In this document: positions 1-64,000 of the stretch, one piece after another
How positions within the stretch are numbered: position 1 is the stretch's first letter
Layout of the letters: the number at the start of each line of letters is the position of its first letter
IMG/VR virus record: IMGVR_UViG_3300033997_000092
Span: 124,001-188,000 of that record
Length of the DNA: 64,000 nucleotides
Direction: 5' to 3' (one strand)
Notes under the pieces: generated by a model
Told to the model about the DNA's origin: nothing
What the model saw: the letters and a program-made list of their open reading frames with translations, nothing else
Database searches by the model: none
Program-made: the position numbers and the translations under genes

Positions 1-513
1 CAACTCCGTTATAAAATCAAGCCGCTCTTTTGGTTTAGCGCGTTGGAAAGAACAGTCACGCTGCATCTGAATGTAACAGGTAGCATAGAACATATTTTCC
101 CTTATAGGAAACATCTGCGCTATGCGTGAACGTGCTACCTCCAGTTTAATAGCTTTAGTGTCCTCGAAGTCACCTTTAGCATTAGCATCGTAGATAAAGA
201 TCTTGGACGCAGTTTGCTTTATACGGACAACTTTACCTGAATGCGTGGCAATGTCAAGAAATGTCGAGCTGGTAGCTGTCTTCAACAGCTCCTTTTTATT
301 TTTCTTAACAAGTGACATCGGATCGTTTTCATAGATCGTTGTTGCAATCGGAGAAAACAAACGTGTTTTACCAACAGCGTTAGTGTTGTCACGGACCGAA
401 CTATCAAAGTTCTCACCAGTAACAACATACAAGCCGTGGCTATTGCTAAGATTAATCGCGGTGTCGCTGAATGTAGCGAAGTCACTAACACCCCAACCTT
501 TCAATTGAATCAT
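1..513 (-). CDS. SbcC/Rad50/gp46-like recombination ATPase, N-terminal part (runs off window start)
   Basis: Manual translation from ATG at 513: MIQLKGWGVSDFATFSDTAINLSNSHGLYVVTGENFD...NAVGKTRLF (SMC-type Walker A), later YIQMQ (Q-loop-like). Open to position 1; absent from the ORF track. Confidence 0.8.
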   Translation of the reverse strand, partial: MIQLKGWGVSDFATFSDTAINLSNSHGLYVVTGENFDSSVRDNTNAVGKTRLFSPIATTIYENDPMSLVKKNKKELLKTATSSTFLDIATHSGKVVRIKQTASKIFIYDANAKGDFEDTKAIKLEVARSRIAQMFPIRENMFYATCYIQMQRDCSFQRAKPKERLDFITEL

Positions 514-515
514 CG

Positions 516-1748
516 TTACGCCTTATCTTTTTTCTTACTTTTGGATCCTGCACTGTCAGGGTCTTTACCTTGCACAGTAAGGAAATAACGGTCAATACTT
601 AAATCAGCCAGTGCAACATAAAGTGCAGTGTTGCCTGAGAACGCAGGTGTTGTCAGAATACGGTAATCGACTTCTTGCAATGTAGAAAGGATTTTAATCA
701 GTGAAGCAGTAGATACTTCAATTGGCTGATTTGCTTTTTCCTGTTTAGCAAGTGCAGTGTTCCAGATCTTACCAATAGCAGGAGTGTATGGTACAATACC
801 CAAATTGCTTTCGATAATCCAGTCAATCAGGTAACTGATCTTCATAATGAGTTTGCGGGGATCGTTTGCCTTCTTAACGAAAGACACAGTGTTATTCAGA
901 TTGTTGCGTAATATCGCAGCCAATACCTGAACAGCATAAGTGTCAAAGTCTTTGTCGGTTAACGAAGAAGCAACCATCTGTACAGTAGAAGAGGAGAATT
1001 TGTTACCATCAGCAACAAGGCTCAACAAAGAATCCAACTGGCTTAATGCACTACGCATTTGGCCTTCGGATTGGGCTGCAATTGCCTTCAATGCTTTCTG
1101 GGCCTTTTCATCGTCTTTGACTTTGTGGCCTTCAAGCTTACATACCTGAGTCAGGCGTTTGACAATAACGTCTTCAGGAATAGGACGAATGGCAATCTGC
1201 GTACAGCGGTTACGCATAGTGTCTTTCATCTTCTGCGGGTCAGTAGTACAGAATATAAATATGGTGTCCTTGCTAGGACTTTCGGTAGGCATCAGCAAGT
1301 TGCTTTCTGCCTTGTCGGTAAGCAAATGCGATTCGTCGATCAATATGATACGACGGCGGAAACGTGGTTTTTGTTTAGCGGCACGTAACACATCATCAAT
1401 GTTCTCTACTTTACCGTGAGTACCAGCATTGACTTCAACTACATCAGGCAAGTCTTCGGTATCATGCGAACAATAGCTACACTTGCCGCAGGCGTTCATC
1501 GTTTCACAGTTAACAACACGGGCAATCAAACGGCCGAATGTTGTTTTACCGCTACCAGTAGTTCCATGCAGTAGTATTGTCTGAGGGAAGCGTTTTTGTT
1601 TGATGAATCCACGGACAACACCAACAGCGGCTTCTTGTCCTACGAAATCGTCAAGTGTTACAGGACGATATTTGGCTGCCAAGTTGTAAGATGATAAATC
1701 ATCAGGTGACATAACGGGTTGTTTTTTGGTTTTTGATTTGGAGGACAT
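516..1748 (-). CDS. dnaX: DNA polymerase III gamma/tau-like clamp loader ATPase
   Basis: LAAKYRP..LDDFVGQE, Walker A GTTGSGKTT, Zn module CGKCSYC, Walker B IDESH, RNRC (SRC-like). Confidence 0.9.
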   Translation of the reverse strand: MSSKSKTKKQPVMSPDDLSSYNLAAKYRPVTLDDFVGQEAAVGVVRGFIKQKRFPQTILLHGTTGSGKTTFGRLIARVVNCETMNACGKCSYCSHDTEDLPDVVEVNAGTHGKVENIDDVLRAAKQKPRFRRRIILIDESHLLTDKAESNLLMPTESPSKDTIFIFCTTDPQKMKDTMRNRCTQIAIRPIPEDVIVKRLTQVCKLEGHKVKDDEKAQKALKAIAAQSEGQMRSALSQLDSLLSLVADGNKFSSSTVQMVASSLTDKDFDTYAVQVLAAILRNNLNNTVSFVKKANDPRKLIMKISYLIDWIIESNLGIVPYTPAIGKIWNTALAKQEKANQPIEVSTASLIKILSTLQEVDYRILTTPAFSGNTALYVALADLSIDRYFLTVQGKDPDSAGSKSKKKDKA

Positions 1749-1805
1749 AAGAGTATTCCAGTTAAGAACATTACTCTTGTATTTACAGAAATGGGGTCGA
1801 TGAGG

Positions 1806-1844
1806 AAAAAGAAAAGGCAGTGGACTGTTAAATCACACTGCCTT
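1806..1844 (-). terminator. Intrinsic terminator
   Basis: Stem AAGGCAGTG (1814-1822) / CACTGCCTT (1836-1844), followed on - strand by TTCTTTTT. Confidence 0.7.
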
Positions 1845-2006
1845 CGAGAATAGAAAAATTGGCAACGTCGGTAAACAGTTGCGCCTGACAAGAAACCCGA
1901 CGTTGCCTTGTGACAAACCCTTAACCAGGTTACATAAAGGTATGCGTCACTACTAGGGACATTTCCACATCCATTGGAAAGGTGGAGAGTGGGGAACATT
2001 CTCCAA
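1806..2006 (-). ncRNA. Candidate ~200-nt structured sRNA or structured 3' UTR
   Basis: Five consecutive hairpins in an intergenic gap, including a perfect 11-bp stem 1861-1871/1897-1907; ends in a terminator; CTGTAATTT motif just upstream on - strand. Confidence 0.4.
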
Positions 2007-2026
2007 CATATTCAAATTACAGAGTT

Positions 2027-2683
2027 TCAACGAATAGGTAGGTAACTTATGTTTAAATCTACCGCGTAATTCGCAGGAACACTGTGAGTCCAAGGACGCA
2101 AACTTTTAACAGTCGGTATACCAGCAGACATAAACTCTGCGATAGTATCTGGATGGTCTTCAAACATAAGTGAGAAGTCTTCACCAAATAAATCATCAGC
2201 GATGTCCAGTTTAGATGTTCCTAACGGACTGGCTATTAGGGTATCAGGAAGTATTCCGTTTTGCTCAAGCAATTCGTATGCAACACGGAATCCATCAGGA
2301 CGGTAACCACGATGCGTAATCATAACAACGTGATGTGGAACTGAAGGCAAACCAAAGTAAGATGGAAGACTACCATCACGGAAACCTTGAATGATTCCAG
2401 GACTATACTGGCACATGGTAACACGCTTGAAAGCATCGGTCTCATGTAATACTTTGCGTATCAATGAAACGTCAACACCAAGAGCGTTACTCATGCTATA
2501 AACATTCAGGTCAGCAACTGTGTGATTGGTACCACATAGTTTGTTTATTTCTTCCAGATACGAATGGTTCACGTTCCAGATAACTTCATCCAAGTCAAAT
2601 CCAACAACAGGCGTACCAGGCACATAAGGAACAAAATGCTTGATACGCACTTCTTGACTTGTATTATCCAACATTAAAGTCAT
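2027..2683 (-). CDS. HAD-family 5'(3')-deoxyribonucleotidase-like protein
   Basis: VVGFDLDEVI (HAD motif I), ITHR, MFEDHP. Confidence 0.7.
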   Translation of the reverse strand: MTLMLDNTSQEVRIKHFVPYVPGTPVVGFDLDEVIWNVNHSYLEEINKLCGTNHTVADLNVYSMSNALGVDVSLIRKVLHETDAFKRVTMCQYSPGIIQGFRDGSLPSYFGLPSVPHHVVMITHRGYRPDGFRVAYELLEQNGILPDTLIASPLGTSKLDIADDLFGEDFSLMFEDHPDTIAEFMSAGIPTVKSLRPWTHSVPANYAVDLNISYLPIR

Positions 2684-2696
2684 TGAAGGTAATACC

Positions 2697-3851
2697 TTAA
2701 TAAATACGTTGTAAGTTTTTCAAAGTCTTCACACAGGCTTTCATCAAATCACCTGTAAGCTTGGTGCCTGTAAGGTAATAAGACATAGTTTCTGCAAAGA
2801 ATTCTTTGGGATTCGTCATAGCATATTCGCTTGGGTCCATAACAGGAATGCCGATGTCGGTCATTGAAGGCCACAGGCGCTCCAGACGATCTTTGCGTCC
2901 AGTGTCATGCAACAAGTCCAAATCGAAACGATCCAGCTTGTGTACTTTTTTGATGTACGCTATGACTTCTTTTAAAATTACTGATGTGGTGTCATCCGCC
3001 ATCTCTTTTAAGAAATCGCCGATGGAACCATCGTAAGTCATAACTTCTTTGAGAAGACCACGCAGTTTCTTCTCGTCATATTTGCTGACTGTAATGCGCT
3101 TGGCATACAGGCTGAGCCACTTAGCACGGACATCTATTGGAACCATGTGGAACCAAATACCATGTGCTGCTTCGTGCAGTAGTACATACTGAAGATACTT
3201 AGCATCGTCCAACGGAATGTTGTTCAATGACATAACATCTTTACCGCCTTCACCTTCTTTGGTACGGACGTACTTGTAAGTACCTGCCCATTTACCAGCA
3301 CGTGAACGCAGCTCAATATAACCCATACGGTTGATAAAGCCTTCACACTTGTTCTTTTTCAAGATAGTGTAGGCATCAGCAAAAGCACCGACCAAAGTAA
3401 TACGTTCTTCTTTGGTGAATGAGGAACGGTATACACGCAAGTCACACCAGTCTTTGATAGTCAGGGTGCGCTGGTAAGGTTCCACGTTAACATTGAACAC
3501 TTTACCGAATGGAGGATTAGGTCCAAGATTAGCAATGACGTTGTAAGGCTCGACATCGATCTGAACAGAAGTATCGTCTTCTTCAACGCCTTTCTCAAGC
3601 ATGGCACGGCGCTTACCTATAGCAAGAGCCAGATGATTCTTGCCGTTGTACTTAACAACAATGTAGTCATCGGAATCATAAGGTATATGGCGTTCCTGTT
3701 TTTCTTCTACAGGAGCTTTTGCTTTTTTGTCTTTTTTATCAGACTTGGCTGCTTTGTCTTTCTTTTTCTTTTTGTCAGAAACAGGATCAGACTTGCCTTT
3801 GACTTTCTTTTTAGTTTCTTGCCCTTCTGGGGCGCGTAACCTGCTTATCAT
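2697..3851 (-). CDS. Zincin-like metallopeptidase-domain protein with Lys-rich N-terminus
   Basis: LLHEAAHG (HExxH) and YAMTNPKEFFAETMSYY. Confidence 0.6.
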   Translation of the reverse strand: MISRLRAPEGQETKKKVKGKSDPVSDKKKKKDKAAKSDKKDKKAKAPVEEKQERHIPYDSDDYIVVKYNGKNHLALAIGKRRAMLEKGVEEDDTSVQIDVEPYNVIANLGPNPPFGKVFNVNVEPYQRTLTIKDWCDLRVYRSSFTKEERITLVGAFADAYTILKKNKCEGFINRMGYIELRSRAGKWAGTYKYVRTKEGEGGKDVMSLNNIPLDDAKYLQYVLLHEAAHGIWFHMVPIDVRAKWLSLYAKRITVSKYDEKKLRGLLKEVMTYDGSIGDFLKEMADDTTSVILKEVIAYIKKVHKLDRFDLDLLHDTGRKDRLERLWPSMTDIGIPVMDPSEYAMTNPKEFFAETMSYYLTGTKLTGDLMKACVKTLKNLQRIY

Positions 3852-4768
3852 AAAAAACCCCGCACGTGGTTAAAATAGAAATCAAGACGTTCAATAGGAG
3901 TGTAGCGTCTAGTTATTAGTTTACACATTCCATCGTAGACAAAATGCAATAAATACTTGTTGTCTGTATTCCTTGGGTCGACCTCACTGACAACACGGGC
4001 AGAGTATTTTAACCCAGAACGCAGTGGAATGTTTAGGTTATAAATACGGTTCGACAAGTCATCAGGAGTAAAAGAACCTGGTGTAACTATAGCAAAGAAC
4101 TCGCTGTGTTTGTGAGGCCAAGCAGGAACTTCCTGAATGTGATCAAACAACATAATCAATGCGGTACGACTGAAATTTTCCTGATACGGAGCGGCTATTT
4201 CACAGAAAGTCCTGAGTGCATTAATAGTGCCGCCTTCAGTTTCAAATTTAAAACTGTGTTTTGAGAATTCACGCTGAATCTTAGCTGAGGCTGCAAACAG
4301 TCGTTTTAGGTTACCATCGAGATATTTTAACTCGGTAGCACCAGAAGACTTGCGAACGAACACACTTTGAGGAGTGCTGCCAAAGCTAAGCATAATGCGG
4401 TCACGTTCGATATAAATACCCATGAACTTAGGACGCTGTTCATAAATCTTGCCGATGTCAACAGTAGATACAGGCAGAAAGAAATCACCGAGAAGTAAAG
4501 GAGCGCTAACACGAACCAAACTAGATTGCATGTAAACGCGGAATTGAGTTTCGTTCAGTACAATAGGAATATGTCGATCAATAACACCTTTAGCGAAAGT
4601 CAAAAGCTTTTTGTTGTCTTCTGTTATTCCGTAGAGGTTGACAGTGTTTCCTTTACGTAACATCTGTTCTATCTGCGATAAGTGATCGGCTACCTTTTGA
4701 TATGTAGGCCCTCCGGGCACTGTATCTTGTCTGTTAAGCACGTATACAATCATAAGCGTGTTCCCCAC
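3848..4768 (-). CDS. Hypothetical protein
   Basis: 306-aa ORF overlapping the next gene by 4 nt. Confidence 0.7.
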   Translation of the reverse strand: MGNTLMIVYVLNRQDTVPGGPTYQKVADHLSQIEQMLRKGNTVNLYGITEDNKKLLTFAKGVIDRHIPIVLNETQFRVYMQSSLVRVSAPLLLGDFFLPVSTVDIGKIYEQRPKFMGIYIERDRIMLSFGSTPQSVFVRKSSGATELKYLDGNLKRLFAASAKIQREFSKHSFKFETEGGTINALRTFCEIAAPYQENFSRTALIMLFDHIQEVPAWPHKHSEFFAIVTPGSFTPDDLSNRIYNLNIPLRSGLKYSARVVSEVDPRNTDNKYLLHFVYDGMCKLITRRYTPIERLDFYFNHVRGFL

Positions 4769-4769
4769 A

Positions 4770-5480
4770 TGATCAGTTTGTTTTTATTGTGCGCTGCTGC
4801 GCGAAACGTGAGCGGGCTGGCGAAAAAATCGCCGCGCGGATCAAGATCATTTTCCGATCTTTACTAGCAGGAAATCTATTGTGGATCCATTAACCTATTT
4901 TAACATCTTAGCCAGGTAGATCCTAGATATAGAGGTCGTTTGGTTGCAGTGGAAACCAATAGACAGATCCGTCCCATGATACCGATTGATTCAATTGACC
5001 AGAGCACCAATTGTTATATGTTACTCCGGTGCTCCAGTTCCTAGTGTCCATGTCCTCTTGATCCCAGTGTCTGTGGAATGTCTTTAGTGATCAACTGGAA
5101 TCCAGCTTACCGTTAGGTAACATCGCCTGCGCTCCGGTTACCTAACGATCAGTTGAACTACTGTACCAGGTACTAACTAGCCGGGTGAACAGTTTATCAG
5201 TTGAACTCTGTGAGAGTTAATGGGATACAAGCTGACGAATCTTAATTTACAGTATCCTATTTATAACAATACCATGGTAGTATATGTACATCCAATGCCT
5301 ATAGCCTATACTATCATACAATGCCTATACACTACAGATATACACGTATAATAGCTATAAGTACAATTTAGGGGGTTGCTGCAAAACACCAAGGAAAAAG
5401 CTCGAAAAATCGGAAAACTTTTGACCCAGTTTCTAAAAATAGTCCAAAGAAAAATCGTGTTTTTAGACCTGAAAAAGGCT
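4770..5480. other. Candidate replication origin / regulatory non-coding region
   Basis: ~700 bp without a credible ORF; 10 GATC sites in 4771-5150, inverted and direct repeats, AT-rich tract, A-tracts about one helical turn apart. Confidence 0.45.
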
Positions 5481-5503
5481 AGGAAGATTGCTCAGCCTAG
5501 CCT
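5471..5503 (-). terminator. Intrinsic terminator
   Basis: AGGCTAGG/CCTAGCCT stem followed by T-run on - strand, just after the 5511 stop. Confidence 0.6.
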
Positions 5504-5510
5504 CATAGTT

Positions 5511-5732
5511 TTATTGCTTTTCAAAACGACTACGCATTTTAGCGCCGATTTGTTTCATTAACGATTCGATGCGATCACCGTCACCGTCCTCTACAGCTTT
5601 AGTTAATTGTTCTCCTAAGTCACTGGACACAATTTTCATAAAGCCTGATAACATCAGACCGCGGCCCTTTTTCTTTTTGGGCTTGCGGCGTGACTCAGAT
5701 ACTAACTTATCCAAATGCAGTGTTACTTTCAT
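5511..5732 (-). CDS. Small hypothetical protein
   Basis: 73-aa ORF with GAGG RBS. Confidence 0.65.
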   Translation of the reverse strand: MKVTLHLDKLVSESRRKPKKKKGRGLMLSGFMKIVSSDLGEQLTKAVEDGDGDRIESLMKQIGAKMRSRFEKQ

Positions 5733-5739
5733 ATTTACC

Positions 5740-6915
5740 TCAGTAGATTTTGAACGATTTGAATACGCCTGACAAGAATTCTGATCTTTGTAAGGATCTG
5801 CATGTTACTGACCATTGCCAGAGTTCTTTCTTTGCTGTTGATTTGCGTGGAGCGTTGTTGATTTTAAGAACAAGGTTACGTTTCGGTATGACGATAACGT
5901 CTCCTGACCTCAGTGAGCCTGCACTCTCCGGTAATACTACTTGAATGTCACCTATAGTAGTTTCATCCCTGTAGTTGAGTACATCTTGCTCTGTGTTGAT
6001 GTTTCCTTTTATATCTACTTGGAGCAGTTTGAATATCAATGTAGCGTGGGTAAATTCACGGACGTCACGTACACGCACAGGCATGTTCTTGCCTCGGAAG
6101 CTTTCTATGTATGCGCGCGTTACTACATCGCCCGTAGGCGTTTTTAACGGAAATGTAGCAGGATGTACTACCTCATTATTCCTGATGCTGTAGGACACGT
6201 CCACGAAGTATTTTGGCACCAGGATATTGAATTCTACATAGCTGTTTTCGTCACCTGAGTGAACATACACATTTGGCTTACGAGAAGTATCTTGGTAATA
6301 TCCGTAAGTTTCAGATATGTTGTTGTATGCCAGTATTTGATATTTGTAGTTGACTACATCGAACGCTGGAATGAATCCTTCTGAATAACACACGCCGCAG
6401 TTTTCTTCACTGCCACTGAACTCAGTTGGTAAGAAGTGTTCTGTTGCTCTTGTGTCGTCCTCTGGATTATCTACTGCTGACCTTGTCACTTGGTCGCGGT
6501 TTAGAAAATCTGACAACTCTTTTGGCTGTCTGCTTTCGACAGGATTGTAATCGTGTTTATCGTAGACACCTTCGCCGAACATAGTGTCTGAGCCTAAATC
6601 AATGCGTACTTTGGAAGCGTTGCCTCCTGACATTTGATTTGTTGGAAGTGTTACTTTTGACGATTCCGAATCCGACACATAATCATCGTTACTCTGTAAG
6701 GATTCTATTGTCATAACACTGTGACTGCAAGAGCAAGGAATACCTATGCGAGTTCTACGCATAAGCACTATATCCACTGCATCTACAGCAAGCGCGTTCT
6801 CCACTTTATCGCGGAAAGGGTGCAGTTGTTCGTCAAGTCGTGCCTGTGCTGTGTTGGACGTAAAGTTCAAAGCTCTACGTGCGTTTCTTCTTCTACCTGA
6901 TCCTATATCAGCCAT
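5740..6915 (-). CDS. Putative virion structural (neck/head-completion-like) protein
   Basis: Start probably ATG 6915 (GGAG RBS); CSC...CGVCYSEGF motif; C-terminal beta-rich 'LRSGDVIVI' segment. Confidence 0.45.
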   Translation of the reverse strand: MADIGSGRRRNARRALNFTSNTAQARLDEQLHPFRDKVENALAVDAVDIVLMRRTRIGIPCSCSHSVMTIESLQSNDDYVSDSESSKVTLPTNQMSGGNASKVRIDLGSDTMFGEGVYDKHDYNPVESRQPKELSDFLNRDQVTRSAVDNPEDDTRATEHFLPTEFSGSEENCGVCYSEGFIPAFDVVNYKYQILAYNNISETYGYYQDTSRKPNVYVHSGDENSYVEFNILVPKYFVDVSYSIRNNEVVHPATFPLKTPTGDVVTRAYIESFRGKNMPVRVRDVREFTHATLIFKLLQVDIKGNINTEQDVLNYRDETTIGDIQVVLPESAGSLRSGDVIVIPKRNLVLKINNAPRKSTAKKELWQWSVTCRSLQRSEFLSGVFKSFKIY

Positions 6916-6996
6916 TATCCGACTCCTATACAATTCTCGATATTAAATTATTCGATGTTAATTTGAATCTGATTATAGTTGAAGGAACTACCAGAT

Positions 6997-7230
6997 ATGT
7001 TTAAAGCTTTCATTACAAAAATACTCAAAAATGTGCTGAGTTCCGAATTCCAGTCTTTGGAAAATCGAGTGAGTGAATTGGATAAAGAAGTGGCTGACTT
7101 GCGTTCAAAGCACAGCGACTTGGCGCAACGCCATTTGACATTGCACGACAAATACCGCAGAACTAAAAATGTGGTACGCAATATTGAACGTGGTATGACT
7201 CGTAAACAAAAATTGGCGAAAGCTGCATGA
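6997..7230 (+). CDS. Small coiled-coil hypothetical protein
   Basis: AAGGA RBS, heptad pattern, ATGA overlap with next gene. Confidence 0.65.
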   Translation: MFKAFITKILKNVLSSEFQSLENRVSELDKEVADLRSKHSDLAQRHLTLHDKYRRTKNVVRNIERGMTRKQKLAKAA

Positions 7231-7790
7231 TAGTTTTTTCTGCTGACCCAGGAACTAAAAACTTTGCTTGTGCTATTACCGAGCATCGTTATGAGAATGG
7301 TCGTATGGTCTCCAAGATTCTTGCTACTGGCATGATTAAGGATTGCATACGCACACTCAACGAAGATGTTTACGAGGAACTGGCCCGCTTTGAACGTGAG
7401 TTGGTCCGCATCCGTGATTACTACAAACCAGATATTGCTGTGTTCGAGCGTTTCCAATCTCGTGGTCTTAAAGGCACTACGATAGAGTGCATCAATATGA
7501 TGCTGGCTATTTTGATTCGTGTGTTCCGTAAATGCAAGCCCAGATTATTCTTGGCCTCTACTTGGAAGAACCGCATAAACAAACGCGCCGATTTAAAAGC
7601 AACATACAAAGAATTCAAACTTACCAGCAAGAAAAGCCCGAAGACAATCCATGAATTCGACGCTACACTGATCGGATTTTATGCTGCTACCAGACATTAT
7701 GGTATGGTTGACTTCCAATGTTTCACGCCGACAAATTGGAATCCATTTGTTGAGTGGTTTTTAACAAGACCTGGGCTAGCCAAACTGTAA
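7227..7790 (+). CDS. RuvC-like Holliday junction resolvase
   Basis: IVFSADPGTKNFACA, VFERFQ, WK, HEFDATLIG (RNase H-fold acidic residues). Confidence 0.8.
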   Translation: MIVFSADPGTKNFACAITEHRYENGRMVSKILATGMIKDCIRTLNEDVYEELARFERELVRIRDYYKPDIAVFERFQSRGLKGTTIECINMMLAILIRVFRKCKPRLFLASTWKNRINKRADLKATYKEFKLTSKKSPKTIHEFDATLIGFYAATRHYGMVDFQCFTPTNWNPFVEWFLTRPGLAKL

Positions 7791-8398
7791 ATTCCATACT
7801 AAATGATAATAGTGGAGTTTTCAGATTGCCACATCAATGCCCATTAGTTACGTTCTTTGCTACGCACGGGAAGTGCAACATTACAACCTGTCAACACAAC
7901 ACTCCTGTTACTAATACAGGATGCCTGTTGCGTGACCGTCAAGAGAGTTCCAGCGGTATTACTGATACCGAACTCCTATTCTACAAGATCCAACCTAAAA
8001 AGGAAAGCTTTGGATCTAAGTCGCTTGATTCCAGATTTGCTAACTATGTCAGGAAGAAGGCAGAGACAGCGGCAAAAAGTAATATGATATTTGCCATGTA
8101 TTATGAATTTGTTCTGGCTAACCACAAACCAAGTCCACGGTTCATCTATGTTAGTGGTAAGAACAAGTTTATTGACGACATTTTGAATTCGTTTCCTTTT
8201 GTTCAAGAAGGTTTTGAATTCGAGTCATGGACATTGCCTTTCCTAGCACAGCCTAAAACATTTAAGGCTTTCTTGGAAAAGCAAAAGAGAAAGATAACCG
8301 AAAAGATTTCACTTATAAATGTTCTTGGCCTTACTCCAGGAAAGTACAAGAACCTTTGTCACGCACTGAAAAATTACCACACTATTAAGAAAGGATAA
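7754..8398 (+). CDS. Hypothetical protein (Cys/His-rich N-terminus)
   Basis: 214-aa ORF; start uncertain. Confidence 0.6.
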   Translation: MVFNKTWASQTVNSILNDNSGVFRLPHQCPLVTFFATHGKCNITTCQHNTPVTNTGCLLRDRQESSSGITDTELLFYKIQPKKESFGSKSLDSRFANYVRKKAETAAKSNMIFAMYYEFVLANHKPSPRFIYVSGKNKFIDDILNSFPFVQEGFEFESWTLPFLAQPKTFKAFLEKQKRKITEKISLINVLGLTPGKYKNLCHALKNYHTIKKG

Positions 8399-8402
8399 GA
8401 TC

Positions 8403-9044
8403 ATGAGTAAAATTCCAAGCGTTAAAACTATGTCACTTCAGGAGTACAACAAAGTACACGGTAACGATGATGCGGCTCCACTTTATGTAGCTAACGTGTC
8501 CCGTGATGCCAACGTAATGTTTAGTGTCCAGCAACCAAACGGCCGTGCTGTTGCAGTGTTTATCCCAGCAACATTTGCACCTATCGATTTGACACTGCTG
8601 GCAACAAAAGCTTCTCTGGTCCAATCTACAGACTTCCGTGCAAGTCTGTCTCAGGGCCGTTTGGCAATCGTTACTCCTGAATCCGCCGAAGCCGCGCTGA
8701 AGCATCCTGTTGTTGCTGAAGAAGCACGCCGTGTACGTGAAATGAATGCTGCTCCTACAGAAGCAGGCATCACTACAGGCCAGGATCTGGATCTGACAAA
8801 CATGCGTATGACAACTGCTGCTTCTAATAGCAACGGTGTTGCGTATGAACCTACTCCATACGTAACTCAGTTGGTTGATGCTGTACGTCAGGCCGGCAAC
8901 GACGACACTCGTATCGAATCTATTTTTGTTCGCTCTACTCATAAGTTGAGCCGTGCAGATCTGGATTACATCGTTAAAGAAAATGTTGCAGGTAAGTTGA
9001 CTGACCTGTGTCTGGATGAAATCCGCGAGTTAGAAACAGCTTAA
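8403..9044 (+). CDS. Hypothetical protein, possibly virion-associated
   Basis: 213-aa ORF, AAGGA RBS, followed by terminator. Confidence 0.7.
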   Translation: MSKIPSVKTMSLQEYNKVHGNDDAAPLYVANVSRDANVMFSVQQPNGRAVAVFIPATFAPIDLTLLATKASLVQSTDFRASLSQGRLAIVTPESAEAALKHPVVAEEARRVREMNAAPTEAGITTGQDLDLTNMRMTTAASNSNGVAYEPTPYVTQLVDAVRQAGNDDTRIESIFVRSTHKLSRADLDYIVKENVAGKLTDLCLDEIRELETA

Positions 9045-9054
9045 TATTTTGACC

Positions 9055-9090
9055 AAAAAAAAAGGGAGCCCATCAGGAGCTCCCTTTTTT
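9055..9090. terminator. Bidirectional intrinsic terminator
   Basis: A9-GGGAGC...GCTCCC-T6 between convergent genes. Confidence 0.85.
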
Positions 9091-10156
9091 ATTTGATACG
9101 CATTACAATTTGTTTTACTTCCTCTGTCTTTAACCTCAAACATCCCCTGTCTTTCAAATCACTAACAAGATGCTTCAGTAAATCAATAGGCATGTTGTCA
9201 GGATCCAGCTTTATCAAATTCCCTTTCTTATCTCGGTCTCTTGGTAGTTCATAGAAATCGACTTCTGATTGAGTGTTTACTTTTCCTTCTTCAATGAACC
9301 ATTTTATTTTCTTTGCCATTGCTTTACCTGCACTGTCGTTATCAGGTAACACAAATATAAAATCAAGTTCAAGTCTACGGAGCAACTCAAGTTTCTTTTT
9401 GCTAATGTTTTGTGATCCAAGTATAGCAAGTGCTGGTATACCGTTTAACAACAAACGCATTGCATCACGTGGACCTTCAACAAGGAATACAAAGCGTTTA
9501 CCTCTCAGTCTACGCAGCATTTCTTTTGTGTAGTGGTATGAGAACAATCCTTTTTCTTTTACCCAATCACCTTCAGACGCAACATAACTAAGCTGTCCTT
9601 CTACTTTCTTCGTCTTTGCTTTTACTGCTCCGACTAAATCTTTTCCTACCTTAACAGGGAACAGACATTGCACTTGGTGAATCGATCCTTTCTTTCCTCC
9701 GACAGCAACATATCCTCCCATGTTGTATATCAGCCATCCAGGATATTCACGCCACTCTGATGTTATTGGCCATGGCCTGAATGCAGGGCTTCCCAAGCTA
9801 ATCATCATCTGTTCGATGTTGTCTTTCTTCTGTGACAACATACTGCCTTTGATTTCTGCCAGTTTTGTTTTATACCCAGAAGTCATTAGCACACCTTTCT
9901 TAGGTGTTAGCTTTCCTATTTGCTGTAGTCCCAACTTATCTGCAAACGTATTCCAGTTACCGTGGGCTCCACATCCCAGACAGTTGAATGACCCAAGCTC
10001 GTATCTTGAATCTGTTACTACTACCACGCCACATGAAGGTGTTCTTTCATCGTGAAATGGGCATTGTACCATTACCCTGTTCTTGACGTCTTTCTTTGGG
10101 CCGTCAACTTTTTCAAGTTCGGCCATTACTATAGAGTGAGCATCCATAGCAGTCAT
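9089..10156 (-). CDS. DNA primase (CHC2 Zn finger + TOPRIM)
   Basis: CPFHDERTPSC...FNCLGCG, LVEGPRDA, PDNDSAG. Confidence 0.9.
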   Translation of the reverse strand: MTAMDAHSIVMAELEKVDGPKKDVKNRVMVQCPFHDERTPSCGVVVVTDSRYELGSFNCLGCGAHGNWNTFADKLGLQQIGKLTPKKGVLMTSGYKTKLAEIKGSMLSQKKDNIEQMMISLGSPAFRPWPITSEWREYPGWLIYNMGGYVAVGGKKGSIHQVQCLFPVKVGKDLVGAVKAKTKKVEGQLSYVASEGDWVKEKGLFSYHYTKEMLRRLRGKRFVFLVEGPRDAMRLLLNGIPALAILGSQNISKKKLELLRRLELDFIFVLPDNDSAGKAMAKKIKWFIEEGKVNTQSEVDFYELPRDRDKKGNLIKLDPDNMPIDLLKHLVSDLKDRGCLRLKTEEVKQIVMRIK

Positions 10157-10215
10157 AGGATCACCTCATTACTAATTTAGTAGTGAATTTACAGTAATCT
10201 AAAAGGTGAGAATAA

Positions 10216-10503
10216 ATGCTTGCGTCTTCTATGAGAAATATAAAAACTAAACCTTCACGCGCCTTATTGATTGCTCCTATGTTCAGTGACGTTGATATGG
10301 AAGCCTGTGAAGTTATCCACGACTCTACTGTAAAGTGTTATATATTACCAATCAAAGTAGAGGATCTGGCTCGCCGTGTAGTGAAATCAAACCATTTCTT
10401 AGGTCGCACAAGTTCTGATAAGTTGTATGTTATGCAACTGAAAACAGGACAGACTTACAATGTTATTGATTTGGGTAACGACAGCCTGATGATACTGATA
10501 TGA
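10216..10503 (+). CDS. Hypothetical protein
   Basis: 95-aa ORF with AGGTGA RBS. Confidence 0.6.
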   Translation: MLASSMRNIKTKPSRALLIAPMFSDVDMEACEVIHDSTVKCYILPIKVEDLARRVVKSNHFLGRTSSDKLYVMQLKTGQTYNVIDLGNDSLMILI

Positions 10504-11609
10504 TGTTCAAACCTATTAAGAAGGCGGCCACGACCGCTTTCGACTTTAATGCTTCAATGCAGGATTACAATCCAAATCGTCATGCGCCTTTGAGTAAGCT
10601 GGTTAATGAAGCCATGACTTCTGAGGTAGTTCTTCCTCGTGGCCGTGGTCCTGAGTTTAGACCCAGCTCGTTTCCAAGTTGTCCTATTTTAAACTGGATG
10701 AAGCTGATTCGATTTAAACATCTTGGCAATGTCGAAGCACTGCATTATTTCGGAATGGAGTATTATACTTCTGTTGGTACAACTGTCCACGAGAAGATTC
10801 AATACTTCATGGGCTTCACAGGTAAAATGTGGGGACACTGGAAGTGCATTAATCCAACGTGCCGCGAAGCACACAAAGCGGCTGACAAGCTCGACCCGTT
10901 AGGCAATGTCATTGCTGAAGGTAAGCCAACACGCCGATGTACAACAAACAACAAGTGTCCTGAATGTGCTGAGCCTATGTTCTACATAGAGTTCACTTTG
11001 AAGTTCCGCGGTGTCAAAGGTCACATCGATGGAATTGTAAAACTGGACAACGGTAAATGGATTGTTCTTGATTACAAGACAACTTCCATGAAGAAAGTAC
11101 GCAAAGGTTTATTTCCTGAAAAGAAACACTTGCACCAACTACCATTCTACACTTACGTCCTTGAAAAGAAATACGGCAAGAAGTATGGCATGAAGATTGA
11201 CCACTTCTCGCTTATCTATATACCCAGAGATAACCCACGAGCTTTCTTTGAGTACAAGGAAAAGTGGACAGACAACTGGCGTGTGCGCTGTGCTAAGCGC
11301 TTTGATGCCGAATGTGCTAAATGGGAAGCAATACGTGAAGACGTTGCTGGTGATACATTCCACAATGTTGTTGCCCACAAACCTTGCGCTTGTCCTGCCG
11401 ACTACAGAAATAAAATGTACGGCTTTGGTTCCTGTGTTATGGAATCAGTCTGCTTCTCTAGCGGCAAACTCAAAGGAACACTAGCTACGTGGTTAGACAT
11501 TCACAAACGCAAACCTCCAAGACTAAAAGCTTTCGAGGACGTTGTTGAAATGGTCACCCACGGTGAGTACAAAGCCAAAGCAACAAAATCTAAGGCACTC
11601 TCTATATGA
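10500..11609 (+). CDS. Cas4-like PD-(D/E)XK exonuclease
   Basis: RPSSFPSCP, GTTVHEKIQ, GHIDG, DYKT, QL..Y, C-terminal Cys cluster, inserted CxxxxC..CPEC. Confidence 0.8.
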   Translation: MMFKPIKKAATTAFDFNASMQDYNPNRHAPLSKLVNEAMTSEVVLPRGRGPEFRPSSFPSCPILNWMKLIRFKHLGNVEALHYFGMEYYTSVGTTVHEKIQYFMGFTGKMWGHWKCINPTCREAHKAADKLDPLGNVIAEGKPTRRCTTNNKCPECAEPMFYIEFTLKFRGVKGHIDGIVKLDNGKWIVLDYKTTSMKKVRKGLFPEKKHLHQLPFYTYVLEKKYGKKYGMKIDHFSLIYIPRDNPRAFFEYKEKWTDNWRVRCAKRFDAECAKWEAIREDVAGDTFHNVVAHKPCACPADYRNKMYGFGSCVMESVCFSSGKLKGTLATWLDIHKRKPPRLKAFEDVVEMVTHGEYKAKATKSKALSI

Positions 11610-11989
11610 AGAACACATTGGAGAAGTTACTTAGAATACGATCTAAGTTACCTCAGTCTGTTCAAAGTATACTTGATGTCAACTTGGATCAATCAATACC
11701 CAATATCCATATCTATCTTCACAACATATATTGGGCGCACATACACTTACAGGAAGCAATCACCGAACGTGACCGTATAGTGCCTGCAAAGAAAAGACAC
11801 TTGCAGGTAGTTAAAGCTTCAGGTAAAATAACGAACCACTATAGTTCAGTCAAGCTTGAGTCTTTAGACAGAGCATTGATAAGGCTGGACCGTGCGATTG
11901 TAACCAAACAGGATATAATCGAAATGTACGCTAAAAAAGTTGAGGAACTTTTAGATGCTCATAGAACTAAATTTAGCAAAACCGCTTGA
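11606..11989 (+). CDS. Hypothetical protein
   Basis: 127-aa coupled ORF. Confidence 0.6.
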   Translation: MKNTLEKLLRIRSKLPQSVQSILDVNLDQSIPNIHIYLHNIYWAHIHLQEAITERDRIVPAKKRHLQVVKASGKITNHYSSVKLESLDRALIRLDRAIVTKQDIIEMYAKKVEELLDAHRTKFSKTA

Positions 11990-12377
11990 GTCAACTAGTG
12001 GCAACAGTGACTTGAAGTTGCAGACACGTTTAGGCGATACTGGATCTTCAAACATTCGTCCAGAGGGACATGAAGAATTGGTAAAAGCTGAACAAGCCCG
12101 AACTAAAAAGCGTTTGCGTAAGATGACGTTGGACTTGGCTGTTGACGATGCTCAGCTAGATGAAGAAACCAAAAAACAAGAGAAAGAGCTTGATAAACTA
12201 CGGCAGGTTAATTTCTCTTTTGGTACTAAGTCTAAAAAGCCAAGTAAAGGTGTTAAACCAAAAGCTCCTGAAAAAGACGAAGAGGAAGAACCTGAAGAGG
12301 AGCCTGATGAAGGTGAATCTGATGCTGGCGATGAAGAAGACCAGGCCGACGACGAAGAAGCTGAAGGCGACGAGTAA
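11955..12377 (+). CDS. Hypothetical protein with acidic tail
   Basis: 140-aa ORF, GAGGA RBS. Confidence 0.65.
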   Translation: MLIELNLAKPLESTSGNSDLKLQTRLGDTGSSNIRPEGHEELVKAEQARTKKRLRKMTLDLAVDDAQLDEETKKQEKELDKLRQVNFSFGTKSKKPSKGVKPKAPEKDEEEEPEEEPDEGESDAGDEEDQADDEEAEGDE

Positions 12378-12388
12378 CATCTATAAAA

Positions 12389-12396
12389 CTGTAAAT
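12389..12396 (+). promoter_or_regulatory. Phage-specific CTGTAAAT promoter motif (representative; also 1781-, 5245-, 10187-, 19218+, 23682+, 35571+, 40532+, 40574+, 41202+, 52326+)
   Basis: Recurs in the correct orientation ~20-100 nt upstream of replication genes, the tRNA and the acidic-protein genes. Confidence 0.7.
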
Positions 12397-12439
12397 ACCT
12401 GTCTATACGACGGGTATTTTTATTTTTGGCGGAAAAAAC

Positions 12440-13399
12440 ATGGCTAAAGACAAAGTGAAAGAAAAGAAGAAAGCTAAGGCTGTTGACAAGAATGATGTCA
12501 AGTCAGGCAAGAAGCCAGGCAGGAGAGAACAGGCTGCCAGCTCCAAGAAGCTGATTAAGTCAAAAGGTCCTGAGTTTAAAAAGAACAACAAGACCGCCTC
12601 ACGCACTACTGATTTTACGGTAGATGATTTCAAAGAAGCTCCGTATAACCCGCGATATATCAGCCCTGTAGAATTGCAGCGCTTAGGTAAATCGATGACA
12701 ACATACGGTGACTTGAGCGGTATTGTTTTCAACAGGCACTCGGGTGTGACTATTTCTGGTCACCAGCGCTTGAAGCAAGTACGCTTGTATGAACACGGCA
12801 CTGTACTGAAAGATGTAAAAGATGACGGTTACGGTACTGTTGCTGAAGGTTACGTATGGTACAAAGGTCCTAACGGCAAAGTTCGCATTCCATTACGTGT
12901 AGTTGATTGGTCAGATAAGAAAGCTGAATTCGCAGCCAACATCGCAGCAAACGCACACGGTGGTTCGTTCGATAACAAACTGCTGGCTAACTTGGTTGAA
13001 GCAATTGAACCAGGTGACGGCGAGTTCGATATTGATTTACTTGGTATCGATCCTATTACAATCAAAACACTTCCTTATGAAGACAAGATCGGCGATGCTA
13101 ATAAAGAAACGTCTCCGTCAGGTTCCGGTCCATCGTTTGCAGAGTTCAACTCAGAAAGCTTCGACGGCGAGTTGGTACATGAATGTCCTCGTTGTAGTAT
13201 GCGCTTCAACGACAACGGTGAAGAAGTTGTCCGTAAAGGTTACTCTGAGCCTGAAGACGATGACGAAGAAGATGAAAAGCCTTCAAAGAAAAAGTCAAAG
13301 TCAAAGAAGGACAAAGACAAGCCTTTGAAGAAAGGCGCAAAAGAGCTTGCTGAGTTTTCTACTCCGGCTAAGAAAAAGCCCAAGAAGAAATCAAAATAA
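12440..13399 (+). CDS. ParB/Srx-like domain protein with Zn ribbon and Lys-rich termini
   Basis: APYNPRYIS, YGDLSGIVFN, ISGHQRL, ANIAAN, HECPRC. Confidence 0.8.
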   Translation: MAKDKVKEKKKAKAVDKNDVKSGKKPGRREQAASSKKLIKSKGPEFKKNNKTASRTTDFTVDDFKEAPYNPRYISPVELQRLGKSMTTYGDLSGIVFNRHSGVTISGHQRLKQVRLYEHGTVLKDVKDDGYGTVAEGYVWYKGPNGKVRIPLRVVDWSDKKAEFAANIAANAHGGSFDNKLLANLVEAIEPGDGEFDIDLLGIDPITIKTLPYEDKIGDANKETSPSGSGPSFAEFNSESFDGELVHECPRCSMRFNDNGEEVVRKGYSEPEDDDEEDEKPSKKKSKSKKDKDKPLKKGAKELAEFSTPAKKKPKKKSK

Positions 13400-13411
13400 A
13401 AGGAACGATTC

Positions 13412-14479
13412 ATGGCCAAAACAAAAAAGGCTGAAAAAGAATCGGCAGCAATGCGTATCAGTAGGCTGGTACCATTCGCTGTCCCTTCTATTAAGAAAAT
13501 CAACAAACATCCTAAACGCTATAAGTCCATAAGCTTGTTCGCTGGCTGTGGTGGCAGTAGTACGGGAATGAAGATGGCTGGATTTGATGTAATCTATGCC
13601 AATGAGTTTGTTGATATTGCCGCCGATACTTATGCTGCCAATGCTACATCACATACAAAAGTTGATCGCACAGACATTCGTAAAATCAAGTTCACTTCCC
13701 TTATGCGTGAACTTGGACTTAAAGAAGGCGAACTTGATCATATGGACGGTTCTCCTCCTTGCTCTAGTTTTAGTACAGCAGGTAAGCGTGAAGAAGATTG
13801 GGGTAAAGAGAAAGCCTACTCCGAAGATAAAGTCCAACGTACGGATGACCTGTTCCATGAATTCTGCCGCGCGCTACGTGCGTTTAAGCCAAAGACTTTT
13901 GATGCAGAGAATGTTTCTGGTCTTGTGAAGGGCATGGCTAAAGGTTACTTCCGTGAGATTGCTAAGCACCTTGAAGATTGTGGTTATGTTGTTGCTGCAC
14001 AGCTTCTTGATGCTAGTTGGCTCGGTGTTCCGCAGGCCCGTCAACGTATTGTGTTTGTTGGTGTCCGCAAAGACCTTGCAAAGAAGTACGGCTTCAAGCC
14101 TGTGTTTCCTAAACCTCTGTATCGTCAGGTTACTGTTCGTGAGTGTTTGCCTGACATAGCACGTATCAAAACGAAAGTACAGAGCGTTATCAAGTACGTT
14201 GATAGTAACAGGCCTAACAGTACGATTACAGCCAGTGATAGTTTAACTAGCCCGACAGCTAAATTCAGTGACGGTGGCTACATTGAAACATTTGACGGCG
14301 AACAACGCAAGTACAACATAGATGAACTGCGCGTCATCTGTGGGTTCCCTAGCGATTTCAAATTGTTAGGAACCTATGAACAACAATTTGAACGTCTTGG
14401 TCGTAGTCATGTGCCTGTGCAGATGTATTGGGTATGTAAAACTATTGCCGATGAAATTCTCGATAAGATTAAGGATTAG
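13412..14479 (+). CDS. C5-cytosine DNA methyltransferase family protein; predicted carboxymethyltransferase
   Basis: SLFAGCGG, GSPPCSSFS, ENV, PQARQRI, GFP; motif X reads GRS instead of GNS. Confidence 0.9.
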   Translation: MAKTKKAEKESAAMRISRLVPFAVPSIKKINKHPKRYKSISLFAGCGGSSTGMKMAGFDVIYANEFVDIAADTYAANATSHTKVDRTDIRKIKFTSLMRELGLKEGELDHMDGSPPCSSFSTAGKREEDWGKEKAYSEDKVQRTDDLFHEFCRALRAFKPKTFDAENVSGLVKGMAKGYFREIAKHLEDCGYVVAAQLLDASWLGVPQARQRIVFVGVRKDLAKKYGFKPVFPKPLYRQVTVRECLPDIARIKTKVQSVIKYVDSNRPNSTITASDSLTSPTAKFSDGGYIETFDGEQRKYNIDELRVICGFPSDFKLLGTYEQQFERLGRSHVPVQMYWVCKTIADEILDKIKD

Positions 14480-14481
14480 TT

Positions 14482-15258
14482 ATGTCTGAGAGTGGAGATA
14501 ACCACGTAGCCGATGATGGTGCTAAATGGTCCTTTGACGAAAAGGTAACTGCTTCGTTTGACGCTATGCTAGCCGACAGCATTCCAAGCTACGAAACTAT
14601 GCGTAACCTGTGTTTCGAGCTTGGTAAAAACTTTGTCCACAAAGGCAGCCTTATTGTTGACTTGGGCGCCAGTCGCGGTCAGAGTATACAGCGCTTTGTA
14701 GATCATTTCGATTCTATTTACGCGCCGACTGCCTTTGATGTTACTGGTCTTTCATCTGATGGTGTACAGCACGTACTCTTTGAGATTAGTCCTCCTATGA
14801 TGGACGTACTCAAAGATAAATTTTCATTGGCACCAAATATAATGTTGTGTCCAAACGACATTACTGTCCGTGGAAACATCAGTGCTGTGTGCAAGCCAAA
14901 AGCAGCCAGTTTGATTATGAGTATTCTGACAATTCAGTTTACTCCGATTGAGTACCGATTGCAGATCATCGATGAAATCTATCAGAGCTTAGAGCCTGGC
15001 GGTGCTTTTATTTTTGTTGAGAAAGTAATAGGCAATTCAGCACACATTGACCGACTCATGGTAAAAGAATACCTGGCACTAAAAGCCGATCACGGTTACA
15101 CTCAAGAGCAAATCAACAAGAAACGCAAAGCTCTTGAAGGTGTTCTCGTTCCTGTAACCGCCAAGTTTAACGAAGAAATGTTGCGTGATAGTGGATTCCG
15201 TTCTGTTGACTGTTTCTATCGTCACTTAAACTTTGCTGGCTGGATAGCTATCAAATGA
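14482..15258 (+). CDS. cmoA: Carboxy-S-adenosyl-L-methionine synthase (CmoA-like)
   Basis: WSFDEKVTASFDAMLADSIPSY, DLGASRG, LTIQF, L.PGG.FIFVEK, KRKALEGVLVP, NFAGWIAIK. Confidence 0.85.
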   Translation: MSESGDNHVADDGAKWSFDEKVTASFDAMLADSIPSYETMRNLCFELGKNFVHKGSLIVDLGASRGQSIQRFVDHFDSIYAPTAFDVTGLSSDGVQHVLFEISPPMMDVLKDKFSLAPNIMLCPNDITVRGNISAVCKPKAASLIMSILTIQFTPIEYRLQIIDEIYQSLEPGGAFIFVEKVIGNSAHIDRLMVKEYLALKADHGYTQEQINKKRKALEGVLVPVTAKFNEEMLRDSGFRSVDCFYRHLNFAGWIAIK

Positions 15259-16094
15259 AGAAAAAGAAACTTCCAAAAGTAAGGAAACTATTGGGAGAAG
15301 CATTGCAGCCACATCGTAAAAAGCGTTGTGGCGTTTTGCTTTCTGCTGGTGTGGATTCTCACAGTGTTTTACATGCCTGTTTGGATGTAGGCATACGACC
15401 ACTCGTAATAAGCTTTACTCGTCGTGATCACGAAAGCCGTGACTTCAAATCGGCACGTGAAGCTGCAACTCGTTTAGGATTGGATTTCTTTCCTGTCTAT
15501 CTTAAATCAGATCCAGAAGTTCTTGTACGTTATTTGCGCCATGCTGCAAAGCACGGTGTTCGTGGTAAAGCCGCTTTCGAGTGTCTATATCCGATGATGG
15601 CAACTGCCCGTAAGTTAAAACGTAAAGGCATAAAGATCGATTGTTTATTTTCCGGTTACGGTGCCGACGCCTTCTTTGCTTTGAGTAAGAAAGGATGTAT
15701 GCACTACCGTGACAAGATGGCTGAATACGCACTGGAAGCACATGCCCGATATGTCCGTAAAGGATCCCAGCTTGATATTCTCAAACGGTATTTCAAAGAT
15801 GTTGCCTGTGTCAAGTACAGTAGTCCGTGGTGTGCCGAATCTATCCGTGACAGCTTTACAAGACACACGTACTCACATGACGACTTAAACAAGCCAAAAC
15901 AAAAATGGCCTGTACGCAGAGACTTTGACAAAGAGTTCTCTGAGTCAAAAATTTTCAACCACACAAACTACCAGTTGGGTGATAGTGGTATTAGTGCAAT
16001 GTTCCTGCAGTTGCTCGATCACCGCATAAATAGCAAAAACTATAAATCAACTACTGGTATATACAACGACATTGTTCGGAGTCTCGATAAATGA
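15255..16094 (+). CDS. Asparagine synthetase-like ATP-dependent amide ligase (synthetase domain only)
   Basis: PP-loop LLSAGVDS, FSGYGADAFF, KW.VR; no N-terminal Ntn glutaminase domain. Confidence 0.75.
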   Translation: MKKKKLPKVRKLLGEALQPHRKKRCGVLLSAGVDSHSVLHACLDVGIRPLVISFTRRDHESRDFKSAREAATRLGLDFFPVYLKSDPEVLVRYLRHAAKHGVRGKAAFECLYPMMATARKLKRKGIKIDCLFSGYGADAFFALSKKGCMHYRDKMAEYALEAHARYVRKGSQLDILKRYFKDVACVKYSSPWCAESIRDSFTRHTYSHDDLNKPKQKWPVRRDFDKEFSESKIFNHTNYQLGDSGISAMFLQLLDHRINSKNYKSTTGIYNDIVRSLDK

Positions 16095-16570
16095 ATCACC
16101 TGCATCACCTGTATAATCAAGTACGCAAAGCAATACTTGCCGAAGCTACAATGGATAAAGAAGATCGACTTCTCCATAGTTGGCAATTTTTAGTTCAACT
16201 GAAAGGCGTCAACTACGTTGTTGGTAAGACAGGCTACAATACTATGTTTTACCGTATAGGTGATAAGGGCGATACAGTTACTGGCTACCCAGATGATATA
16301 CTCAAAGTGATATTGTCTTGGACCAAGGAAAAATATACAGGCTACATTATTTATGATGGCACTGAAATACGCCGTAAGTCAAAAAGCATCGAAAGCTTAC
16401 TCGAACGTACTGCTAAAAAGGACTACGTCATATTTGGTGTTCGGCCAGATAATACATGGTCCGCTTTGTATGAGGCCAACAACAGCCTAAAAGGTTACCG
16501 TTGGGTAAAAGTTAAAGCACCTGCATCTGACGTTAAAGTTAAAAAGACAAAGTCCAAAACAAAGCACTAA
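16091..16570 (+). CDS. Hypothetical protein
   Basis: 159-aa ORF coupled by ATGA overlap to the AsnB-like gene. Confidence 0.65.
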   Translation: MNHLHHLYNQVRKAILAEATMDKEDRLLHSWQFLVQLKGVNYVVGKTGYNTMFYRIGDKGDTVTGYPDDILKVILSWTKEKYTGYIIYDGTEIRRKSKSIESLLERTAKKDYVIFGVRPDNTWSALYEANNSLKGYRWVKVKAPASDVKVKKTKSKTKH

Positions 16571-16604
16571 TTTGTTTGTACACAAATAATGTGTCGGAGG
16601 CACT

Positions 16605-17270
16605 ATGTCTAAGCAATATCGTGGTATACGTTCCAGTGTTCGTAAAACCAAATCAGAAGCCCGTCGTATGTTCGAGGCTAGACAGGAGCAATTAAAGAGC
16701 TTGTCAGCTCGTAACATAAAAGCCAAGCCTTTACGCAATAGCGTTAAAGATGGTTCGCATCCACCAATGCCTGATCGGGCTGTACGCATTGTTCCACTCA
16801 AAAAGATAGGTACTCTTGTTCAGCAGTTGCCTGATACTCCGATTACTCGTAAGGGTATGACGTTACGGCAATTGATGACAAAGACACCAGCGTTAATGCG
16901 TAACAACTCTGACGATGTTCAAATTGAAACATTGTCGAAGAAGAAAACAAAGTCAGGTTTGCCTGTAGTAGTTGCTAAGGGTTATACTGTTGACCCGTTT
17001 CGTCCAAAAGCAACTCGCCGTGTGCATGAGCTTTATATTGTAGGTCTTGATTCTCAATCGACTCCGATCAGTAAGCAGCGCCGTGTGCTTGTAAGTTGCA
17101 GTTGTGAAAACTACTGCTTTGTTTTTGAGTACGCGAATGCCTATCACGGCGCCAGTAAAATTCTTTACGGAAACGGCCAGAGTCCAGACTTTACTAATCC
17201 AGGTCTGTTACCTGGACTGTGTAAGCACTTGTACTCATTGGCTGAAATTGTACGTGAGAGAGGTATGTAA
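16605..17270 (+). CDS. SWIM-type Zn-finger protein
   Basis: VSCSCENY...LCKHL; GGAGG RBS. Confidence 0.65.
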   Translation: MSKQYRGIRSSVRKTKSEARRMFEARQEQLKSLSARNIKAKPLRNSVKDGSHPPMPDRAVRIVPLKKIGTLVQQLPDTPITRKGMTLRQLMTKTPALMRNNSDDVQIETLSKKKTKSGLPVVVAKGYTVDPFRPKATRRVHELYIVGLDSQSTPISKQRRVLVSCSCENYCFVFEYANAYHGASKILYGNGQSPDFTNPGLLPGLCKHLYSLAEIVRERGM

Positions 17271-17536
17271 TGGCTTGTGAAGGATGTCGCCGTCGCCGCG
17301 AAGCTTTGAAGCGTATGGCAAGCAATGTTATAAATTCCGTGACCCGTGCTGTCAGTCCAAGTCCTGAACCTGCACAATCACGTGGTACTGCATGTGCAGG
17401 ATGTACAACAAAAGCAACATCAGCAGGCTGGGTTAATGTGTGTCGTATTTGTTTGGGACAATCAGATCCGACGCCTTCTCCGAACCACTCTAATGAGCCT
17501 AAATGTAACTTATCTGTTTGTGAGCGTAGAAAATGA
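17270..17536 (+). CDS. Small Cys-rich protein
   Basis: MACEGCRRRR, several CxxC; coupled on both sides. Confidence 0.55.
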   Translation: MACEGCRRRREALKRMASNVINSVTRAVSPSPEPAQSRGTACAGCTTKATSAGWVNVCRICLGQSDPTPSPNHSNEPKCNLSVCERRK

Positions 17537-18192
17537 CACAAGAAAATCAATTAAATGGAACTGAATCCGCAGAAGCGGCTGAGTTGCGCCACGCCCGTGA
17601 ATTAATATCAAAGGCCGAAGATGTGATACAAAGACTTCGTGCCAGTTCTGACGTAGCCACTGAGGAGCTTGGCTCTGTTACAAGTAAGCTGCTTGACCTG
17701 CGTGTTGAACATCGCCTTTTAAAGTCCAAGCTTGATGCCACTTTATTCGACAAAGAAGCATTCAAGCAAAAGTGCGACAAGTTAGAAACAACTGTTAAAA
17801 ACTTGGAAGCCGAACTTGTCAAGCGTAGCACTCAGCTATTACGTGCTTCCAAGCGTAACCAAGAATCACTTGAATTATTTTCCAAGTGCGCTGTACTTTT
17901 CGCTTCTTATGTTTCAAGCTCGAAGCTTCCTGTTTATGTACTCACTCGCTTGAAAGAAATAAACTTTCCTAAGCCAAATACGATCCGTCGTGTTGTTGGT
18001 TTGCCTGCAGAAGCGTGTGCTGTAGAAGCTGTTAAGGTCGTGTTTGATCCGTTTAAGTCTATCAACAAAACTCCACCGACATTCACAAATTCAGATATGC
18101 CGATGGACTACTTCTTAAACGCATTTTATCACACCGTGTCTCCTATCGTTATTGAAGATGCGGAAGTGGCTGCTGGCGAGGAAGCCTCGTAA
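17533..18192 (+). CDS. Coiled-coil hypothetical protein
   Basis: 219-aa ORF with heptads. Confidence 0.65.
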   Translation: MTQENQLNGTESAEAAELRHARELISKAEDVIQRLRASSDVATEELGSVTSKLLDLRVEHRLLKSKLDATLFDKEAFKQKCDKLETTVKNLEAELVKRSTQLLRASKRNQESLELFSKCAVLFASYVSSSKLPVYVLTRLKEINFPKPNTIRRVVGLPAEACAVEAVKVVFDPFKSINKTPPTFTNSDMPMDYFLNAFYHTVSPIVIEDAEVAAGEEAS

Positions 18193-19208
18193 TGCTCGAA
18201 GGTAACCTTACTGGTGGCCAAATACAGGAAGTCATGGATAGGCTACTGTATGATGCACTCGCTCCTGTTATCAGATACACTAACGTATTTGACACCCAGC
18301 TTGTGTATCTTTTGGCTACCGTAACAAAGAATAAAAAGCGCAAGGTATGCGCTGTAAGCAGGCCTGAGACAATTGACTTTTTGTGTAAGGCACTTGCTAC
18401 TTCTGACCCAGAAGAAAAAATGATGTACATAAAGAAGTTGAAGATCGAACGCTCGTTCATTCACGTTTTCCTTAAACGGTTTGTTCAGGCGTATAAAGGT
18501 CCAATCTTCTCATTGTACTACCAGTTTATGTCAGACACTAAAAACAGACAGATATATTCCAAGCGCATGAAGCCTTATTTGGCAAGTGTTGGTTGTTCTG
18601 GCCGTTCCGAAATATTCATAGCGATAACTTCCTGTGAATCTAGTCTGACCCGTTTCTACCATTACTTCGACCGGGTCATTTCTCAGTATTACAAGCTGTG
18701 CTACTTAAAAGCAAAAGGCTTGGTTGATACTAATCCGAATAACAACTATGATTTCCATGACCTCGTGCAGAATTTAAGGCAGCGTACCATAACTGCCTTG
18801 AATAAGTACGATGCCTCTAATGGAGCCTTGACATCTTACATCAAGTGGTGGTTATTCAACAGCTTGACTTGTGGTAGTGGCCAGCATGAATACGGTTTGG
18901 CGTACACTGTTCCACAAAACGTAAAAAGAAAGTTGATGCAGTCTGACGGTCTTGGTGTCAACTTCTCTGTTAGTATGGACTCATTATTATCTGAATCTGA
19001 TGATGGTGAGAATTCAAACTTACACAACCTTATAGCTGGTGAGACTCCAGAGCTGGACGATGAAATCGCGTCCATATCGGAACTCAACCGTATGTATATG
19101 TTTGCCAAGAACGCTGACCCTCACGGCATAGCTAGACTGAGTTTAGAGCTGCCTGAAGTATTCAGTCCTAAAGAGTTGGCTAACATGCGTAAGACAACTG
19201 TGTTATAA
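18192..19208 (+). CDS. Phage sigma70-family RNA polymerase sigma factor
   Basis: Region-2-like DLVQNLRQRTITALNKYDASNGALTSYIKWWLFNSL, then YTVP and SVSMD. Confidence 0.7.
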   Translation: MLEGNLTGGQIQEVMDRLLYDALAPVIRYTNVFDTQLVYLLATVTKNKKRKVCAVSRPETIDFLCKALATSDPEEKMMYIKKLKIERSFIHVFLKRFVQAYKGPIFSLYYQFMSDTKNRQIYSKRMKPYLASVGCSGRSEIFIAITSCESSLTRFYHYFDRVISQYYKLCYLKAKGLVDTNPNNNYDFHDLVQNLRQRTITALNKYDASNGALTSYIKWWLFNSLTCGSGQHEYGLAYTVPQNVKRKLMQSDGLGVNFSVSMDSLLSESDDGENSNLHNLIAGETPELDDEIASISELNRMYMFAKNADPHGIARLSLELPEVFSPKELANMRKTTVL

Positions 19209-19258
19209 AAGCCGTATCTGTAAATAAACAGATCGATACTAAAAGCAAGGAGAAAACT

Positions 19259-20476
<1,218 letters not shown>

Positions 20477-20479
20477 TCT

Positions 20480-21970
20480 ATGTCTAAAAAGTCAAAATCA
20501 ATTGCTGTGGCGTCGAAAGACGTTCCAGCAGTCTTTGATGATTCACTCAAGAAAGGCAAGAAAGGCAAAGCAAAAACAGAGCTTGCTGCTTTCGACCCGA
20601 GTGCCTTACTTGATGAATTACAAGACCAGACCGAACGTAAATACGGCCTGAGTTCTACAACACTTGATCGTGATGAAGCCCGCTTATCTACAGGCCTTAG
20701 TGCCTTAGATTTATTATTGATGGGTGGTATAGTTGGCGGTGGTTGGTACACAGTTTACGGCGGTGAGCAATCTGCCAAGTCAACTCTTACAATGCAACTT
20801 CTTTCTATGATAACGAACGAAGTTGAACGCCGTAACCGTAAAATCGCAAGTAGTATTTTCGACTATGAAGGTTCTTCTGATCCTGAGTACATCGGAAACA
20901 TTATGCGTACACTTGGTCTTCGTGGTGACCCGTCAACAATCTTTGGTATCAAAGATGATGATACTGGTGAGTGGCTTGTGCGTCCTACAATCCGCTACTA
21001 TGCACACGATGTCGGTGACGACTTCTTCAAGTACATTGGTAAGTTGAAGCGTGGCTTACCTGACCTTGAGAAGCACGGTAAGGACTATTACTATGTATTC
21101 GAGCATACCAAAGAGAACAAATCAAAACTCGCTGGTCTGTACGATACTAAGTACCTGACGCGCTACAATAAACTTCGTGTTCCTGCTCCTGATGGCTTTA
21201 TGCAAGCAGTTACAATCGTTGACAGCTATCCTGCTATGTTACCAGACGGCTTGGATGATGATGATCGTAACGAAGCAATGGCCGAACAAGCACGTATGTT
21301 CAGTACTGGTATTCGTAAAATCCGCGGCGGTATGCGTAAAAAACGCATGACTGTTATCGGTGTTAACCAGTTACGTGAACGTCCGGCTACAATGTTCGGT
21401 AATCCTGAATATGAGCCTTGCGGCCAAGCACTGAAATTCTACAGTGATGTCCGTATTAAATCCACCTCACGTGCTTCTGTTCCGTACGGTGGCTTCAAAC
21501 TTGACAAAGGCATTTGTGAAGAAGCAAGTGTTGATATTGAAGGCGGTAAGGATATCTATCGTTTCGTTTGTTTGAAGACAACTAAGAACAAACTTGGCGG
21601 TATTCCTAACCGTGAAGTATGGGCACGTATTTGGGTAAGCGATGCTAACGGTCAGGCGCGTGGCTTCGATCCGGTATTCGATACATTCGAGTATTTGAAA
21701 CAGTTAGGTCTTGTGTCTGGTACAATGGCTAACCTCAAGTTCGATAAGTCTACACCGTTGGGTGATGCTAAGAAAATCACGTGGATGGATTTCAAGTTGT
21801 TAGTTCTTGGAAGCAAGAAAGAAATAACTGAAGTTTGTAAACGTGCCGGCATCAAGCCTGGCTCTATCCGCTCTTGGGTTAAGAAACATTGCGCTAAAGG
21901 TGATGGTCCTCGTTTGTATAAAGAGCGCATCGTTAGCGGTAAAACTGCCGAAGAAGACAGCGACGAATAG
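20480..21970 (+). CDS. recA: RecA/UvsX-like recombinase
   Basis: STGLSALDLLLMGG, YGGEQSAKST, IVDS, NQLR, GQALKFYSDVRI. Confidence 0.88.
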   Translation: MSKKSKSIAVASKDVPAVFDDSLKKGKKGKAKTELAAFDPSALLDELQDQTERKYGLSSTTLDRDEARLSTGLSALDLLLMGGIVGGGWYTVYGGEQSAKSTLTMQLLSMITNEVERRNRKIASSIFDYEGSSDPEYIGNIMRTLGLRGDPSTIFGIKDDDTGEWLVRPTIRYYAHDVGDDFFKYIGKLKRGLPDLEKHGKDYYYVFEHTKENKSKLAGLYDTKYLTRYNKLRVPAPDGFMQAVTIVDSYPAMLPDGLDDDDRNEAMAEQARMFSTGIRKIRGGMRKKRMTVIGVNQLRERPATMFGNPEYEPCGQALKFYSDVRIKSTSRASVPYGGFKLDKGICEEASVDIEGGKDIYRFVCLKTTKNKLGGIPNREVWARIWVSDANGQARGFDPVFDTFEYLKQLGLVSGTMANLKFDKSTPLGDAKKITWMDFKLLVLGSKKEITEVCKRAGIKPGSIRSWVKKHCAKGDGPRLYKERIVSGKTAEEDSDE

Positions 21971-22008
21971 TTTTCGTGGACAGGGATGTCCCGATTTAAG
22001 GAATCTAT

Positions 22009-22302
22009 ATGCAGGATATGTCACAGCTAATCAAATTTCAAGGTAATAAGTTTGTTGTAGAGTTCTCCGGTAAGCTTGTTGAAGGTACTGAGAACGAGCC
22101 TTGGCCTAAATCAATTCAATCTGTTACTTTCACAAACTGCTGTCCTAATATGACTGAAACGCAGACTATTATGGAAAGTAGTTTTGAAAAGCAAGGTTGC
22201 TCACAGATGGCAAATCACATCAGACGTAAGCTGTGGATTGAAATTGTCCGTCATATAGTCACTGTTTTCGGAGTCAAGCCTGACGAAATCTTTAAGGAGT
22301 AA
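22009..22302 (+). CDS. Hypothetical protein
   Basis: 97-aa ORF with RBS. Confidence 0.6.
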   Translation: MQDMSQLIKFQGNKFVVEFSGKLVEGTENEPWPKSIQSVTFTNCCPNMTETQTIMESSFEKQGCSQMANHIRRKLWIEIVRHIVTVFGVKPDEIFKE

Positions 22303-22306
22303 GTCA

Positions 22307-22501
22307 ATGAAAGATAAAACTCTCGGCCAAATTGCCTACGAGGCTTACTGCACTACTACCGATTGGAAAAGTGCTGTGTCTGGTGCACCACTTCCTCAGT
22401 ACCATGAACAACGCAAAGAAGTTATTGATGCGTGGGAAGCTGCTGGTACTGCTGTTGGTGCACACGTAATGCTTAACGGTGACGGCAATGCAAACACTTA
22501 A
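22307..22501 (+). CDS. Small hypothetical phage protein
   Basis: AAGGAG RBS; GQIAYEAY...AWEAA. Confidence 0.65.
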   Translation: MKDKTLGQIAYEAYCTTTDWKSAVSGAPLPQYHEQRKEVIDAWEAAGTAVGAHVMLNGDGNANT

Positions 22502-22613
22502 TTTGCCTCTGTCATTTGAACACAACAACATCTGGTTCAGTTACGGTCATGTTACTGGTGAAGATGTTTTCGATATTTCTAAAGGCTACGTGCCTTACAT
22601 CGGAGTCCTGTAA
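22488..22613 (+). CDS. 41-aa hypothetical protein (not in ORF track)
   Basis: MQTLNLPLSFEHNNIW...; fills the gap and couples via TAATG to the next gene. Confidence 0.45.
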   Translation: MQTLNLPLSFEHNNIWFSYGHVTGEDVFDISKGYVPYIGVL

Positions 22614-23332
22614 TGGAACAAACAACTAAACAAACGCGCAAAGTCAAGCTCGATCAGATTCTTGCTACTTGCTGTCCTATGTTCAACAACCGTTTGGCTG
22701 CATCAGGTAAAGAAACAATCGTTTCGGAACTTGACGGCTCTTACGACGAAGTTTATAAACCTCTTCACCTGATGTTTGCTGCCCGTGATTTCCTGGATAA
22801 CTACGAAGATTGTAATCACATTCGTCAGTTGTTGCCTTATGTTGTTGTTCGTGACACTGACGGCCGTATTGCCATGTACCAACGTACAAGCAAAGGTACT
22901 GAGTTCCGTTTGCAGAACAATTTATCTATCGGCTTTGGCGGCCACATTGATATTTCTGATTTGGTATTGCAGGATGTACCTAATCACAACTTAATTGATG
23001 TCCGTGCTACTATCATGCAAAATGTCGCAACTGAGTTAGGTGAAGAACTTTCTTTGTTTGCCGACAACATGATTCCTGATGTTGAATCCGCTAATCGCCA
23101 CGTACATATCATCAGCAATGCTGGTGCTGTTAATCGCGTACACTTAGCGATTGTGTTTAGCGTTACAGTCCGTGATATTTCTGTTTTGCGAATCGAAGAT
23201 GAATTAAACTTTATCGGCTGGTTCAATCAAGGTCAACTTTTGTCTGAATTTGACTTAGGTGACTTTGAAGTCTGGACTCAGGCACTGCTTGGTATTGACC
23301 TATCTACAGTACCTGCGTTACCACTTCCATAA
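22613..23332 (+). CDS. NUDIX-family phosphoesterase
   Basis: QLLPYVVV, YQR...E.RL...SIGFGGHI, ELGEEL, VHLAIVF. Confidence 0.75.
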   Translation: MEQTTKQTRKVKLDQILATCCPMFNNRLAASGKETIVSELDGSYDEVYKPLHLMFAARDFLDNYEDCNHIRQLLPYVVVRDTDGRIAMYQRTSKGTEFRLQNNLSIGFGGHIDISDLVLQDVPNHNLIDVRATIMQNVATELGEELSLFADNMIPDVESANRHVHIISNAGAVNRVHLAIVFSVTVRDISVLRIEDELNFIGWFNQGQLLSEFDLGDFEVWTQALLGIDLSTVPALPLP

Positions 23333-23344
23333 AGGAGCTGTGCT

Positions 23345-23656
23345 ATGAGTAACATCGCTATTCCAAATCCGTTAAAGCGTACAGAAATCAATGCAAAGAT
23401 TGCCTTAGCTCGTTCCCAGATTGAAGGTCTGGTAGCTTACGCCGAAGCAAACTATTCTGTGTCCTGTACTGAAGCCAAAGCGTTGCTGGCCCGTGTAGAT
23501 AAAGGTGATAAAATCTCCGATTACTTGCACAAGCTCAGTGACTTGGTTACAATGCGTGACCATTTAACTGAAGTCATCCACAACGCAGCCCTTGAAGATG
23601 CAAAGCACTTCACTGAGTTGTCAGGCCGTGTGGACAACTTCGTACTTCCCAAGTAA
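23345..23656 (+). CDS. Hypothetical protein
   Basis: 103-aa ORF, AAGGAG RBS. Confidence 0.65.
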   Translation: MSNIAIPNPLKRTEINAKIALARSQIEGLVAYAEANYSVSCTEAKALLARVDKGDKISDYLHKLSDLVTMRDHLTEVIHNAALEDAKHFTELSGRVDNFVLPK

Positions 23657-23710
23657 GTTGTCTCTACTTAGTAATTTATATCTGTAAATAAACAAGTATA
23701 GATTACTAAC

Positions 23711-23787
23711 GGCCCCTTAGCTCAGTTGGTTAGAGCACTCCCCTCATAAGGGATTGGTCTCCAGTTCAAATCTGGAAGGGGCCACCA
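23711..23787 (+). tRNA. tRNA with CAU anticodon, most likely tRNA-Ile2 (lysidine, reads AUA)
   Basis: GGCCCCT/AGGGGCC acceptor stem as in enterobacterial ileX, D arm, CT-CAT-AA loop, TTCAAAT T loop, encoded ACCA; lacks initiator features. Confidence 0.9.
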
Positions 23788-23801
23788 CTCAAGAGGCAAC
23801 T

Positions 23802-24197
23802 ATGTCTACATTGAAATTTATTACTGATCGTGGAATTGTTGATGGTTCCAAAGCAACGTCAAACGATTTTCTAGGTTCTGTTCGTACAACAGTTAATCCT
23901 GAAGTAGATGTGGAGTATGTACTCCATGCAGCAAAGAAGTTCGGGTGGAACACACTTGTTGTTAAGTCATCCACTTCTCCTGTAGTGATTGAAACTACTA
24001 TCAGCGCTCCTGGTAATTTGAACAACGCAATCTGGATAGATTTATCTCAATGTCCTAACGCTCCAGATACTGTAAACTATGATACAGAACTTCCAGCAGG
24101 CAAAGCAGTTATGTATGCGTGGGAACACCCTGTTACTGCTTTCCGTTTTAAATCGACAGCTCCCTTTGACATCGAATTCTGCTCTAAGCACGACTAA
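23802..24197 (+). CDS. Beta-rich hypothetical protein (131 aa)
   Basis: ATG 23802 with GAGG RBS directly after the tRNA; the track start at 23754 lies inside the tRNA. Confidence 0.7.
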   Translation: MSTLKFITDRGIVDGSKATSNDFLGSVRTTVNPEVDVEYVLHAAKKFGWNTLVVKSSTSPVVIETTISAPGNLNNAIWIDLSQCPNAPDTVNYDTELPAGKAVMYAWEHPVTAFRFKSTAPFDIEFCSKHD

Positions 24198-24685
24198 ATT
24201 CCTCGGGAGGGAATGGCCCCGAAAAGGCACACACGGCGGAACTTGTTAGTTTTCTCCGTATCTGATTGGTTCCTTGCATGAGCCGTGTGTGCCCCAGTAG
24301 GCCAACTGTTTATAGACCTGTTTCCTGTCACTTCGTAGACTTACTTGTCTCTGGTTGCTTTAGTAGCGACCAGCAAGATTTTGTTGCTACCGCATATAGC
24401 ACAAGTCTACTGCATAGAGAATGTAGCTGCCCTTATCGCTGCGCTTTGGACCATTCTTTATCGCATGAAAGCCTTATCCAATACAGCAAAATGAATCAGC
24501 CGCATATCGCCTTCGCAGGACTTATCCAGCTCACGGGCAGCAGCTTGAATATTTTTGTTGTGGGTACGTCACGACAGCACTAATGCCTGCTGTAGGCGAG
24601 CGCCTAATTTCTGGATTCGCGTACTCCAGAGCTGTGGCAGGGAACAGGACTATAAGCAGTTACGCAGTTCATAAGGAACAAACGT

Positions 24686-24850
24686 ATGCACGATATTTTT
24701 ATTTCGCTGCTTGTAATCATCATATTGGTTAACTGGTGTGATTACAAGTTATTCCATCGCCCTACGAGGAGACGGAACGCTACGGGGATCATAAATGCCT
24801 CGTTCCGTTGGGCGGAATGGCCGGCAACCTATTTCACTCCACGTATATGA
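24686..24850 (+). CDS. Possible 54-aa peptide with hydrophobic N-terminus embedded in the structured RNA
   Basis: AAGGA RBS; MHDIFISLLVIIILVNWCDYKLFHRPTRRR... Confidence 0.35.
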   Translation: MHDIFISLLVIIILVNWCDYKLFHRPTRRRNATGIINASFRWAEWPATYFTPRI

Positions 24851-25197
24851 CTAGCGCCTCGGACATCTTATAAATGAATCCTCAAACCAGTTAACTGGAT
24901 GTCTGATACTCTGGGCGTGATGACAAAATACAGAACGTACACCAAGAATTCGATTTTTACAAGACGGTCTCCTGTGCATTGTAACATACATTGGGTGTGG
25001 TGCACAGGAGAACCTAGAATTTATAGAGCAGGACACTGAGTACGCGCCGTCCACGTTCGGCTGCTGAGTACATATTACGCCCGTCGGCTTTCGTTTCCTC
25101 CAAGTTTCTGAGGCCGACAACTCGCTCAGTGTTCTGCACTATAGGTTCTTTGGTCAGGATCTATAGCATAGCTTTACCACAGTTTATTTGCTTTTTC

Positions 25198-25224
25198 GGC
25201 GATCTTCGGGTCGCCATTTTTTTT
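25198..25224 (+). terminator. Intrinsic terminator with C(UUCG)G tetraloop
   Basis: GGCGATC-TTCG-GGTCGCC-A-T8. Confidence 0.9.
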
Positions 25225-25234
25225 GGAGAATTGT

Positions 25235-25861
25235 ATGCTTATTGTATTTGAAGGAATGGACGGTTCAGGTAAATCAGAACAAAGTTCTAGGCTTGTACAA
25301 TATTTCAATCGCATCGGACTGAAAGCTGTGCTATTACGTGAACCTGGCTCTACACCTCTAGGCGAAAATGTCCGTGATATAGTAAAGTTCCGTCCAAACA
25401 ACATGCAGATTAGTGTTTGCGCCGAAACACTGTTAATCTTTGCTTCGCGCGCCCAGCTCGTAATAGATATAAAACAGTATTTGGAAGATGGATATATTGT
25501 TGTACTTGATCGTTGGGTATTTTCTACCTACGTGTATCAGTGCATTGCTAAAGGTGCTCCCGCAGAGGACATCGTAAACCTTTTCTATATCTCTAAGGCA
25601 AATACCGTTGTTCCTGATTTGATCATATACATGGAAAACTCTAGTTCTGTTGTCAAGCGTCCTGATGATAAACTGGAGCAAGACACCGTCGATAAAAGAG
25701 ACATTATGCTTGAAGCTTACCGCAAGCTATTCAAACAAGGCCATGACTCAAAGCTTATGGGTACATTGTTTAAGCCGTACATCGATTGCCCAATTACTCA
25801 TATCGATATAGCCGGTTACCGTATTGAACAAACTGAAGAAAAAATCAAAGCATTATTTTGA
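25235..25861 (+). CDS. tmk: Thymidylate kinase
   Basis: LIVFEGMDGSGKS, REPG, LDRW..ST.VYQ, PDL. Confidence 0.9.
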   Translation: MLIVFEGMDGSGKSEQSSRLVQYFNRIGLKAVLLREPGSTPLGENVRDIVKFRPNNMQISVCAETLLIFASRAQLVIDIKQYLEDGYIVVLDRWVFSTYVYQCIAKGAPAEDIVNLFYISKANTVVPDLIIYMENSSSVVKRPDDKLEQDTVDKRDIMLEAYRKLFKQGHDSKLMGTLFKPYIDCPITHIDIAGYRIEQTEEKIKALF

Positions 25862-25863
25862 CC

Positions 25864-25896
25864 AAAAAAAGGGAGCTCCTAATGGGCTCCCTTTTT
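25864..25896. terminator. Bidirectional intrinsic terminator
   Basis: A7-GGGAGC...GCTCCC-T5 between convergent genes. Confidence 0.85.
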
Positions 25897-25903
25897 CATT
25901 TCC

Positions 25904-26185
25904 TCAGAGTGTTCTTACTTTGTCCAAGAACGCCCCGTCTTTTAACAACGTCCAGTCTCCTGACAACAACTTCACTAACCGTACAGCCTTGACTGCTTGG
26001 TTAGATAATTCACCTGCCACATTCAACTGTTCATAGTGAGGAAGTACAGCATTGTAAGTTGCGCTGACTTCGCTGTTACCAACAGACCCATCTACCGCAC
26101 CCTTCAAAACTGTTTTACAATCCTCATAAACGCGATTGCTGTCCACGATAGTACCTCTCTGTGTTGTGCTGTATCGCACTATCAA
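25904..26185 (-). CDS. Hypothetical protein
   Basis: 93-aa ORF, AGGAG RBS. Confidence 0.55.
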   Translation of the reverse strand: MIVRYSTTQRGTIVDSNRVYEDCKTVLKGAVDGSVGNSEVSATYNAVLPHYEQLNVAGELSNQAVKAVRLVKLLSGDWTLLKDGAFLDKVRTL

Positions 26186-26204
26186 ATTATCTCCTAATCA
26201 CTAT

Positions 26205-26261
26205 CTCTGTTATCCGTTGCATAAATAGGCTATTGACCTACGACTCTAACCCTTGTATAAT
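26205..26261 (+). promoter_or_regulatory. Early sigma70-type promoter with conserved upstream box (copy 1)
   Basis: CTCTGTTATCCGTTGCATAAATAGG..TTGACC-N17-TATAAT. Confidence 0.85.
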
Positions 26262-26309
26262 TCTCCCATCTGCTACAGAGCAGATTAACCCACTATCAAG
26301 GAGTTTGAA

Positions 26310-26702
26310 ATGAGCCATTTAGAAACTGTTGATGCTGAGCAATATACTGCCTTGCAGCGTGTTGCCACTAAGTCACACGGTGCCGTTGTTATTCTATCTT
26401 GGGCAACCGAACGCTTGTTACTTGTTCTGGATGAGCAGACAGGTGAAACTAAAACTGTTCCAGTCAGTGAAGTCACACACATCATTGACTATGACATCCG
26501 AAGCGTTGAACGTCAGTTGACTGATGTTGTTGTGGAGTATCTGACTTCCGATTGCTCTGACTTAGATTCTGACTCAGACCTGTACGGTGTTGTGTCTGAA
26601 GCACTGGACAGTGATGATTCAAACCGAATCAAAGATTACTTCCAGCGCTTTATCGACAACTTGAACTGGAACTCTATTCAGAAGAAGGTCGAAGCTAACT
26701 AA
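26310..26702 (+). CDS. Early hypothetical protein
   Basis: AAGGAG RBS after early promoter. Confidence 0.7.
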   Translation: MSHLETVDAEQYTALQRVATKSHGAVVILSWATERLLLVLDEQTGETKTVPVSEVTHIIDYDIRSVERQLTDVVVEYLTSDCSDLDSDSDLYGVVSEALDSDDSNRIKDYFQRFIDNLNWNSIQKKVEAN

Positions 26703-26749
26703 ACTGTCTGGGGAGCATGGTCTCCCCAGCACTGGCACAAACTTCATAT

Positions 26750-26806
26750 CTCTGTTATCCGTTGCATAAATAGGATATTGACTTTGCCTATATCCTAGTG
26801 TATAAT
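26750..26806 (+). promoter_or_regulatory. Early sigma70-type promoter (copy 2)
   Basis: Same upstream box; TTGACT-N17-TATAAT. Confidence 0.85.
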
Positions 26807-26877
26807 ACACCTAGCCAATGAGCTAAAACTATTGTGTCAATTATGGCATCAATGATTAACTATTAAGGAATACAAAA

Positions 26878-27345
26878 ATGAACAATACAAAAATGTTAGC
26901 CGATTCTTCTCTTTCTGTTTCTGTACAACGCCACCGTTTAGTTATCGTGGGTAATGTGTTTGAAGAAACAGGCGCCGTATCTCGCACCCTGTGCCGTATC
27001 CCTCTTACCGACAAATCTCCAGAAGAGGTTGTCGAGCATGTCAAACAAATGCTGTCTGCTTTACCTATCTACACACCTATCAAGTTGTTTGACTCAGAAG
27101 GTTATCCTGCTGACGTCCGTATTTACGGTAACTACTGGGTAGTGTTTAAAGAGACAGCGGGCCGCAGCGCTATCCGAATTCGTGTCGATGCACAAAAACT
27201 CCATGCAGATATACCTTACATGGCACTTCGCATCTGCCTGAAATACGGCCTTGATGAAACGAGCCCTACGTACATCGTCCTGTGTAAATCACTTCAGGCA
27301 ATGTATGACGCCAAATTCCGTAAATACCTGCGGGGTACAGTATGA
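26878..27345 (+). CDS. Early hypothetical protein
   Basis: 155-aa ORF, AAGGA RBS. Confidence 0.7.
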   Translation: MNNTKMLADSSLSVSVQRHRLVIVGNVFEETGAVSRTLCRIPLTDKSPEEVVEHVKQMLSALPIYTPIKLFDSEGYPADVRIYGNYWVVFKETAGRSAIRIRVDAQKLHADIPYMALRICLKYGLDETSPTYIVLCKSLQAMYDAKFRKYLRGTV

Positions 27346-27821
27346 TTGCTTATGCTTTCTTGCGTAATGTAAATATCGAACCAACAACTACTTTCTTTGA
27401 TCTGCTGGCTCCCATCGATTGTGATGGGGCCAACCAGAATGCTCTGCAACTGGAGTTGATCTTAGAAGCTATCGTCAATCACATGCCTGAACGCACACGC
27501 ATCCTGAATTCAATCAAGCTGCGTGTTGCTTACCAGCAGGCACCGTGGTCGCTTAGGTGTTTGACGCCTATGAGTCGTGCTTTAGATGCTTTGAGTCCTA
27601 AACTCAAAGAGCAATTGGATAAGTACATGGCTTTGCCTTACAAGCAATACCCTTTCTTGTCCTGCTACGATTCTCGCAGGATAGGAAAGATCGTTGACCT
27701 GCGTAACGTAGTCTGGTTCGATCCTGTAACTAGCTCACTGTTGACGTACAACAAGAATGCTATTGACGCATTCTTTCTTACGTTGCCTGCTACTACGGAG
27801 TATATCGATGGCAGAAAATAA
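27342..27821 (+). CDS. Hypothetical protein
   Basis: 159-aa coupled ORF. Confidence 0.65.
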   Translation: MIAYAFLRNVNIEPTTTFFDLLAPIDCDGANQNALQLELILEAIVNHMPERTRILNSIKLRVAYQQAPWSLRCLTPMSRALDALSPKLKEQLDKYMALPYKQYPFLSCYDSRRIGKIVDLRNVVWFDPVTSSLLTYNKNAIDAFFLTLPATTEYIDGRK

Positions 27822-27987
27822 AACAGCACGGCTGGTCGATAAGAACCGAAAGCTGACCGCTCTGTTAGTCACTGCAAAGAAAGACTACCGTGACCTGAAG
27901 AACAATTACCATGCAGCACTTCAGTTGCTTTCGGCGTATACAAACAAAAGCATGGAAGAATTAAAACAACAATTGGAAAAACAGTAA
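27808..27987 (+). CDS. Small coiled-coil protein
   Basis: GGAG RBS before ATG 27808. Confidence 0.55.
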   Translation: MAENKTARLVDKNRKLTALLVTAKKDYRDLKNNYHAALQLLSAYTNKSMEELKQQLEKQ

Positions 27988-28110
27988 TGAAACCAAAGCA
28001 AACTAAACTTGTACAGCCTTCAGGTAAAATAGTTGTGGTTGTATCAAAGCGGCGCCTTGCACATACAGGCACCATCCACATCAACTCAAATTCAGAAACA
28101 GGGTCTTTGT

Positions 28111-28656
28111 ATGAAACAAGACATAATCCAGTACAACAGTAAAATCGCAGGCACGGAATACCTGAGTTCGTTCTATATTTGTTCTCTGGTTGTCCGTGTC
28201 CGTGATAAGAAAGGCAATGAGTTATTGTTGACTTTCAATTCCGTTGAAGCGGCTTTTCATTACTTCAAAACGAAGACGCCGTTGTTCCGTGAAAAGATTT
28301 ATAGCTGTTCGATGCCTAGCAAAGCACGGTACTATGGCTCTGAGAAATCCGGCTGCCCGATGCGTGATGACTGGGATGAAATCAAATCCCGCGTTATGTA
28401 CAAACTCAACTTAGCTAAGTTTACCCAGAACCTCCTTCTCGGTACTTGGCTTGTTGCTACAGGCGAAGCCAAACTTATCGAGTTTTCCCCTTGGGATAAA
28501 GTTGACAACTTCTGGGGCGTCAACGAAAAAGGTGAGGGTAAAAACAAACACGGCCGCATCCTGACAAAAGTCCGCGCTAAACTGTCTGGTCGTAAGTACA
28601 AAATGTCCGACTTAGATCCAAGTGATCTGATTGTCGATATGTCCGAATATTATTAG
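28111..28656 (+). CDS. NADAR (YbiA-like) family protein
   Basis: LSSFY, FNSVEAAFHYFK, RDDWDEIK, AKFTQN, TGEAKLIE.SP, DNFWG, GKN..GRIL..VR. Confidence 0.88.
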   Translation: MKQDIIQYNSKIAGTEYLSSFYICSLVVRVRDKKGNELLLTFNSVEAAFHYFKTKTPLFREKIYSCSMPSKARYYGSEKSGCPMRDDWDEIKSRVMYKLNLAKFTQNLLLGTWLVATGEAKLIEFSPWDKVDNFWGVNEKGEGKNKHGRILTKVRAKLSGRKYKMSDLDPSDLIVDMSEYY

Positions 28657-28666
28657 GAGAAGTGCG

Positions 28667-29602
28667 ATGGTTGATATTAATGCAATTGCCGATTTACTTA
28701 TCGGTGCTTATCATTTAGCTTCAACGTCAGGTAAAGACGTTGTTGTTACCCGTGACATTCTCGATAAAGTTATGGGTGCAGACAACACTGAGTCAGACCG
28801 TATAGCTAATCTGCATGCCGTGCAGACTCTTTTGGCTCAACGGGACTTTGGCTTTGTTAGCTATCGTATGCAGGATCATCCTGTGTATCTGATCTCCAAC
28901 AACCTCAAAGATAAGATTGATTCTGCTGGACGTATCACTGATGATCACGTTAATCAAATGGTACGCAAGCAACGCAGTCGTGGTTTGGCAGCTATTCGTG
29001 ATTTGGCTGATTTGGATATGAGCGAATCCTTGCTGACCAAATCAACGTGTTCGGCTATCGGCCATTCCCGCATCGGTTACGTTGTACACAAAGACGGGAA
29101 GACTACCGTACAACAGAGCCAAGTGCGTTGTGTGCGTTGTGGTGCGTCAGGCTTGAAGTCATTACCTGCATTCATTATCGAAATGAAAGCTGTCAGTAAG
29201 ACTAAGCCTAACCAGTTGAAGATCACAGGCGTTTGTATTTCTGACTATGCCACAACCGACGTTGTTGAGTTGTCTTGGCGTGATGTCATTCACGTACCTG
29301 GACGTCGTAGCAACGTATTGTCTAAGGCCGCAGCTACATTCCCCCAATCTATCGCGCAAACTGATACTTACTTGCGTGATGTAATTGCAGAAGCAACTAT
29401 GTCTGGTACTGGTGATGACTGCAAACCTGAGAAAGCCCGTTTGCTTAAAGCTCCGTCCAAAAACAAAGATGCTTCTCAAAATAAAGTCAAAGAAGCTCCG
29501 CCGAAGAAAGTGCGTGACAAAAAGCCAGCTAAAGCTAAGCCAGCTAAAGCCGATAAGGACAAAGCTAAAAAGGATAAAACTGACCAGAAGAAACCACGTT
29601 AG
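28667..29602 (+). CDS. Hypothetical protein with Zn-binding motif and Lys-rich tail
   Basis: AGGAG RBS; C...GH...CVRCG. Confidence 0.7.
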   Translation: MVDINAIADLLIGAYHLASTSGKDVVVTRDILDKVMGADNTESDRIANLHAVQTLLAQRDFGFVSYRMQDHPVYLISNNLKDKIDSAGRITDDHVNQMVRKQRSRGLAAIRDLADLDMSESLLTKSTCSAIGHSRIGYVVHKDGKTTVQQSQVRCVRCGASGLKSLPAFIIEMKAVSKTKPNQLKITGVCISDYATTDVVELSWRDVIHVPGRRSNVLSKAAATFPQSIAQTDTYLRDVIAEATMSGTGDDCKPEKARLLKAPSKNKDASQNKVKEAPPKKVRDKKPAKAKPAKADKDKAKKDKTDQKKPR

Positions 29603-29638
29603 CCTGAGTGCGGAGCTTGTCTCCGCTGGAGATTTTGT

Positions 29639-30163
29639 ATGATCGACACCAATAATGTAGTAGCTCATTTGATGTCAAAGCCGTTTCCGAAAGCAACAGT
29701 GAAGTCGCCTAAGTTTTGGTTTTTCGTAGGTAACACACCTACAGAATATTTTATGCGTATGCCTGATGAAGGACAGTCATGTGGTGTACATTGTTCCTTT
29801 GTAACGATGCAGGAACCTTTACGGGAAGTTAAAATAACACTGGCTAACTTTGTCGATGACCTGCGCTTATCCGCACGATCTGTTTTGATGCAGATGAAAT
29901 TGCTTTGTATGTCTGAGCATTGCTGCTCTCCTAGTATGGATAAGTTTGTTGCTTGTCCTGAAAAGATTGACGAGTTTGTGCAAGAACTCCGCATCTATAT
30001 GGTAGAAACAAAGAATCCGCTATTCCCGATATTGGATTTTGTCGAAATCTATCTTGATAAAGCCAATCAGTCTGTTTGTGTGCGTGTAGTGCCTAACTAT
30101 GTCGGCATTTGCAAATCAGCGCGTGAACATTCGATTCCTTTGTTTGATTCAATGCAGGTATAG
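29639..30163 (+). CDS. Hypothetical protein
   Basis: 174-aa ORF. Confidence 0.6.
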   Translation: MIDTNNVVAHLMSKPFPKATVKSPKFWFFVGNTPTEYFMRMPDEGQSCGVHCSFVTMQEPLREVKITLANFVDDLRLSARSVLMQMKLLCMSEHCCSPSMDKFVACPEKIDEFVQELRIYMVETKNPLFPILDFVEIYLDKANQSVCVRVVPNYVGICKSAREHSIPLFDSMQV

Positions 30164-30164
30164 T

Positions 30165-30410
30165 ATGGCGACTTATCATCTTGCTTTGCCTAAAGGCCTA
30201 CACAAGGCCAATTACAAAAACTGGATTGTTGTCCAACAAATATCTCCTGGTACATTTGTTAAGTTCAACTCTACCCATAAATACAAGCGTGATGACTTTG
30301 AAGCTGTTGGTATTATGGATGTTGTTGAGCTTGTATCTAAACTGCAGGCACAAATTGCAACGTACCAGGACGTCTTATCAAAACTATTAAGGAAATCCAA
30401 ATGCGACTGA
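30165..30410 (+). CDS. Hypothetical protein
   Basis: ATG 30165 directly after the upstream stop. Confidence 0.55.
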   Translation: MATYHLALPKGLHKANYKNWIVVQQISPGTFVKFNSTHKYKRDDFEAVGIMDVVELVSKLQAQIATYQDVLSKLLRKSKCD

Positions 30411-30745
30411 CCGTTCTATGTGTTCCTCCGTACGATCAGCAACAGCCTGACGATTACAAAAATTTCTTAGATTTACTTCAGGAATTCTGTAAACAATTTG
30501 AACCCGGCGAAATCTTTACTACTGTCGGAATTTACCCTGATGGAAGCCTTAAATGGAACGGTGTTCCTGCAAAGAATCTTCCTGACCACATTTTGTACAA
30601 TATTATGAATCGGGGCGGCCGTACATTTTTAGTAAACGGTCTTGTATTCAACGCGGGAGCTTATGACCAGCACGAATTGCGTAATCTTTACGAGATTTAT
30701 TCCCAACGCTGTGCTGCTAAGCACGACACTCAACCTTATTGCTGA
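30401..30745 (+). CDS. Hypothetical protein
   Basis: 114-aa ORF, AAGGA RBS. Confidence 0.6.
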   Translation: MRLTVLCVPPYDQQQPDDYKNFLDLLQEFCKQFEPGEIFTTVGIYPDGSLKWNGVPAKNLPDHILYNIMNRGGRTFLVNGLVFNAGAYDQHELRNLYEIYSQRCAAKHDTQPYC

Positions 30746-30753
30746 GGTACACT

Positions 30754-31419
30754 ATGTCAAAGTTTAATGTTTTGGAAACGGAATACACTGATATAAAATC
30801 AAAAGAGACTTTTAAATGTGCGATGCTTTGTAACAACTCACGCATAAAGTTTGGCTTCCTTATGACTCAGGGACTTGTAGCTATGGTACCTGGCTATAAG
30901 CCATTAGTGTTTATGCTTATGAATGATCACCACAAAGCGGCTGCCTCAGGTACGATTGTTATAAAATCGTCTGGTATTTCTGATGTTGACTGCCGTACAG
31001 TAGTAAACGCTTTTGCTTCTGCGTTGGATGACAAACTAACCAACGTGTTGATTGCTGTTCCTACGTATGATATTTCTGACATTGAATCGGTTGAACCCAA
31101 CTATGCAACTATACTGACCTCGTACACTTTCGCGTATTTAGATTCTTCAAACTACTACGAAGGTACGTTTGGCTTGAAGACTTCGGTTTGTACAAGTTCT
31201 TGTTCGGTGGATGTCCTTGTATATGATTTGGAGTACACTAAAGAAACTCTATCTACTGGCGAAATGGTTGAACAAAATTACCCTATGCCAATTGATGAAT
31301 TGTGTGGGACATTCAAACTTTCTTTAGATATGTTTGTGTTTGATAAGACATGCAGCGATGTTGCATCGGACGGTGCATCCAACGTGGTATTAGTTGACTC
31401 TTCCAGTACACTACAGTAG
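30754..31419 (+). CDS. Hypothetical protein
   Basis: GAGG RBS before ATG 30754. Confidence 0.6.
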   Translation: MSKFNVLETEYTDIKSKETFKCAMLCNNSRIKFGFLMTQGLVAMVPGYKPLVFMLMNDHHKAAASGTIVIKSSGISDVDCRTVVNAFASALDDKLTNVLIAVPTYDISDIESVEPNYATILTSYTFAYLDSSNYYEGTFGLKTSVCTSSCSVDVLVYDLEYTKETLSTGEMVEQNYPMPIDELCGTFKLSLDMFVFDKTCSDVASDGASNVVLVDSSSTLQ

Positions 31420-31426
31420 GTACAGT

Positions 31427-32461
31427 ATGCGTATAGGTTTTGCATGTAAGTATGTCCATCCTGACCAAAGTCTTCCTAAGAAGCACCTGAAAGAAATCGA
31501 AGGCCGTTACAACATGCGAAGCACTACGGCCACACGCTGCCGTAACGATCCTGACTGGCAGGATTTGTTATGGGAGATTGCTGAGCATAACGCACAGTGT
31601 ATTATTAACCTCGTAGAATACGTTAGCTCTTTGCCAAAAATGGCACACATGGTCCGTATAAGCAGTGATGTTCTTCCACTGTACACTCATGTTGAGTTTC
31701 AACATTTCTACAAACGCAAAGATGTCCGCACTATGTTAGCTAAATGCCTGGCTCCTGCAGGTCAGTTAGCCCGTGACAAGGATATCCGACTTAGCTTTCA
31801 TCCAGGTCAGTTCTGTGTGTTAGCTTCTGATAGACCAGATGTAGTTGAGAACTCTATCCTTGAGTTTGAATACCATACAGACGTTGCCAAGTACATGGGT
31901 TACTGCAAATCGTTTCAGGATTTTAAATGCAATGTTCATCTGTCGGGTAAGGGCGGTGTAGAACAATTCCGTAAGACGTTTAAGAAGTTGAGTCCTGAGG
32001 CACGTAATATCCTTACGATAGAGAACGACGAGTATAGTGCAGGCCTTGATTATGTATTGTTTGTGTCTGACATTGTTCCAATCGTTTTAGATATTCACCA
32101 CAATTGGATAAACACAGGCAACTACATACGACCGTCAGACCCCCGCGTTAGGCAGGTTTTAGATAGTTGGCAAGGCAAACGTCCTACCATGCACTATTCG
32201 TATAGCCGTGAAGAAGTTCTGCTGAGTGCTGGCCATAAGTGTAAATACACTAACCCAAACATGGATAAACTTTTAAAGCGTGGCGCTGTATCAGGTAAGT
32301 TAAGGGCCCACAGCGACTTTTATCCAAATGTATCTGCCAATCGTTGGGCACTAAGTTTTTTGCCTGAGTTTGATATTATGTGTGAGAGCAAGATGAAAAA
32401 CTTGGCTTCACTGGAACTAATTGAATTTTACAGGAGCATACATGCAAGCAATGCTACTTAG
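31427..32461 (+). CDS. uvsE: UV damage endonuclease
   Basis: MRIGFACKY, RISSD, RLSFHPGQF.VL.S, IEND, LDIHH, HYS, AHSD, DIMCESK. Confidence 0.92.
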   Translation: MRIGFACKYVHPDQSLPKKHLKEIEGRYNMRSTTATRCRNDPDWQDLLWEIAEHNAQCIINLVEYVSSLPKMAHMVRISSDVLPLYTHVEFQHFYKRKDVRTMLAKCLAPAGQLARDKDIRLSFHPGQFCVLASDRPDVVENSILEFEYHTDVAKYMGYCKSFQDFKCNVHLSGKGGVEQFRKTFKKLSPEARNILTIENDEYSAGLDYVLFVSDIVPIVLDIHHNWINTGNYIRPSDPRVRQVLDSWQGKRPTMHYSYSREEVLLSAGHKCKYTNPNMDKLLKRGAVSGKLRAHSDFYPNVSANRWALSFLPEFDIMCESKMKNLASLELIEFYRSIHASNAT

Positions 32462-32732
32462 TGATTTGGACGCATCTGCCATAATCTATGGTTTCCGTCC
32501 TCGCACAGAAAAAGAAAACGTGCAAGAATACCGTAATGAGTTTGCCGTTGCTTTACGCCGCGGCGGTCACGGTGAATCTGCCTTCTGTGTTTATACCAGT
32601 TTGCGTCGTGATGACTTCTCTGGTCAGAATCCATTTGACGTACTCAAAATATTCGACAAAGTTAAAGCACTAGAAGATGATCCGAAGTATCTTCATGTGG
32701 AAGCTTTGCCCCGTTATAAGGCGTCCTCGTAA
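32442..32732 (+). CDS. Hypothetical protein
   Basis: AGGAG RBS. Confidence 0.55.
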   Translation: MQAMLLSDLDASAIIYGFRPRTEKENVQEYRNEFAVALRRGGHGESAFCVYTSLRRDDFSGQNPFDVLKIFDKVKALEDDPKYLHVEALPRYKASS

Positions 32733-32759
32733 GGCTGTAATCGTTGGAGTGTAAACGAT

Positions 32760-32927
32760 ATGAAAGAAATTCGCAGAGACATCTACCGTGATGGCCTCAA
32801 CAAAATGCCATATCCTCAACTGGACAGAACGTATGCCAGCTTGATGGGTTCGCAACCTAATCTACGTGAGAGTGCGGCTCGCCGTGCTGCTATGCAGCGC
32901 CGTGTATTGCGTAGCTTATTAAAATAA
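32760..32927 (+). CDS. 55-aa basic hypothetical protein (not in ORF track)
   Basis: GGAG RBS; MKEIRRDIYRDG...; fills intergenic gap. Confidence 0.45.
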   Translation: MKEIRRDIYRDGLNKMPYPQLDRTYASLMGSQPNLRESAARRAAMQRRVLRSLLK

Positions 32928-32949
32928 TGTCAATAGAAGGAAATATACT

Positions 32950-34677
32950 GTGGAACATGCAATCGATGATTTAAAACAGCTTCCTGTTTCTGCTGTGCTT
33001 GGGTTTGTTGAAAAGTACCATCCCAGCTACGCAGACACTTTGTACAACAACCACTCAGGCCTCAACCTGAATGCAGCTATTCGCTTTTTAATACTGGCCG
33101 ACGTGTTGGCTAAATTCAGTACGTTTAAATACTTCCTTGTTCACACAATGATGCTGGAAGACTCTATCGATGTCTTCAACGGTAAAGTTCATGTGACAAC
33201 AAGCAAGTTTGCTGAATTGTATGAATCTTTATCGCCTGAAGCCCTCGGTATCTTACTTGGCGCGGCCATTCAGGCTCCTGGTCACCTGGACTTCGATCCT
33301 GATGTCGCTAATCAGTTGCACAGCAAAGACAAACAGCAAGCCGTTTACGCCTTGATTGCTTTGTTGGGTTACCTGATGCCTTTTGATCGCAGTGACTTCT
33401 CTAAATTCGTAGAGGCGCGCACCGAAGCAGTTTTTGAAACAACAACACACTCAGGTGATTACGTTTCTGCCCGGTTTAACAACGGCCATGTCGAAACCCT
33501 GTATGAGTTTATCGGCAGCTCTGATGCACCAGTATTGTTTTCTCCTGAAGGCAAATACTACGGTATTTCTTACAGTGTTGATTCCGAGGTTGACTTTGCA
33601 GCGCAGCCTGTTATCGAAGGTGAAGTCGAAGCTTTGGAGATTCTTATTCCAAACATGATGACGAATGCTGAAATCGAAGAAGCAGAGCCTGCATATCTGC
33701 GCCGTATTGCTTTGATTCAGGCTCTTCCTAACAATCAGGATTTAGATTTGGCTAAACTGGCTACTCTGCCTGATAGCGTTCTGGCTAAGATGGGAGATCC
33801 TGCGACTCACCACAGTGCGTTTAACAAGCTGCGTCCTACTAAAGTTAGTCGCAGTACAGGCTACTCTAATCAGTGTCGTGATTTAATTGCTCCTACGATT
33901 CTCAGTTTGAAAACTGACTTGGAGCAATTCGGCGAATCGTTTATGATTGTTGGTGCCGCCACTGTGCAGCGTTTGATTGCTTCTATGCGTAGCCTCAAAC
34001 CTGCTGAAGACGGTCACGACCATAACGCACATTTTAACGTAGTTTCTTTTATGGGCGAGAAGTTTGCCGACAGTAAAGCTGCCGAATTGCCTATCAAAGT
34101 AATTGAGTCCTGTGTTGAAGGCGACACAGTATTTGTTCCGTTTGACCGCGCGTTGCTTACCGACTATTTGCAGTCTGTTGGTATGCCGTACAACACAAAA
34201 CGGATCAAAGAAGGCGCGTTGATTATTTCTCTGTACAATGCGTTGGATGATTACCGTAATCAGTATCAGCTTTCACAGCATGGCACAGATGCCGACGACG
34301 AAGATAATGACGAAGCCGACACAGAGTCGTATGAAGGTGAAACCAGTAACGAACTTGGTGCCCGTGACATTGTTGCTCTGCATAATCTCAGTTTGACAAT
34401 ACAGGTAGCAGGTCAGGATTATCAGATTCCTACCTCTATCGAACACGGCCTTGACCTGCCTTTGAACAACGTGGCTCCTCGTGTGAATGAAATAGCGACG
34501 GATGCGTCCAACGCTATTAAGCACTTGGTTGGTCAACTCAAAGCATGTGAGGGTGACGGACGTATCGATAAGCTGGTAGAGCTTGGATATGACCGCGATA
34601 CGTTAGAAGCGTTAGACCCAGAGATTAGTGAAAACTATCTCAATCGTCTGCTGGCGCAACATAGCCTCAAACGCTAA
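32950..34677 (+). CDS. Large hypothetical protein
   Basis: 575-aa ORF, AAGGA RBS. Confidence 0.75.
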   Translation: MEHAIDDLKQLPVSAVLGFVEKYHPSYADTLYNNHSGLNLNAAIRFLILADVLAKFSTFKYFLVHTMMLEDSIDVFNGKVHVTTSKFAELYESLSPEALGILLGAAIQAPGHLDFDPDVANQLHSKDKQQAVYALIALLGYLMPFDRSDFSKFVEARTEAVFETTTHSGDYVSARFNNGHVETLYEFIGSSDAPVLFSPEGKYYGISYSVDSEVDFAAQPVIEGEVEALEILIPNMMTNAEIEEAEPAYLRRIALIQALPNNQDLDLAKLATLPDSVLAKMGDPATHHSAFNKLRPTKVSRSTGYSNQCRDLIAPTILSLKTDLEQFGESFMIVGAATVQRLIASMRSLKPAEDGHDHNAHFNVVSFMGEKFADSKAAELPIKVIESCVEGDTVFVPFDRALLTDYLQSVGMPYNTKRIKEGALIISLYNALDDYRNQYQLSQHGTDADDEDNDEADTESYEGETSNELGARDIVALHNLSLTIQVAGQDYQIPTSIEHGLDLPLNNVAPRVNEIATDASNAIKHLVGQLKACEGDGRIDKLVELGYDRDTLEALDPEISENYLNRLLAQHSLKR

Positions 34678-34734
34678 CTCTGTTAACCGTAGCAAAAATA
34701 GGGTATTGACTTATCACCAATACCCTAGTATAAT
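34678..34734 (+). promoter_or_regulatory. Early sigma70-type promoter (copy 3)
   Basis: CTCTGTTAACCGTAGCAAAAATAGG..TTGACT-N17-TATAAT; 10-bp inverted repeat over the -35. Confidence 0.85.
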
Positions 34735-34807
34735 GTACCCATGCACAGCGCATAGAATACATAGATTACTGAGGGACTAAAGCAGATAGTATCTGTCCCA
34801 TAAGTAG

Positions 34808-34865
34808 TTCTATTAACCGTAGCAAAAATAGGGTATTGACTACGGGCACCTAACCCGTGTATAAT
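34808..34865 (+). promoter_or_regulatory. Early sigma70-type promoter (copy 4)
   Basis: Same box; TTGACT-N18-TATAAT. Confidence 0.8.
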
Positions 34866-34915
34866 CTGCCCTGTAATTTGATTCGTTTTTCACAACTATT
34901 TATTGGAGAGCTACT

Positions 34916-35539
34916 ATGGCTATCAAACGCAAAAATATCGCAGGTAAGAAATCTTCAACTAAAGCAGCAAAAGCTGAAACTCAGGTGAAGTTGGTTAAAC
35001 CCAAGGCTTTGAAGAAAGTCAAAAAAGCTGATGCTGACAAAGGTGTAAATAAAGCACCACAAGCAGCTACTACCAAGCTGAATGCTAAGGCTAAAGAAAA
35101 GCTGACCAATTACTTGGCCACGCAAGGTGCCTTAGTTAGCACAATGTTTGCTGCTGTTGAAGAACACGGTGTTGATCGAGTATTGGCTGCTCTGGCTAAC
35201 ATCAAACCAGGTAAGCCTGCGAAAGAACCGAAAACAACTAAAGCTCCTAAAGACTCTAAAGCTAAGGTTGTGCAGTTCACACGTCCTGGTCGCGAGTTCC
35301 CTGTTTCTCTGAAAAAGCAAAAACAGGATTTTGCAACTATCAAAGACGGCTACCGTGATGCTATGGCTAAAGTGCCTAAAGAGCTGGGTGTTCGTATGAC
35401 ACACTTCAACAAAGTGATCACTGCGAACAAAGTCACCTTGTTAGTTTCTGGTGTTCGTCGTGTAGACGGCGTATGGTCGTTCACTGGTATCACTGCTGAC
35501 AACAAGAAAGCAAACGTACCAGTCGAATCTGTTTTGTAA
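34916..35539 (+). CDS. Lys/Ala-rich basic protein
   Basis: 207-aa ORF, GGAG RBS. Confidence 0.75.
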   Translation: MAIKRKNIAGKKSSTKAAKAETQVKLVKPKALKKVKKADADKGVNKAPQAATTKLNAKAKEKLTNYLATQGALVSTMFAAVEEHGVDRVLAALANIKPGKPAKEPKTTKAPKDSKAKVVQFTRPGREFPVSLKKQKQDFATIKDGYRDAMAKVPKELGVRMTHFNKVITANKVTLLVSGVRRVDGVWSFTGITADNKKANVPVESVL

Positions 35540-35626
35540 TACATGGTGGGTAATACCCACCTTTCTAATTCTGTAAATAAACCAACGTGATTCAAAAATC
35601 ACAAATATCAACTGTGGAGAGTTAAC

Positions 35627-37393
35627 ATGCCTAAAGTTAAAAGTAACTCAGGTTTAGTCGGTAAGTCAGTTGCACGTTTAGATGGTTCAACTGATAAGAT
35701 TATTGAAGTAATCGGCCGTGGTTACAAAACTAAGTCTGGCGGCCGCGCCATCAGCCCTGATTGCCTGGTGTCTGTCAAAGGTAAACTGACCGAAATCGAA
35801 CCTGTAAGCAAACGTCTGATCGAAGACTCAGGCAAAGGCTATGCGAAGCTGACCGAAGAAGCGCCAGCTAAAAAATCCAAGTCAGGTAAAGAAGAAAAAG
35901 CTTCTGGTAAATCTGGCGGTAAATCTGGCAAAGGCTCAGGCAGCAAATCTGGCAAAGATGAAAAGCCAGCTAAAGGCAAAGCTAAGAAAGCTGATGCCGA
36001 TGAAAAGCCAGCTAAAGGCAAAGCTAAACGTAAACAGGCCGAAGACGTTGATCTGGAAATGGACGATGATGTTCAGCAGGTAGAAATTGACGACATCAAC
36101 CAAAACCTGGCAAACGAAATCAATAAGCTGGCCAAAAACACACTGACTGCCGTGCTGAAAAAGCATTACAGCAACGTCACCGATGTTAAAGTGCAGGTAC
36201 AGTTCAATCCTGATAGTTCAGATGACAATCAGGTAGTGAACGTCAACTCCAGCGTGTTCATCGCTATGCCTCAGATGCCTGAGTTTGAAATGTCGAAAGC
36301 CGTTTCAAAAGTAGTGTTGGCCGGTGTGTGGGAAAAGCAAGTCGAAAAAGAAAGCAGCGTTGCTAAGAAAGTTGCTTCTCTGTTAGACCTGGACGAAGGT
36401 GTGTATCCTGAAGTTGGTTCAAGCCTGGTCGATGAAGATGGCAGCATGTTCTTCTTTGTTGGTATTCACAAAGACAAAAAGCATTTTGTCCTGCAGGACG
36501 AAGACGGTGCAGCGGTACTGTTGTTAACTGCCGACTTTGAAGCCTACGACATGCCTGTGTCTTCTGCTGCTCCTGAAGAGGAAGAGCTTGACCTGGACAT
36601 GGACGATGAAGACGAACTGGAACTGGATCTGGACGAAGACGATTCTGATGCCGACGGCGAAGACGAAGACGGTGTTGACGACGAAAGTGGTGACGATAGC
36701 GAAGACCCGTTAGAAGGCATGGATGAAAAGTCCATCGCTAAACTTCTGAAGAAGAAGTGGACACGTGCCCAGATGGAACAGTACCTGGATGATTACTTCG
36801 AGTTAGATGACGAAGAAATCGAAACCATTTCTGAACTTTCTGATGACGAGCTGGCCGACTACGTAGCTAACTACTGTGCTGCTGCGGATAACGCTGCCGA
36901 CGAAGAAGAGGAAGAGGAGTCTGACGAAGACGACGATTCTGGCCTGGACGAAGACTTCTCCGAAACTGACGAAGACGAAGACGAAGACTCCGACGACTCT
37001 GATGAAGAGGAAGAAGAGGAATCTGACGAAGATTCTGACGAAGACGAGGAAGAGGAGTCTGATGAAGATTCTGACGAAGACGAGGAAGAGGAGTCTGATG
37101 AAGATGAAGACGACTCGGATGCCGACGAAGAAGAGGAAGAGGAGGAAGAGGAGTCTGATGAAGACGACGAATCCATTGACGCCGATTACATCAACGGCCT
37201 GAGCGGTTCTGAACTGGCTACCTTCTACAATGAAAACAAACAGTCATTGCCTCCGATGCCTAAAGCTATCCGCAATCAGACAGATAAAAAGAAACGCAAA
37301 GCTGCTCTGGCTGCCTGGCTGATCGAAAACTTAGTCGAAGAAGACACCGATACTCTGGGTCTGGACGAAGACGAATTCGGCGACGACGAATAA
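35627..37393 (+). CDS. Very acidic low-complexity protein with basic N-terminal region
   Basis: 588 aa with long D/E tracts. Confidence 0.8.
   Translation: MPKVKSNSGLVGKSVARLDGSTDKIIEVIGRGYKTKSGGRAISPDCLVSVKGKLTEIEPVSKRLIEDSGKGYAKLTEEAPAKKSKSGKEEKASGKSGGKSGKGSGSKSGKDEKPAKGKAKKADADEKPAKGKAKRKQAEDVDLEMDDDVQQVEIDDINQNLANEINKLAKNTLTAVLKKHYSNVTDVKVQVQFNPDSSDDNQVVNVNSSVFIAMPQMPEFEMSKAVSKVVLAGVWEKQVEKESSVAKKVASLLDLDEGVYPEVGSSLVDEDGSMFFFVGIHKDKKHFVLQDEDGAAVLLLTADFEAYDMPVSSAAPEEEELDLDMDDEDELELDLDEDDSDADGEDEDGVDDESGDDSEDPLEGMDEKSIAKLLKKKWTRAQMEQYLDDYFELDDEEIETISELSDDELADYVANYCAAADNAADEEEEEESDEDDDSGLDEDFSETDEDEDEDSDDSDEEEEEESDEDSDEDEEEESDEDSDEDEEEESDEDEDDSDADEEEEEEEEESDEDDESIDADYINGLSGSELATFYNENKQSLPPMPKAIRNQTDKKKRKAALAAWLIENLVEEDTDTLGLDEDEFGDDE
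36992..37047 (+). repeat. 56-bp exact repeat, copy 1 (copy 2 at 39142-39197)
   Basis: GACGACTCTGATGAAGAGGAAGAAGAGGAATCTGACGAAGATTCTGACGAAGACGA present in two different genes. Confidence 0.9.
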
Positions 37394-37421
37394 TTCTTCT
37401 GTCCTGAATAGGAAGACTAAT

Positions 37422-37447
37422 AAGAGGGCACATCTGCTGCCCTCTTT
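37422..37447 (+). terminator. Probable terminator
   Basis: AAGAGGGCA/TGCCCTCTT stem with short T tail. Confidence 0.5.
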
Positions 37448-37456
37448 GGAGATTGC

Positions 37457-38749
37457 ATGTATCGTATTATTCCAAGTTTGGATATTGCTGCATTGACTCA
37501 ACTTATCTATTCCGGGTTTGTTGATGTTGCTGTACGCAATCAGGAAGACACGGACATTGCTATTCCATTAGCTCTGTCTGGATCGAAGTACGAAGTCGGT
37601 GCCAAAAACGTACAGAAACAATTTGCCCCACGTATATTAAAGTCGGACCTATTAGGTTTGTATAAACGTATGTGTCGCGGTTCGTTTCATGCGATTGATG
37701 TTATCAAACTTCTTTACCGTACAGGTATCGCTGTTCCAAAAAGCGAAGTCCTTACCGCGCTGTGGGCTGAAATGCCTGTTGACGGTTCGTTAGAGTTGCC
37801 AGATAATACAGTCCTGACGTTCGCTGATCTGAAAGCTGTGTTTAAAGAGCATCTACGTGCGGCATTCAAACGCAGTGGCATCTACTGCTATCCGAAAAAA
37901 TTCGTAGACTACTACGAAGACCTGTTTAAGTATGTTGAACCATCTAAACGGCCTTCTGGTGTACGGCTGAAAAATTTATTGGTCGTATCAGGCTGCGAAG
38001 CCGACGTTGTTCTGACCTACACTGTGTTTATGGGTAAACTCAGATTGACGTATGCTGGCGCTAAGCTAGGCACACGGATTTATGATATTACTCCTCAGTG
38101 TAAGATAAACCGAAGCATTCCAAACAATATGCCAAACACAATAACTAAAAAGCTCGAAGGCTTGAAAGTGTCCGTGTTCGGTAAATTTGTTTTCACTAAG
38201 GACGCACGTACACGTTTTGATAAAAGCCAACTTGATGCTGTTGTGGAAACCTTCGTTGGTTTGGATGTTGATTCTTACCAAGATACAAAGCTTGAACGGT
38301 TTGAATCTTCACATCCTATCAGGCCTTATTTACGCCGTTACGAAGAACGCTACGCATCGGCAAAAACATTCATAGCAGAACATGCTAAGAATAGTATCAA
38401 GCGTGACAAAGCCTCAAAGTTTGTTGCAGAGTATGATGCCAAACAGGCTGAGTACGACAAAGCAATAAGCGAATACCGCGCTAAGTTGCGTCAGGAAGAT
38501 CCAATTAAGTGTTTGCATTTCCTTGCATTCGACTTTGTTAAGTCTTCTACCAATTTAGACCGTACGGCAAAATTTGCTCCTGTTCGAGCCAAGTACCCGT
38601 CAGTTATAGAAAAACTGAAAGAGCTTGAGTTTGACACTATGCACGTTTCGTTCGACAATACTCCACTTAGCAAGAACCCGTATTGCTATAAAGGTGTTAT
38701 GCACCGAATCGAAGTAGACGGTATTCCTATGTGGATAAAAGAATCTTAA
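37457..38749 (+). CDS. Hypothetical protein with degenerate NAD-dependent DNA ligase adenylation-like domain
   Basis: VLTY..GKL...G...DIT......IP...V.G.F, LHFLAFD, LKELEF, Y.YKGVMHRI; no KxDG. Confidence 0.5.
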   Translation: MYRIIPSLDIAALTQLIYSGFVDVAVRNQEDTDIAIPLALSGSKYEVGAKNVQKQFAPRILKSDLLGLYKRMCRGSFHAIDVIKLLYRTGIAVPKSEVLTALWAEMPVDGSLELPDNTVLTFADLKAVFKEHLRAAFKRSGIYCYPKKFVDYYEDLFKYVEPSKRPSGVRLKNLLVVSGCEADVVLTYTVFMGKLRLTYAGAKLGTRIYDITPQCKINRSIPNNMPNTITKKLEGLKVSVFGKFVFTKDARTRFDKSQLDAVVETFVGLDVDSYQDTKLERFESSHPIRPYLRRYEERYASAKTFIAEHAKNSIKRDKASKFVAEYDAKQAEYDKAISEYRAKLRQEDPIKCLHFLAFDFVKSSTNLDRTAKFAPVRAKYPSVIEKLKELEFDTMHVSFDNTPLSKNPYCYKGVMHRIEVDGIPMWIKES

Positions 38750-38766
38750 ACCGAAAGGAAAAAGCT

Positions 38767-40488
38767 ATGTTACATCAAAATCTGATCAAACTGACCTCTG
38801 CCGAAATTCAGGAACTTTTACGTTCCGATGACCGTCCGAATTGGGCAACCTATGCTACGGACACACTGATTGAAGCCTCACTGGCTGTTGATTCAAACCT
38901 GTCCTTCTTCGACGTTAAGGATTACCGCGGTACTGCTGACCAGTGCGACACACGTAACCGCATGCTGGCTATCCAGTGTCTGGACAAATACTTCGATGGC
39001 GCTACTGCCAACGCTTCTGTTGACGTTGTTGAAGAAGTAGCTATTCAGGCTACTGCCGGTGCGGATGCTCAACCTGAAGTTGTTGATGTCGAAGAAGACT
39101 TCGATGAAGATGATTCTTCAGAAGACAGTGAAGAAGATTCTGACGACTCTGATGAAGAGGAAGAAGAGGAATCTGACGAAGATTCTGACGAAGACGACTC
39201 CGAAACTGAGCTTATGGAAATCATCGAACTTCTGGAGCAGCCTGTTCAGACGCTTGCGGATGTCCTTATCGAATCTCTTGACGAAGAACAGTTAAGCGAT
39301 TTAACTGAAATTCTGGTCGAACACATTGACGGTGATGACAGCGACGACGAAATCGATCTCGATGATGACGAAGACGACGAAGACAGCGACGAAGGTGATG
39401 AAGACGGTGAGTTTGATAACCTGTCCGATGTATTCTACGCCGACCAATCATCTATCGCTGCTAACCTGGTAATCGTGTTGTCTGCCGCCGATACGGCTGA
39501 ATTGTTCCCACACCGCAACGCTTTAGCGACAGTTAAATCTGTCGATGTTGCTGGCGAAGATGTCATTGTTGATATGGTGCGTGGTCTTACTGGTTTGAGC
39601 CAGACTGACACTAACGCAGACAACCGTAAAGGTTTACTGGTTCCTGGCCTGATCGAAGCGTTTGAGCATGTAGAACATTTCAACTCACGCGACCTGTTAG
39701 TTGCTGCTGGTAGTTCGAGCCAGTTCGTCCGTGCAGTTAATGCGCTTGCTGCGCGTTTAAGTGATGAAGTTCTGGTAAGCTTCCAGAACAGCTTCGACAA
39801 CTTAGGTCTGGCTGACTTTAACCTGGAAACTGAAAACGGTTCTTTCAACGCCGGTTCTTTCGTCAGTGTCCGTGCAAGTGTAGCTCCAGTTACTTCTGAT
39901 TCTACCGTAAGCACGGCTATCACTGTGTTTGTTCAGTTGCGTATTCCTGGCATGTTCGTTACACGTTTACGTGATACTTACATCCAGTCTATTGTTGATT
40001 ATGTTGAATCCAATGACATCAACACTCCGGTTACTTTAATGGTTTCCGCGAACGCTACTGATTTGCTGTTTAACAACAAACTGGTTGCCCCAGCAACACC
40101 TAAGAATCCGGCAAAAACTTACGACCTTCAGAACATCCTGAAGCAAACTGAAACTACGCAGATGTACGGCTTCCAGACGTTCAGTATGCCTCAGTTGCTG
40201 GATATTGCTGAATCGTTGAACCGTGCCCACGAAAGTGATTTGATTCTGGACTCCGATGACAGTAATGACATCGAATCTCTGGACATTGACTCTACTGTTG
40301 GCGGCAGCACGATTCCAGAAGCAGACTTCAATCTCAGCATCCTGCCGCTGAATGGCTCAGCTACAGGTATTCTGCCGTGGGGTGATACTCACGTTATGAT
40401 TGCTGATTTGAACGCTGGTAGCGTTGAAGAAGACGAAGAAGGTGATTCTGACGACATGGAAGGCCTGGACTTCTCTGACGACGAATAA
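38767..40488 (+). CDS. Acidic hypothetical protein
   Basis: AAGGA RBS; D/E tracts plus a folded-looking C-terminal half. Confidence 0.8.
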   Translation: MLHQNLIKLTSAEIQELLRSDDRPNWATYATDTLIEASLAVDSNLSFFDVKDYRGTADQCDTRNRMLAIQCLDKYFDGATANASVDVVEEVAIQATAGADAQPEVVDVEEDFDEDDSSEDSEEDSDDSDEEEEEESDEDSDEDDSETELMEIIELLEQPVQTLADVLIESLDEEQLSDLTEILVEHIDGDDSDDEIDLDDDEDDEDSDEGDEDGEFDNLSDVFYADQSSIAANLVIVLSAADTAELFPHRNALATVKSVDVAGEDVIVDMVRGLTGLSQTDTNADNRKGLLVPGLIEAFEHVEHFNSRDLLVAAGSSSQFVRAVNALAARLSDEVLVSFQNSFDNLGLADFNLETENGSFNAGSFVSVRASVAPVTSDSTVSTAITVFVQLRIPGMFVTRLRDTYIQSIVDYVESNDINTPVTLMVSANATDLLFNNKLVAPATPKNPAKTYDLQNILKQTETTQMYGFQTFSMPQLLDIAESLNRAHESDLILDSDDSNDIESLDIDSTVGGSTIPEADFNLSILPLNGSATGILPWGDTHVMIADLNAGSVEEDEEGDSDDMEGLDFSDDE

Positions 40489-40640
40489 TCGCTCCTGGTG
40501 CGCTGGGTAGAAATACCCAGCTTTCCTTAATCTGTAAATAACTATGTAAGATTCGCTGTTTTTGAATTTGATTCTGTAAATGATAATTCAGTAATTCAGT
40601 AAATCGAGCCAACAACCAACACCGATAAAAAGGAACTGTT

Positions 40641-41168
40641 ATGTCTAAAGACAAAAAATCGCTGCCTGCGAAGACCGGCGGAGCGCAACGTCCAAGTCGC
40701 TTAAACAAAGTGATTAAGAAACTGGATAAAATCTCTGCACTGTCCGACACAAAAGGCCTGCCGTTTAATATCCGCGTTATCGCACGTAACGCACCTACTG
40801 AAATCAGCGGTATCATTATCAGCCTGGACAACGCTCTGACTATTCAGGGCACACGTCACGGTTCTTCAAAAGAAGAAGTGACCAGTATTCCTCTGAACAA
40901 AATCATTAGCATTGTAGGTGGTGTTAATCAGCCTTCAATCGTTACTTATCGCGGCGATGCAGTTCTGATGCAGACCAAGCGCGGTACTCTGACTCCTAAA
41001 GTTATCGGCGGTCAGTCTGTTTATCACATCATGGACAAAGTCACTGGTGACGAAATCGTTGTGTTTAACCATGACGATATTACAGTTGAAGCAAAAGGCG
41101 ATCCTAACGAGATCCGCGAATCTTCTGCTGCGAAAAAGAAAAAGCCAGGCTTTAAGAAAGCCAAGTAA
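40641..41168 (+). CDS. Hypothetical beta-rich basic protein
   Basis: 175 aa, AAGGA RBS. Confidence 0.75.
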   Translation: MSKDKKSLPAKTGGAQRPSRLNKVIKKLDKISALSDTKGLPFNIRVIARNAPTEISGIIISLDNALTIQGTRHGSSKEEVTSIPLNKIISIVGGVNQPSIVTYRGDAVLMQTKRGTLTPKVIGGQSVYHIMDKVTGDEIVVFNHDDITVEAKGDPNEIRESSAAKKKKPGFKKAK

Positions 41169-41274
41169 TTCTGACTCAGGGTTCTTGTTAGAATCCTGAA
41201 TCTGTAAATCTGAATTTGGAAGATACACTCTTTCCCAAATAAGTGTTACGTAACAATAAAGAAGGAAAACCAAA

Positions 41275-41739
41275 ATGGCTAAAGCCAAGAAAACGAAGTT
41301 AAGCCCAATCGCTCAGGCCCTGTTAGCTGCTCTGTCTGCTGCTGTTGAAGAAGGTCTGTTGACTGCTGCACAAATCGCTGAAGCTGCCGGTATCGAAGCC
41401 GAAGAAGAAGCTCCTGCGAAAGGCAAAGGCAAAGGCAAAGCTGAAAAAGCTCCTGCGAAAGGCAAAGGCAAAGGCAAAAAAGCTGCCGACGAAGACGAAG
41501 ACGATGACGACGATGATGACGGTGACGACGACGAAGATGGCGATGACGACGAAGACGAAGACTTCGACCGTGATGAAGCCATCGAAACTCTGGTTGAAGC
41601 CGGTCACAAAAAGGCCAAGCTGAAAAAGCTGGATGACGAAGAACTCCAGGAAATGCTGGACGAGCTGGAAGACGAAGACGGTGATGATGACGACGATGAC
41701 GACGACTTCGATGACGAAGACGACGAAGACGACGAATAA
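41275..41739 (+). CDS. Small protein with KG repeats and poly-Asp/Glu tracts
   Basis: APAKGKGKGK repeats and acidic tracts. Confidence 0.8.
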   Translation: MAKAKKTKLSPIAQALLAALSAAVEEGLLTAAQIAEAAGIEAEEEAPAKGKGKGKAEKAPAKGKGKGKKAADEDEDDDDDDDGDDDEDGDDDEDEDFDRDEAIETLVEAGHKKAKLKKLDDEELQEMLDELEDEDGDDDDDDDDFDDEDDEDDE

Positions 41740-41822
41740 CATCTGATCTGCCTGGTACAAGAACCGTAAATTAAAAACAATGGGCAGTTTAACACACTGC
41801 CCAATTTTCTGGAAAAACGAAA

Positions 41823-42272
41823 ATGAAACAACTGAAGAAAATCGGGAGTTCAGCAACCCGTCTGTTAAAGATTGCTGATGCACTGGACAAACAAGCAGAA
41901 GCGTTACGCGCTGAAGCGAATGCAATCACCGGTCAGGTAGCCGAAGCTTCAGGTGCTGAAGCTCCTGCTAAAGGCAAAGGCAAAAAAGCTGAAAAGCCTG
42001 CCAAAGCTGAAAAAGCCGAAAAGTCTGGCAAAGGCAAAAAAGACAAAAAGGCTGAAAAAGCAGCTAAGTCTGAAAAAGCCGAAAAGTCTGGCAAAGGCAA
42101 AAAGGACAAAAAGGCTGAAAAAGCTGAAGCTGCTGAAAAGCCGGCCAAGTCTAAAAAAGACAAAAAGGCCGCTAAGTCTGAAAAGCCTGGTAAAGGCAAA
42201 AAGGACAAAAAATCAAAAAAGCCTGAAGGGGCCGATACTGAGGATTTCGACTTCGGCGATGAAGACGAGTAA
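41823..42272 (+). CDS. Histone H1-like Lys/Ala-rich protein
   Basis: N-terminal coiled coil plus AEKSGKGKKDKK repeats. Confidence 0.75.
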   Translation: MKQLKKIGSSATRLLKIADALDKQAEALRAEANAITGQVAEASGAEAPAKGKGKKAEKPAKAEKAEKSGKGKKDKKAEKAAKSEKAEKSGKGKKDKKAEKAEAAEKPAKSKKDKKAAKSEKPGKGKKDKKSKKPEGADTEDFDFGDEDE

Positions 42273-42302
42273 ACCCGATGTCGGTTCCCGTTGAACTGAA
42301 GG

Positions 42303-42329
42303 AAAGCGGGGCTTAGGCTCCGCTTTTTT
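42303..42329 (+). terminator. Intrinsic terminator
   Basis: AAAGCGGGGC-TTAG-GCTCCGCTTTTTT. Confidence 0.85.
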
Positions 42330-42347
42330 GCTTTCTGAGGACCATCT

Positions 42348-42770
42348 ATGATTCTTGAATTAACACAATATTTGGCACAGTGCAGTTCTCCGGGTATGGC
42401 GCTACAGGCATTGCACAGTAACGCTGTTATCTTGGCACAGGAACTAAATCAATTACGCTTCGAGTTTGATTCTTGTGAAGTTACTGTTGCCAAGAATTCA
42501 CATTTCCTAAAAGATTCCAAATCAAACTGGGACACGGCAGCATACAAACTCGCAATCAGTAAAGCTGAGCGGGACAGAACTCTGCTGTCTTATCGTATCG
42601 TCCAAGCAGAGAAGCTCCAAAAGATCTTACTCAGTAAGATCAGTGATCTGTCTGGAATTTCTGTTCTGGACGTTGAAGATTTGTTAGATCCGTCTCTTAT
42701 GGATCAAGTAATATCCCTGTCCCAGATCCATTTAGAGAAGGCATTATCATCTATCAAACAACTGGAGTGA
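42348..42770 (+). CDS. Hypothetical protein
   Basis: 140 aa, GAGGA RBS. Confidence 0.65.
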   Translation: MILELTQYLAQCSSPGMALQALHSNAVILAQELNQLRFEFDSCEVTVAKNSHFLKDSKSNWDTAAYKLAISKAERDRTLLSYRIVQAEKLQKILLSKISDLSGISVLDVEDLLDPSLMDQVISLSQIHLEKALSSIKQLE

Positions 42771-43162
42771 TTATGGACTCTGCACTTAAGGATTGTATAT
42801 TTAAAGTGCAGGCTGCAAAAGCCGCACTTGCTCAATCGAACAAAAATTTGATTGAGTATGTTTTCCGCGTATGTCCGTTAGGAAACTACTGCCTGCTTGT
42901 TACTATAGATCCAGACAAGCTACAAGGTCGATTATCTCCAGATTTTGAATTTGAAGCGTGTGTCTCTTTGCAGATATTGCACCCTGTTAGCATGGAAGAG
43001 GCACACTTATCTCCCACTACATCGGATAGTGTAACACTTCAAGAACTAACTAAAATCAGAAGAATTCTTGAATCTGGTCAGTTGCCTGAGCGTGACGACA
43101 CACTAACAAAACGATTTATCGAAGTTATGGAAATGAAATATAGCGGTGAGCAACATGGCTAA
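42767..43162 (+). CDS. Hypothetical protein
   Basis: 131-aa coupled ORF. Confidence 0.6.
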   Translation: MIMDSALKDCIFKVQAAKAALAQSNKNLIEYVFRVCPLGNYCLLVTIDPDKLQGRLSPDFEFEACVSLQILHPVSMEEAHLSPTTSDSVTLQELTKIRRILESGQLPERDDTLTKRFIEVMEMKYSGEQHG

Positions 43163-45206
43163 AGTGAAAAAAGCGCAAGCATATTCCGAGGACAGTATTA
43201 GAGTCCTCGAAGGATTGGAAAAAGTACGCAGTAACGCGACTATGTACATGGGCGACTTGGGTACGCCGATGGTATATCGCATGGTTAAGGAAGCCGTAGA
43301 TAACTTCTACGATGAAGCACAAGCTGGCCGTAATACTGGCGGTATAGTTGCATTCAGCCTAAAAGAAAATCGCTACATCATTGCTGACTTCGCGCAGGGT
43401 ATTCCTGTCGGTATGAAGAAAGTAGGCGGCAAGAGTGTTAGTACATTGACTGTTGTTATGACCGAGCTGCATGCCGGCGGTAAGTTTGATGACAGTGCTT
43501 ATAAAACTTCATCAGGTACACATGGTGTTGGTATCAGTGCTACCAACGCATTGTCGAAAGAGTTCCGTGTTTGGACTCGCCGTGAAGGCTCCTGGTACTT
43601 CCAGGAATTCAGTTGTGGTGTTGCATTAGCTGATGTTAAAAAGCTCAGTGACGACAAAGCACTAATTAAACGCTGTGACTTCCTGAAGCCGTATCGCAAA
43701 CGTCTCGGCACAGTGATCGAGTTTATTCCTGATCAGTCAGTGATAGCAGAAAACGCATCGCGTACAAAGAAAGTCAAAAATCTTATTGAAGCAAAGTTGG
43801 ACATCAAAGTTGCTGGCCCTTGGCTGCGTAACTTAGCTATGCTTACTCCTGGTCTTGAAATTACCTACATGCACTTGGATAAAGACATCAGCAAGACTTT
43901 CCAGAACAAGAAAGGCCTTCCTGGTATCATCAACAACATCGTCGAGAAGAACACTCTGACTCCACTGAACAGCCGTGCTATGTTCGAGTACAGTGACGAT
44001 TATCTGAGTATGTGTTTGCTTTGGACTACACACGCCGACGACAATTACTTCCAGTCGTTTGTAAACAGTAGCCCGACTATCGATCACGGTATGCACGTAA
44101 AAGGTTTCCGTGATGCTTTGGCAGAAGCACTTAAACCGTATCTGCCTAAAAAGAAAGCAACAAAAAGCAAGCGCAGTAAGAAACCTGAGAACGATTTTAA
44201 AGTCGAAGATTTGTTTATCGGCCTTGTAGGTGTTATCAACTGGCGTATGAACTCCGCACAGTTCTCTGGTCAGGTGAAAGACAAACTTGTTTCAAAGGTC
44301 GATGTGCAGATCTATGAAAAGCTTGTCGGTGAACTCAAAGCATTCTTCACTAAGCACAAAAAGCTCGGTAAAGAAATTGTAGCCCGTGCCGTAGCAGCTT
44401 CCGGTGTTCGTGCTTCACTGGCAAACATTATGAAGTCGATGTCCGAAGTGCGTTCAAGCACACGTAGCATGTTGCCTGCCTGTTTGACCGAAGCTCCTAA
44501 CTGCTCAGATGAAGATCGTGAACAGTATATCGTTGAAGGTGACTCGGCTGCGGGTACTGCAAAGAACGCACGTAACGCTAACCAGGAAGTTGTGTCGCTT
44601 TCTGGTAAGATTCTCAATGCCTTGCGTGAAAGTTTACCGAAGTTGCTTTCTAACGAACGCATACAAGACTTGATTGCTTGTGCTGGTGCTGACCTGAAGT
44701 CGTTGGATCCAAAAGACAAGAACCCGCATTTCTCTGTTGAGAAGTTGCGTGTTGGTCGTGTGATACTTCTTGCGGATGCTGACCCTGACGGCTTCCACAT
44801 TACAACACTGTTGATTGCTTTCTACTGGCGTATGTTCCCAGATTTGATTAAGCAAGGCCGCCTGTATGTTGTTGATGCTCCACTATTCAACGCTATGCAC
44901 AAAGGCAAACACTACGGCGGGAACTCTGCTGAAGAATGTCTGGCAGCTATGGAAAAAGACAATGTTCCTAAGCAGCTTATGTTCCGTGCTAAAGGTTGGG
45001 GTGAAGTACCTGAAGATATGTTGGGTTACATTGCCTTTGATCAGAAGACACGTAAACTTATCCGTATCACAGAGGAAACCTGTAAAGACAAGTTGCGCTT
45101 CTACTACCAGTTCATTGCTGAAGATGCCTCAGCCAGACGCCGCCTGTTAGGTCTTAAAGGTTCTGCTGGTGCTGAGATACCTGTAGAAGAATCTAAGGAA
45201 GACTAA
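43155..45206 (+). CDS. gyrB: Type IIA topoisomerase subunit B (GyrB/ParE-like)
   Basis: IRVLEGLEKVR, EAVDN..DE, GIPV, LHAGGKF, SGTHGVG.S..NALS, IVEGDSA.G, LADADPDG.HI, KGWGE. Confidence 0.93.
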   Translation: MAKVKKAQAYSEDSIRVLEGLEKVRSNATMYMGDLGTPMVYRMVKEAVDNFYDEAQAGRNTGGIVAFSLKENRYIIADFAQGIPVGMKKVGGKSVSTLTVVMTELHAGGKFDDSAYKTSSGTHGVGISATNALSKEFRVWTRREGSWYFQEFSCGVALADVKKLSDDKALIKRCDFLKPYRKRLGTVIEFIPDQSVIAENASRTKKVKNLIEAKLDIKVAGPWLRNLAMLTPGLEITYMHLDKDISKTFQNKKGLPGIINNIVEKNTLTPLNSRAMFEYSDDYLSMCLLWTTHADDNYFQSFVNSSPTIDHGMHVKGFRDALAEALKPYLPKKKATKSKRSKKPENDFKVEDLFIGLVGVINWRMNSAQFSGQVKDKLVSKVDVQIYEKLVGELKAFFTKHKKLGKEIVARAVAASGVRASLANIMKSMSEVRSSTRSMLPACLTEAPNCSDEDREQYIVEGDSAAGTAKNARNANQEVVSLSGKILNALRESLPKLLSNERIQDLIACAGADLKSLDPKDKNPHFSVEKLRVGRVILLADADPDGFHITTLLIAFYWRMFPDLIKQGRLYVVDAPLFNAMHKGKHYGGNSAEECLAAMEKDNVPKQLMFRAKGWGEVPEDMLGYIAFDQKTRKLIRITEETCKDKLRFYYQFIAEDASARRRLLGLKGSAGAEIPVEESKED

Positions 45207-45238
45207 TTTATAGCTATCCGTTTAATAACGAGGTAGCT

Positions 45239-45628
45239 ATGTACTACGTTCTCCTTGATGTAACATGCAGTCCAGTGGAGACAGCGGACTTACGATTCGT
45301 TCAGTCTCCATCACTGGTTACTTTTTGGTTCTGTGTAGAGAAACTCCCGACATATTTAATGATTGCTTCGTTGATGGTTCTTGATAGCGAAGGCAATATA
45401 TTGAAGTCTGTATGGGACAGTTACAAAAAGACCGTTGATGCGTATACACTTGATTTAATCGACAGTATATGTATTGACGGCACAACAACTGATTTCTCAA
45501 AATACATAGATCCTTCTGGTATGCCAAATCTCGGTTACGATTCATTCTATGATTCGGATTTAATATACGAACGCAAACGAGAGATGTTGCCGCGTATAAA
45601 CAACATACTTTCAACAATATTGAAGTGA
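45239..45628 (+). CDS. Hypothetical protein
   Basis: 129 aa, GAGG RBS. Confidence 0.6.
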   Translation: MYYVLLDVTCSPVETADLRFVQSPSLVTFWFCVEKLPTYLMIASLMVLDSEGNILKSVWDSYKKTVDAYTLDLIDSICIDGTTTDFSKYIDPSGMPNLGYDSFYDSDLIYERKREMLPRINNILSTILK

Positions 45629-45635
45629 GGATTTT

Positions 45636-46088
45636 ATGGCCACTAAAGCAGAAAGCACTGTCTTTTTATTCATGCCGTTTCATTTTGCTGGACATACAAA
45701 TACTTGGTTCAAAACAACATTGCCTGTGATTCGTGGAGAACGCGAACACCGTGATGGTACGCCAGCGCAACGGCTGTTAGATGTAATGCCGTCTTTCGCT
45801 GCTGCTGTTATCGTAGATAGCCTAGGCTACTTTATTAAAAAGCAACCAAGCAATATGTTTGGTGAACACGTTATCCGTGTGTTCTCTGAAGGCATGCAGT
45901 GGTTAGAACAGAATTCAGTTAGCATTAGCCGTGACGCACTTTTGTCTGAGTTGCAGGTTGTATCAAACCCAAACAACAGGCTGAAGACCGTTAAGTCCAC
46001 GGCATCATCGGATGCTTATAACAGCAAGGCGTTTACTGATTTCCTGACTATCGTACTTCCTAAGGGTGTCCCTTCTGCTTTAGGATAA
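45636..46088 (+). CDS. Hypothetical protein
   Basis: 150 aa, GAGGA RBS. Confidence 0.65.
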   Translation: MATKAESTVFLFMPFHFAGHTNTWFKTTLPVIRGEREHRDGTPAQRLLDVMPSFAAAVIVDSLGYFIKKQPSNMFGEHVIRVFSEGMQWLEQNSVSISRDALLSELQVVSNPNNRLKTVKSTASSDAYNSKAFTDFLTIVLPKGVPSALG

Positions 46089-46089
46089 T

Positions 46090-46147
46090 CTCTGCTATCC
46101 GTTGCAGAAATAGGTCATTGACATCTGATATTCTCCTGTAGTATAAT
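46090..46147 (+). promoter_or_regulatory. Early sigma70-type promoter (copy 5)
   Basis: CTCTGCTATCCGTTGCAGAAATAGG..TTGACA-N18-TATAAT. Confidence 0.8.
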
Positions 46148-46175
46148 CGCGTGAGTGATTCTTTGGAGAAACTCT

Positions 46176-46526
46176 ATGAATAACGCTGATGAATTTCTTA
46201 AACGCAAAAGGATATTCATTGCTACATTTATTCCCACGGACAAATATCCTAAGCCTCCTGCATCCAATCATTGGACCGTTCATGTTCCAGTTGTGTTCGA
46301 TTACAGGTCTAATCAACTCAAGGCTTATGTGATGGGGAATGATTATGTTGTTGAAGCAGTTCACTCTGGCTTCATCCACAAGTTTTTTAGTTTACGGGAA
46401 GTTCCTTCTACAGACGCCCAGTACCAAAACATAGTAGAACGAGTAAAGTACATTCGAGGGATCTATGAGAGACAAAAAGAAAGCGATAAAAGCCGCGAAG
46501 TCCAAAGCGCCTGGCAAAGAACCTGA
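46176..46526 (+). CDS. Early hypothetical protein
   Basis: GGAG RBS before ATG 46176. Confidence 0.6.
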
Positions 46527-48033
46527 AAAGAAAAAGAAGGGCAAAGGTCACGGCAGATTAACCGCTGACCAAGTAATGCAGATTCTACCTGACACCGTTG
46601 TTGATGAAACAATGATGTCGTACTCTGCCCGTGCAAGTTTCAACTACGGTTCGTTTGTTGTTGAAGACCGCGCCGTTCCCGATTTTCGTGATGGCCTGAA
46701 GCCTGTACAGCGACGAGTTATTTATGCGATGTACAACTTGGGTCTTGGACACAAAGCTAAGTTTAAAAAGTCTGCGCGTGTTGTTGGTGACACGCTTGGC
46801 CTGTATCATCCACATGGTGATGCTGCATGTTATGGTTCTCTTGTTGGTTTAGCTAACACGATTCCGAAGATTGTTGATGGTCAAGGTAACTGGGGTAGTC
46901 CAGTAGACAATGCCGCAGCGCAGCGTTATACCGAATGCCGTTTAAGTTCGTTCAGTGATCTATTCCTGTTAGATCCGGGTTACATGAAGGTAGTTCCGCA
47001 CGAACAGAACTACGACAACACAACAACGATTCCAATGTATTTGCCTTCAACAGTCCCAACAATGATGTTGATGGGTAACGTCGGCGGTATCGCGTATGGT
47101 GTCCGTGCCTGTAACCCAGCGTTTGAGTTTGAAGGTGTTATCAAACTTTCTGAGATTGCGTTATCTGGTAAAAAGGTAACACACAAAGATTGTATCAAGC
47201 ACCTGAACATTCGCGCTCCGTACGGTTCCAAGTGTGTATCAAGTCCTGATGAAATTGCGGAGTTTATCCGTACAGGCCGTGCATCGTTGAAGTTTGTTCC
47301 TCACATCGAACTCAATGAAAAGCAAAAGATCATTGAAATCAAATCATACTCGCCTGGCTTTTGCTCAGCCAAGCAAGTTGAGAAAGCTGCTCAGAAGATT
47401 GCAAGCCACAAGTCTGTTGCTCGTTGGACTCCTGACTGCGGTAAGAAAAATCCCAAAGCGGGCCCGCATGGTGCGTACTACTACATTACGCCTAAGCGCG
47501 GTATCAGCGAAGACGACCTGTACGACCTGCTTGATGATGTAACTAAGATCTTGACAGGCAGTGAATACTATTGCTTGGGTGTTACTGTTCGTAAGCTGGA
47601 TGACAAGAACGTGTTTAGCTATTGCAGCTATTCTACCTTCTTTAATCAGTGGGCTGCCTACCGCCTGAAGCTGGAACGCAGCTATCTGTTGAGCTTAATC
47701 AGCCAGACTGAAATAGAGCTTGACAGGCAAGAGCTTTTGCTGTATGCTGTTGTCAACCGTAAACAAATACTTGCGGTGCTGGCAAAAGCGTTGGAGAGTT
47801 CTGACCCAGATGCTTACATGGCTAAGGCACTCAAGATTGACAAAGCGAAAGCGAAAGCAATCTTGGACTTGCAGGTAAGGCGTTTAGCTAAACTCGAACA
47901 GGGTGAGTTGCAGGCAAAAATCACAGAGTTGAAGGCCCGCATCAAGCAATACAAATTGGACCACAAAGATCCAATTAACCGCACAGTTTCTCACATGAAG
48001 AAAACTGTAAATCAATACCTGAAGAAGCAGTAA
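46465..48033 (+). CDS. gyrA: Type IIA topoisomerase subunit A (GyrA/ParC-like, no C-terminal pinwheel)
   Basis: [43 protein letters not shown]. Confidence 0.93.
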
Positions 48034-48115
48034 AATGTTTGAGGGTGGTCTGGGTCGCTAATTTGATTCCAGATTCACCCTCCAGATCTATAGGATCTAA
48101 CTAGGAAGTAAAAAC

Positions 48116-49429
48116 ATGAGCAAACTGACTGGAAACTCGGTCCAAGCTTTGATTGCTGGATTAGAGTGTGTTAAATCCGTTGTAAATACTGCACAAGCCA
48201 CACCTCAACTATTGCACTCAGAGGAACGTGCGCTTCAATCCCTTTCATCATGCACTGAAGGCTTAAACAGTTTTCTCAGTGTGTCCCGTGAGCCAGCGGC
48301 TCGCCAGTTACGCAAAGAAGTCAAGGTGTTACACAACACGCTTGCGTCACTGGCATCAGGCATAGAAAATGAGGACTTAGATCCTGAGGAATTCTTAGAA
48401 TCCTTGACAGGTGAAGTCAACAATTTAGCCTCATCGATTGAAATCGTAGGCTTATCTATGGCAAATGAATCAGACATATCAGACGCGGAATTGGGTATCG
48501 AATCCGAAAGCGCATCTACCGAACTGTCTGACTTCAAAAAACTCCCAGACCAAGAAGTTGATGTTGCTGATGCAGTTAACACTGTCCGCAAACTAAATCG
48601 CTACGACAGCTACCGTAATGCTTTGGCGCGCAAGCTCCAGAAGCCGTTCTCTGTTCAGCCTGTTGATCTGCCTATTGTCGTCAGGTTCCAGAACAACCGA
48701 CTCAACATGCCTGCGGTACTTGAATCTGTTTTTCCTGGACGTGTTGACCCTGTCGGTGTTACAGGAAAGACTGCTGCCGATATAGGTATTGTGTTGCAGA
48801 ACCAGATTGTTGTTCAGTTCTCAAAGACCTACGCTATGGAAATCGCACAGGAACTTATGAACGAAGACGACACTGCTGAACGCCTGTCGAATTCACGTAC
48901 TGTACTCAACAACTTGCGTAAACGGGAACGCACACTGAATAAAGAGCTTGAGAAGCTTGCCGAAGAGGAAGCAGCACTTGGCAAAAAGATCTCAAAGATT
49001 ACCCGTACTCGTATCGAAAAACAACGCGCCCAGATATTTGCAAACTTAGCAAAGCTGGAAGATCCTATCAAACAGAATATGGACCGCGTAAAAGAAGCAC
49101 AGTCTGTCAAACGCAGCAAAGCCAAAGTCGCCCTGAAGCCTGAAGCTGCCTACCTGACACGACTGAATATGTTTTTGGAAGAATTGTCTGCACGTGGTAA
49201 GAACTACACCACGCTCAGCAATACTTTCTTGACCAGTCCTGCGAACAGTGACTTGGTTCTTGCGTGGTTAGTTCCTACCGCTGCATATACCAAGCTTGCA
49301 AATCTCAGCGGCTCTAACACTGCGGTAACATCTTGGGGATTACCGTGGAGTGGACGTAAAGCTGTTGTTCGTAGTACCGTTGACATTCCTGACGGTGTTT
49401 TCTTACCTACTAAGGTACGCAAGCATTAA
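48116..49429 (+). CDS. Hypothetical coiled-coil protein, possibly virion/head-associated
   Basis: 437 aa; CTAATTT motif upstream. Confidence 0.7.
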   Translation: MSKLTGNSVQALIAGLECVKSVVNTAQATPQLLHSEERALQSLSSCTEGLNSFLSVSREPAARQLRKEVKVLHNTLASLASGIENEDLDPEEFLESLTGEVNNLASSIEIVGLSMANESDISDAELGIESESASTELSDFKKLPDQEVDVADAVNTVRKLNRYDSYRNALARKLQKPFSVQPVDLPIVVRFQNNRLNMPAVLESVFPGRVDPVGVTGKTAADIGIVLQNQIVVQFSKTYAMEIAQELMNEDDTAERLSNSRTVLNNLRKRERTLNKELEKLAEEEAALGKKISKITRTRIEKQRAQIFANLAKLEDPIKQNMDRVKEAQSVKRSKAKVALKPEAAYLTRLNMFLEELSARGKNYTTLSNTFLTSPANSDLVLAWLVPTAAYTKLANLSGSNTAVTSWGLPWSGRKAVVRSTVDIPDGVFLPTKVRKH

Positions 49430-49983
49430 TGGAAAATAAACTTCCAGCGAGAGAACAAGCTGGTATGACTCAGTGTTGTATTTGTCACACGTGGACAGGC
49501 ACAATACACTGGCATCATACCATTCCTCGTTCTCTTGGAGGCACTGACAGTTTGCAGATTCCTATTGACGCAGACTGTCACAACAACCTCCACGCAAAAG
49601 CGGATGCAATCGTAGCGATGATTCGTAGTGGAGGTAAACGAACTGTGAAATCTAGGTTCTGGGCTAAACAGGAAGCTGAGAACCGGGCTGAACAGTGGTT
49701 GCAGATATTGATACACGCTATGTTGTATCCTCCTGTATCTGCTGGTGAGAAAATGATACTTCTTCCTTCAATAAAAGTTGATATGTCTACCAGACAACAA
49801 ATTCAACTGTTGCAGAAAGATTTACCAGGTGTTACCAATTTAGAGCAATTGCTCCAGTTTTGTATAAACTACACATTACATAATAAAGGATATAAGAATT
49901 ATGGCGACAAAGAGAAACACTCTGATTCCAACCCGGGGCGAATCACACAAGAAAATAATCGAAGGAAGACTAACTTGTGGTGA
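49429..49983 (+). CDS. HNH-domain protein
   Basis: CCIC...HWHHTIPRSLGGTD...DCHNNLH. Confidence 0.75.
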   Translation: MENKLPAREQAGMTQCCICHTWTGTIHWHHTIPRSLGGTDSLQIPIDADCHNNLHAKADAIVAMIRSGGKRTVKSRFWAKQEAENRAEQWLQILIHAMLYPPVSAGEKMILLPSIKVDMSTRQQIQLLQKDLPGVTNLEQLLQFCINYTLHNKGYKNYGDKEKHSDSNPGRITQENNRRKTNLW

Positions 49984-50767
49984 TTGTATTGGGCTGACAA
50001 GAGAGGTACTCATTTCTGGGGAAAGTGTCCCCTGCAACAAACAGGGCATGAAAGCTATTAGTAAAGCCTGTCCTAAGTTCCGTCCTGATTGTTTCCAGTT
50101 GCGCGGAGCAATCGAAGCCGAAGAAAATGTGTTAAGCGAGTTTGGTGCGATTATGTCAACCTTTGACACTAATCAGATTCGTATCTTCGGTATCGTAATG
50201 ATGAATGAAGCTATCACACGTAAACACGGCTTTAATTTTTACCAGCGTGTTTATGTCCGCTATCGTGGTACTGCTTCCTCAAACTACCTGTCGAATTTTA
50301 TGACTGCACGGATTCTCATGGCCGATGCAGAAAAAGTTTACATCTGTTCCGACGACGGCAAAATTGTGCTGACGTATGAAAACACTGGTGTTAATGGTCC
50401 TTCTATCTATGATGCGGAATCTTTCATTCCACTTCGTGATATGATGATTGCTAAAGCCCGCAAGATGGATCCTGATGTCCACCGTGCGACAACAAAAGCA
50501 CTGCGTCCTAAAGAAGCAGACTTCGATCTCAAACTCAACACTAACGGTATTCAGGGAACAATTACTGATATTACCCGTGTGTCAAAATCCAACGGCGGCA
50601 TAGGCAAGCGTAAACGCTCCTCTGAGATTGTCGATTTGGTTTCAATCGTACAACAGATTGAACGTGGTACAGGAGGCACAGCTAAGACCGAAGACGGCAG
50701 TGTTGTGTTGCGTCCTGATCGTTATAAGCGTAAGAGCGGTGGTGTCACTGAGTTGTCAGACTTCTAA
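49901..50767 (+). CDS. Hypothetical protein with N-terminal Cys cluster
   Basis: CGDC...C...ACP; AAGGA RBS. Confidence 0.7.
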   Translation: MATKRNTLIPTRGESHKKIIEGRLTCGDCIGLTREVLISGESVPCNKQGMKAISKACPKFRPDCFQLRGAIEAEENVLSEFGAIMSTFDTNQIRIFGIVMMNEAITRKHGFNFYQRVYVRYRGTASSNYLSNFMTARILMADAEKVYICSDDGKIVLTYENTGVNGPSIYDAESFIPLRDMMIAKARKMDPDVHRATTKALRPKEADFDLKLNTNGIQGTITDITRVSKSNGGIGKRKRSSEIVDLVSIVQQIERGTGGTAKTEDGSVVLRPDRYKRKSGGVTELSDF

Positions 50768-50777
50768 GGAGTTTGCA

Positions 50778-51956
50778 ATGGCTAAGCTTGACCCAAGATC
50801 GCTTTCCCATTTTATCTGTGATACTCTCCGTGTTAAATATGGGACTCAACAGTTTAAAAACTTAATGAGTTCCACGTTGTTGTACATCTGTACTTCGACA
50901 AACATCAAAGTGTACCACAGAACACTCAAAGACAACGCGGACTTTTCCGTGTTAGATATTACTCCTGCTCAGTTCAGAATGGAACTTATGGATTCAGGTT
51001 ACGTTACTGCTAACCTTAAGTTCTATTCAACTTTCCTTAGCCTGCTTACTGCAAATGCTTTGGATAAGTTTGTGGCTGAGGAGCTTTGTTACAAGTACAA
51101 AATCTGTCCTTGTGATGCAAAGCCTATCTTCAACTTTATTGTTGAACTCAAAGGATTCCGCACAGAGATTCGCAAATTCGCTAAGTCTCGCGGAATAAAG
51201 TCACGCGATTATTCGTTTACCAGATTACAGGAAATCAAAGATACGTTTTCTTCGATGTTGCCTGAGCTGGAAAAACACATTCGCAGAACAACAAACAAGA
51301 AGCTGGACTTCATTCGCAAATATTTCAATATGTCCCGCGAGGAGCTTTGGTCTGATTTAGTAGTGCATACGCTACGTGCCTACTACAAATCGGTACCGAA
51401 TGACTTCAGTGAACTCAAACAGTTGAACTACTTGCGTACCGCAGTAAATAACCGCGCACTCAACCTAATCGAAAGTCATGTCAGCCAGAAGCGCCAGCGT
51501 TTGGTTAACATGGGTTCAGACAACAAAGAAGGTGCGAAGTTCGTCCTTATGGTGGAAGCCGAATCGCAAATGACACTTAACAGTGAAGGCGAATCGCAGT
51601 CTCTTGAAACACTGGGTGAGGGTGAGTTTTGGTTAAACGGAGCTGAGAGTCAGGATTTTACACTGAGCATAGATTCACTGCGTTCTAAGTACCGCAATAC
51701 AAAACGTGGTGTTGTTCTTTCGGTGTTTGCAGGATTTGAGGTTCCACGTCTGACAACATGGATGCGTAAGCGCCGTATGTTACGTGCGGTAGATAAAAAC
51801 TCACAGGACATTATGGAGACCAAAGACATCGGGGAAATGTGCAGCATCCTCGCAGAATTTTTAAATGTCAAAGTCGATGTCATTCACACAGCTTTAGGGA
51901 GATTTGGACATGAACTTGGTTTCTTGCGCCGTGGAGGTAAAGCAGATGCCTTCTGA
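50778..51956 (+). CDS. Divergent sigma-factor-like protein
   Basis: AAGGAG RBS; EELWSDLVVHTLRAY...NYLRTAVNNRALNLIESHVSQKRQR resembles sigma region 2. Confidence 0.45.
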   Translation: MAKLDPRSLSHFICDTLRVKYGTQQFKNLMSSTLLYICTSTNIKVYHRTLKDNADFSVLDITPAQFRMELMDSGYVTANLKFYSTFLSLLTANALDKFVAEELCYKYKICPCDAKPIFNFIVELKGFRTEIRKFAKSRGIKSRDYSFTRLQEIKDTFSSMLPELEKHIRRTTNKKLDFIRKYFNMSREELWSDLVVHTLRAYYKSVPNDFSELKQLNYLRTAVNNRALNLIESHVSQKRQRLVNMGSDNKEGAKFVLMVEAESQMTLNSEGESQSLETLGEGEFWLNGAESQDFTLSIDSLRSKYRNTKRGVVLSVFAGFEVPRLTTWMRKRRMLRAVDKNSQDIMETKDIGEMCSILAEFLNVKVDVIHTALGRFGHELGFLRRGGKADAF

Positions 51957-52371
51957 TATTGTGTTGAGCGACCAAAAGTCGCTTGTAGATCTCGAACAGA
52001 CTACCTTTGATTTAATATCTGTTCCATCCGATACGTCGTATCGTCGGATGTGCATCTATATCCTGATGCAGACTGTGCAGCAGTACCCAAATACAGGTGA
52101 ATCTATGTTGTGCCACATAATTTCAACTCGTTTTGGTTACCATTCCTCATTTGTACGCGCTTGCCTTCGGGCAGCTTCAAACTACAACGGAATATATACT
52201 TTACGTGCTTGGTCAAATCGCATGATGCGTAAATCATCGGAACGGTTCTATGTAACACATAAGAACTTCGATGCGTATAAAGACTATTTACACTCGTTGC
52301 ATCCGGAGTTCTGCAATCCTGAATTCTGTAAATTGAATGTTGTATGGCCGCAGCTTGAAAAAGGTAAATAA
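51946..52371 (+). CDS. Hypothetical protein
   Basis: GGAGG RBS; coupled to helicase. Confidence 0.6.
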   Translation: MPSDIVLSDQKSLVDLEQTTFDLISVPSDTSYRRMCIYILMQTVQQYPNTGESMLCHIISTRFGYHSSFVRACLRAASNYNGIYTLRAWSNRMMRKSSERFYVTHKNFDAYKDYLHSLHPEFCNPEFCKLNVVWPQLEKGK

Positions 52372-53744
52372 TGTCTAAGTCCTTGTACTCGCCGAATGGT
52401 GAAATGGACCTGATAAAGACACTGACTAATCCCGAGACATCAGATAAATCCCGTGCTGCTGTCTTGGGTAAGTTGGATCAATCGTTATTTAATGCTCCTG
52501 CTACGTTAGCCGCTTTTCGCAGAATTCAAACTCTTGCACAGAAGAGGCAACGTGTCCCTATATGGGACGATCTTATCGATGATCCTTCATTCGATGCAGA
52601 TGTCAGGGCTGAGTTAGAGGAATCAGATCGAGAACCTATCCGCTCTAAGAAACGGCTTACTACCGTAATCGAGCGTCTTGATAAGTACAGGAAGTTGCGT
52701 GAACTGTTACAGATCACTGAAACGTCCATCGCTTATTTTGACAGAGAGGATAAGTTAGATCCAGATGAACTAGCCGATAACATATCCAACAAGTTGGCTC
52801 ATGTCAGGAAGAAACATTCCACAGAACAAAAAATATGGAACATGGGGGTAAAGAGTAATACATCAAAGTTTATCAGAAATACTTTGAACAAGGGCAAAGA
52901 GAAACAACTACTTACCGGGTTCAAGGATTATGATGATCGCAATGGTGGATTGCCTGACTCTGGTGTATTCATACTTGCAGGTACTACATCTGGCGGTAAA
53001 TCAGTTGTAGCAAACAACTTGCTGTACAATCTTGTTACAAACAACCGCCGTTTGTCAGGTGTTAAGATAACACTTGAAATGACCGCCGAACAAGAACTTA
53101 AACGTATCATGTCGATGGTCACAGGTATTCCTTTCTGGCGTATCAAGCAAAACAAACTTAATGCCGCTGAGAAAGAAAGCATAGTCCGTAAGATGGCTAA
53201 GTTCAATAAGAAGATCAAGAAACGTAAGTGTCAGATGTCTTGGGTAAGTCCTGAAGGCTCCATGACTATCGATGACGTCTTGAATATGTGTAAGCCTTTC
53301 GGCTACAACGTAATCTTGTTGGACTACATCAGCTTGCTTGAAGGAGTTGATGATGATAACCAGTGGCGTATGTTGAGTGCTATTGCCCGTAAAGCAAAAG
53401 TATATGCAACAGAAACCAAAACCTTGTTTGTTATTCTATGTCAGTTGGATGGCAAAACTAACCAGTTGCGTTATTCTCAAGGTGTTAAAGAACATGCTGA
53501 CGTAATGTGGGCCTGGAATTACACTGACGAAGAACAACGTGCCTTGAAAGTTTTACCAATCAAAGTAGTTAAAGCGCGTGATGGTGAGTTGTTCAACTTA
53601 GACTTGAGCGAACACTTTGAAGTTATGCGTGTTGGTGATATGGATTCTGATTCAGGTCCTAAGTTTAGTAGTAAAATGCGTAAACCTAAGTCTGGCTCCA
53701 AAGAGGATAATGAAGAAGGAAACGACGGCTATGTGATGTCGTAA
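52371..53744 (+). CDS. dnaB: DnaB-like replicative helicase
   Basis: TGFKDYD...GG, LAGTTSGGKS, TLEM, LDYISL, LCQL, LRYSQGVKEHAD, KARDGE. Confidence 0.9.
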   Translation: MSKSLYSPNGEMDLIKTLTNPETSDKSRAAVLGKLDQSLFNAPATLAAFRRIQTLAQKRQRVPIWDDLIDDPSFDADVRAELEESDREPIRSKKRLTTVIERLDKYRKLRELLQITETSIAYFDREDKLDPDELADNISNKLAHVRKKHSTEQKIWNMGVKSNTSKFIRNTLNKGKEKQLLTGFKDYDDRNGGLPDSGVFILAGTTSGGKSVVANNLLYNLVTNNRRLSGVKITLEMTAEQELKRIMSMVTGIPFWRIKQNKLNAAEKESIVRKMAKFNKKIKKRKCQMSWVSPEGSMTIDDVLNMCKPFGYNVILLDYISLLEGVDDDNQWRMLSAIARKAKVYATETKTLFVILCQLDGKTNQLRYSQGVKEHADVMWAWNYTDEEQRALKVLPIKVVKARDGELFNLDLSEHFEVMRVGDMDSDSGPKFSSKMRKPKSGSKEDNEEGNDGYVMS

Positions 53745-53746
53745 TC

Positions 53747-53772
53747 AATGGGGGCCATAGTGCCCCCATTTT
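53747..53772 (+). terminator. Intrinsic terminator
   Basis: AATGGGGGC/GCCCCCATT stem plus T tail. Confidence 0.7.
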
Positions 53773-53805
53773 GCATTTATGCGCCAAAATTCAGTGGAGA
53801 TTGCT

Positions 53806-54612
53806 ATGACGGCAATACTTATTAGCCAAGAAGACGGTCCTTACGGAATCGTAACAGAGTCCTATGAGATAGGTCCTTCAGAATTCAATGTTATTCTTTC
53901 TGATAGTGTTGTTGCTACAAACAACCTAATGGTCATTCACTTTGATCATAATGAATATGTTCGGTCGAACAAAGGCAACCAGTTACGTACCCATGTAAAC
54001 CAAGAACTCGAAGAACCTGATGGTGATCTTGACCTTTCACAAATCCGTGACCGTGTTGTGAATTCGATGCCTTATAAAACACGAACCATATTAGCTGACG
54101 TTGCCAAAAGCATGGCAGACGTTGCCGACTTTGAAAATGTAATTGATGTGGATGCTAAAGACTTGGAAAAGTTTACTAGCAAAATATCAAAAGAATCAAA
54201 AGGCCTTTCTAAGAAACTACGTGAAGACCTACTTCCTGCTGTAATGTCATTTGACCACGCCTCAGCCTATGTTGAGGCTTTTGTTCGTGACGGCTTACAG
54301 TTATCTGGTTTCGCTGTCGATAGTGGTGATTTATCTCCACACATTGCTGCCCTTGTTAAAATCCAGACTGTCAGCCATATAGCGGAAGCTATGAAAGGCA
54401 ATAAAAAGCTCATGGCCAAATATATGAGCATGTATACAAAGCAAGCGTTCGATGAAGCTGTCTTACTAGGTAAGAATCTAGCTAAAAGAGTGCTTGCTGA
54501 GCGTTATACGCAAACTTTGTCGAATCCAGTAGGTAGAGTCACTAATTCAATAGGGACAGTATCTGGATTGAGTAAACGACATGAAGAAAAAGCGCATAAT
54601 ATCCAAAGCTGA
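53806..54612 (+). CDS. Hypothetical protein upstream of terminase
   Basis: GGAG RBS; position only. Confidence 0.65.
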   Translation: MTAILISQEDGPYGIVTESYEIGPSEFNVILSDSVVATNNLMVIHFDHNEYVRSNKGNQLRTHVNQELEEPDGDLDLSQIRDRVVNSMPYKTRTILADVAKSMADVADFENVIDVDAKDLEKFTSKISKESKGLSKKLREDLLPAVMSFDHASAYVEAFVRDGLQLSGFAVDSGDLSPHIAALVKIQTVSHIAEAMKGNKKLMAKYMSMYTKQAFDEAVLLGKNLAKRVLAERYTQTLSNPVGRVTNSIGTVSGLSKRHEEKAHNIQS

Positions 54613-56758
54613 CAGTAAGGCCATGTCGCATACGCAAATTGATGCGATAGCAGACCTTATTGGATTGGCTAAAGTACAGACCCGCCTTCCTGATGATTTT
54701 GAAGAATTGGCTGAGCCTAGTGCTGACATAGGCCTGTACGATGACGACTTTGATTTACAATCTATAATCGAGGCCGAACTAACGAATTTCAGCCCTATTC
54801 CAAGGGATATGAAAATCGATGACAGTTCGATGCCTCTAGCACCTAATTTCTACGATTTCTGTATTGGTGAAAGCTTCTTAAACTCACCGCCTTACTTGGA
54901 ACAGGCTCTTATAGGTGTACGTTTCTTTGGCGACTACTGTGTCCATTGTTCAGACAACGAATGGATGAGCGATGATGGTCACGAAGCTGATGAAGGCCTA
55001 CCTATGTTTGAGAGTAAGGTTTGCTTACTCCAAAATGGTACCTGTCCTAAGTGCGGTGCACGTAAAGTAGAAATGTACAAGTCAGGTGAACTGAACTTCT
55101 ACAACGAGTTGGCTGTAAACGCTGGTCAACGTAGTGGTAAGTCTGCTGTGACGACTATGATTGCAGCTTACATACTCCACATGTACTTGAAACTTGGTAA
55201 GCCTAATGACTTACTGGGTATTCGACCTAACGAAGTTCTGCATGGTACATTCCTTGCCTTAACATTGGGCCAAGCGCGTGAGAACTTATGGGACCCATTC
55301 TACGGTTACATTACCGAAAGTCCGTGGTTCAAGAACTACCATAGACTACTACGCCACTATGAGAAGCTGTATGGTGAGCAACTTTTCTCTATCAAAGAAA
55401 TGTTTGTCCGTTACCGTCACCGCAATATGCTGTGGTATCCAGCTACTCCTGACCAACGTACATTACGTGGACGTACACGTATATTCGCCGCAATCGACGA
55501 ATTAGGTTGGTTCGACAACAACAGAGACACCAAGAAAGTTAAAGATAACGCTCACGGTGTTTACACTGCTGCATCAAACAGTTTGGCTACTGCACGTCAG
55601 GCCGAACGACGCCTCATTAAAATGGACTTCGATAGACCTGTAACTGGTTACATGGTCAACGTAAGTTCCCCTAGCAGTATACGCGATAAGATATGCGAAC
55701 TGGTCCGTTTATCAGTTGGATCTAAAAAGCTGCTTGGTCTGCATAAACCTACTTGGAAGATGAACCCGAACTTACCGTTCGACAGTGACATTATCCAAGA
55801 ATACTTCCGTCGTGATCCAATTGCTGCTAAACGCGACTTGGGAGCAGAGCCTTCACTTTCTGCCCATCCGTTTATAGCCAATTCTCAATTCATCCTTAAC
55901 GCTATCCGCGAGAAAGGCCGCAACTGGATTAAATATCGCCTCAAAATCGAAATCTTCGGTAAAGGTAAACTCGCCAAGCGCTATCGCACTGCCGAAATCC
56001 AAGCTGTTCAGGACAAGAACAACAATCCAAGCGTTATGGCTGTGGATGCTGGCCTAACTAACAACAGCTTTGCTCTTACAATAGGTTCGATCCACGATGG
56101 CATACCACATATAGATCTTATCATTGAAGTACAGCCTCTTCCTGGTATTCCAGTTAGCCATACATTGCTCTATACTGACATTATACTTCCTCTTATTGAA
56201 AAGCGTAATGTCCGTGTTCTGTTAGCTGACCGTTGGAATAGTGTAAAGTTATTAGAAGATGCCTTACGTCAGTGTCCTGAACAACTCAAAATAGCCAAAC
56301 AGTATAGCTTAAAGTATACTGACATGGTTGCCACACGCGATGACATAGAAATGAAGAATCTTATGATTCCAATTCCTGAAACTCATCCGTGTACAATAGA
56401 ACAGTTAATCGACCATAACCCAGACGATTATCCTAAGTGTTTTGAAGGACGTCCAGTTGATCACTTCATTGTTCAAATGGCCACAATACAAGACATGATG
56501 AAGAAAGGTGTAGGTAAAGGTGACGGGTTCACTGACGATATTTGGCGCTCTGCTGCATTAACACATTGGGGCCTTCGTAATCCTGATTTTGTAGAACACT
56601 TGATACCTGCTATAACTCAAGCTCCTAAAACGCAACCTCTTATTGCACACATGGGTAAGTTGTCGCGTATTGCGGGAGGAACAAGTGCTGGTGGGACAAG
56701 CGCATCTGTATTGTCGTCTTCTGGCGGCTATTTGGGTTACAGAAAGAGCCTGAAATAG
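54581..56758 (+). CDS. terL: Terminase large subunit
   Basis: NAGQRSGKS, AAIDELGW, VSSP, AVDAG..NNSFA, ADRWNS, TDD; Zn-ribbon insert near N-terminus. Confidence 0.88.
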   Translation: MKKKRIISKADSKAMSHTQIDAIADLIGLAKVQTRLPDDFEELAEPSADIGLYDDDFDLQSIIEAELTNFSPIPRDMKIDDSSMPLAPNFYDFCIGESFLNSPPYLEQALIGVRFFGDYCVHCSDNEWMSDDGHEADEGLPMFESKVCLLQNGTCPKCGARKVEMYKSGELNFYNELAVNAGQRSGKSAVTTMIAAYILHMYLKLGKPNDLLGIRPNEVLHGTFLALTLGQARENLWDPFYGYITESPWFKNYHRLLRHYEKLYGEQLFSIKEMFVRYRHRNMLWYPATPDQRTLRGRTRIFAAIDELGWFDNNRDTKKVKDNAHGVYTAASNSLATARQAERRLIKMDFDRPVTGYMVNVSSPSSIRDKICELVRLSVGSKKLLGLHKPTWKMNPNLPFDSDIIQEYFRRDPIAAKRDLGAEPSLSAHPFIANSQFILNAIREKGRNWIKYRLKIEIFGKGKLAKRYRTAEIQAVQDKNNNPSVMAVDAGLTNNSFALTIGSIHDGIPHIDLIIEVQPLPGIPVSHTLLYTDIILPLIEKRNVRVLLADRWNSVKLLEDALRQCPEQLKIAKQYSLKYTDMVATRDDIEMKNLMIPIPETHPCTIEQLIDHNPDDYPKCFEGRPVDHFIVQMATIQDMMKKGVGKGDGFTDDIWRSAALTHWGLRNPDFVEHLIPAITQAPKTQPLIAHMGKLSRIAGGTSAGGTSASVLSSSGGYLGYRKSLK

Positions 56759-56771
56759 AGCTTCCACAACG

Positions 56772-56786
56772 CTAATTTATAGCTAT
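56772..56786 (+). promoter_or_regulatory. CTAATTT candidate late-promoter motif (representative; also 10172, 16567, 45203, 48058)
   Basis: CTAATTTATAGCTAT is identical at 45203 and 56772; precedes portal operon. Confidence 0.5.
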
Positions 56787-56808
56787 AGGTTGGCTATGGA
56801 GAATTAAA

Positions 56809-57042
56809 ATGAAAGTCGTTAATCCATTCGATTTATTGAAGCAGGATAAACCGGATAGTTTGGCCAGTCAGAGTTCTGATGGCCTTGTAAGTGAATCAAC
56901 CGTTATAAATGACGATCCAAGTGTGTGCCCTAAGTGCCGCGCTCCTATGGACACAAAGCAAATCAGAACTCCAGACTTCAAAGGTTTGGAGCCTGTATTT
57001 TGGTGCAATAGTTGCAGAGTAACTACGCCTAAACCTCTTTAA
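56809..57042 (+). CDS. Small Zn-ribbon protein
   Basis: CPKC...WCNSCRV. Confidence 0.7.
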   Translation: MKVVNPFDLLKQDKPDSLASQSSDGLVSESTVINDDPSVCPKCRAPMDTKQIRTPDFKGLEPVFWCNSCRVTTPKPL

Positions 57043-57051
57043 GGTAGCAGT

Positions 57052-58860
57052 ATGTTCAATTTCAAATCACGTATTGTTGCCGATTCCGGTTCGGGTAAAA
57101 AACAACAGAGTACGCTGGGTGTTTCTTCTCGCCCGCGTAAATCTCCTTCAAATCCTGGGTTCGTATCTGAATCCAACGCTGGTTCAGGTCCTACATTTGG
57201 CAAGATGGAAGTCGGATTAGATACATCCTTATTGCTTGAAGGTATGGATAGTGAACTCAGAGACAGACAACTATTTTCAGTGTATCGTGATATGTATTGG
57301 CACGATCCTGTTTGTGGTAGCTGTGCGGATTTATTCAGTACGCTCCCATTCAGTGAGTTTAATATTGGTGGTGCCCAAGACAAATACTTGGACTCCTACC
57401 GCGAAGCTATTGAAGTATTAAACTTGCGTAGTATTATGCCTCGCGTTTCCATTGACCACCAAGTAACCGGTGCGTTCTGTGGAAGTATGTTGTATAGTGC
57501 TGAAAAGAAAAAGATCTACGACTTGATGCCTCATCGCTACGATGATATAGCCGTGCATTCACTTCCTCTTTATAGCCAAGATCCTATTATGTATCTTCGC
57601 ATGAACGATGAAATGAAAAACACGCTGCGTTTGGACAGCCGGCGTATCGATATGATCCGTGAGCAGATGGGCGACAAGTTTTTTTCCAAGCTTATGGAAT
57701 CTGAACTTGAGCTTGATCCAATCGGAACAATCTATGTTCCACGTAAGACATTCTCGTTTGGCGAAGGTGTTAGTTACTTTAAACGTGTTCTGCCTCTGTG
57801 GTTAATTGAGAAGAACCTGTATCGTGGTACATTAGTTGAATCAGGTCGCAGGCAACGTGGTATCTTACACTTGATGTTAGGTGAAGAAGACTGGCAGCCA
57901 CAACCTGAAGACTTCCAACGTATCACAGATATGTTTATGGATGCTGATGCTGACCCAATCGGAGCTGTAGTGGCTACACGTTTAGGTATTAGCGTTAGTG
58001 AAATGCGTCAAGGCGGTGACTTCTGGAAAGTAACTGACATCTGGGACCAAACTACCCAAGTTAAAATGCGGGCACTTGGTATCAGTGAAGCATTCCTGTC
58101 TGGTGATGCAAGTTATGCAAACATGGAAGGTTCAATGACCGTGTTTGTTGAAACTCTCCGTGCGTACCGTGATATGATGACACGGAAGATATTCTATGAA
58201 AAAGTCTTCCCGCTTGTTTCATTGATGAATGGATTTACTGCTAAGAACGGCAAGATTTTAACCAAGTCAGGTCTGATGGAAGGTAACACTCAGGATATCC
58301 TGAGACGTATGCAAGACGGCTCTAAGTTGTTTATTCCTACAGTACACTGGGCAAAACAACTCAAGCCAGAACACGACCAGTCTTATATCGATATTTTAAA
58401 CATGATGACTGAGAAAGGCATACCAGTACCATTACGAGCGTTAGCTGCTGCTGGCGGATTCAACTTGGACCAATTGCTAATGAATCAATCCGAAGACTTG
58501 GCTACACAACGTCAACTCTTGGAATACAACAAACAGCTTTCTGATATGAAAGCTAAGTACGCTCCTGCTGAAGCTGGTGCTGGCGGTGAAGGTATGGCTT
58601 CTTTCTCCTCTGTGTTAGGTGATCGCCCTATGCCTAAATTGTTTGACCGTGACTTCGGTGAGCGCTCTGAAATTGTAGGCGTTACACGTACAGGTAAGCC
58701 TAAACATATCATCAACCAGCGCGCCGCTAACGCTAAGATGAACCAACAGATTATCAAAGGTCTGACATCGATTGCCCGCAGCGGTAATACTCCATTAACC
58801 AACTTGACTTCAACAGGAATGTTGCCGTCACCTGCATTATTCCGCGGTATGGGACAATGA
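57052..58860 (+). CDS. Portal protein (probable)
   Basis: Follows terL; YRDMYWHDPVCGSCADL, ALGISEAFLSGDASYAN portal-like segments. Confidence 0.75.
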   Translation: MFNFKSRIVADSGSGKKQQSTLGVSSRPRKSPSNPGFVSESNAGSGPTFGKMEVGLDTSLLLEGMDSELRDRQLFSVYRDMYWHDPVCGSCADLFSTLPFSEFNIGGAQDKYLDSYREAIEVLNLRSIMPRVSIDHQVTGAFCGSMLYSAEKKKIYDLMPHRYDDIAVHSLPLYSQDPIMYLRMNDEMKNTLRLDSRRIDMIREQMGDKFFSKLMESELELDPIGTIYVPRKTFSFGEGVSYFKRVLPLWLIEKNLYRGTLVESGRRQRGILHLMLGEEDWQPQPEDFQRITDMFMDADADPIGAVVATRLGISVSEMRQGGDFWKVTDIWDQTTQVKMRALGISEAFLSGDASYANMEGSMTVFVETLRAYRDMMTRKIFYEKVFPLVSLMNGFTAKNGKILTKSGLMEGNTQDILRRMQDGSKLFIPTVHWAKQLKPEHDQSYIDILNMMTEKGIPVPLRALAAAGGFNLDQLLMNQSEDLATQRQLLEYNKQLSDMKAKYAPAEAGAGGEGMASFSSVLGDRPMPKLFDRDFGERSEIVGVTRTGKPKHIINQRAANAKMNQQIIKGLTSIARSGNTPLTNLTSTGMLPSPALFRGMGQ

Positions 58861-59621
58861 AGAAACTGCTACACACCTTAGACCGTTTATGCCTGTCAGT
58901 TAGCCGGTGGTTAGTTTACCACCGGTTCGCTCAGTATGAGTGGTCTCCAGTACAAAAACTAATAGATAAAAGCGCCCGTGAAGATACTACTGGAATCGAT
59001 TCCGCTGTCCATTCATTGAAAATAAACATCAGTGATAAAGACATGCTAGTTCCTGAACTTGGCTTATTTACAGGACAAGGTGCCTATATATGCAAAGCTT
59101 GGGTAAATCCACTAGGCTTCAATCTGCCTGATTATCCTGGCGGTGACAAGATTGTAACATCGAGTTCGTATGTGAACGCTGTTAAAGCAAAACAAGAATT
59201 GGATGAATTGGTCCAGACCTTGATAGCTTATCTCCGTGATACATTGAAATACGATGTCGATATTGGACGCTGGACTCGGTTTCTGTTTGAAATGCCTGAA
59301 TTGTTACTGTTCCAGTATTTCTCACATCCTCATTTTAAAGACTTTGCCAAAAACTACAGTGTTGCGATAGGCTCCCTTGTAGCTTTTGAACGAAAAGGAT
59401 TCCATACAGATAACACTGAATCTTCTAAAGCCAGACTCAAAGAACTTGAAACACAGTTGCTTCATGTTATGTGTAGCGGTTTGCATTTATACAGTTACAA
59501 GTTTTATTGTGAACTTGTACGTGAACTTCCAAAAGACTTTGCGGAGCGTATGCCTGCAGTCAAACTTAAAATGAAACATACTACACAGGAAACATTTACT
59601 TATGTGTCCTGTAATTTGTAA
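58857..59621 (+). CDS. Hypothetical protein
   Basis: 254-aa coupled ORF. Confidence 0.65.
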   Translation: MKKLLHTLDRLCLSVSRWLVYHRFAQYEWSPVQKLIDKSAREDTTGIDSAVHSLKINISDKDMLVPELGLFTGQGAYICKAWVNPLGFNLPDYPGGDKIVTSSSYVNAVKAKQELDELVQTLIAYLRDTLKYDVDIGRWTRFLFEMPELLLFQYFSHPHFKDFAKNYSVAIGSLVAFERKGFHTDNTESSKARLKELETQLLHVMCSGLHLYSYKFYCELVRELPKDFAERMPAVKLKMKHTTQETFTYVSCNL

Positions 59622-59627
59622 GGAGCT

Positions 59628-60047
59628 GTGATGGGATTACCTGATGAATACACATTAGGACAACTCAAGGAACACATAGCTGGTGGTGGTTATCTTCGCA
59701 TACTTGCAAAGTGTAAATCAAAGCCGTACACAGGAGTAGTTTTCATTGTGTCTGGCGTTAAGCACGATGCAGCCGTTAACTATCACGATGTTTCAGTGTC
59801 TTTTGGTTTCTTTTTATCGAATGATATGGGTGACCTGACACTTGAACGTCCTAAGTCTGAGGTACTGCATCTGCGTAAAGCAAATCAGCTTGACTTGGAC
59901 CTGTGTTACTTGGCCGGATTGTATGGCAGGAGGCTAGGTACGTTGTTTACGACTCAGCCTGATTCAGCCTACGTGTCGTCGGCTATATTCAACAACACTG
60001 AATTTGAATCTTCCGTTGTATTAGGAGAATCAACTGATGGCGAATGA
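59628..60047 (+). CDS. Hypothetical protein
   Basis: AAGGAG RBS. Confidence 0.6.
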   Translation: MMGLPDEYTLGQLKEHIAGGGYLRILAKCKSKPYTGVVFIVSGVKHDAAVNYHDVSVSFGFFLSNDMGDLTLERPKSEVLHLRKANQLDLDLCYLAGLYGRRLGTLFTTQPDSAYVSSAIFNNTEFESSVVLGESTDGE

Positions 60048-60291
60048 ACTTGATAAGAAATTTGCAGAGCGTTTTGGTTTGCCTGAGCAAGACTGGACTT
60101 CTGACAAAATCAAAATTCCATTTGAGTCGCTGAAGCTTACTGAAGCACAAAAGACAAAAGCAATGTCCGAAGCTGTAGGTTATGCCAGCGACAAATTCTA
60201 CAAAGGACAAAATCAAGATCCGTACTTGTATTACTTCTTGATGTTGTCTACACCGAATGCCGTTATTATGGCAGCATTACTCAACACATAA
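60037..60291 (+). CDS. Hypothetical protein
   Basis: AGGAG RBS. Confidence 0.6.
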   Translation: MANELDKKFAERFGLPEQDWTSDKIKIPFESLKLTEAQKTKAMSEAVGYASDKFYKGQNQDPYLYYFLMLSTPNAVIMAALLNT

Positions 60292-60306
60292 CACTGGGAC
60301 AAATTC

Positions 60307-60738
60307 ATGGATACTTTGTTTAGCTTCTACAATCTTGATGTAGCAAAACTTAAACGTGTGACCTTCTTAAATTCATCAGGTAGTGTTCCTGCTGAAATCA
60401 TGGAAGTTCTCAACGAATTTGCCGACAATATCGACGAACATTTTGATATTGGCCAGGCGACTGATTACGAAACTGCTGAGCCTCTAATGGAAGCTTTGCA
60501 GGAATTTCTGATTGTCAACGGTGTCATGGACGATCCTTCAGAGCTGGACATTGATGAAGACGACGAAGATGCAGAACTTCCGCTGCCTCCAGTCATGATA
60601 GAATCAGTTGTCCGTCTGCGCGTAGGTAATGAAGTTAAATTCCTTATCCACGTTATGGATCCAGACAGTGATATGTACGATGACGAAGAAGAAGACATCA
60701 GTTTTGATGATGACGAAGAAGAGGAAGACTTCGAGTAG
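60307..60738 (+). CDS. Acidic hypothetical protein
   Basis: 143 aa, D/E-rich. Confidence 0.7.
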   Translation: MDTLFSFYNLDVAKLKRVTFLNSSGSVPAEIMEVLNEFADNIDEHFDIGQATDYETAEPLMEALQEFLIVNGVMDDPSELDIDEDDEDAELPLPPVMIESVVRLRVGNEVKFLIHVMDPDSDMYDDEEEDISFDDDEEEEDFE

Positions 60739-60809
60739 TCAGGTGTGGGAAGGGCGCTATATGTGCCCTTTTCGCGATCTTGTGGCATAAAATTTCGCAG
60801 GTGACTATC

Positions 60810-61124
60810 ATGTTTGTTCAACTTGTACATGAATCCGTGTTAACTGTCGGCCATTATCTTAACAATGTTCAAAACGGTATTTATACGGTTATGTTGGTTC
60901 CGGTAGATTCTAGGGAAGATGCTGTTATACGTCTACGCGCTTTTAGTGACCGTATTCGCCAAAAGCTTCCTGCTATGGACAGTCCTGAGCTAACTGCCTA
61001 TTGTTGTGGTAGCAATCCTATCAAATGTTGTGGTAAGCTACATAGTCATATAGAATCGGTTATCGCACAGGCAAATCCAAAGACGCCTAAAGTTATAGAT
61101 CATAGACGGGACTGGCAAAAATGA
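60810..61124 (+). CDS. Hypothetical protein
   Basis: AGGTGA RBS before ATG 60810. Confidence 0.55.
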   Translation: MFVQLVHESVLTVGHYLNNVQNGIYTVMLVPVDSREDAVIRLRAFSDRIRQKLPAMDSPELTAYCCGSNPIKCCGKLHSHIESVIAQANPKTPKVIDHRRDWQK

Positions 61125-61468
61125 AAATACTTGTAGCTATCTCTGGTGCTGGTGCTGCCAAATCTGTAAATAGTGTAGTAAGAAAAGACGGTAAGATCCA
61201 TTACGCGGGTTTAGTGTTCCCTGACTTCGATAAACCCATTGTCTTAAAGTCAGGCAAACACAAACGTGCCGTACTTGCTAAGAAAGGGAAGTTCTTTAAG
61301 TTGGTTCGCTATGGTAGAGTTGGATATGAAGATTTTACCACCCACAAAGACAAAGAAAGACGCGATAGATTTCGTGCCCGCTTTCGTGGCATCCTAACTA
61401 AAGAAGGGAAGCCTGCTTACAAAGATAAATGGACCGCCGCACACTGGGCTTACTACGACTTATGGTGA
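61121..61468 (+). CDS. Basic protein of a family shared with giant viruses/cyanophages (DUF5754-like)
   Basis: VRYGRVGYEDFTTHKDKERRDRFRARF...DKWTAAHWAYYDLW. Confidence 0.6.
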   Translation: MKILVAISGAGAAKSVNSVVRKDGKIHYAGLVFPDFDKPIVLKSGKHKRAVLAKKGKFFKLVRYGRVGYEDFTTHKDKERRDRFRARFRGILTKEGKPAYKDKWTAAHWAYYDLW

Positions 61469-61471
61469 TAT

Positions 61472-61912
61472 ATGGTTACTGAACTTGTTTTCGGATGTGG
61501 ATGTGTCAAACCAACAAAGCGCGAACCGTTAAAAGCCTCTACTTCTCGTTGTCCTGTACATGGTCATGGAGTAGTAGCATTGACATCGGGTAAGCGTTTG
61601 CGTAACAAGCTCGACACTAAAAAGTTGAAAGCTGTATGCTGTCCTTTGGCAGAATTCACACATGAAGACAGTTTGGTAATTGTTGATTGTTCAAAACCCC
61701 TCAAGGTACTACAAAAACAAGTAACAGGAAAACACGTTGTTTACAAAGATGCTAAGTCATTGGCAGTCCTGTCTCTATGTATCTCATTTGCTAAGTCTGT
61801 TACTGTTCATACACGGAGCCCTTTAGTATTCCGTATGTGTAAATATCCAGATAGCATAACTTCGATGACGCCTAATGGTTCAGGTAAATACGATGTCAAA
61901 AAAGCAAGCTAA
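61472..61912 (+). CDS. Hypothetical Cys-rich protein
   Basis: CGC...CPVHG. Confidence 0.6.
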   Translation: MVTELVFGCGCVKPTKREPLKASTSRCPVHGHGVVALTSGKRLRNKLDTKKLKAVCCPLAEFTHEDSLVIVDCSKPLKVLQKQVTGKHVVYKDAKSLAVLSLCISFAKSVTVHTRSPLVFRMCKYPDSITSMTPNGSGKYDVKKAS

Positions 61913-62867
61913 AAATATACCGATCCTTGACGTTATAGATGCGTACAATTGGTTGAATCGCGCTTACTTCTCTGCTCCCAAACTCACTACCAAAGCTGGT
62001 GAGCCTACTGGTGCAGTTAAAGGTTTCGTTAATATGGTCAACAGCCTTATTAAAAAGCGCATTGAAAAATATGGTGTGTGTTACTTGGTTGTTGCTTTTG
62101 ACAGCAACAAAGGAAAGAACTGGCGCCACCAATACACCGCTGACTTCCTTTCAAAGAACAAGAAGCACATAGGTGTAATGCCTACAGATACCGACAAAGG
62201 ATATAAAGGCACACGGTTAAAAGATGAAACAAAATCATCTGAACTTAATCCACAAATTGAATTGGCTAAACAGGTACTTGCTGCCCGTGGAATCGTTTGC
62301 TTAGAATCTCCAAGATACGAAGCAGATGACATCATAGGTACTCTTGCCTTACACGCCAGTCCTAAAACGTACAACCTTATGATATGGAGCCGTGATAAAG
62401 ATTTCGCGCAGCTACTTTCTAGGAATGTACGCATAACACAGCAAGCTCAAGGTAATACCAAAGAGATTGTTGTGACACGCATGAACTGCAAAGAAGTCTA
62501 CGGTGTACTTCCAAAACACGTTATACCTTATCTGGCCATGTGCGGAGATAAGTCTGACAATGTTCCTGGTATACCTGGAATAGGACCAGCTAAAGCAGTA
62601 GAGCTGATTGCCTTACATGAGAACAGTGAAGATCTCATGTCTTCGATTTTCGCAGGATCTTATACAAAAGGACTTCAAAAGAAACTTACCGATCCAGTCA
62701 ACCAAAAGTTGTATTATATGTCGGAGACTTTAGTTTCTATTTGCACAGATGTACCAAACGTACCTACAAAATTAAGTGAGTATCGTCTTGGTAAACTTTC
62801 AAACCACATGAAACAACTAAACAAACTTGCCAAGCGTTGGGAGTTTACACAGTTGTTTACCGTTTAG
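61893..62867 (+). CDS. 5'-3' exonuclease / flap endonuclease (Pol I N-terminal-like)
   Basis: IDAYNWLNRAYFS, AFD, YKGTR, YEADDIIGTLA, SRDKDFAQL, GDKSDNVPGIPGIGP. Confidence 0.92.
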   Translation: MSKKQAKNIPILDVIDAYNWLNRAYFSAPKLTTKAGEPTGAVKGFVNMVNSLIKKRIEKYGVCYLVVAFDSNKGKNWRHQYTADFLSKNKKHIGVMPTDTDKGYKGTRLKDETKSSELNPQIELAKQVLAARGIVCLESPRYEADDIIGTLALHASPKTYNLMIWSRDKDFAQLLSRNVRITQQAQGNTKEIVVTRMNCKEVYGVLPKHVIPYLAMCGDKSDNVPGIPGIGPAKAVELIALHENSEDLMSSIFAGSYTKGLQKKLTDPVNQKLYYMSETLVSICTDVPNVPTKLSEYRLGKLSNHMKQLNKLAKRWEFTQLFTV

Positions 62868-62879
62868 CAGGAATAATAT

Positions 62880-64000
62880 ATGAGCGAAGCACATCAAGTA
62901 CAAGGTGAAATCCAATGTGAAGATCAGGTCCAGGGTCACGTTCCTGGAACCCAGGTTAAGCCTGTAGAAATACAGACAGCTTTCATACCTGCACCTGAAC
63001 CAGACCATGCACCTGACGAAACTTACGCTATTTCAAATGATCCGGTTGAGCATTACCGCAAAACTGATCTTACCCCGCACATGGTGTCTGTGTCTCTGAT
63101 CGGTGGTACGTCTGTTGATCCTGAAATTGTTGAAGCAGAAGCCGAAGGCCAGTTAGCTGTTTTAGGCGAAACACAGGTAGAAGTATTGGAAGACGTGGAT
63201 AGTGAAGAGGTCCATGAACCTGTTGACGACCAAGCAGCCGTTGGTCTTGCTGTGCAGACTGAACAGCGTCCTGCTAAACGTAAGAACAAAAACAAATTGA
63301 CCACTCGTAATACTCCTATTGCACAAAACAGTTACAAGCCTGCAGGCAATGAATTGAAAGCAGCGTCTCCTGGTAGTTTGCAGCAATTGGCGGAACGGTT
63401 CAACAACAACGTAGACATTCCATCTCCAATCGATTACGTTGTTTATAGCAGCGTCGGTTACCTGAGCGCTGTCATGACACGTCCTCACCCGGACATGGTA
63501 AAGGCTTCTGCTGAATACAATGCCGGTGACGCGACTGCAAAACGCCGTATGCTTATCCAAACAGAGCAACATGCAGTTGATGTTATGGTTCTTACATCGA
63601 CAGTGTTCGGCAGTTTCAGTAATTGTGGTCGTCCTATCGCAAACAACTACAAAGACTTCGTTAATATGGTGCGTAGTGACCGCGAACCTAAAGCTAAGCG
63701 TTTAGGTCGTATTTCGTTCATGCGTTATGACGCGCAGAACACACGTAAGTTCCTGGCAGCCGCCTTCGTTCAATACAATGACGGCAGCCGCAATCCAGAA
63801 GATGCTACAACTGTCAACTTGAATGCGTTGCGTAAATCTCTGGTCAAAATCTTTGAAACATTCCGCAATGTACGCATCGGTATTATGTTCTTTGGTGACG
63901 ATCAGCACAAGCCTACTCACTGGTCTGAGATTGAATCGGTGATTGAAGCTGTGTGCCGTGAAAACAAACGGCAAGTAACTGTCTTTGTTCACAGCCGTGT
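62880..64000 (+). CDS. Hypothetical protein with C-terminal macrodomain-like segment (partial, runs off window end)
   Basis: Manual translation from ATG 62880 (AGGA RBS) is open to the end: ...LGRI...AAAFVQYNDG...NLNALRKSLVKI...RIGI...HWSEIESVIE...VTVF. Confidence 0.55.
   Translation, partial: MSEAHQVQGEIQCEDQVQGHVPGTQVKPVEIQTAFIPAPEPDHAPDETYAISNDPVEHYRKTDLTPHMVSVSLIGGTSVDPEIVEAEAEGQLAVLGETQVEVLEDVDSEEVHEPVDDQAAVGLAVQTEQRPAKRKNKNKLTTRNTPIAQNSYKPAGNELKAASPGSLQQLAERFNNNVDIPSPIDYVVYSSVGYLSAVMTRPHPDMVKASAEYNAGDATAKRRMLIQTEQHAVDVMVLTSTVFGSFSNCGRPIANNYKDFVNMVRSDREPKAKRLGRISFMRYDAQNTRKFLAAAFVQYNDGSRNPEDATTVNLNALRKSLVKIFETFRNVRIGIMFFGDDQHKPTHWSEIESVIEAVCRENKRQVTVFVHSR

What the first reader, a model, noticed from the sequence alone, without database searches (positions are those of the whole stretch)
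24304..25149. Both long closing stems share the same motif (UUUAUAG-A / A-CUAUARG with an A.A mismatch): candidate processing or protein-binding sites
Seen: stem 1 reads GTTTATAG-A-CCTG / CAGG-A-CTATAAGC and stem 2 reads ATTTATAG-A-GCAG / CTGC-A-CTATAGGT. Each is a 25-28-bp helix with one A.A mismatch next to the same TTTATAG block. Established: RNase III cuts helices of about this length, as in rRNA precursors and T7 mRNAs. Inference: the 1-kb RNA is a precursor from which ~320-nt and ~110-nt RNAs are excised, or one protein recognises both stems.
Basis: partly seen in the sequence, partly recalled or inferred. Interest (0 to 1): 0.7.

Follow-up and report, generated by a model that had tools for sequence, protein, structure and literature searches.

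The report
Twin long RNA helices in phage
A 1-kb gene-poor stretch of an uncultured 261-kb phage encodes a conserved, highly folded RNA. Two of its domains are each closed by an unusually long double helix with the same short motif, most likely cutting sites for the host enzyme RNase III, but no cutting has been shown.

Summary
Stem 1 (24304-24331 with 24634-24661) has 27 pairs and one A.A mismatch. Stem 2 (25016-25041 with 25124-25149) has 25 pairs and one A.A mismatch.

- **Exceptional:** they are the two longest helices in the whole 261-kb phage genome.
- **Shared motif:** both carry TTTATAG-A in the 5' arm, with the mismatch at column 13 or 12. Column shuffling gives P about 0.0025.
- **RNA, + strand:** every other non-Watson-Crick position is G.U on the + strand, and changes in homologues mostly keep the pairing.
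- **Conservation:** three related contigs carry the same 1-kb stretch. The stem-2 domain is 97-99% identical, while the neighbouring tmk gene is 73-88% identical.
- **Limits of the motif:** stem 2 and its motif are invariant. In stem 1 the A.A becomes U-A in the most distant homologue, which has a U/C mismatch elsewhere. Two more distant phages have 21-22-bp helices at the same locus, without the motif.
- **No known family:** Rfam gives no match. The phage encodes no RNase III, dsRBD, reverse transcriptase, Ro, RtcB or Pfam RNA_ligase-family (PF09414) protein.

Best reading: host RNase III processing stalks in a multi-domain phage RNA co-transcribed with tRNA-Met. The helix geometry (11-12 bp, mismatch, 14-15 bp) fits published substrate rules. 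Processing itself is untested.

The parts
23711..23787 (+). tRNA-Met (CAT), the only tRNA of the phage. It probably heads the same transcript.
   Evidence: ARAGORN and Rfam. The same tRNA is present in L020, L021 and L022.
23802..24197 (+). Gene for a 131-aa protein of unknown function, directly upstream. It varies more between strains than the RNA stretch does.
   Evidence: ORF list, called genes in homologous contigs, no Pfam or PHROG match, 76-95% nucleotide identity.
24198..24303 (+). 5' module: a small hairpin (24198-24214), then a GGCC/GGCC-closed domain holding a long hairpin (24226-24293).
   Evidence: MFE and consensus folds. It is 91-100% identical in homologues, with one compensatory pair and several G-C/G.U switches.
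24304..24331 (+). Stem 1, 5' arm. The motif TTTATAG-A is at 24309-24316.
   Evidence: The TTTATAG block is invariant in all 4 homologues. A24316 is T in L022.
24332..24633 (+). Domain enclosed by stem 1: a conserved core with two variable peripheral hairpins (about 24347-24372 and 24470-24570) that are replaced between strains.
   Evidence: Alignment A1, consensus fold with compensatory pairs, separate folds, z = -5.9.
24634..24661 (+). Stem 1, 3' arm. The motif A-CTATAAG is at 24649-24656.
   Evidence: Variants: 24655 A>G (run X5), 24655 A>C (run X13, L022), 24654 A>G (L021), 24642 G>A, 24637 G>T.
24661..24688 (+). Hairpin that partly buries a Shine-Dalgarno-like AAGGA (24673-24677) just before an ATG at 24686.
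   Evidence: Consensus fold, with a compensatory G-C to U-A change in L021. AAGGA and the ATG are conserved while the spacer between them varies.
24686..24850 (+). Possible small ORF of 54 aa with a hydrophobic N-terminal helix. It also folds into conserved hairpins. Its status as a gene is uncertain.
   Evidence: Open with the same length and no indels in all 4 homologues; variable columns fall 6/8/11 by codon position. Against: no gene was called here in the homologous contigs, there is no homologue or family, and the stop codon is mutated in run X5.
24859..24906 (+). Conserved hairpin with two compensatory base-pair changes. Coordinates are approximate.
   Evidence: columns 720/767 change UA to GC and columns 721/766 change CG to UA, each in 2 of 4 sequences.
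24966..25014 (+). Long hairpin directly before stem 2.
   Evidence: an A-U to G-C compensatory change and several G.U switches.
25016..25041 (+). Stem 2, 5' arm. The motif TTTATAG-A is at 25020-25027.
   Evidence: The only changes, both in L021, are A25019>G and G25032>A, and both keep the pair.
25042..25123 (+). Domain enclosed by stem 2: a three-way junction. CUGAGUAC occurs twice, and one hairpin loop carries CCUCC.
   Evidence: Fold with z = -6.2; 97-99% identical in homologues.
25124..25149 (+). Stem 2, 3' arm. The motif A-CTATAGG is at 25138-25145.
   Evidence: Invariant in all 4 homologues.
25150..25225 (+). Invariant tail with a third CTATAG (25161-25166), then an intrinsic terminator (stem 25198-25215 followed by a T run).
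25235..25861 (+). Thymidylate kinase gene, the downstream neighbour. It was used to find the homologous loci.
   Evidence: Pfam PF02223, E = 2.7e-27; homologues P0001-P0003.

Best explanation
The ORF-poor stretch 24198-25225 is transcribed on the + strand, probably together with the upstream tRNA-Met and the 131-aa gene, and ends at the terminator at 25198-25225. It folds into a chain of modules. Two of these are closed by unusually long helices built to one design: 11-12 bp holding the UUUAUAG/CUAUARG block, one A.A mismatch flanked by G-C pairs, then 14-15 bp.

The most likely role of these helices is as processing stalks for the host's RNase III. This would work like the stems that flank 16S and 23S rRNA, or the RNase III sites in T7 early transcripts. 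Cutting near the middle of each stalk would release:
- an RNA of about 330 nt and one of about 110 nt, each still clamped by its upper helix;
- the middle segment of about 370 nt, which may be the mRNA of a 54-aa membrane peptide, separated from the tRNA/131-aa part and from the terminator tail.

Shown: the helices, their rarity, the shared motif, the RNA strand, and conservation with pair-preserving changes. Inferred: co-transcription, cleavage, the enzyme and the products.
For: - The helices are real, and they are the two longest in 261 kb.
- The shared 8-nt block includes the only mismatch, at nearly the same column in both stems; P is about 0.0025.
- Every non-Watson-Crick position other than A.A is G.U on the + strand. 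The + strand folds better than the - strand.
- The stretch is conserved in three homologous contigs and several strain variants. The stem-2 domain is 97-99% identical against 73-88% for tmk.
- Most changes inside the stems keep pairing: U-A to U.G, U.G to U-A, A-U to G.U, and U.G to A-U with both sides changed.
- 15 predicted pairs across the stretch show compensatory change.
- Geometry fits published RNase III rules: about two helical turns, at least 11 bp from cleavage site to helix end, and internal loops at the site in classical phage substrates (PMC1540722; PMC6212723).
- The related phages G001 and G002 carry their genomes' top-ranked helices (21-22 bp, G.U only on the coding strand) in the same RecA-tRNA-noncoding locus. 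These have different sequences, as expected if shape rather than sequence is read.
- A + strand terminator closes the unit.
Against: - There is no RNA-end or cleavage evidence of any kind. The runs labelled RNA are contigs, probably DNA or mixed.
- Strong sequence conservation of stem 2, and the shared motif itself, are not needed by an enzyme that reads helix shape. They hint at an additional sequence-specific partner.
- A register-exact match to the proximal and distal box consensus could not be made. A G-C pair next to the mismatch could even act as a catalytic antideterminant if the cut falls there (PMC1540722).
- The A.A is lost in L022 stem 1.
- The host is unknown, apart from a weak hint from the label of a Rheinheimera MAG. 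The phage has no RNase III of its own.
- The analogy with G001 and G002 rests on position and shape only. nhmmer and a covariance model found no homology.
Confidence: 0.45

Rival explanations
1. The two helices are structural clamps of one large, unprocessed, ornate phage RNA comparable in kind to GOLLD or ROOL. The shared motif with its A.A is a tertiary-contact or multimerisation element, not a cleavage site.
For: - The stretch is large, multi-domain and highly conserved, with variable peripheral hairpins, and lies next to a tRNA-Met gene in a phage. GOLLD and ROOL lie near tRNA islands in phages, and GOLLD env-38 lies downstream of tRNA-Met (10.1101/2024.12.08.627333).
- The sequence of stem 2, not only its pairing, is invariant.
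Against: - No Rfam family matches, even at E up to 10.
- In bacteria, near-perfect helices of 25-28 bp are expected to be RNase III substrates (PMC1540722). Escaping cleavage would need special antideterminants.
- No covarying palindromic loops that would suggest kissing contacts were seen.
Confidence: 0.22
2. A sequence-specific RNA-binding or RNA-cutting protein other than RNase III, from the phage or the host, recognises the UUUAUAG-A / A-CUAUARG element in both helices.
For: - The motif is shared beyond chance.
- The 5' block is invariant in all homologues, and A.A is invariant in stem 2.
- Many neighbouring phage genes have no known function.
Against: - The 3' half of the motif drifts in stem 1: position 24655 is A, G or C and 24654 is A or G. 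The A.A closes to U-A in L022.
- The motif is absent from the analogous helices of G001 and G002.
- The phage has no recognisable dsRBD, RNase III, Ro, RtcB or Pfam RNA_ligase-family (PF09414) protein.
- The motif occurs nowhere else as a helix in the genome.
Confidence: 0.15
3. The structured modules are untranslated regions that control or protect a small-protein mRNA (ORF 24686-24850) and/or tmk. The long helices act as barriers against 5' and 3' decay or as translational regulators rather than as excision sites.
For: - The ORF has the same length with no indels in all 4 homologues. It has a conserved AAGGA and ATG with a variable spacer, and the AAGGA is half-buried in a hairpin that shows a compensatory change.
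- The terminator lies just before the tmk ribosome-binding site.
Against: - No gene was called there in the homologous contigs.
- The peptide has no homologue in 5.8 billion proteins and no family.
- Its stop codon is mutated in one strain.
- The third-codon-position excess is weak (6/8/11).
- The stem-2 domain is more conserved than the ORF.
Confidence: 0.12
4. The inverted repeats act at the DNA level, as ends of a miniature transposable element, as a cruciform or origin, or as protein-binding sites, and the RNA fold is incidental.
For: The sequence consists of long inverted repeats around short non-coding inserts, and CTATAG is a DNA palindrome.
Against: - All 7 non-Watson-Crick positions apart from A.A are G.U on the + strand only. 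They would be A/C mismatches on the other strand or in a cruciform.
- Substitutions in homologues go through G.U intermediates.
- There is a single copy in the genome, no target-site duplication, and no homologue with an empty site.
- The interior of both domains is itself conserved and structured.
Confidence: 0.03

Closest known systems
RNase III processing stems of bacterial rRNA operons (the helices formed by sequences flanking 16S and 23S rRNA)
   Same: Long helices are formed by sequences that flank a large folded RNA, lie in a transcript that also carries a tRNA, and have a length suited to RNase III.
   Different: The enclosed RNAs are not rRNA and have no known family. The two stalks share a sequence motif and a central A.A. 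Cleavage has not been shown.
RNase III sites of phage T7 early transcripts (R1.1 and others; PMC1540722)
   Same: A phage polycistronic RNA carries helices of about two turns with a non-paired element at the centre. The lower helix of 11-12 bp equals the reported minimum.
   Different: T7 sites are simple hairpins with an internal loop, lying between genes. Here the helices close domains of 80 and 300 nt, and the interruption is a single symmetric A.A mismatch. A match to the proximal and distal box consensus was not established.
GOLLD and ROOL large ornate phage RNAs (Rfam RF01998, RF03087; 10.1101/2024.12.08.627333)
   Same: A large, multi-domain, conserved non-coding RNA in a phage, next to a tRNA gene (GOLLD env-38 lies downstream of tRNA-Met). 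It has a conserved 3' part and more variable 5' parts.
   Different: There is no covariance-model match at E up to 10. There is no evidence of multimerisation. It is known only from one small clade.
Stable small RNAs encoded with the tRNA cluster of phage T4 (species 1 and 2, also called RNA C and D). Recalled from memory, not checked here.
   Same: Phage RNAs of unknown function that are co-transcribed with tRNA and released by host RNases.
   Different: No sequence or structure comparison was made.
Type I toxin mRNAs such as hok
   Same: A small hydrophobic peptide ORF is embedded in a heavily folded mRNA with a partly buried ribosome-binding site.
   Different: No antitoxin RNA, toxicity or homology has been shown, and translation of the ORF is itself uncertain.

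Membership tests
RNase III substrate (E. coli-type rules) | Near-continuous double helix of about two turns (22 bp or more) | tested here: met
   28 and 26 columns, each with one mismatch. Criterion from PMC1540722.
RNase III substrate (E. coli-type rules) | [quoted passage not shown] | tested here: met
   If the cut is at the central mismatch, there are 12 and 15 bp either side in stem 1 and 11 and 14 bp in stem 2. Criterion from PMC1540722.
RNase III substrate (E. coli-type rules) | Proximal, middle and distal box base-pair content, and absence of antideterminants | tested here: inconclusive
   The motif is rich in A-U, U-A and U.G pairs, as the boxes are. The register could not be fixed without the paper's figures. 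A G-C pair next to the mismatch could be a catalytic antideterminant.
RNase III substrate (E. coli-type rules) | Cleavage that depends on rnc in vivo, or by purified enzyme in vitro | not testable with these tools
   The public runs give contigs only and no read ends.
T7-type single-strand RNase III site | Asymmetric internal loop at the cleavage site | tested here: not met
   There is only a symmetric 1x1 A.A mismatch, and it is closed in L022 stem 1.
Any Rfam 15 family, including GOLLD, ROOL, 6S, Y RNA, tmRNA and introns | Covariance-model match | tested here: not met
   Only the tRNA passes. Nothing relevant appears at E up to 10 in 23600-25400, and nothing in the analogous loci of G001 and G002.
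Miniature inverted-repeat transposable element | Several copies, target-site duplication, and empty sites in relatives | tested here: not met
   Single copy, no flanking duplication, present in all homologues, and strand-specific G.U pairs.
Retron non-coding RNA | Adjacent reverse transcriptase gene | tested here: not met
   No RVT_1 match in the 261-kb genome. The neighbours are a 131-aa protein gene and tmk.
Y RNA / Ro system | Ro (TROVE) protein partner encoded nearby | tested here: not met
   No TROVE or RtcB match in the genome.

The most novel reading that the evidence does not exclude
The locus is a new class of large modular phage RNA, a 'mini operon' of folded RNAs next to the phage's single tRNA. 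Its modules are released, or marked, through matched stalks carrying a dedicated recognition element (UUUAUAG-A / A-CUAUARG). Related jumbo phages carry analogous but sequence-diverged versions at the same RecA-tRNA locus. The released RNAs would have a role of their own in infection.
Probability: 0.25. Interest if true: 0.7.

Novelty: new variant of a known kind. Interest (0 to 1): 0.5.

Why it matters
Large folded RNAs of phages, such as GOLLD and ROOL, are among the least understood RNAs, and none is known from jumbo phages of this group. This locus offers a compact, testable case:

- a 1-kb stretch more conserved than its protein-coding neighbours;
- two modules framed by helices of one design;
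- analogous long helices at the same locus in related phages.

If the helices are RNase III sites, they show how a phage with a single tRNA gene matures a mixed tRNA, mRNA and non-coding RNA transcript, and they define the ends of two new stable RNAs to study. If they are not cut, they show how long double-stranded RNA escapes RNase III.

Tried and rejected
**Searches for known families or relatives**
- Rfam at gathering and at loose thresholds: tRNA only.
- blastn and tblastn against cultured phages: no relative of the RNA or of the 131-aa protein, and only distant tmk and RecA matches.
- The search for related loci with tmk and with the upstream protein in IMG/VR: nothing.
- An exact 20-mer from the stem-2 domain in three collections: only a second assembly of the same phage (L053, 100% identical).

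**Homology to the noncoding stretches of G001 and G002**
- blastn, nhmmer with alignment A1, and covariance model R1: no match. The resemblance therefore rests on position and shape only.
- No paralogue of the stem-2 domain in the own genome. Stem 1 is not detected by R1.

**Phage-encoded partners**
- RNase III, dsRBD, reverse transcriptase, TROVE, RtcB and the Pfam RNA_ligase family (PF09414): all absent.

**Other ideas**
- T7/SP6/K11-like promoter reading of ACTATAGG: rejected, because the octamer occurs only twice in the genome.
- Link to a possible phage promoter box (CTGTAAA...TATAG) upstream of the tRNA: too few sites to judge.
- Small ORF: no family and no homologue.
- Read laying: strain variants only, no RNA ends. 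Contig breaks (for example at 24218 in two runs) were not interpreted, because contigs break at strain variation.

Full report
**Where it lies.** The window is bases 124001-188000 of a 261,032-bp IMG/VR virus record with direct terminal repeats, a jumbo phage. A second metagenome assembly holds the identical sequence. The finding lies in one of the two largest ORF-free gaps of the genome. All the parts are on the + strand:
- the phage's single tRNA gene (tRNA-Met, 23711-23787);
- a gene for a 131-aa protein with no family (23802-24197);
- the gap, 24198-25234;
- a thymidylate kinase gene (25235-25861; PF02223).

A RecA/UvsX-like gene lies about 2 kb upstream (20480-21970). An intrinsic terminator (stem 25198-25215 plus a T run) ends the gap just before the tmk ribosome-binding site.

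Stem 1 pairs 24304-24331 with 24634-24661: 28 columns, 24 Watson-Crick, 3 G.U and one A.A at 24316/24649. Stem 2 pairs 25016-25041 with 25124-25149: 26 columns, 21 Watson-Crick, 4 G.U and one A.A at 25027/25138. I scanned the whole genome on both strands for helices of at least 22 columns with at most one mismatch. These two are the longest. The three other hits have only 15 Watson-Crick pairs, and shuffled genomes give 0-2 such hits. TTTATAGA occurs three times in 261 kb, two of them here. Shuffling the pair columns of stem 2 reproduces an 8-nt shared run in the 5' arm in 0.25% of trials. The mismatch is at column 13 of 28 and column 12 of 26. Both helices therefore have one design: 11-12 bp, then A.A flanked by G-C pairs, then 14-15 bp.

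**It is RNA, and on the + strand.** All non-Watson-Crick positions other than A.A are G.U as read on the + strand; on the other strand or in DNA they would be A/C mismatches. The + strand folds better than the - strand: z = -5.9 against -4.5 for the stem-1 domain, and -6.2 against -3.0 for the stem-2 domain. The whole 1,039-nt stretch folds into a chain of modules.

**Homologues.** The RNA has no match among cultured phages. Searching the tmk protein gave three close relatives at 95, 88 and 78% identity. Their contigs (L020, L021, L022) have the same gene order and a gap of 1,049-1,059 nt, which aligns along its full length (A1). Public runs from wastewater, drinking water, freshwater and subsurface samples add strain variants.

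The gap evolves more slowly than its coding neighbours:

| Part | Nucleotide identity to the window |
|---|---|
| Stem-2 domain | 97-99% |
| Tail | 94-96% |
| 5' module | 91-100% |
| tmk gene | 73-88% |
| 131-aa gene | 76-95% |

Inside the stem-1 domain, two peripheral hairpins are replaced by unrelated sequence between strains while the core is kept. The consensus fold has 307 pairs, and 15 of them show a change on both sides that keeps the pair.

**How the stems vary.**
- Stem 2 is invariant apart from two changes in L021, A25019>G and G25032>A. They convert A-U to G.U and G.U to A-U.
- In stem 1 the 5' TTTATAG block is invariant, but the partner strand drifts. Position 24655 is A, G (run X5) or C (run X13, L022); 24654 is A or G; 24642 is G or A.
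- The pair 24328/24637 is U.G in the window and L020, A-U in L022 (both sides changed) and U/U in L021.
- In L022 the A.A has become U-A, and a U/C mismatch appears six columns lower.

The helix and the 5' block are therefore conserved in the clade. The A.A is fixed in stem 2 only.

**More distant phages.** RecA-based searches found two complete or near-complete relatives, G001 (59% RecA identity) and G002 (52%). Both have a tRNA downstream of RecA (Met in G001, Lys in G002), then long ORF-free, strongly folded stretches (z = -9.0 and -5.2) that end in a terminator. In each genome the top-ranked long helix lies in that stretch, on the coding strand, with only G.U exceptions:
- L002:12044-12143 (22 bp), plus a perfect 19-bp helix at L002:8543-8770;
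- L003:9593-9705 (21 bp), plus an 18-column helix with one mismatch at L003:9515-9585.

None has TTTATAG or an A.A. Neither nhmmer nor a covariance model of the stem-2 domain detects homology. Long double-stranded helices at this locus thus look like a shared trait of the phage group, while the motif is specific to the window's clade. This step is an inference from position and shape.

**What lies between the stems.** An ORF of 54 codons (24686-24850) starts 8 nt after a conserved AAGGA. That element is half-buried in a hairpin whose closing pair covaries.
- For a real gene: the ORF keeps its length without indels in all four sequences, and it encodes a hydrophobic helix followed by a basic tail.
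- Against: variable columns fall 6/8/11 by codon position. No gene was called there in the three contigs. The peptide has no homologue or family. One strain has lost the stop codon.
I treat it as possible, not established.

**Mechanism.** The best-supported reading is that the helices are stalks for host RNase III. Published work on the E. coli enzyme states four relevant points:
- substrates typically have two helical turns;
- an 11-bp helix between cleavage site and helix end is the minimum for good reactivity;
- exhaustive digestion leaves 11-15-bp products;
- internal loops can restrict cleavage, and classical phage sites have unpaired positions at the cut (PMC1540722; PMC6212723).

The 11-12 / mismatch / 14-15 layout fits these numbers. 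Cutting near the mismatches would give RNAs of about 334 and 112 nt held shut by their upper helices, a middle segment of about 370 nt, the tRNA/131-aa part, and the terminator tail. I could not place the proximal and distal boxes in register, because the figures are not held as text. A G-C pair next to the cut can suppress catalysis, so binding without cutting is not excluded.

The phage encodes no RNase III or dsRBD protein, so the enzyme would be the host's. The only host hint is that one homologous contig was binned with a Rheinheimera/Pararheinheimera MAG.

**Rivals.**
- A structural-clamp reading (an unprocessed ornate RNA) remains open.
- So does a second, sequence-specific partner. This would explain why the motif is shared at all.
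- A DNA-level or mobile-element reading is rejected: the G.U pairs are strand-specific, there is a single copy, there is no target duplication, and no homologue has an empty site.
- Retron, Y-RNA and ligase-based circularisation ideas find no partner genes.

**Comparison with known systems.** In working principle the closest are the rRNA processing stems and the T7 early RNase III sites. In genomic setting the closest are GOLLD and ROOL, large phage RNAs near tRNA genes; one GOLLD lies downstream of tRNA-Met (10.1101/2024.12.08.627333). The stretch belongs to no Rfam family.

**Limits.**
- Only four sequences plus strain variants, about 10% diverged.
- No transcript data.
- Host unknown.
- E-values from the home-made covariance model are rough.

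Noticed in passing
window 4769-5739 (- strand): A second large ORF-free gap lies between two - strand genes. It folds with z = -5.3 on the - strand. Together with the finding's stretch, it is one of the two largest ORF-free gaps of the genome, and may be another structured RNA or a regulatory region.
   Followed up: partly
window 26204-26262 and 26749-26806: Two near-identical sigma-70-type promoters (TTGACC or TTGACT, 17 nt, TATAAT) share the upstream box ATCTCTGTTATCCGTTGCATAAATAGG. They lie ahead of two small + strand genes.
   Followed up: no
window 23682-23703; L002 and L003 intergenic sites: The box CTGTAAATAAACAAGTATAGAT sits just upstream of the tRNA-Met gene. The relatives G001 and G002 carry a recurrent intergenic box AAAACTGTAAACA (10 and 6 sites), including one ahead of the G002 tRNA. 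These may be a phage promoter.
   Followed up: partly
L005:796-5279: The RecA/UvsX homologue of relative G004 matches in three separated pieces (796-1005, 2736-3338, 4764-5279). This suggests intervening sequences such as introns, inteins or homing-endonuclease insertions.
   Followed up: no
window 23793-24092: The 131-aa gene upstream is much more diverged between co-occurring strains than the RNA stretch next to it: 21 differences in 112 nt in run X5, against 9 substitutions and 4 indels in 1,274 nt.
   Followed up: partly
window 24654-24669: There is a tandem 8-nt duplication, AAGCAGTT then ACGCAGTT, at the foot of stem 1's 3' arm. L022 has one unit only, and run X13 has two identical units. 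The 5' arm could pair with either copy.
   Followed up: partly
window 25036-25043 and 25064-25071: CUGAGUAC occurs twice inside the stem-2 domain, and both copies can pair with 25121-25131. This allows an alternative fold (L022 favours a 5-bp version). A hairpin loop at 25091-25101 carries CCUCC, which resembles an anti-Shine-Dalgarno sequence.
   Followed up: no
window 24707-24750: A 44-nt block inside the possible small ORF is identical in all four homologues, including at synonymous sites. It forms a hairpin of at least 10 bp (CUUGUAAUCA / UGAUUACAAG). A weak antisense promoter-like match (24747-24719) falls in it.
   Followed up: no
window 24218: Contigs of two independent runs (X7, labelled RNA, and X11) end exactly at 24218, just after the first hairpin and the GGCC. 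This could be strain variation breaking the assembly graph rather than an RNA end.
   Followed up: no

Follow-up and report, generated by a model that had tools for sequence, protein, structure and literature searches.

Bacterial and phage RNAs of about a kilobase with an elaborate fold are very rare, being limited to GOLLD, ROOL, OLE and a few others, and they have repeatedly turned out to be unusual, as ribozymes, RNP cores or RNA-only nanocages. GOLLD (Rfam RF02032) is a very large (over 800 nt) ornate RNA encoded by phages and prophages, often beside tRNA genes, with a well-conserved 3' part, a more variable 5' part and an unknown function; GOLLD env-38 lies downstream of a Met-tRNA (PMC12286853). 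ROOL (RF03087) is likewise a large ornate RNA of phages and prophages found near tRNA islands, with no known protein partner (PMC12286853; PMC5737381). We analysed a window of 64,000 nucleotides from the IMG/VR record IMGVR_UViG_3300033997_000092, which belongs to a 261-kb jumbo phage distantly related to PaBG, and found that its positions 24198-25224 (+) encode an elaborately folded RNA of about 1,027 nt. This adds a candidate to the short list of giant phage RNAs of unknown function, although the evidence that it is transcribed is weak.

The comparison with GOLLD rests on size, ornateness and context alone. The RNA is phage-encoded, exceeds 800 nt, lies 410 nt downstream of a tRNA with anticodon CAU, and combines a nearly invariant 3' domain with variable arms in its 5' domain. 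It nevertheless gives no match to the GOLLD covariance model (gathering score 150 bits) at E up to 10, either in window positions 23600-25400 or in the whole genome and four relatives. No shared sequence motif is known, a protein gene separates the tRNA from the RNA, and a small ORF led by a Shine-Dalgarno sequence is embedded in it. There is also no match to the ROOL model (gathering score 99.1 bits), although one of the searches was not validated on a known ROOL, since its control genomes gave no match either; the RNA described here is nearly twice as long as ROOL, and no pseudoknots have been established in it. Palindromic tetranucleotides occur in 3 of 9 invariant unpaired runs, which is the chance expectation. 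Among the 4,227 covariance models of Rfam 15, including group I and group II introns, RNase P, tmRNA, 6S, HEARO and OLE, only the tRNA matched at gathering score, and at E up to 10 only weak chance matches appeared, to snoR22 and, on the terminator, to SorY and TarB. ARAGORN found no tmRNA.

The stretch is the longest ORF-free one of the genome and has the highest GC of such stretches, 0.47 against 0.434 for the genome (0.46-0.48 against 0.41-0.44 in the flanks). No ORF over 105 codons lies in 24198-25234, and all six frames carry at least 10 stops of all three kinds, which, together with ten 1-nt indels among relatives, rejects an alternative genetic code or a hidden long ORF. The minimum free energy of the + strand is -358.1 kcal/mol against -297.6 +/- 9.2 for dinucleotide shuffles (z -6.6), an excess of 60 kcal/mol, while the - strand gives z -5.6. 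Sixteen coding control windows of the same length show an excess of only -18 +/- 10 kcal/mol, with a mean z of -2.6 and at most -5.3, and other ORF-poor gaps of the genome give -0.6 to -3.75 kcal per 100 nt, against -5.9 here. In isolated 200-nt windows, however, the region is not an outlier; the signal comes from long-range helices and whole domains.

All 11 helices proposed in the sequence-only reading exist, with the proposed numbers of pairs, G.U pairs and mismatches, and ten of them are also present in the comparative consensus structure. The exception, 24426-32/24535-41, lies in a hypervariable arm and is not kept in relatives. The further inference of that reading, a possibly undescribed large phage ncRNA selected on the + strand and probably co-transcribed with the tRNA, is supported by the Rfam searches, the folding energy and the syntenic homologues, with the reservations that the embedded ORF leaves 'non-coding' unsettled, that the tRNA is dispensable, and that direct evidence of a transcript is only a weak metatranscriptome hint.

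The probable start region of the transcription unit is a phage promoter-like motif, CTGTAAATA, at 23682-23690 (+). It has 9 copies in the window against 1.5 expected, mostly just upstream of genes, and is kept at the same syntenic spot in every close relative, with none inside the RNA; its promoter function is inferred. The only tRNA of the genome follows at 23711-23787 (+), supported by Rfam RF00005 at 67 bits and called Met(CAT) by ARAGORN; the sequence-only reading had named it tRNA-Ile2. The tRNA is present in the relatives designated L013-L015, L028, L045 and L047, but absent in L011 and L012, which keep the RNA and carry an HNH gene in place of the tRNA. ORF131 (23802-24197, +) is a conserved protein with no Pfam or PHROG family that always precedes the RNA slot; its homologues are 79-98% identical in close kin and about 40% identical in the L044 and L047 clades, again next to a structured gap, and its AF2 model is unusable (pLDDT 55). 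The RNA itself has no mapped 5' end, but nucleotide conservation starts at the ORF131 stop codon. It ends in an intrinsic terminator at 25198-25224 (+), GGCGAUCUUCGGGUCGCC followed by U8, with a 7-bp G+C-rich stem that is invariant, a loop CUUCGG region and a U tract 8-11 long in relatives. The thymidylate kinase gene tmk (25235-25861, +; Pfam PF02223, E 2.7e-27) starts 10 nt after the terminator and has no promoter motif of its own.

At the 5' end, the hairpin UUCCU-CGGGA-GGGAA (24199-24213) has a second copy of its motif, UUCCG-UUGGG-CGGAA followed by UGGCC, at 24803-24822. In the relative L029 its pairs 4 and 5 change from C-G, U.G to U.G, C-G, so that both stay paired, while L015 changes only the loop. 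A long-range helix between 24200-24212 and 24759-24770, predicted by RNAalifold, is doubtful, since L015 and L029 break it whereas the local hairpin explains their changes. Domain H1 (24214-24304; z -3.7) consists of an outer helix UGGCC/GGCCA enclosing the long hairpin 24226-24293, with 12 perfect pairs, an inner helix and the invariant bulge UUGCAUGA; all changes in relatives are G-C to G.U or A-U to G.U. Domain D1 (24305-24661; z -5.8 on +, -4.5 on -) is a five-arm junction closed by a 27-28-bp helix, 24304-24331 with 24634-24661, with one A.A mismatch. This helix shows compensatory changes at 24321/24644 (U-A to C-G in L016) and 24328/24637 (U.G to A-U in the L015 group), and L015 lacks the 8 nt AAGCAGUU, the outermost part of the 3' arm.

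Within D1, the Y-shaped arm 24335-24410 comprises a closing helix GUAGACUU/AAGUCUAC, in which 24335/24410 changes from G-C to A-U in the L015 group, a conserved hairpin at 24385-24401 and a hypervariable hairpin V1 (about 24344-24377), whose sequence is replaced in L013, L014 and L015 but still folds as a hairpin on the conserved CUUG/CAAG base. The hairpin arm 24411-24465 shows compensatory changes at 24422/24453 (U-A to C-G in L013) and 24414/24461, and the central pair of its inner mini-hairpin goes U.U, G.U, G-C across relatives. The second hypervariable arm, V2 (24475-24566), stands on the conserved base UAUCC/GG(G/A)UA and exists in two unrelated sequence versions of 100-116 nt, each folding into a long imperfect hairpin; identity to L013 and L015 drops to 40% here. 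The two remaining hairpins, 24567-24598 and 24609-24631, are nearly invariant, with one-sided G.U changes only.

Downstream of D1, a hairpin at 24661-24686 holds the Shine-Dalgarno-like AAGGAAC just before the AUG of the 54-codon ORF (24686-24850, beginning MHDIFISLLVIIILVNWC), and its pair 24664/24683 changes from G-C to U-A in L014. Inside this ORF, the hairpin 24709-24749 (CUUGUAAUCA/UGAUUACAAG plus an inner helix, loop UUAA) is invariant, and the hairpin 24771-24809, formed by helix 24772-79/24801-08 extended by 4 pairs, shows a G-C to A-U change at 24784/24801 in L015 and L028. The long hairpin domain 24840-24919, around helix 24859-67/24898-906, carries two adjacent compensatory pairs, 24859/24906 (U-A to G-C) and 24860/24905 (C-G to U-A), in L014, L015 and L028, and 24868/24897 changes from U.G to A-U in L028. 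In the hairpin 24966-25014 (helix 24968-79/25000-11 with an apical mini-hairpin), 24978/25001 changes from A-U to G-C in L015. A predicted pairing of 24936-24948 with the tmk start region is not supported in L015. Domain D2 (25016-25149; z -5.7 on +, -2.7 on -), a three-way junction closed by a 25-bp helix with one A.A mismatch and tandem U.G, is the most conserved part, 97-100% identical, and is followed by a short hairpin at 25151-25179 that is invariant in all relatives. The idea that D1 and D2 are duplicates of each other is rejected, since a covariance model of the 3' domain does not hit D1 and only short shared motifs exist, UUUAUAGA/ACUAUA and the 20-nt direct repeat. A CsrA-type GGA sponge is also rejected, as GGA is only 1.7-fold enriched.

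Five distinct syntenic relatives show that the stretch is more conserved than its flanking genes, whose synonymous sites are near saturation. The core is 90.5% identical to L015 where the flanks are 73-77% (dS above 1), 94.5% to L014 where the flanks are 80-83%, and 96.3% to L013 where tmk is 88%. Thirteen core pairs have double compensatory changes, against 0-1 in six slid controls and 5.9 +/- 1.4 (maximum 11) in 300 column shuffles; broken pair types number 16, against 30-36 in the controls, and 98.5% of cells are canonical pairs. These counts come without a phylogeny-aware test, for which five full-length sequences are too few, and recombination, which occurs here (L011 is a mosaic), could inflate the apparent conservation. 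Single changes at Watson-Crick pairs give G.U 28 times and A.C once on the + strand, whereas on the - strand's own best structure the counts are A.C 15 and G.U 3, and the consensus energy is -317 on + and -268 kcal/mol on -.

Distant-mode blastn of the stretch against 50,697 phage records gave no match; nhmmer and blastn against loci of distant kin, and against whole records of PaBG, NCTB and three IMG/VR relatives, gave only chance or terminator matches; and exact conserved blocks found nothing in IMG/VR or in GTDB genomes. Covariance models of the 3' domain and of the 5' hairpin domain gave no significant hit in distant kin and no second copy in the phage's own genome, and a scan of JGI metagenomes with the ORF131 profile found only a near-copy of the same phage. 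Nevertheless, phages with about 80% identical UvsX carry unrelated but equally structured RNAs of 0.35-1.4 kb in the same slot. The 1.4-kb gap of L044 has z -9.6, the L047 gap z -10.6, and the L005 and L004 gaps z -7, although the neighbours of the gaps in L004 and L005 show no homology to ORF131, and no relatives of L005 were found in which the conservation of its gap might be seen. The L044 clade has a 25-bp helix in the same position as that of D2, with the same base GAAUUUA/UAGGUUC and all inner pairs changed but still paired, and L045 differs from L044 at 5 sites in the 1,414-nt gap and at 14 sites in the 660-nt tmk.

We consider it somewhat more likely than not that 24198-25224 (+) encodes a multi-domain RNA whose fold, not a protein or a DNA site, is what selection preserves. 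The stretch has no conserved long ORF, it evolves several times more slowly than the synonymous sites of its flanking genes, and its helices are kept through compensatory and wobble changes that work only on the + strand. We infer that it is transcribed from the motif at 23682 as the distal part of the unit tRNA(CAU)-ORF131-RNA and is freed from the tRNA and the ORF131 message by ordinary host processing. The two 25-28-bp helices, each with a single internal mismatch and enclosing a whole folded domain, are long enough to be RNase III substrates and recall the processing stems of rRNA operons and the RNase III sites of phage T7, through which folded RNAs are generally released, but this resemblance is one of geometry only. 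There is no direct proof of a discrete transcript: the only true metatranscriptome examined gave a single 157-nt contig, covering 25022-25168; four metatranscriptomes contain 6-8% of the words of the RNA stretch and none is listed for the tmk flank, but the higher sequence conservation of the RNA could explain this; and the possible RNA libraries that contain the stretch also contain the flanking genes and probably include phage DNA. Our best guess is that the RNA acts in the infected cell as a stably folded particle, either an RNA scaffold, an RNP or a self-assembly, as GOLLD and ROOL RNAs of other phages are thought to act; the embedded 54-codon ORF with a paired ribosome-binding site may give it a second, coding role.

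A less likely but unresolved alternative is that the RNA is chiefly a highly structured, translationally gated message for a 54-residue membrane peptide, its long folded 5' and 3' parts controlling stability, processing and ribosome access. This would be the design of type I toxin mRNAs such as hok and of RNA-gated phage lysis genes. The ORF 24686-24850 is the only one open in all five distinct relatives, with AAGGAAC 7 nt before the ATG, a hydrophobic N-terminal segment and then a basic stretch; its Shine-Dalgarno sequence sits in a hairpin supported by a compensatory change, no indel falls inside it, and pN/pS is about 0.35 in comparisons with L015 (0.34-2.6 overall). The sequence-unrelated RNA of the L044 clade also has an SD+ATG 65-codon ORF with a hydrophobic N-terminus behind a hairpin holding GGAG. 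On the other hand, variable sites are spread 7/8/11 over codon positions, pN/pS is 1.0 and 2.6 against L014 and L013, and the stop codon changed independently in L011/L012 and in L028. Furthermore, 84% of the conserved RNA lies outside the ORF, with D2 170-300 nt downstream of the stop, and segment 24703-24740 shows no substitutions at all across relatives, not even synonymous ones, which points to constraint at the RNA level. The peptide has no Pfam match (including Hok) at E up to 10 and no Atlas relative, and no such ORF exists in the L047, L004 or L005 gaps. The RNA is three to five times longer than type I toxin mRNAs, and no antisense RNA gene has been shown; one sigma-70-like site lies on the - strand at 24747-24719, but promoter-like sites are no more frequent than in shuffles.

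It is improbable that the stretch is a giant cis-acting leader controlling read-through of the terminator into tmk and the genes after it, by attenuation or processive antitermination. The lack of a promoter motif for tmk, the conserved terminator and spacing, and the position of the next strong promoter-like site at 26233 would be in keeping with such a role. However, known leaders and antiterminator RNAs are tens to a few hundred nucleotides long, and nothing explains conserved multi-branch domains 600-1,000 nt upstream; in L047 a promoter motif lies between the structured RNA's terminator and tmk, so that there the two are separate units, and no alternative pairing with the terminator stem was found in the consensus fold. 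Still less likely is an action of the palindromes at the DNA level, as a replication origin, a recombination hot spot or a protein-binding array. The stretch does lie in the replication and recombination module (sigma factor, SSB, UvsX), its helices also fold on the - strand, contigs of relatives often break inside it, and mosaicism is seen at the locus. Yet a DNA cruciform or a duplex binding site would be strand-symmetric, unlike the tolerance of G.U observed here, and there are no iterons, no AT-rich unwinding tract (GC is raised instead) and no turn in GC skew. A neutral spacer or decayed gene folded by chance, for which the unexceptional 200-nt windows and the one coding control at z -5.3 might speak, is already contradicted by the conservation above both flanking genes in three independent comparisons, the compensatory changes, the strand asymmetry and a folding excess that is the largest among all controls and other ORF-poor gaps tested.

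A bolder possibility, which we put forward only tentatively, is that this RNA is the founding member of an undescribed class of giant phage RNAs that occupy a fixed slot (tRNA(CAU)-ORF131 family-RNA-tmk) in a PaBG-related jumbo-phage group, diversify so fast between lineages that only the base of one helix stays recognizable, and work as RNA machines or assemblies, possibly together with ORF131 and an embedded membrane peptide. That would be a new, experimentally approachable relative of the GOLLD/ROOL problem. The RNA is longer than most of its kind, is under stronger constraint than the protein genes around it, and sits in a simple, conserved transcription unit. In related phages the slot between the ORF131 family gene and tmk is always filled by a large folded RNA even when the sequence is replaced, which argues for a general need of these phages rather than a lineage oddity. 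The locus offers a second, independent system for asking why large phages place giant RNAs next to tRNA genes, and it may also be an example of a giant RNA that doubles as the message for a membrane peptide.

The record, of which bases 124001-188000 form the window, is a 261,032-bp phage sequence with direct terminal repeats, and its sigma factor, SSB and UvsX genes place it as a distant relative of Pseudomonas phage PaBG, phage NCTB, Lu11 and the Erwinia jumbo phages; the SSB is 45% identical to that of PaBG over 61% of its length. On the + strand the locus comprises a promoter-like motif CTGTAAATA (23682-23690), a tRNA(CAU) gene (23711-23787), which is the only tRNA of the genome, ORF131 (23802-24197), which belongs to no known family, an ORF-free stretch (24198-25234) and the thymidylate kinase gene tmk (25235-25861). 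The ORF-free stretch contains no ORF above 105 codons, and every frame carries at least 10 stop codons of all three kinds, so a recoded gene is excluded. It is the longest ORF-free stretch of the genome and has the highest GC content of such stretches, 0.46-0.48 against 0.41-0.44 in the flanks.

Each of the 11 helices proposed in the sequence-only reading exists exactly as described. The minimum free energy (MFE) of the + strand, -358.1 kcal/mol, lies 60.5 kcal/mol below the mean of dinucleotide shuffles (z -6.6), while the - strand gives z -5.6. This genome folds better than shuffles everywhere, and we therefore used its own background as the control: sixteen coding windows of 1,025 nt show an excess of 18 +/- 10 kcal/mol and at most 44, and four other ORF-poor gaps show 0.6-3.75 kcal per 100 nt, against 5.9 here. 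The second largest ORF-poor gap of the window (4769-5739, 971 nt, GC 0.41) is moderately structured, with z -3.3 on the + strand and -4.5 on the - strand. Some coding stretches also fold far better than shuffles: the 1,025-nt window at 52400-53424 gives z -5.3, and 200-nt windows give z -6.9/-6.2 at 49401, -7.7 at 51001, -6.9 on the - strand at 3601 and -6.4 at 19201, the last of which lies on the promoter motif and the SSB gene start; these may be local regulatory hairpins or terminators. Within the stretch itself single 200-nt windows are not outliers, and the excess resides in domains closed by long-range helices, D1 (24305-24661, z -5.8) and D2 (25016-25149, z -5.7).

Nucleotide searches for relatives found nothing, whereas searches with the flanking proteins recovered five distinct full-length syntenic copies: the window itself with its near-copy L017; L011, which is identical over this stretch to L012; L013, a contig (JAIENT010001014.1 of NCBI assembly GCA_019751115.1) binned in a Pararheinheimera/Rheinheimera MAG; L014; and L015. 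Partial copies, L016 and L028-L032, were also found. The sequences come from subsurface, wastewater, drinking-water and freshwater samples, and the gap length is kept at 1,037-1,059 nt. Phage contigs of this group are deposited inside bacterial MAG assemblies, among them L013 and L044 (JBNHEI010000006.1 of GCA_050043615.1, 251 kb), and the Pararheinheimera/Rheinheimera label of L013 is the only hint about the host.

Against L015 the flanking genes are 73-77% identical in nucleotides, with synonymous sites saturated, while the RNA core is 90.5% identical. The corresponding figures against L014 are 80-83% and 94.5%, and against L013 tmk is 88% and the core 96.3% identical. A 60-nt sliding comparison shows the RNA, and above all 25025-25204, as the best-conserved segment of the neighbourhood. 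Conservation alone is not proof, however, since recombination occurs at the locus: in L011 and L012 ORF131 is only 82% identical to that of the window while ORF103 and tmk are 100% identical, and an HNH endonuclease gene (189 aa; L011 3468-4037, L012 626-1195) occupies the place of the tRNA(CAU) between ORF103 and ORF131, which indicates mosaic exchange. Two patches of the RNA are hypervariable, V1 (about 24344-24377) and V2 (24475-24566). In both of them the sequence is replaced, yet each version forms a hairpin standing on an unchanged helix base, which is the behaviour of expansion arms in structured RNAs.

RNAalifold gives 307 consensus pairs at -317 kcal/mol on the + strand, against -268 kcal/mol on the - strand, and outside the hypervariable patches 98.5% of pair cells are canonical. 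Thirteen pairs show changes on both sides with pairing kept, for example 24859/24906 (U-A to G-C) next to 24860/24905 (C-G to U-A), 24321/24644 (U-A to C-G), 24335/24410 (G-C to A-U) and 24978/25001 (A-U to G-C). The controls give 0-1 such pairs when partners are slid by 1-3 columns, and 5.9 +/- 1.4 (maximum 11) in 300 column shuffles; broken pair types number 16, against 30-36 in the controls. With five sequences these are counts and not a phylogeny-aware test. Single substitutions at Watson-Crick pairs produce G.U 28 times and A.C once, whereas the - strand, when given its own optimal consensus structure, shows A.C 15 times and G.U 3 times. A DNA-level palindrome would be symmetric in this respect, so selection acts on the + strand RNA.

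The architecture begins with a 5' hairpin (24199-24213) and domain H1 (24214-24304), followed by domain D1 (24305-24661), in which a 27-28-bp closing helix with one A.A mismatch surrounds five arms, two of them variable. A hairpin holding AAGGAAC (24661-24686) leads into a central part with four hairpins (24686-25014), after which come domain D2 (25016-25149), with a 25-bp closing helix carrying one A.A mismatch around a three-way junction, a short hairpin (25151-25179) and the terminator (25198-25224). One of the helices of the sequence-only reading, 24426-32/24535-41, is not conserved, and two long-range pairings proposed by RNAalifold, of the 5' end with 24759-24770 and of 24936-24948 with the tmk start, are not supported by the variants. 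The pentamer TATAG occurs 5 times in the RNA (24311, 24395, 25022, 25140 and 25162), against 0.78 per kb in the window, and both long closing helices carry UUUAUAG-A / A-CUAUA around an A.A mismatch; in L015 the mismatch of the first helix becomes a U-A pair. The invariant loop CGCGUAC of a D1 hairpin (24618-24624) is perfectly complementary to the invariant GUACGCG at the D2 junction (25041-25047), which could be a tertiary or intermolecular contact, although about one such 7-mer match is expected by chance and neither side varies. UUGGUUAACUGG and the perfect 12-nt palindrome CCAGUUAACUGG, at 24725-24736 and 24885-24896, lie in two different hairpins (a direct and an inverted repeat). Variants in L013-L015 fall in the central UUAA and fit the local hairpin, and the L014 change breaks the alternative long-range pairing.

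The motif CTGTAAAYA occurs 9 times in the window (1780, 12389, 19218, 23682, 30487, 35571, 40532, 59065 and 61164) against 1.5 expected, and 18 times in the genome. Most copies sit in short intergenic spaces just upstream of genes, and the motif is also found in the relatives L004, L005 and L047. It resembles a phage-specific promoter of the T4 late TATAAATA type, perhaps read by the phage's own sigma factor (18192-19208). The copy upstream of the RNA is kept at the same spot in every close relative, and none lies inside the RNA. L011 and L012, which lack the tRNA, keep the motif, ORF131 and the RNA, and the likely unit is therefore promoter - (tRNA) - ORF131 - RNA - terminator. Public sequencing runs give only weak support for transcription. 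Libraries labelled 'metagenomic RNA-Seq' cover the flanking genes as well and probably contain phage DNA. One genuine wastewater metatranscriptome has a 157-nt contig at depth 24 on 25022-25168 and nothing on the flanking genes. Four metatranscriptomes from three studies hold 6-8% of the RNA's words and none of them is listed for the equally long tmk flank, but the higher conservation of the RNA could explain this.

Among known families, Rfam 15 gives only the tRNA at gathering scores and only chance-level hits at E up to 10, and direct searches of the genome and four relatives with GOLLD (RF02032) and ROOL (RF03087) give nothing. A survey of IMG/VR structured RNAs reports motifs averaging 67 nt and required three IMG/VR matches, which this RNA lacks (PMC10690425). 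We found no description of it.

What occupies this position in other phages? A profile of ORF131 found homologues at about 40% identity in phages whose UvsX is 77-83% identical to that of the window. In three of them, L044-L046, the slot between the ORF131 homologue and tmk is a 1,414-nt ORF-free stretch with z -9.6 on the + strand and -7.0 on the - strand, against -1.45 for the UvsX coding control, and in a fourth, L047, the slot is 407 nt with z -10.6. L045 differs from L044 at 5 sites in the 1,414-nt gap and at 14 sites in the 660-nt tmk. tRNA-Met(CAT) precedes ORF131 there too, although in L044 the tRNA upstream of the ORF131 homologue (4904-4981) scores only 35.9 bits in Rfam and is missed by ARAGORN, whereas the otherwise nearly identical L045 has a normal tRNA-Met(CAT); 22 of the 59 differences between the two contigs fall in this 175-nt spacer. 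These RNAs show no sequence similarity to that of the window, with one exception. The best hit of the D2 model in L044 lies at the 3' end of its gap and is a 25-bp helix with the same base, GAAUUUA/UAGGUUC including the tandem U.G, in which every inner pair is different but still paired; this pair of motifs is expected about 0.0007 times by chance in that gap. More distant kin, L005, L004 and NCTB, also have structured ORF-free gaps after UvsX and the tRNA, with z -6 to -7, although homology there is not shown.

What could be the role of this RNA? The data establish a conserved, + strand, multi-domain RNA of about 1.03 kb, but they do not establish what it does. We favour, with moderate confidence, a stand-alone folded RNA acting as a particle, scaffold or RNP. 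This rests on analogy with GOLLD and ROOL, which are also giant, ornate, phage-borne, next to tRNA genes and of unknown function (PMC12286853), and it fits the fact that 84% of the conserved sequence, including the most conserved domain, lies outside the small ORF.

A second, more tentative possibility, which might also be a second function, is that the RNA is a gated message for a membrane peptide. Window 24686-24850 is the only ORF open in all relatives; it has 54 codons, an SD 7 nt upstream, and a hydrophobic N-terminal segment followed by a basic stretch. The SD hairpin has a compensatory change, and the unrelated RNA of the L044 clade also carries an SD-led 65-codon hydrophobic ORF behind a hairpin. 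The evidence for translation is nevertheless mixed: variable sites fall 7/8/11 on the three codon positions, pN/pS is 0.34-0.39 against L015 but 1.0 and 2.6 against L014 and L013, the stop codon changed in two lineages, a 38-nt run inside the ORF has no substitution at all, and no family is recognised.

It is unlikely that the stretch is a leader controlling read-through into tmk. The gene begins 10 nt after the terminator's U tract with no promoter-like site between them (25224-25235), and its expression seems to depend on terminator read-through, but in L047 a CTGTAAATA motif sits between the terminator and tmk. A DNA-level element, which we consider very doubtful, and chance, which we regard as all but untenable, are contradicted by the strand asymmetry and the conservation. 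The RNA is not a member of any described family, but a new family among the giant ornate RNAs known from phages.

What the first reader, a model, noticed from the sequence alone, without database searches (positions are those of the whole stretch)
34916..42272. Cluster of extreme polyanion/polycation proteins: possible condensate, nucleoid or DNA-mimic system
Seen: of seven adjacent genes, two encode H1-like Lys/Ala-rich proteins, two encode ~580-aa proteins with long D/E tracts, and one is a block polyampholyte. They are fed by early and CTGTAAAT promoters. Many other proteins in the window also have Lys-rich arms (SSB, ParB-like, RecA, GyrA, DnaX, zincin). Inference: acidic scaffolds recruit Lys-tagged replication proteins into a membraneless replication compartment, or act as histone-chaperone-like or DNA-mimic anti-defence factors.
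Basis: inference. Interest (0 to 1): 0.65.

Follow-up and report, generated by a model that had tools for sequence, protein, structure and literature searches.

The report
Alternating-charge protein module in jumbo phage
A giant bacteriophage carries seven neighbouring genes whose mostly disordered proteins alternate between strongly positive and strongly negative charge; the set is conserved in related phages and shares a promoter motif with the DNA-replication genes, so it probably organises replicating phage DNA, though no function has been tested.

Summary
Seven same-strand genes (34916-42272) encode proteins with net charges of +28, -126, +15, -113, +13, -44 and +16. Two are Lys/Ala-rich, two are about 580 aa with long D/E tracts, and one is a blocky polyampholyte (kappa 0.55).

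The window lies in a complete 261-kb jumbo phage of the Lu11/PaBG/NCTB/Y3 ("Lupandier") group. The charge pattern and gene order for six of the seven genes recur in five other genomes with only 20-45% protein identity. dN/dS against a close relative is 0.03-0.14. The acidic tracts change length only by in-frame indels.

CTGTAAAT is a genuine, conserved promoter-like motif. Elsewhere in the genome it precedes the polymerase, ligase, primase, helicase, clamp-loader and RNase H genes, but not the tail-sheath gene. The module therefore belongs to the replication regulon.

AlphaFold2 shows small folded domains strung on disordered Lys-rich and acidic linkers. No known family matches any of the seven proteins. 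A conserved acidic-aromatic tip (E-D/E-F-D-F) ends the last protein.

Best reading (confidence about 0.38): an electrostatic "phage chromatin" or replication-factory module. Condensate formation, DNA binding and mutual binding are all untested. Virion-internal and anti-defence decoy roles remain open.

The parts
34706..34865 (+). Two sigma-70-like promoters (TTGACT-17/18-TATAAT, 11 of 12 each) upstream of gA
   Evidence: Similar -35/-10 pairs lie upstream of the gA homologues in L016 and L019.
34916..35539 (+). gA: 207-aa polycation (net +28, pI 10.3) with a Lys/Ala-rich N-terminal arm, a short helical part, a Lys/Pro linker and a C-terminal folded part
   Evidence: 89% identical in L013, dN/dS 0.10. 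Homologues in L016 and L019. No Pfam, PHROG or NCBIfam match.
35545..35561 (+). Terminator-like hairpin after gA
   Evidence: present in L013 and L016.
35571..35578 (+). CTGTAAAT promoter-like motif, 56 nt upstream of gB
   Evidence: Conserved at the same site in L013, L019 and L017; CTGTAAAC in L016.
35627..37393 (+). gB: 588-aa multidomain polyanion (net -126). Layout in residues: beta-barrel D1 1-78; Lys-rich disordered linker 79-148; alpha/beta D2 150-312; acidic tract 315-360; helical D3 361-428; acidic tract 433-513 (bases 36923-37165, length-polymorphic); helical D4 515-572; acidic tip with Phe.
   Evidence: AlphaFold2, mean pLDDT 73, domains above 90. phrog_33433 E 1e-23. Family of 40 clusters among 1.84 billion representatives. 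In-frame indels. dN/dS 0.10.
37422..37446 (.). GC-rich hairpin between gB and gC
   Evidence: an equivalent hairpin is present in L013, L016 and L019.
37457..38749 (+). gC: 430-aa basic (net +15) protein without extreme tracts, fold unknown
   Evidence: Homologues in NCTB (26% identity), L016, L019, L017 and Y3. dN/dS 0.07. No family or PDB match.
38767..40488 (+). gD: 573-aa polyanion (net -113) with a helical N-terminal part, two acidic tracts, a large folded part (about residues 214-551) and an acidic tip ending G-L-D-F-S-D-D-E. The alternative GTG start at 38731 is less likely.
   Evidence: Its start overlaps the end of gC by 4 nt in L019 and L017.
40502..40521 (+). Terminator-like hairpin after gD
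40532..40581 (+). Two CTGTAAAT motifs (40532-40539 and 40574-40581) upstream of gE
   Evidence: The pair is conserved in L013 and L016; CTGTAAAT plus TGTAAAT in L019; CTGTAAA variants in NCTB and Y3.
40641..41168 (+). gE: 175-aa basic protein (net +13) with Lys-rich N and C tails around small beta-barrels. It is the most constrained gene of the set.
   Evidence: 98% identical in L013, dN/dS 0.03. AlphaFold2 core pLDDT about 80-89. Weak matches to small beta-barrels, Z 5.3 or lower.
41202..41209 (+). CTGTAAAT motif upstream of gF
   Evidence: Conserved in L013, L016 and Y3; TGTAAAT in L019.
41275..41739 (+). gF: 154-aa block polyampholyte (net -44, kappa 0.55) with an N-terminal helix, a K/G block, a poly-D/E block, a basic helix-loop-helix-like motif and a second poly-D/E block
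   Evidence: phrog_38176. Homologues of 139-294 aa with 42-63% D+E in five other genomes.
41781..41803 (.). Hairpin between gF and gG
   Evidence: hairpins lie at the same place in L016, L019 and NCTB.
41823..42272 (+). gG: 149-aa Lys/Ala/Glu-repeat polycation (net +16) with an N-terminal amphipathic helix. Its C-terminal acidic-aromatic tip (bases 42240-42269) contains E-D-F-D-F.
   Evidence: phrog_38087 E 3e-14. E140, F142, D143 and F144 are invariant in four divergent phages; variants in L019 and L017.
19259..20476 (+). Phage SSB, outside the finding's coordinates. Its C-terminal about 150 aa alternate four poly-Asp blocks with four Lys/Ser blocks. It is preceded by CTGTAAAT at 19218 and is a candidate client or partner of the module (inferred).
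   Evidence: phrog_15004 E 2e-115, profile covered to its end; kappa 0.43.

Best explanation
The seven genes form a conserved module of the phage's replication regulon. I propose that it builds an electrostatically held nucleoprotein assembly, a 'phage chromatin' or replication factory, on replicating phage DNA.

Proposed mechanism:
- The polycations (gA, gE, gG, perhaps gC) bind phage DNA through their Lys-rich arms and small beta-barrel or helical domains.
- The multidomain polyanions (gB, gD, gF) bind those arms through long, disordered D/E tracts punctuated by Phe. They may also bind the Lys-rich tails of SSB, topoisomerase, ParB-like protein, recombinase and clamp loader.
- The polyanions thereby act as chaperones and bridges that keep the polycation-DNA complex fluid and concentrate the replisome.
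- The conserved acidic-aromatic tips act as short docking motifs.

Shown here: the genes are real and under purifying selection; order, charge sign and domain-plus-linker architecture are conserved across distant relatives; they share a promoter motif with replication genes; the charged stretches are predicted to be disordered.

Inferred only: DNA binding, polyanion-polycation binding, recruitment of Lys-tailed enzymes, and any phase separation.
For: 1. Conservation. The same gene order and charge pattern hold for gB to gG (- + - + - +) in six genomes with 20-45% protein identity: the window, L016, L019, L017, NCTB and Y3. A basic gA homologue is clear only in L016 and L019.
2. Selection. dN/dS against a close relative is 0.03-0.14. 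Only in-frame indels (+9, +3, -3 nt; an 84-aa length difference) occur in the gB acidic tract.
3. Regulation. CTGTAAAT is enriched. It lies 27-113 nt upstream of genes for DNA polymerase, NAD ligase, RNase H, primase, DnaB, clamp loader, SSB and a tRNA. It is conserved at the same intergenic sites of the module in distant relatives. The tail-sheath gene lacks it and carries TAATTTA instead, which is absent from the module.
4. Architecture. AlphaFold2 gives gB four confident small domains separated by Lys-rich and acidic stretches with pLDDT below 50. The gE core is a small beta-barrel of the general SH3/Sm/Tudor shape found in many nucleic-acid binders.
5. Blockiness. Kappa is 0.43-0.55 for gB, gF and the SSB.
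6. Sticker-like residues. Phe is the most enriched non-acidic residue inside the acidic tracts (2.7-fold). 30 of 54 acidic family members end in an acidic-aromatic tip. The E-D/E-F-D-F tip of gG is invariant in four phages.
7. Lys-rich tails occur on six DNA-metabolism proteins.
8. Precedent: phase separation drives the phage SPO1 transcription programme (PMC13401047).
Against: - No experiment and no expression data exist; the holding runs are metagenome contigs only.
- No domain has a significant match to a known DNA-binding family. The best scores are Foldseek E 0.02-0.08 and VIA Z 6.9 or lower, which is within noise.
- The one complex prediction run (gC with the gD core) gave no answer.
- Extreme-charge proteins also occur elsewhere in the genome, including near structural genes.
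- Lys-rich tails could simply raise non-specific DNA affinity with no link to the acidic proteins.
- Virion proteomics for this lineage could not be mapped onto the module.
- In PaBG the module is not next to the topoisomerase genes.
Confidence: 0.38

Rival explanations
1. The genes are independent DNA-replication accessory adaptors with no joint assembly. Each protein tethers something to DNA or to the replisome through its folded domains. The acidic tracts would serve as solubilising or auto-inhibitory tails, as in HMGB1 or SSB tails, and the alternating charge would have no collective meaning.
For: The module is in the replication regulon. Its proteins have modular small domains. An acidic tail next to a basic region in one chain (gB, gF, gG, SSB) fits intramolecular auto-inhibition. 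There is no computational evidence of mutual binding (one search gave no answer).
Against: Strict conservation of order and charge pattern for gB to gG across six genomes, and the 4-nt gC/gD overlap in two of them, suggest a co-functioning set. Very long tracts (net -113 to -126) exceed what auto-inhibition of the short basic parts would need.
Confidence: 0.22
2. The proteins are virion-internal or packaging proteins. Polycations and polyanions would be packed with, or help to condense, the 261-kb genome in the head, like T4 internal proteins and peptides or the phiKZ inner body (comparison from my own knowledge), or would be ejected with the DNA.
For: Extreme charge suits DNA counter-ion or scaffold roles. 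Jumbo phages carry many virion proteins of unknown function; PaBG has several unassigned bands (PMC7412058 Table 1). The Y3 virion mass-spectrometry paper was not readable here.
Against: The module uses the promoter motif of the replication genes, not the motif seen before the sheath gene. It lies inside the replication module, between the repair and topoisomerase genes. In the Y3 and NCTB records all members are annotated only as hypothetical or 'phage protein'. None of the 14 PaBG virion bands could be assigned to it.
Confidence: 0.15
3. The module is a host-takeover or anti-defence decoy. The acidic tracts would act as nucleic-acid mimics that soak up host nucleoid proteins or DNA-sensing defence proteins. 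The polycations would displace host proteins from DNA or shield phage DNA from nucleases.
For: The module includes very acidic proteins. gA has host-type (early-like) promoters. Acidic phage proteins that mimic DNA are an established class (my own knowledge: Ocr, ArdA, Arn).
Against: The acidic tracts are predicted to be disordered and vary in length, unlike rigid DNA-shaped mimics. There is no Pfam or PHROG link to known anti-defence families. Most members use the replication-type motif rather than early promoters. Counter-defence genes are usually variable, whereas this module is a conserved core feature of the lineage.
Confidence: 0.13

Closest known systems
Polyelectrolyte pairs of eukaryotic chromatin (linker histone H1 with prothymosin-alpha; nucleoplasmin/nucleophosmin with basic proteins). 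Comparison from my own knowledge.
   Same: Lys/Ala-rich disordered polycations appear beside long D/E-tract polyanions. Both sets have high net charge, and the acidic tracts are interrupted by a few hydrophobic or aromatic residues. The acidic partner keeps the basic, DNA-binding partner soluble and mobile.
   Different: There is no sequence or fold relationship. No winged-helix linker-histone domain was found, and no nucleoplasmin-like core appeared among the fold matches. The context is a phage, and seven separate genes alternate in charge.
Phage-driven phase separation: SPO1 Gp27 (PMC13401047), and the ChmC RNA-binding protein of nucleus-forming jumbo phages (bioRxiv 10.1101/2023.09.22.559000)
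   Same: These are phage-encoded modular proteins reported to form condensates that concentrate nucleic-acid machinery during infection.
   Different: They are single drivers acting on transcription or RNA, not a multi-gene polyanion/polycation set. No homology is known. Here phase separation is only inferred.
Acidic C-terminal tips of single-strand DNA-binding proteins (E. coli SSB ends D-D-D-I-P-F; T7 gp2.5 and T4 gp32 have acidic tails). From my own knowledge.
   Same: An acidic stretch with Phe lies at or near the C-terminus of a DNA-associated protein. In those systems the tip is a docking site for partner enzymes and folds back on the protein's own basic surface.
   Different: In gG, gB and gD the Phe is usually not the last residue. 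The carrier is a Lys/Ala-repeat or multidomain protein, not an OB fold. This phage's own SSB ends in a Lys-rich block instead.
Bacterial H1-like Lys/Ala/Pro-repeat proteins (Pseudomonas AlgP, chlamydial Hc1, PhaF C-terminal domain). From my own knowledge.
   Same: They share low-complexity K/A(/P/E) repeats of the kind that bind DNA non-specifically. An NCTB homologue of gG was mis-annotated, probably because of such repeats.
   Different: gG adds a conserved N-terminal helix and the acidic F-D-F tip, and sits in a fixed operon-like module with polyanions. Homology was not tested beyond the Pfam, PHROG and NCBIfam scans, which gave no match to a family of known function.

Membership tests
Linker histone H1/H5 | Globular winged-helix domain (Pfam Linker_histone) | tested here: not met
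   No Pfam match for gA or gG at E up to 0.1; NCBIfam gave none.
Linker histone H1/H5 | Lys/Ala-rich disordered basic tail | tested here: met
   gG has K 28.9% and A 19.5%. gA has K 17.9% and A 14.0%, concentrated in its arms.
SAP / HeH (helix-extended loop-helix) DNA-binding motif | Significant match to the SAP, HeH or Rho_N profiles | tested here: inconclusive
   Ten C-terminal segments of gB and gF relatives were scanned. Only one gave a sub-threshold SAP hit (E 0.13, 12.4 bits against a cut-off of 23.9). AlphaFold2 predicts helical D3 and D4. D3 matches the Rho N-terminal domain at Z 5.0, which is within noise.
Tudor / SH3-like small beta-barrel (gB D1, gE core) | Five-stranded small barrel superposable on solved members | tested here: inconclusive
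   gB D1 against the PHF1 Tudor domain: Foldseek probability 0.96, TM 0.57 over 53 residues, but E 0.08. gE against integrase C-terminal domain, WYL, Hfq and CarD-type barrels: Z 3.6-5.3, below the noise mark of 8.
Nucleoplasmin / NAP-type histone chaperones | Characteristic folded core (pentameric beta-sandwich or NAP fold) | tested here: inconclusive
   No such chain appears among the listed Foldseek or VIA matches of the gB model. gD was not folded, and the lists do not exclude unlisted families.
Nucleoplasmin / NAP-type histone chaperones | Long acidic tracts | tested here: met
   In gB, 30-residue windows reach 85% or more D/E. Net charges are -126 (gB) and -113 (gD).
DNA-mimic anti-restriction proteins (Ocr, ArdA type) | Rigid folded scaffold displaying carboxylates with DNA-like spacing | tested here: not met
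   The gB acidic tracts have pLDDT below 50 and change length between close relatives. No Pfam or PHROG match to such families.
SSB C-terminal tip | Acidic tail ending in a C-terminal hydrophobic residue (Phe) whose free carboxylate is bound | tested here: not met
   gG ends ...E-D-F-D-F-G-D-E-D-E. Its homologues end F-D-F followed by one to three more residues. Only some gB and gF relatives end in F or W.
Chimallin-type phage nucleus (Chimalliviridae) | PhuZ tubulin | tested here: not met
   No Pfam Tubulin match in the complete genome at E up to 0.1.
Chimallin-type phage nucleus (Chimalliviridae) | Chimallin shell protein | not tested
   I had no profile accession or reference sequence to search with.
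Condensate scaffolds (functional class) | Multivalent, blocky, oppositely charged disordered regions | tested here: met
   Kappa is 0.43 (gB), 0.55 (gF) and 0.43 (SSB). Disorder is predicted by AlphaFold2.
Condensate scaffolds (functional class) | Demonstrated phase separation in vitro or in infected cells | not testable with these tools
   This needs purified proteins and imaging.
Virion-internal (head) proteins | Co-regulation with structural genes | tested here: not met
   The module carries the CTGTAAAT motif of the replication genes. The sheath gene carries TAATTTA, which is absent from the module.
Virion-internal (head) proteins | Presence in purified virions | not testable with these tools
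   The PaBG band list (PMC7412058 Table 1) could not be mapped to the module. The Y3 proteomics paper is not in the library.

The most novel reading that the evidence does not exclude
Jumbo phages of the Lu11/PaBG/NCTB/Y3 lineage, in which no PhuZ tubulin was found (chimallin itself was not tested), would build a membraneless, shell-less replication compartment by complex coacervation. A dedicated seven-gene set of alternating polyanions and polycations would condense on phage DNA. Lys-rich terminal tails would work as a general 'address label' that partitions replisome enzymes into it, and acidic-Phe tips would serve as docking motifs.
Probability: 0.2. Interest if true: 0.85.

Novelty: new variant of a known kind. 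Interest (0 to 1): 0.6.

Why it matters
If the module organises replicating DNA electrostatically, it would be a second way for giant phages to build a replication compartment, alongside the protein-shelled phage nucleus. It would also be a compact, genetically separable model of polyanion-polycation assembly in bacteria. Cultured relatives on Erwinia, Dickeya and Pseudomonas make it directly testable. It would further explain why so many replication proteins in this lineage carry Lys-rich tails. If instead the proteins turn out to be packaged or to act as decoys, they would still define a conserved core feature of a widespread but little-studied jumbo-phage group.

Tried and rejected
Searches that found nothing useful:
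- Megablast of the region against phage records: no match.
- Pfam, PHROGs and NCBIfam on all seven proteins and on their homologues: only PHROGs of unknown function.
- PDB sequence search for gA, gC and gE: nothing.
- Word-index homologue search for gC: only one 88%-identical relative.
- IMG/VR locus scans with gC and with a gE alignment: nothing. One alignment was too divergent to seed a scan.
- tblastn of gC and gE against phages: only NCTB for gC.
- ESM Atlas look-alikes for gC and gE: scores below 0.8, and the Atlas's own models are poor.
- Foldseek and VIA searches on the gB and gE models: no match above noise.
- SAP/HeH membership: not supported by Pfam.
- Literature searches found no description of this module.

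Tests that gave no answer:
- Complex prediction of gC with the gD core (residues 210-552): ipSAE 0.00, verdict 'no answer'. This is neither for nor against binding.
- Mapping the module onto PaBG virion bands. The gB profile does not hit PaBG by sequence, and the PaBG topoisomerase neighbourhood lacks the module.
- Expression evidence. All holding runs are metagenome contigs, and the 'RNA-Seq' labels are guesses, so nothing can be said about transcription.

Idea rejected: that the low-complexity ORFs are artefacts. The dN/dS values, the in-frame indels and the synteny argue against it.

Full report
**What the window is.** The window is bases 124001-188000 of a single 261,032-bp virus record with direct terminal repeats, judged complete. 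Its topoisomerase II large subunit is 49% identical to that of phage NCTB. It is 44% identical to those of Erwinia phages of the Y3 and pEa_SNUABM type and of Yersinia phage fHe-Yen9-02. These phages belong to the group that one paper calls "Lupandier": Lu11, PaBG, NCTB and the Dickeya and Erwinia jumbo phages (PMC7412058). Near-identical DNA occurs in subsurface metagenomes, which are the probable source, and in wastewater metagenomes. The host is unknown. No tubulin (PhuZ) gene was found.

**Check of the observation.** The seven + strand ORFs are as described. Net charges run +28 (gA), -126 (gB), +15 (gC), -113 (gD), +13 (gE), -44 (gF) and +16 (gG). The two Lys/Ala-rich proteins are gA (K 17.9%, A 14.0%) and gG (K 28.9%, A 19.5%). 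The two long acidic proteins are gB (588 aa) and gD. The block polyampholyte is gF, with a charge-segregation parameter kappa of 0.55.

The start of gD is better placed at ATG 38767, giving 573 aa. The collection's own gene call and all close relatives begin there.

With my own simple ORF caller, 13 of 311 proteins have an extreme acidic or basic tract, and four of them fall in these seven genes. The permutation p is about 0.01 and depends on the thresholds. Within one genome the clustering is therefore only modestly significant. The case rests on conservation.

**Conservation.**
- A close relative assembled from public runs (L013) is 88-98% identical in the folded parts. Its gB is 84 residues shorter, all of the difference lying inside the acidic tracts.
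- dN/dS against it is 0.10 (gA), 0.10 (gB), 0.07 (gC), 0.14 (gD) and 0.03 (gE).
- Wastewater contigs are about 99.7% identical. They differ in the gB acidic tract only by indels of +9, +3 and -3 bases. Assemblies break at about 36971-37160.
- Four more distant genomes carry the same genes in the same order: a 251-kb contig (L016, gB 43% identical), a 168-kb contig (L019), a 100-kb metagenome scaffold (L017) and NCTB (L002). Y3 (L001) keeps the order but has extra genes interposed.
- In all of these, gB to gG keep the same charge signs (- + - + - +), and sizes are mostly similar. A basic gA homologue is clear only in L016 and L019.
- In L019 and L017 the start of gD overlaps the end of gC by four bases.
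- In the window, L016, L019 and NCTB the module lies upstream of the topoisomerase II genes, separated from them by two or three small genes. In L016 and L019 it lies downstream of a UvdE-type repair gene. In PaBG the topoisomerase neighbourhood is different.

**The gB family.** A profile of the first 330 residues of gB was searched against 1.84 billion representative proteins. It found only 40 clusters at E up to 0.001. Almost all share the plan of an N-terminal domain, a Lys-rich linker near residues 70-110 and one or more D/E tracts. They end either in a basic helix-loop-helix-like motif or in an acidic tip containing Phe or Trp. A few members are net basic, and Y3 gp316 is a basic paralogue with the same N-terminal domain. 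A structure search in the viral library recovers the NCTB, Yoloswag, PaBG and Dickeya JA13 homologues, all uncharacterised.

**Regulation.**
- CTGTAAAT occurs 15 times in the window against 3.1 expected and 30 times in the genome. Nineteen copies are intergenic, mostly 27-113 nt upstream of a start codon and in the gene's orientation.
- It is one of only two strongly enriched upstream word families in the genome.
- The genes it precedes include the clamp loader, primase, DnaB-type helicase, SSB and a ParB-like gene in the window. Outside the window it precedes NAD-dependent ligase, two DNA-polymerase ORFs and RNase H. It also precedes a tRNA gene.
- In the module it precedes gB, gE (twice) and gF.
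- It is found at the same intergenic places in L013, L016, L019 and L017. Variants (CTGTAAAC, CTGTAAAA) occur in NCTB and Y3, whose proteins are only 20-40% identical.
- gA is preceded by two near-consensus sigma-70-type promoters.
- The tail-sheath gene has a different upstream word, TAATTTA, about 35 nt before its start. That word is absent from the module.
- The genome encodes two proteins with a sigma-70 region 2. One lies just upstream of the SSB gene. PaBG is reported to carry its own sigma factor (PMC7412058).

I conclude that the module belongs to the replication ("middle") regulon. Which polymerase or sigma factor reads the motif is not known.

**Structure.** AlphaFold2 on gB with 39 family sequences gives a mean pLDDT of 73. 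Four confident domains emerge: D1 1-78, a beta-barrel; D2 150-312, alpha/beta; D3 361-428, four helices; and D4 515-572, helical. The Lys-rich linker (79-148), the two acidic tracts (315-360 and 433-513) and the tip are all below pLDDT 50.

Foldseek against the PDB finds nothing at E below 0.001. D1 resembles Tudor domains (PHF1, probability 0.96, TM 0.57 over 53 residues, E 0.08; also the UvrD C-terminal Tudor domain). The exhaustive aligner gives a best Z of 6.9, below the tool's own noise mark of about 8. D3 resembles the Rho N-terminal domain at Z 5.0, and part of D2 resembles spindlin and Mfd barrels at Z 4.5-4.7. These are leads, not assignments.

gE was folded with five sequences (mean pLDDT 68, core about 80-89). 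It shows small beta-barrels flanked by Lys-rich tails. Its weak matches (Z 3.6-5.3) are to integrase C-terminal, WYL, Hfq, CarD-type and PriB barrels. The ESM Atlas points to YolD-like and RimP C-terminal barrels. No Pfam, NCBIfam or functionally annotated PHROG family matches any member or its homologues.

**Short motifs.**
- The last residues of gG contain E-D/E-F-D-F. E140, F142, D143 and F144 are invariant in four phages, and variants occur in L019 and L017.
- gB ends D-E-D-E-F-G-D-D-E and gD ends G-L-D-F-S-D-D-E.
- Across 54 acidic family members, Phe is the most enriched non-acidic residue inside the acidic tracts (2.7-fold). Thirty of the 54 end in an acidic stretch containing an aromatic residue.
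- In L017 the gF homologue repeats an acidic unit around a single Phe five times.
- The basic motif in gF and at the end of many gB relatives looks like a SAP/HeH motif. Pfam gives only one sub-threshold SAP hit (E 0.13) in ten segments, so membership is not shown.

**The wider charge theme.** The SSB (phrog_15004, E 2e-115, matched to the end of the profile) carries a roughly 150-residue tail. In it, four poly-Asp blocks alternate with four Lys/Ser blocks, and the tail ends in Lys/Arg. Lys-rich tails are also present on the following:
- the ParB-like protein, at both ends
- a peptidase, at the N-terminus
- the topoisomerase A subunit, at the N-terminus (a basic N-terminus is also present in NCTB)
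- the clamp loader, at both ends
- the UvsX-like recombinase, at the N-terminus

A further, wholly H1-like 235-aa K/A/P protein lies just outside the window.

**Interpretation.** The following is shown: a conserved, selected, replication-co-regulated set of alternately charged proteins, in which small folded domains are joined by disordered polycationic and polyanionic stretches.

The most economical mechanism is electrostatic. Polycations sit on phage DNA. Multidomain polyanions bind them, and possibly also the Lys tails of replisome proteins, acting as chaperones or bridges. The acidic-Phe tips act as docking motifs. Such mixtures are the classic recipe for complex coacervates, and phase separation has now been reported for phage SPO1 (PMC13401047). 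DNA binding, mutual binding and condensation are nevertheless all inferences, so I put this reading at about 0.38.

The rivals are:
- independent replication adaptors whose acidic tails are auto-inhibitory or solubilising (0.22)
- virion-internal or packaging proteins (0.15; disfavoured by promoter class and position, but not excluded without proteomics)
- host-takeover or anti-defence decoys (0.13; disfavoured by disorder, length variability and core conservation)

**Novelty.** The searches of the paper library found no description of this module. All database homologues are uncharacterised. The physical principle is known from eukaryotic chromatin chaperones and viral factories, so I rate the module as a new variant of a known kind. 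If experiments show a shell-less replication compartment addressed by Lys tails, the rating could rise.

**Limits.**
- Gene calls outside the module come from a simple longest-ORF script.
- The gE alignment is shallow.
- The single complex prediction gave no answer.
- No transcript or protein data exist for this phage.

Noticed in passing
window 19259-20476 (+): The phage SSB (phrog_15004) has a C-terminal tail of about 150 aa made of four poly-Asp blocks (about 12-23 residues each) alternating with Lys/Ser-rich blocks. It ends in a Lys/Arg block instead of the usual acidic tip. Kappa is 0.43.
   Followed up: partly
window 18192-19208 (+); also G000:C1:250543-250761 (+): Two phage genes carry a sigma-70 region 2 (PF04542, E 4e-6 and 3e-18). 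One lies immediately upstream of the SSB gene. They are candidates for reading the CTGTAAAT and/or TAATTTA promoter classes.
   Followed up: no
G000:C1:117703-118410 (-), about 6 kb before the window: A 235-aa protein made almost wholly of Lys/Ala/Pro-rich repeats (K+R about 34%). It begins M-A-I-K-K-K, like gA, and has weak low-complexity similarity to gA (E 4e-5 without composition correction).
   Followed up: partly
genome-wide; e.g. upstream of G000:C1:55853-57475 (-) (tail sheath) and window 45239-45628 (+): A second enriched upstream word, TAATTTA, lies about 35 nt before the start codons of the sheath gene and about a dozen other genes. It may be a separate (late?) promoter class.
   Followed up: partly
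window 23682-23760 (+): A CTGTAAAT motif lies directly upstream of what reads like the start of a tRNA gene, so the motif also seems to drive tRNA expression. ARAGORN was not run.
   Followed up: no
window 11955-12377 (+) and 60307-60738 (+): Two more small, very acidic proteins (140 and 143 aa). The first sits just before the Lys-tailed ParB-like gene. The second ends in an acidic-aromatic tip (…E-E-E-D-F-E), like the module's acidic members.
   Followed up: no
G000:C1:76735-78480 (-) and 60959-63061 (-): Two further proteins with long acidic tracts lie outside the window. One is 581 aa (phrog_35607, unknown function), next to the NAD-ligase gene, with a K/E-rich coiled part followed by a D/E tract. 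The other is a 700-aa ATPase (phrog_20988).
   Followed up: no
L001 13619-14854 (Erwinia phage Y3 gp316): A net-basic paralogue of gB: the same N-terminal beta-barrel domain followed by Lys-rich sequence instead of acidic tracts. This shows that the domain can be coupled to tails of either charge.
   Followed up: no
L019 18517-20943: The topoisomerase II large-subunit gene of this relative is 808 aa and carries faint intein-splicing Pfam hits, suggesting an intein insertion.
   Followed up: no
window 36971-37160: Public assemblies from four runs all break inside the GAA/GAT/GAC-rich repeat that encodes the second acidic tract of gB. The tract length given for this window may therefore itself be uncertain.
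   Followed up: partly
L002 12356-12940 (phage NCTB BN7874_079): The gG homologue is annotated in GenBank as 'Large-conductance mechanosensitive channel'. This is almost certainly a low-complexity artefact.
   Followed up: no
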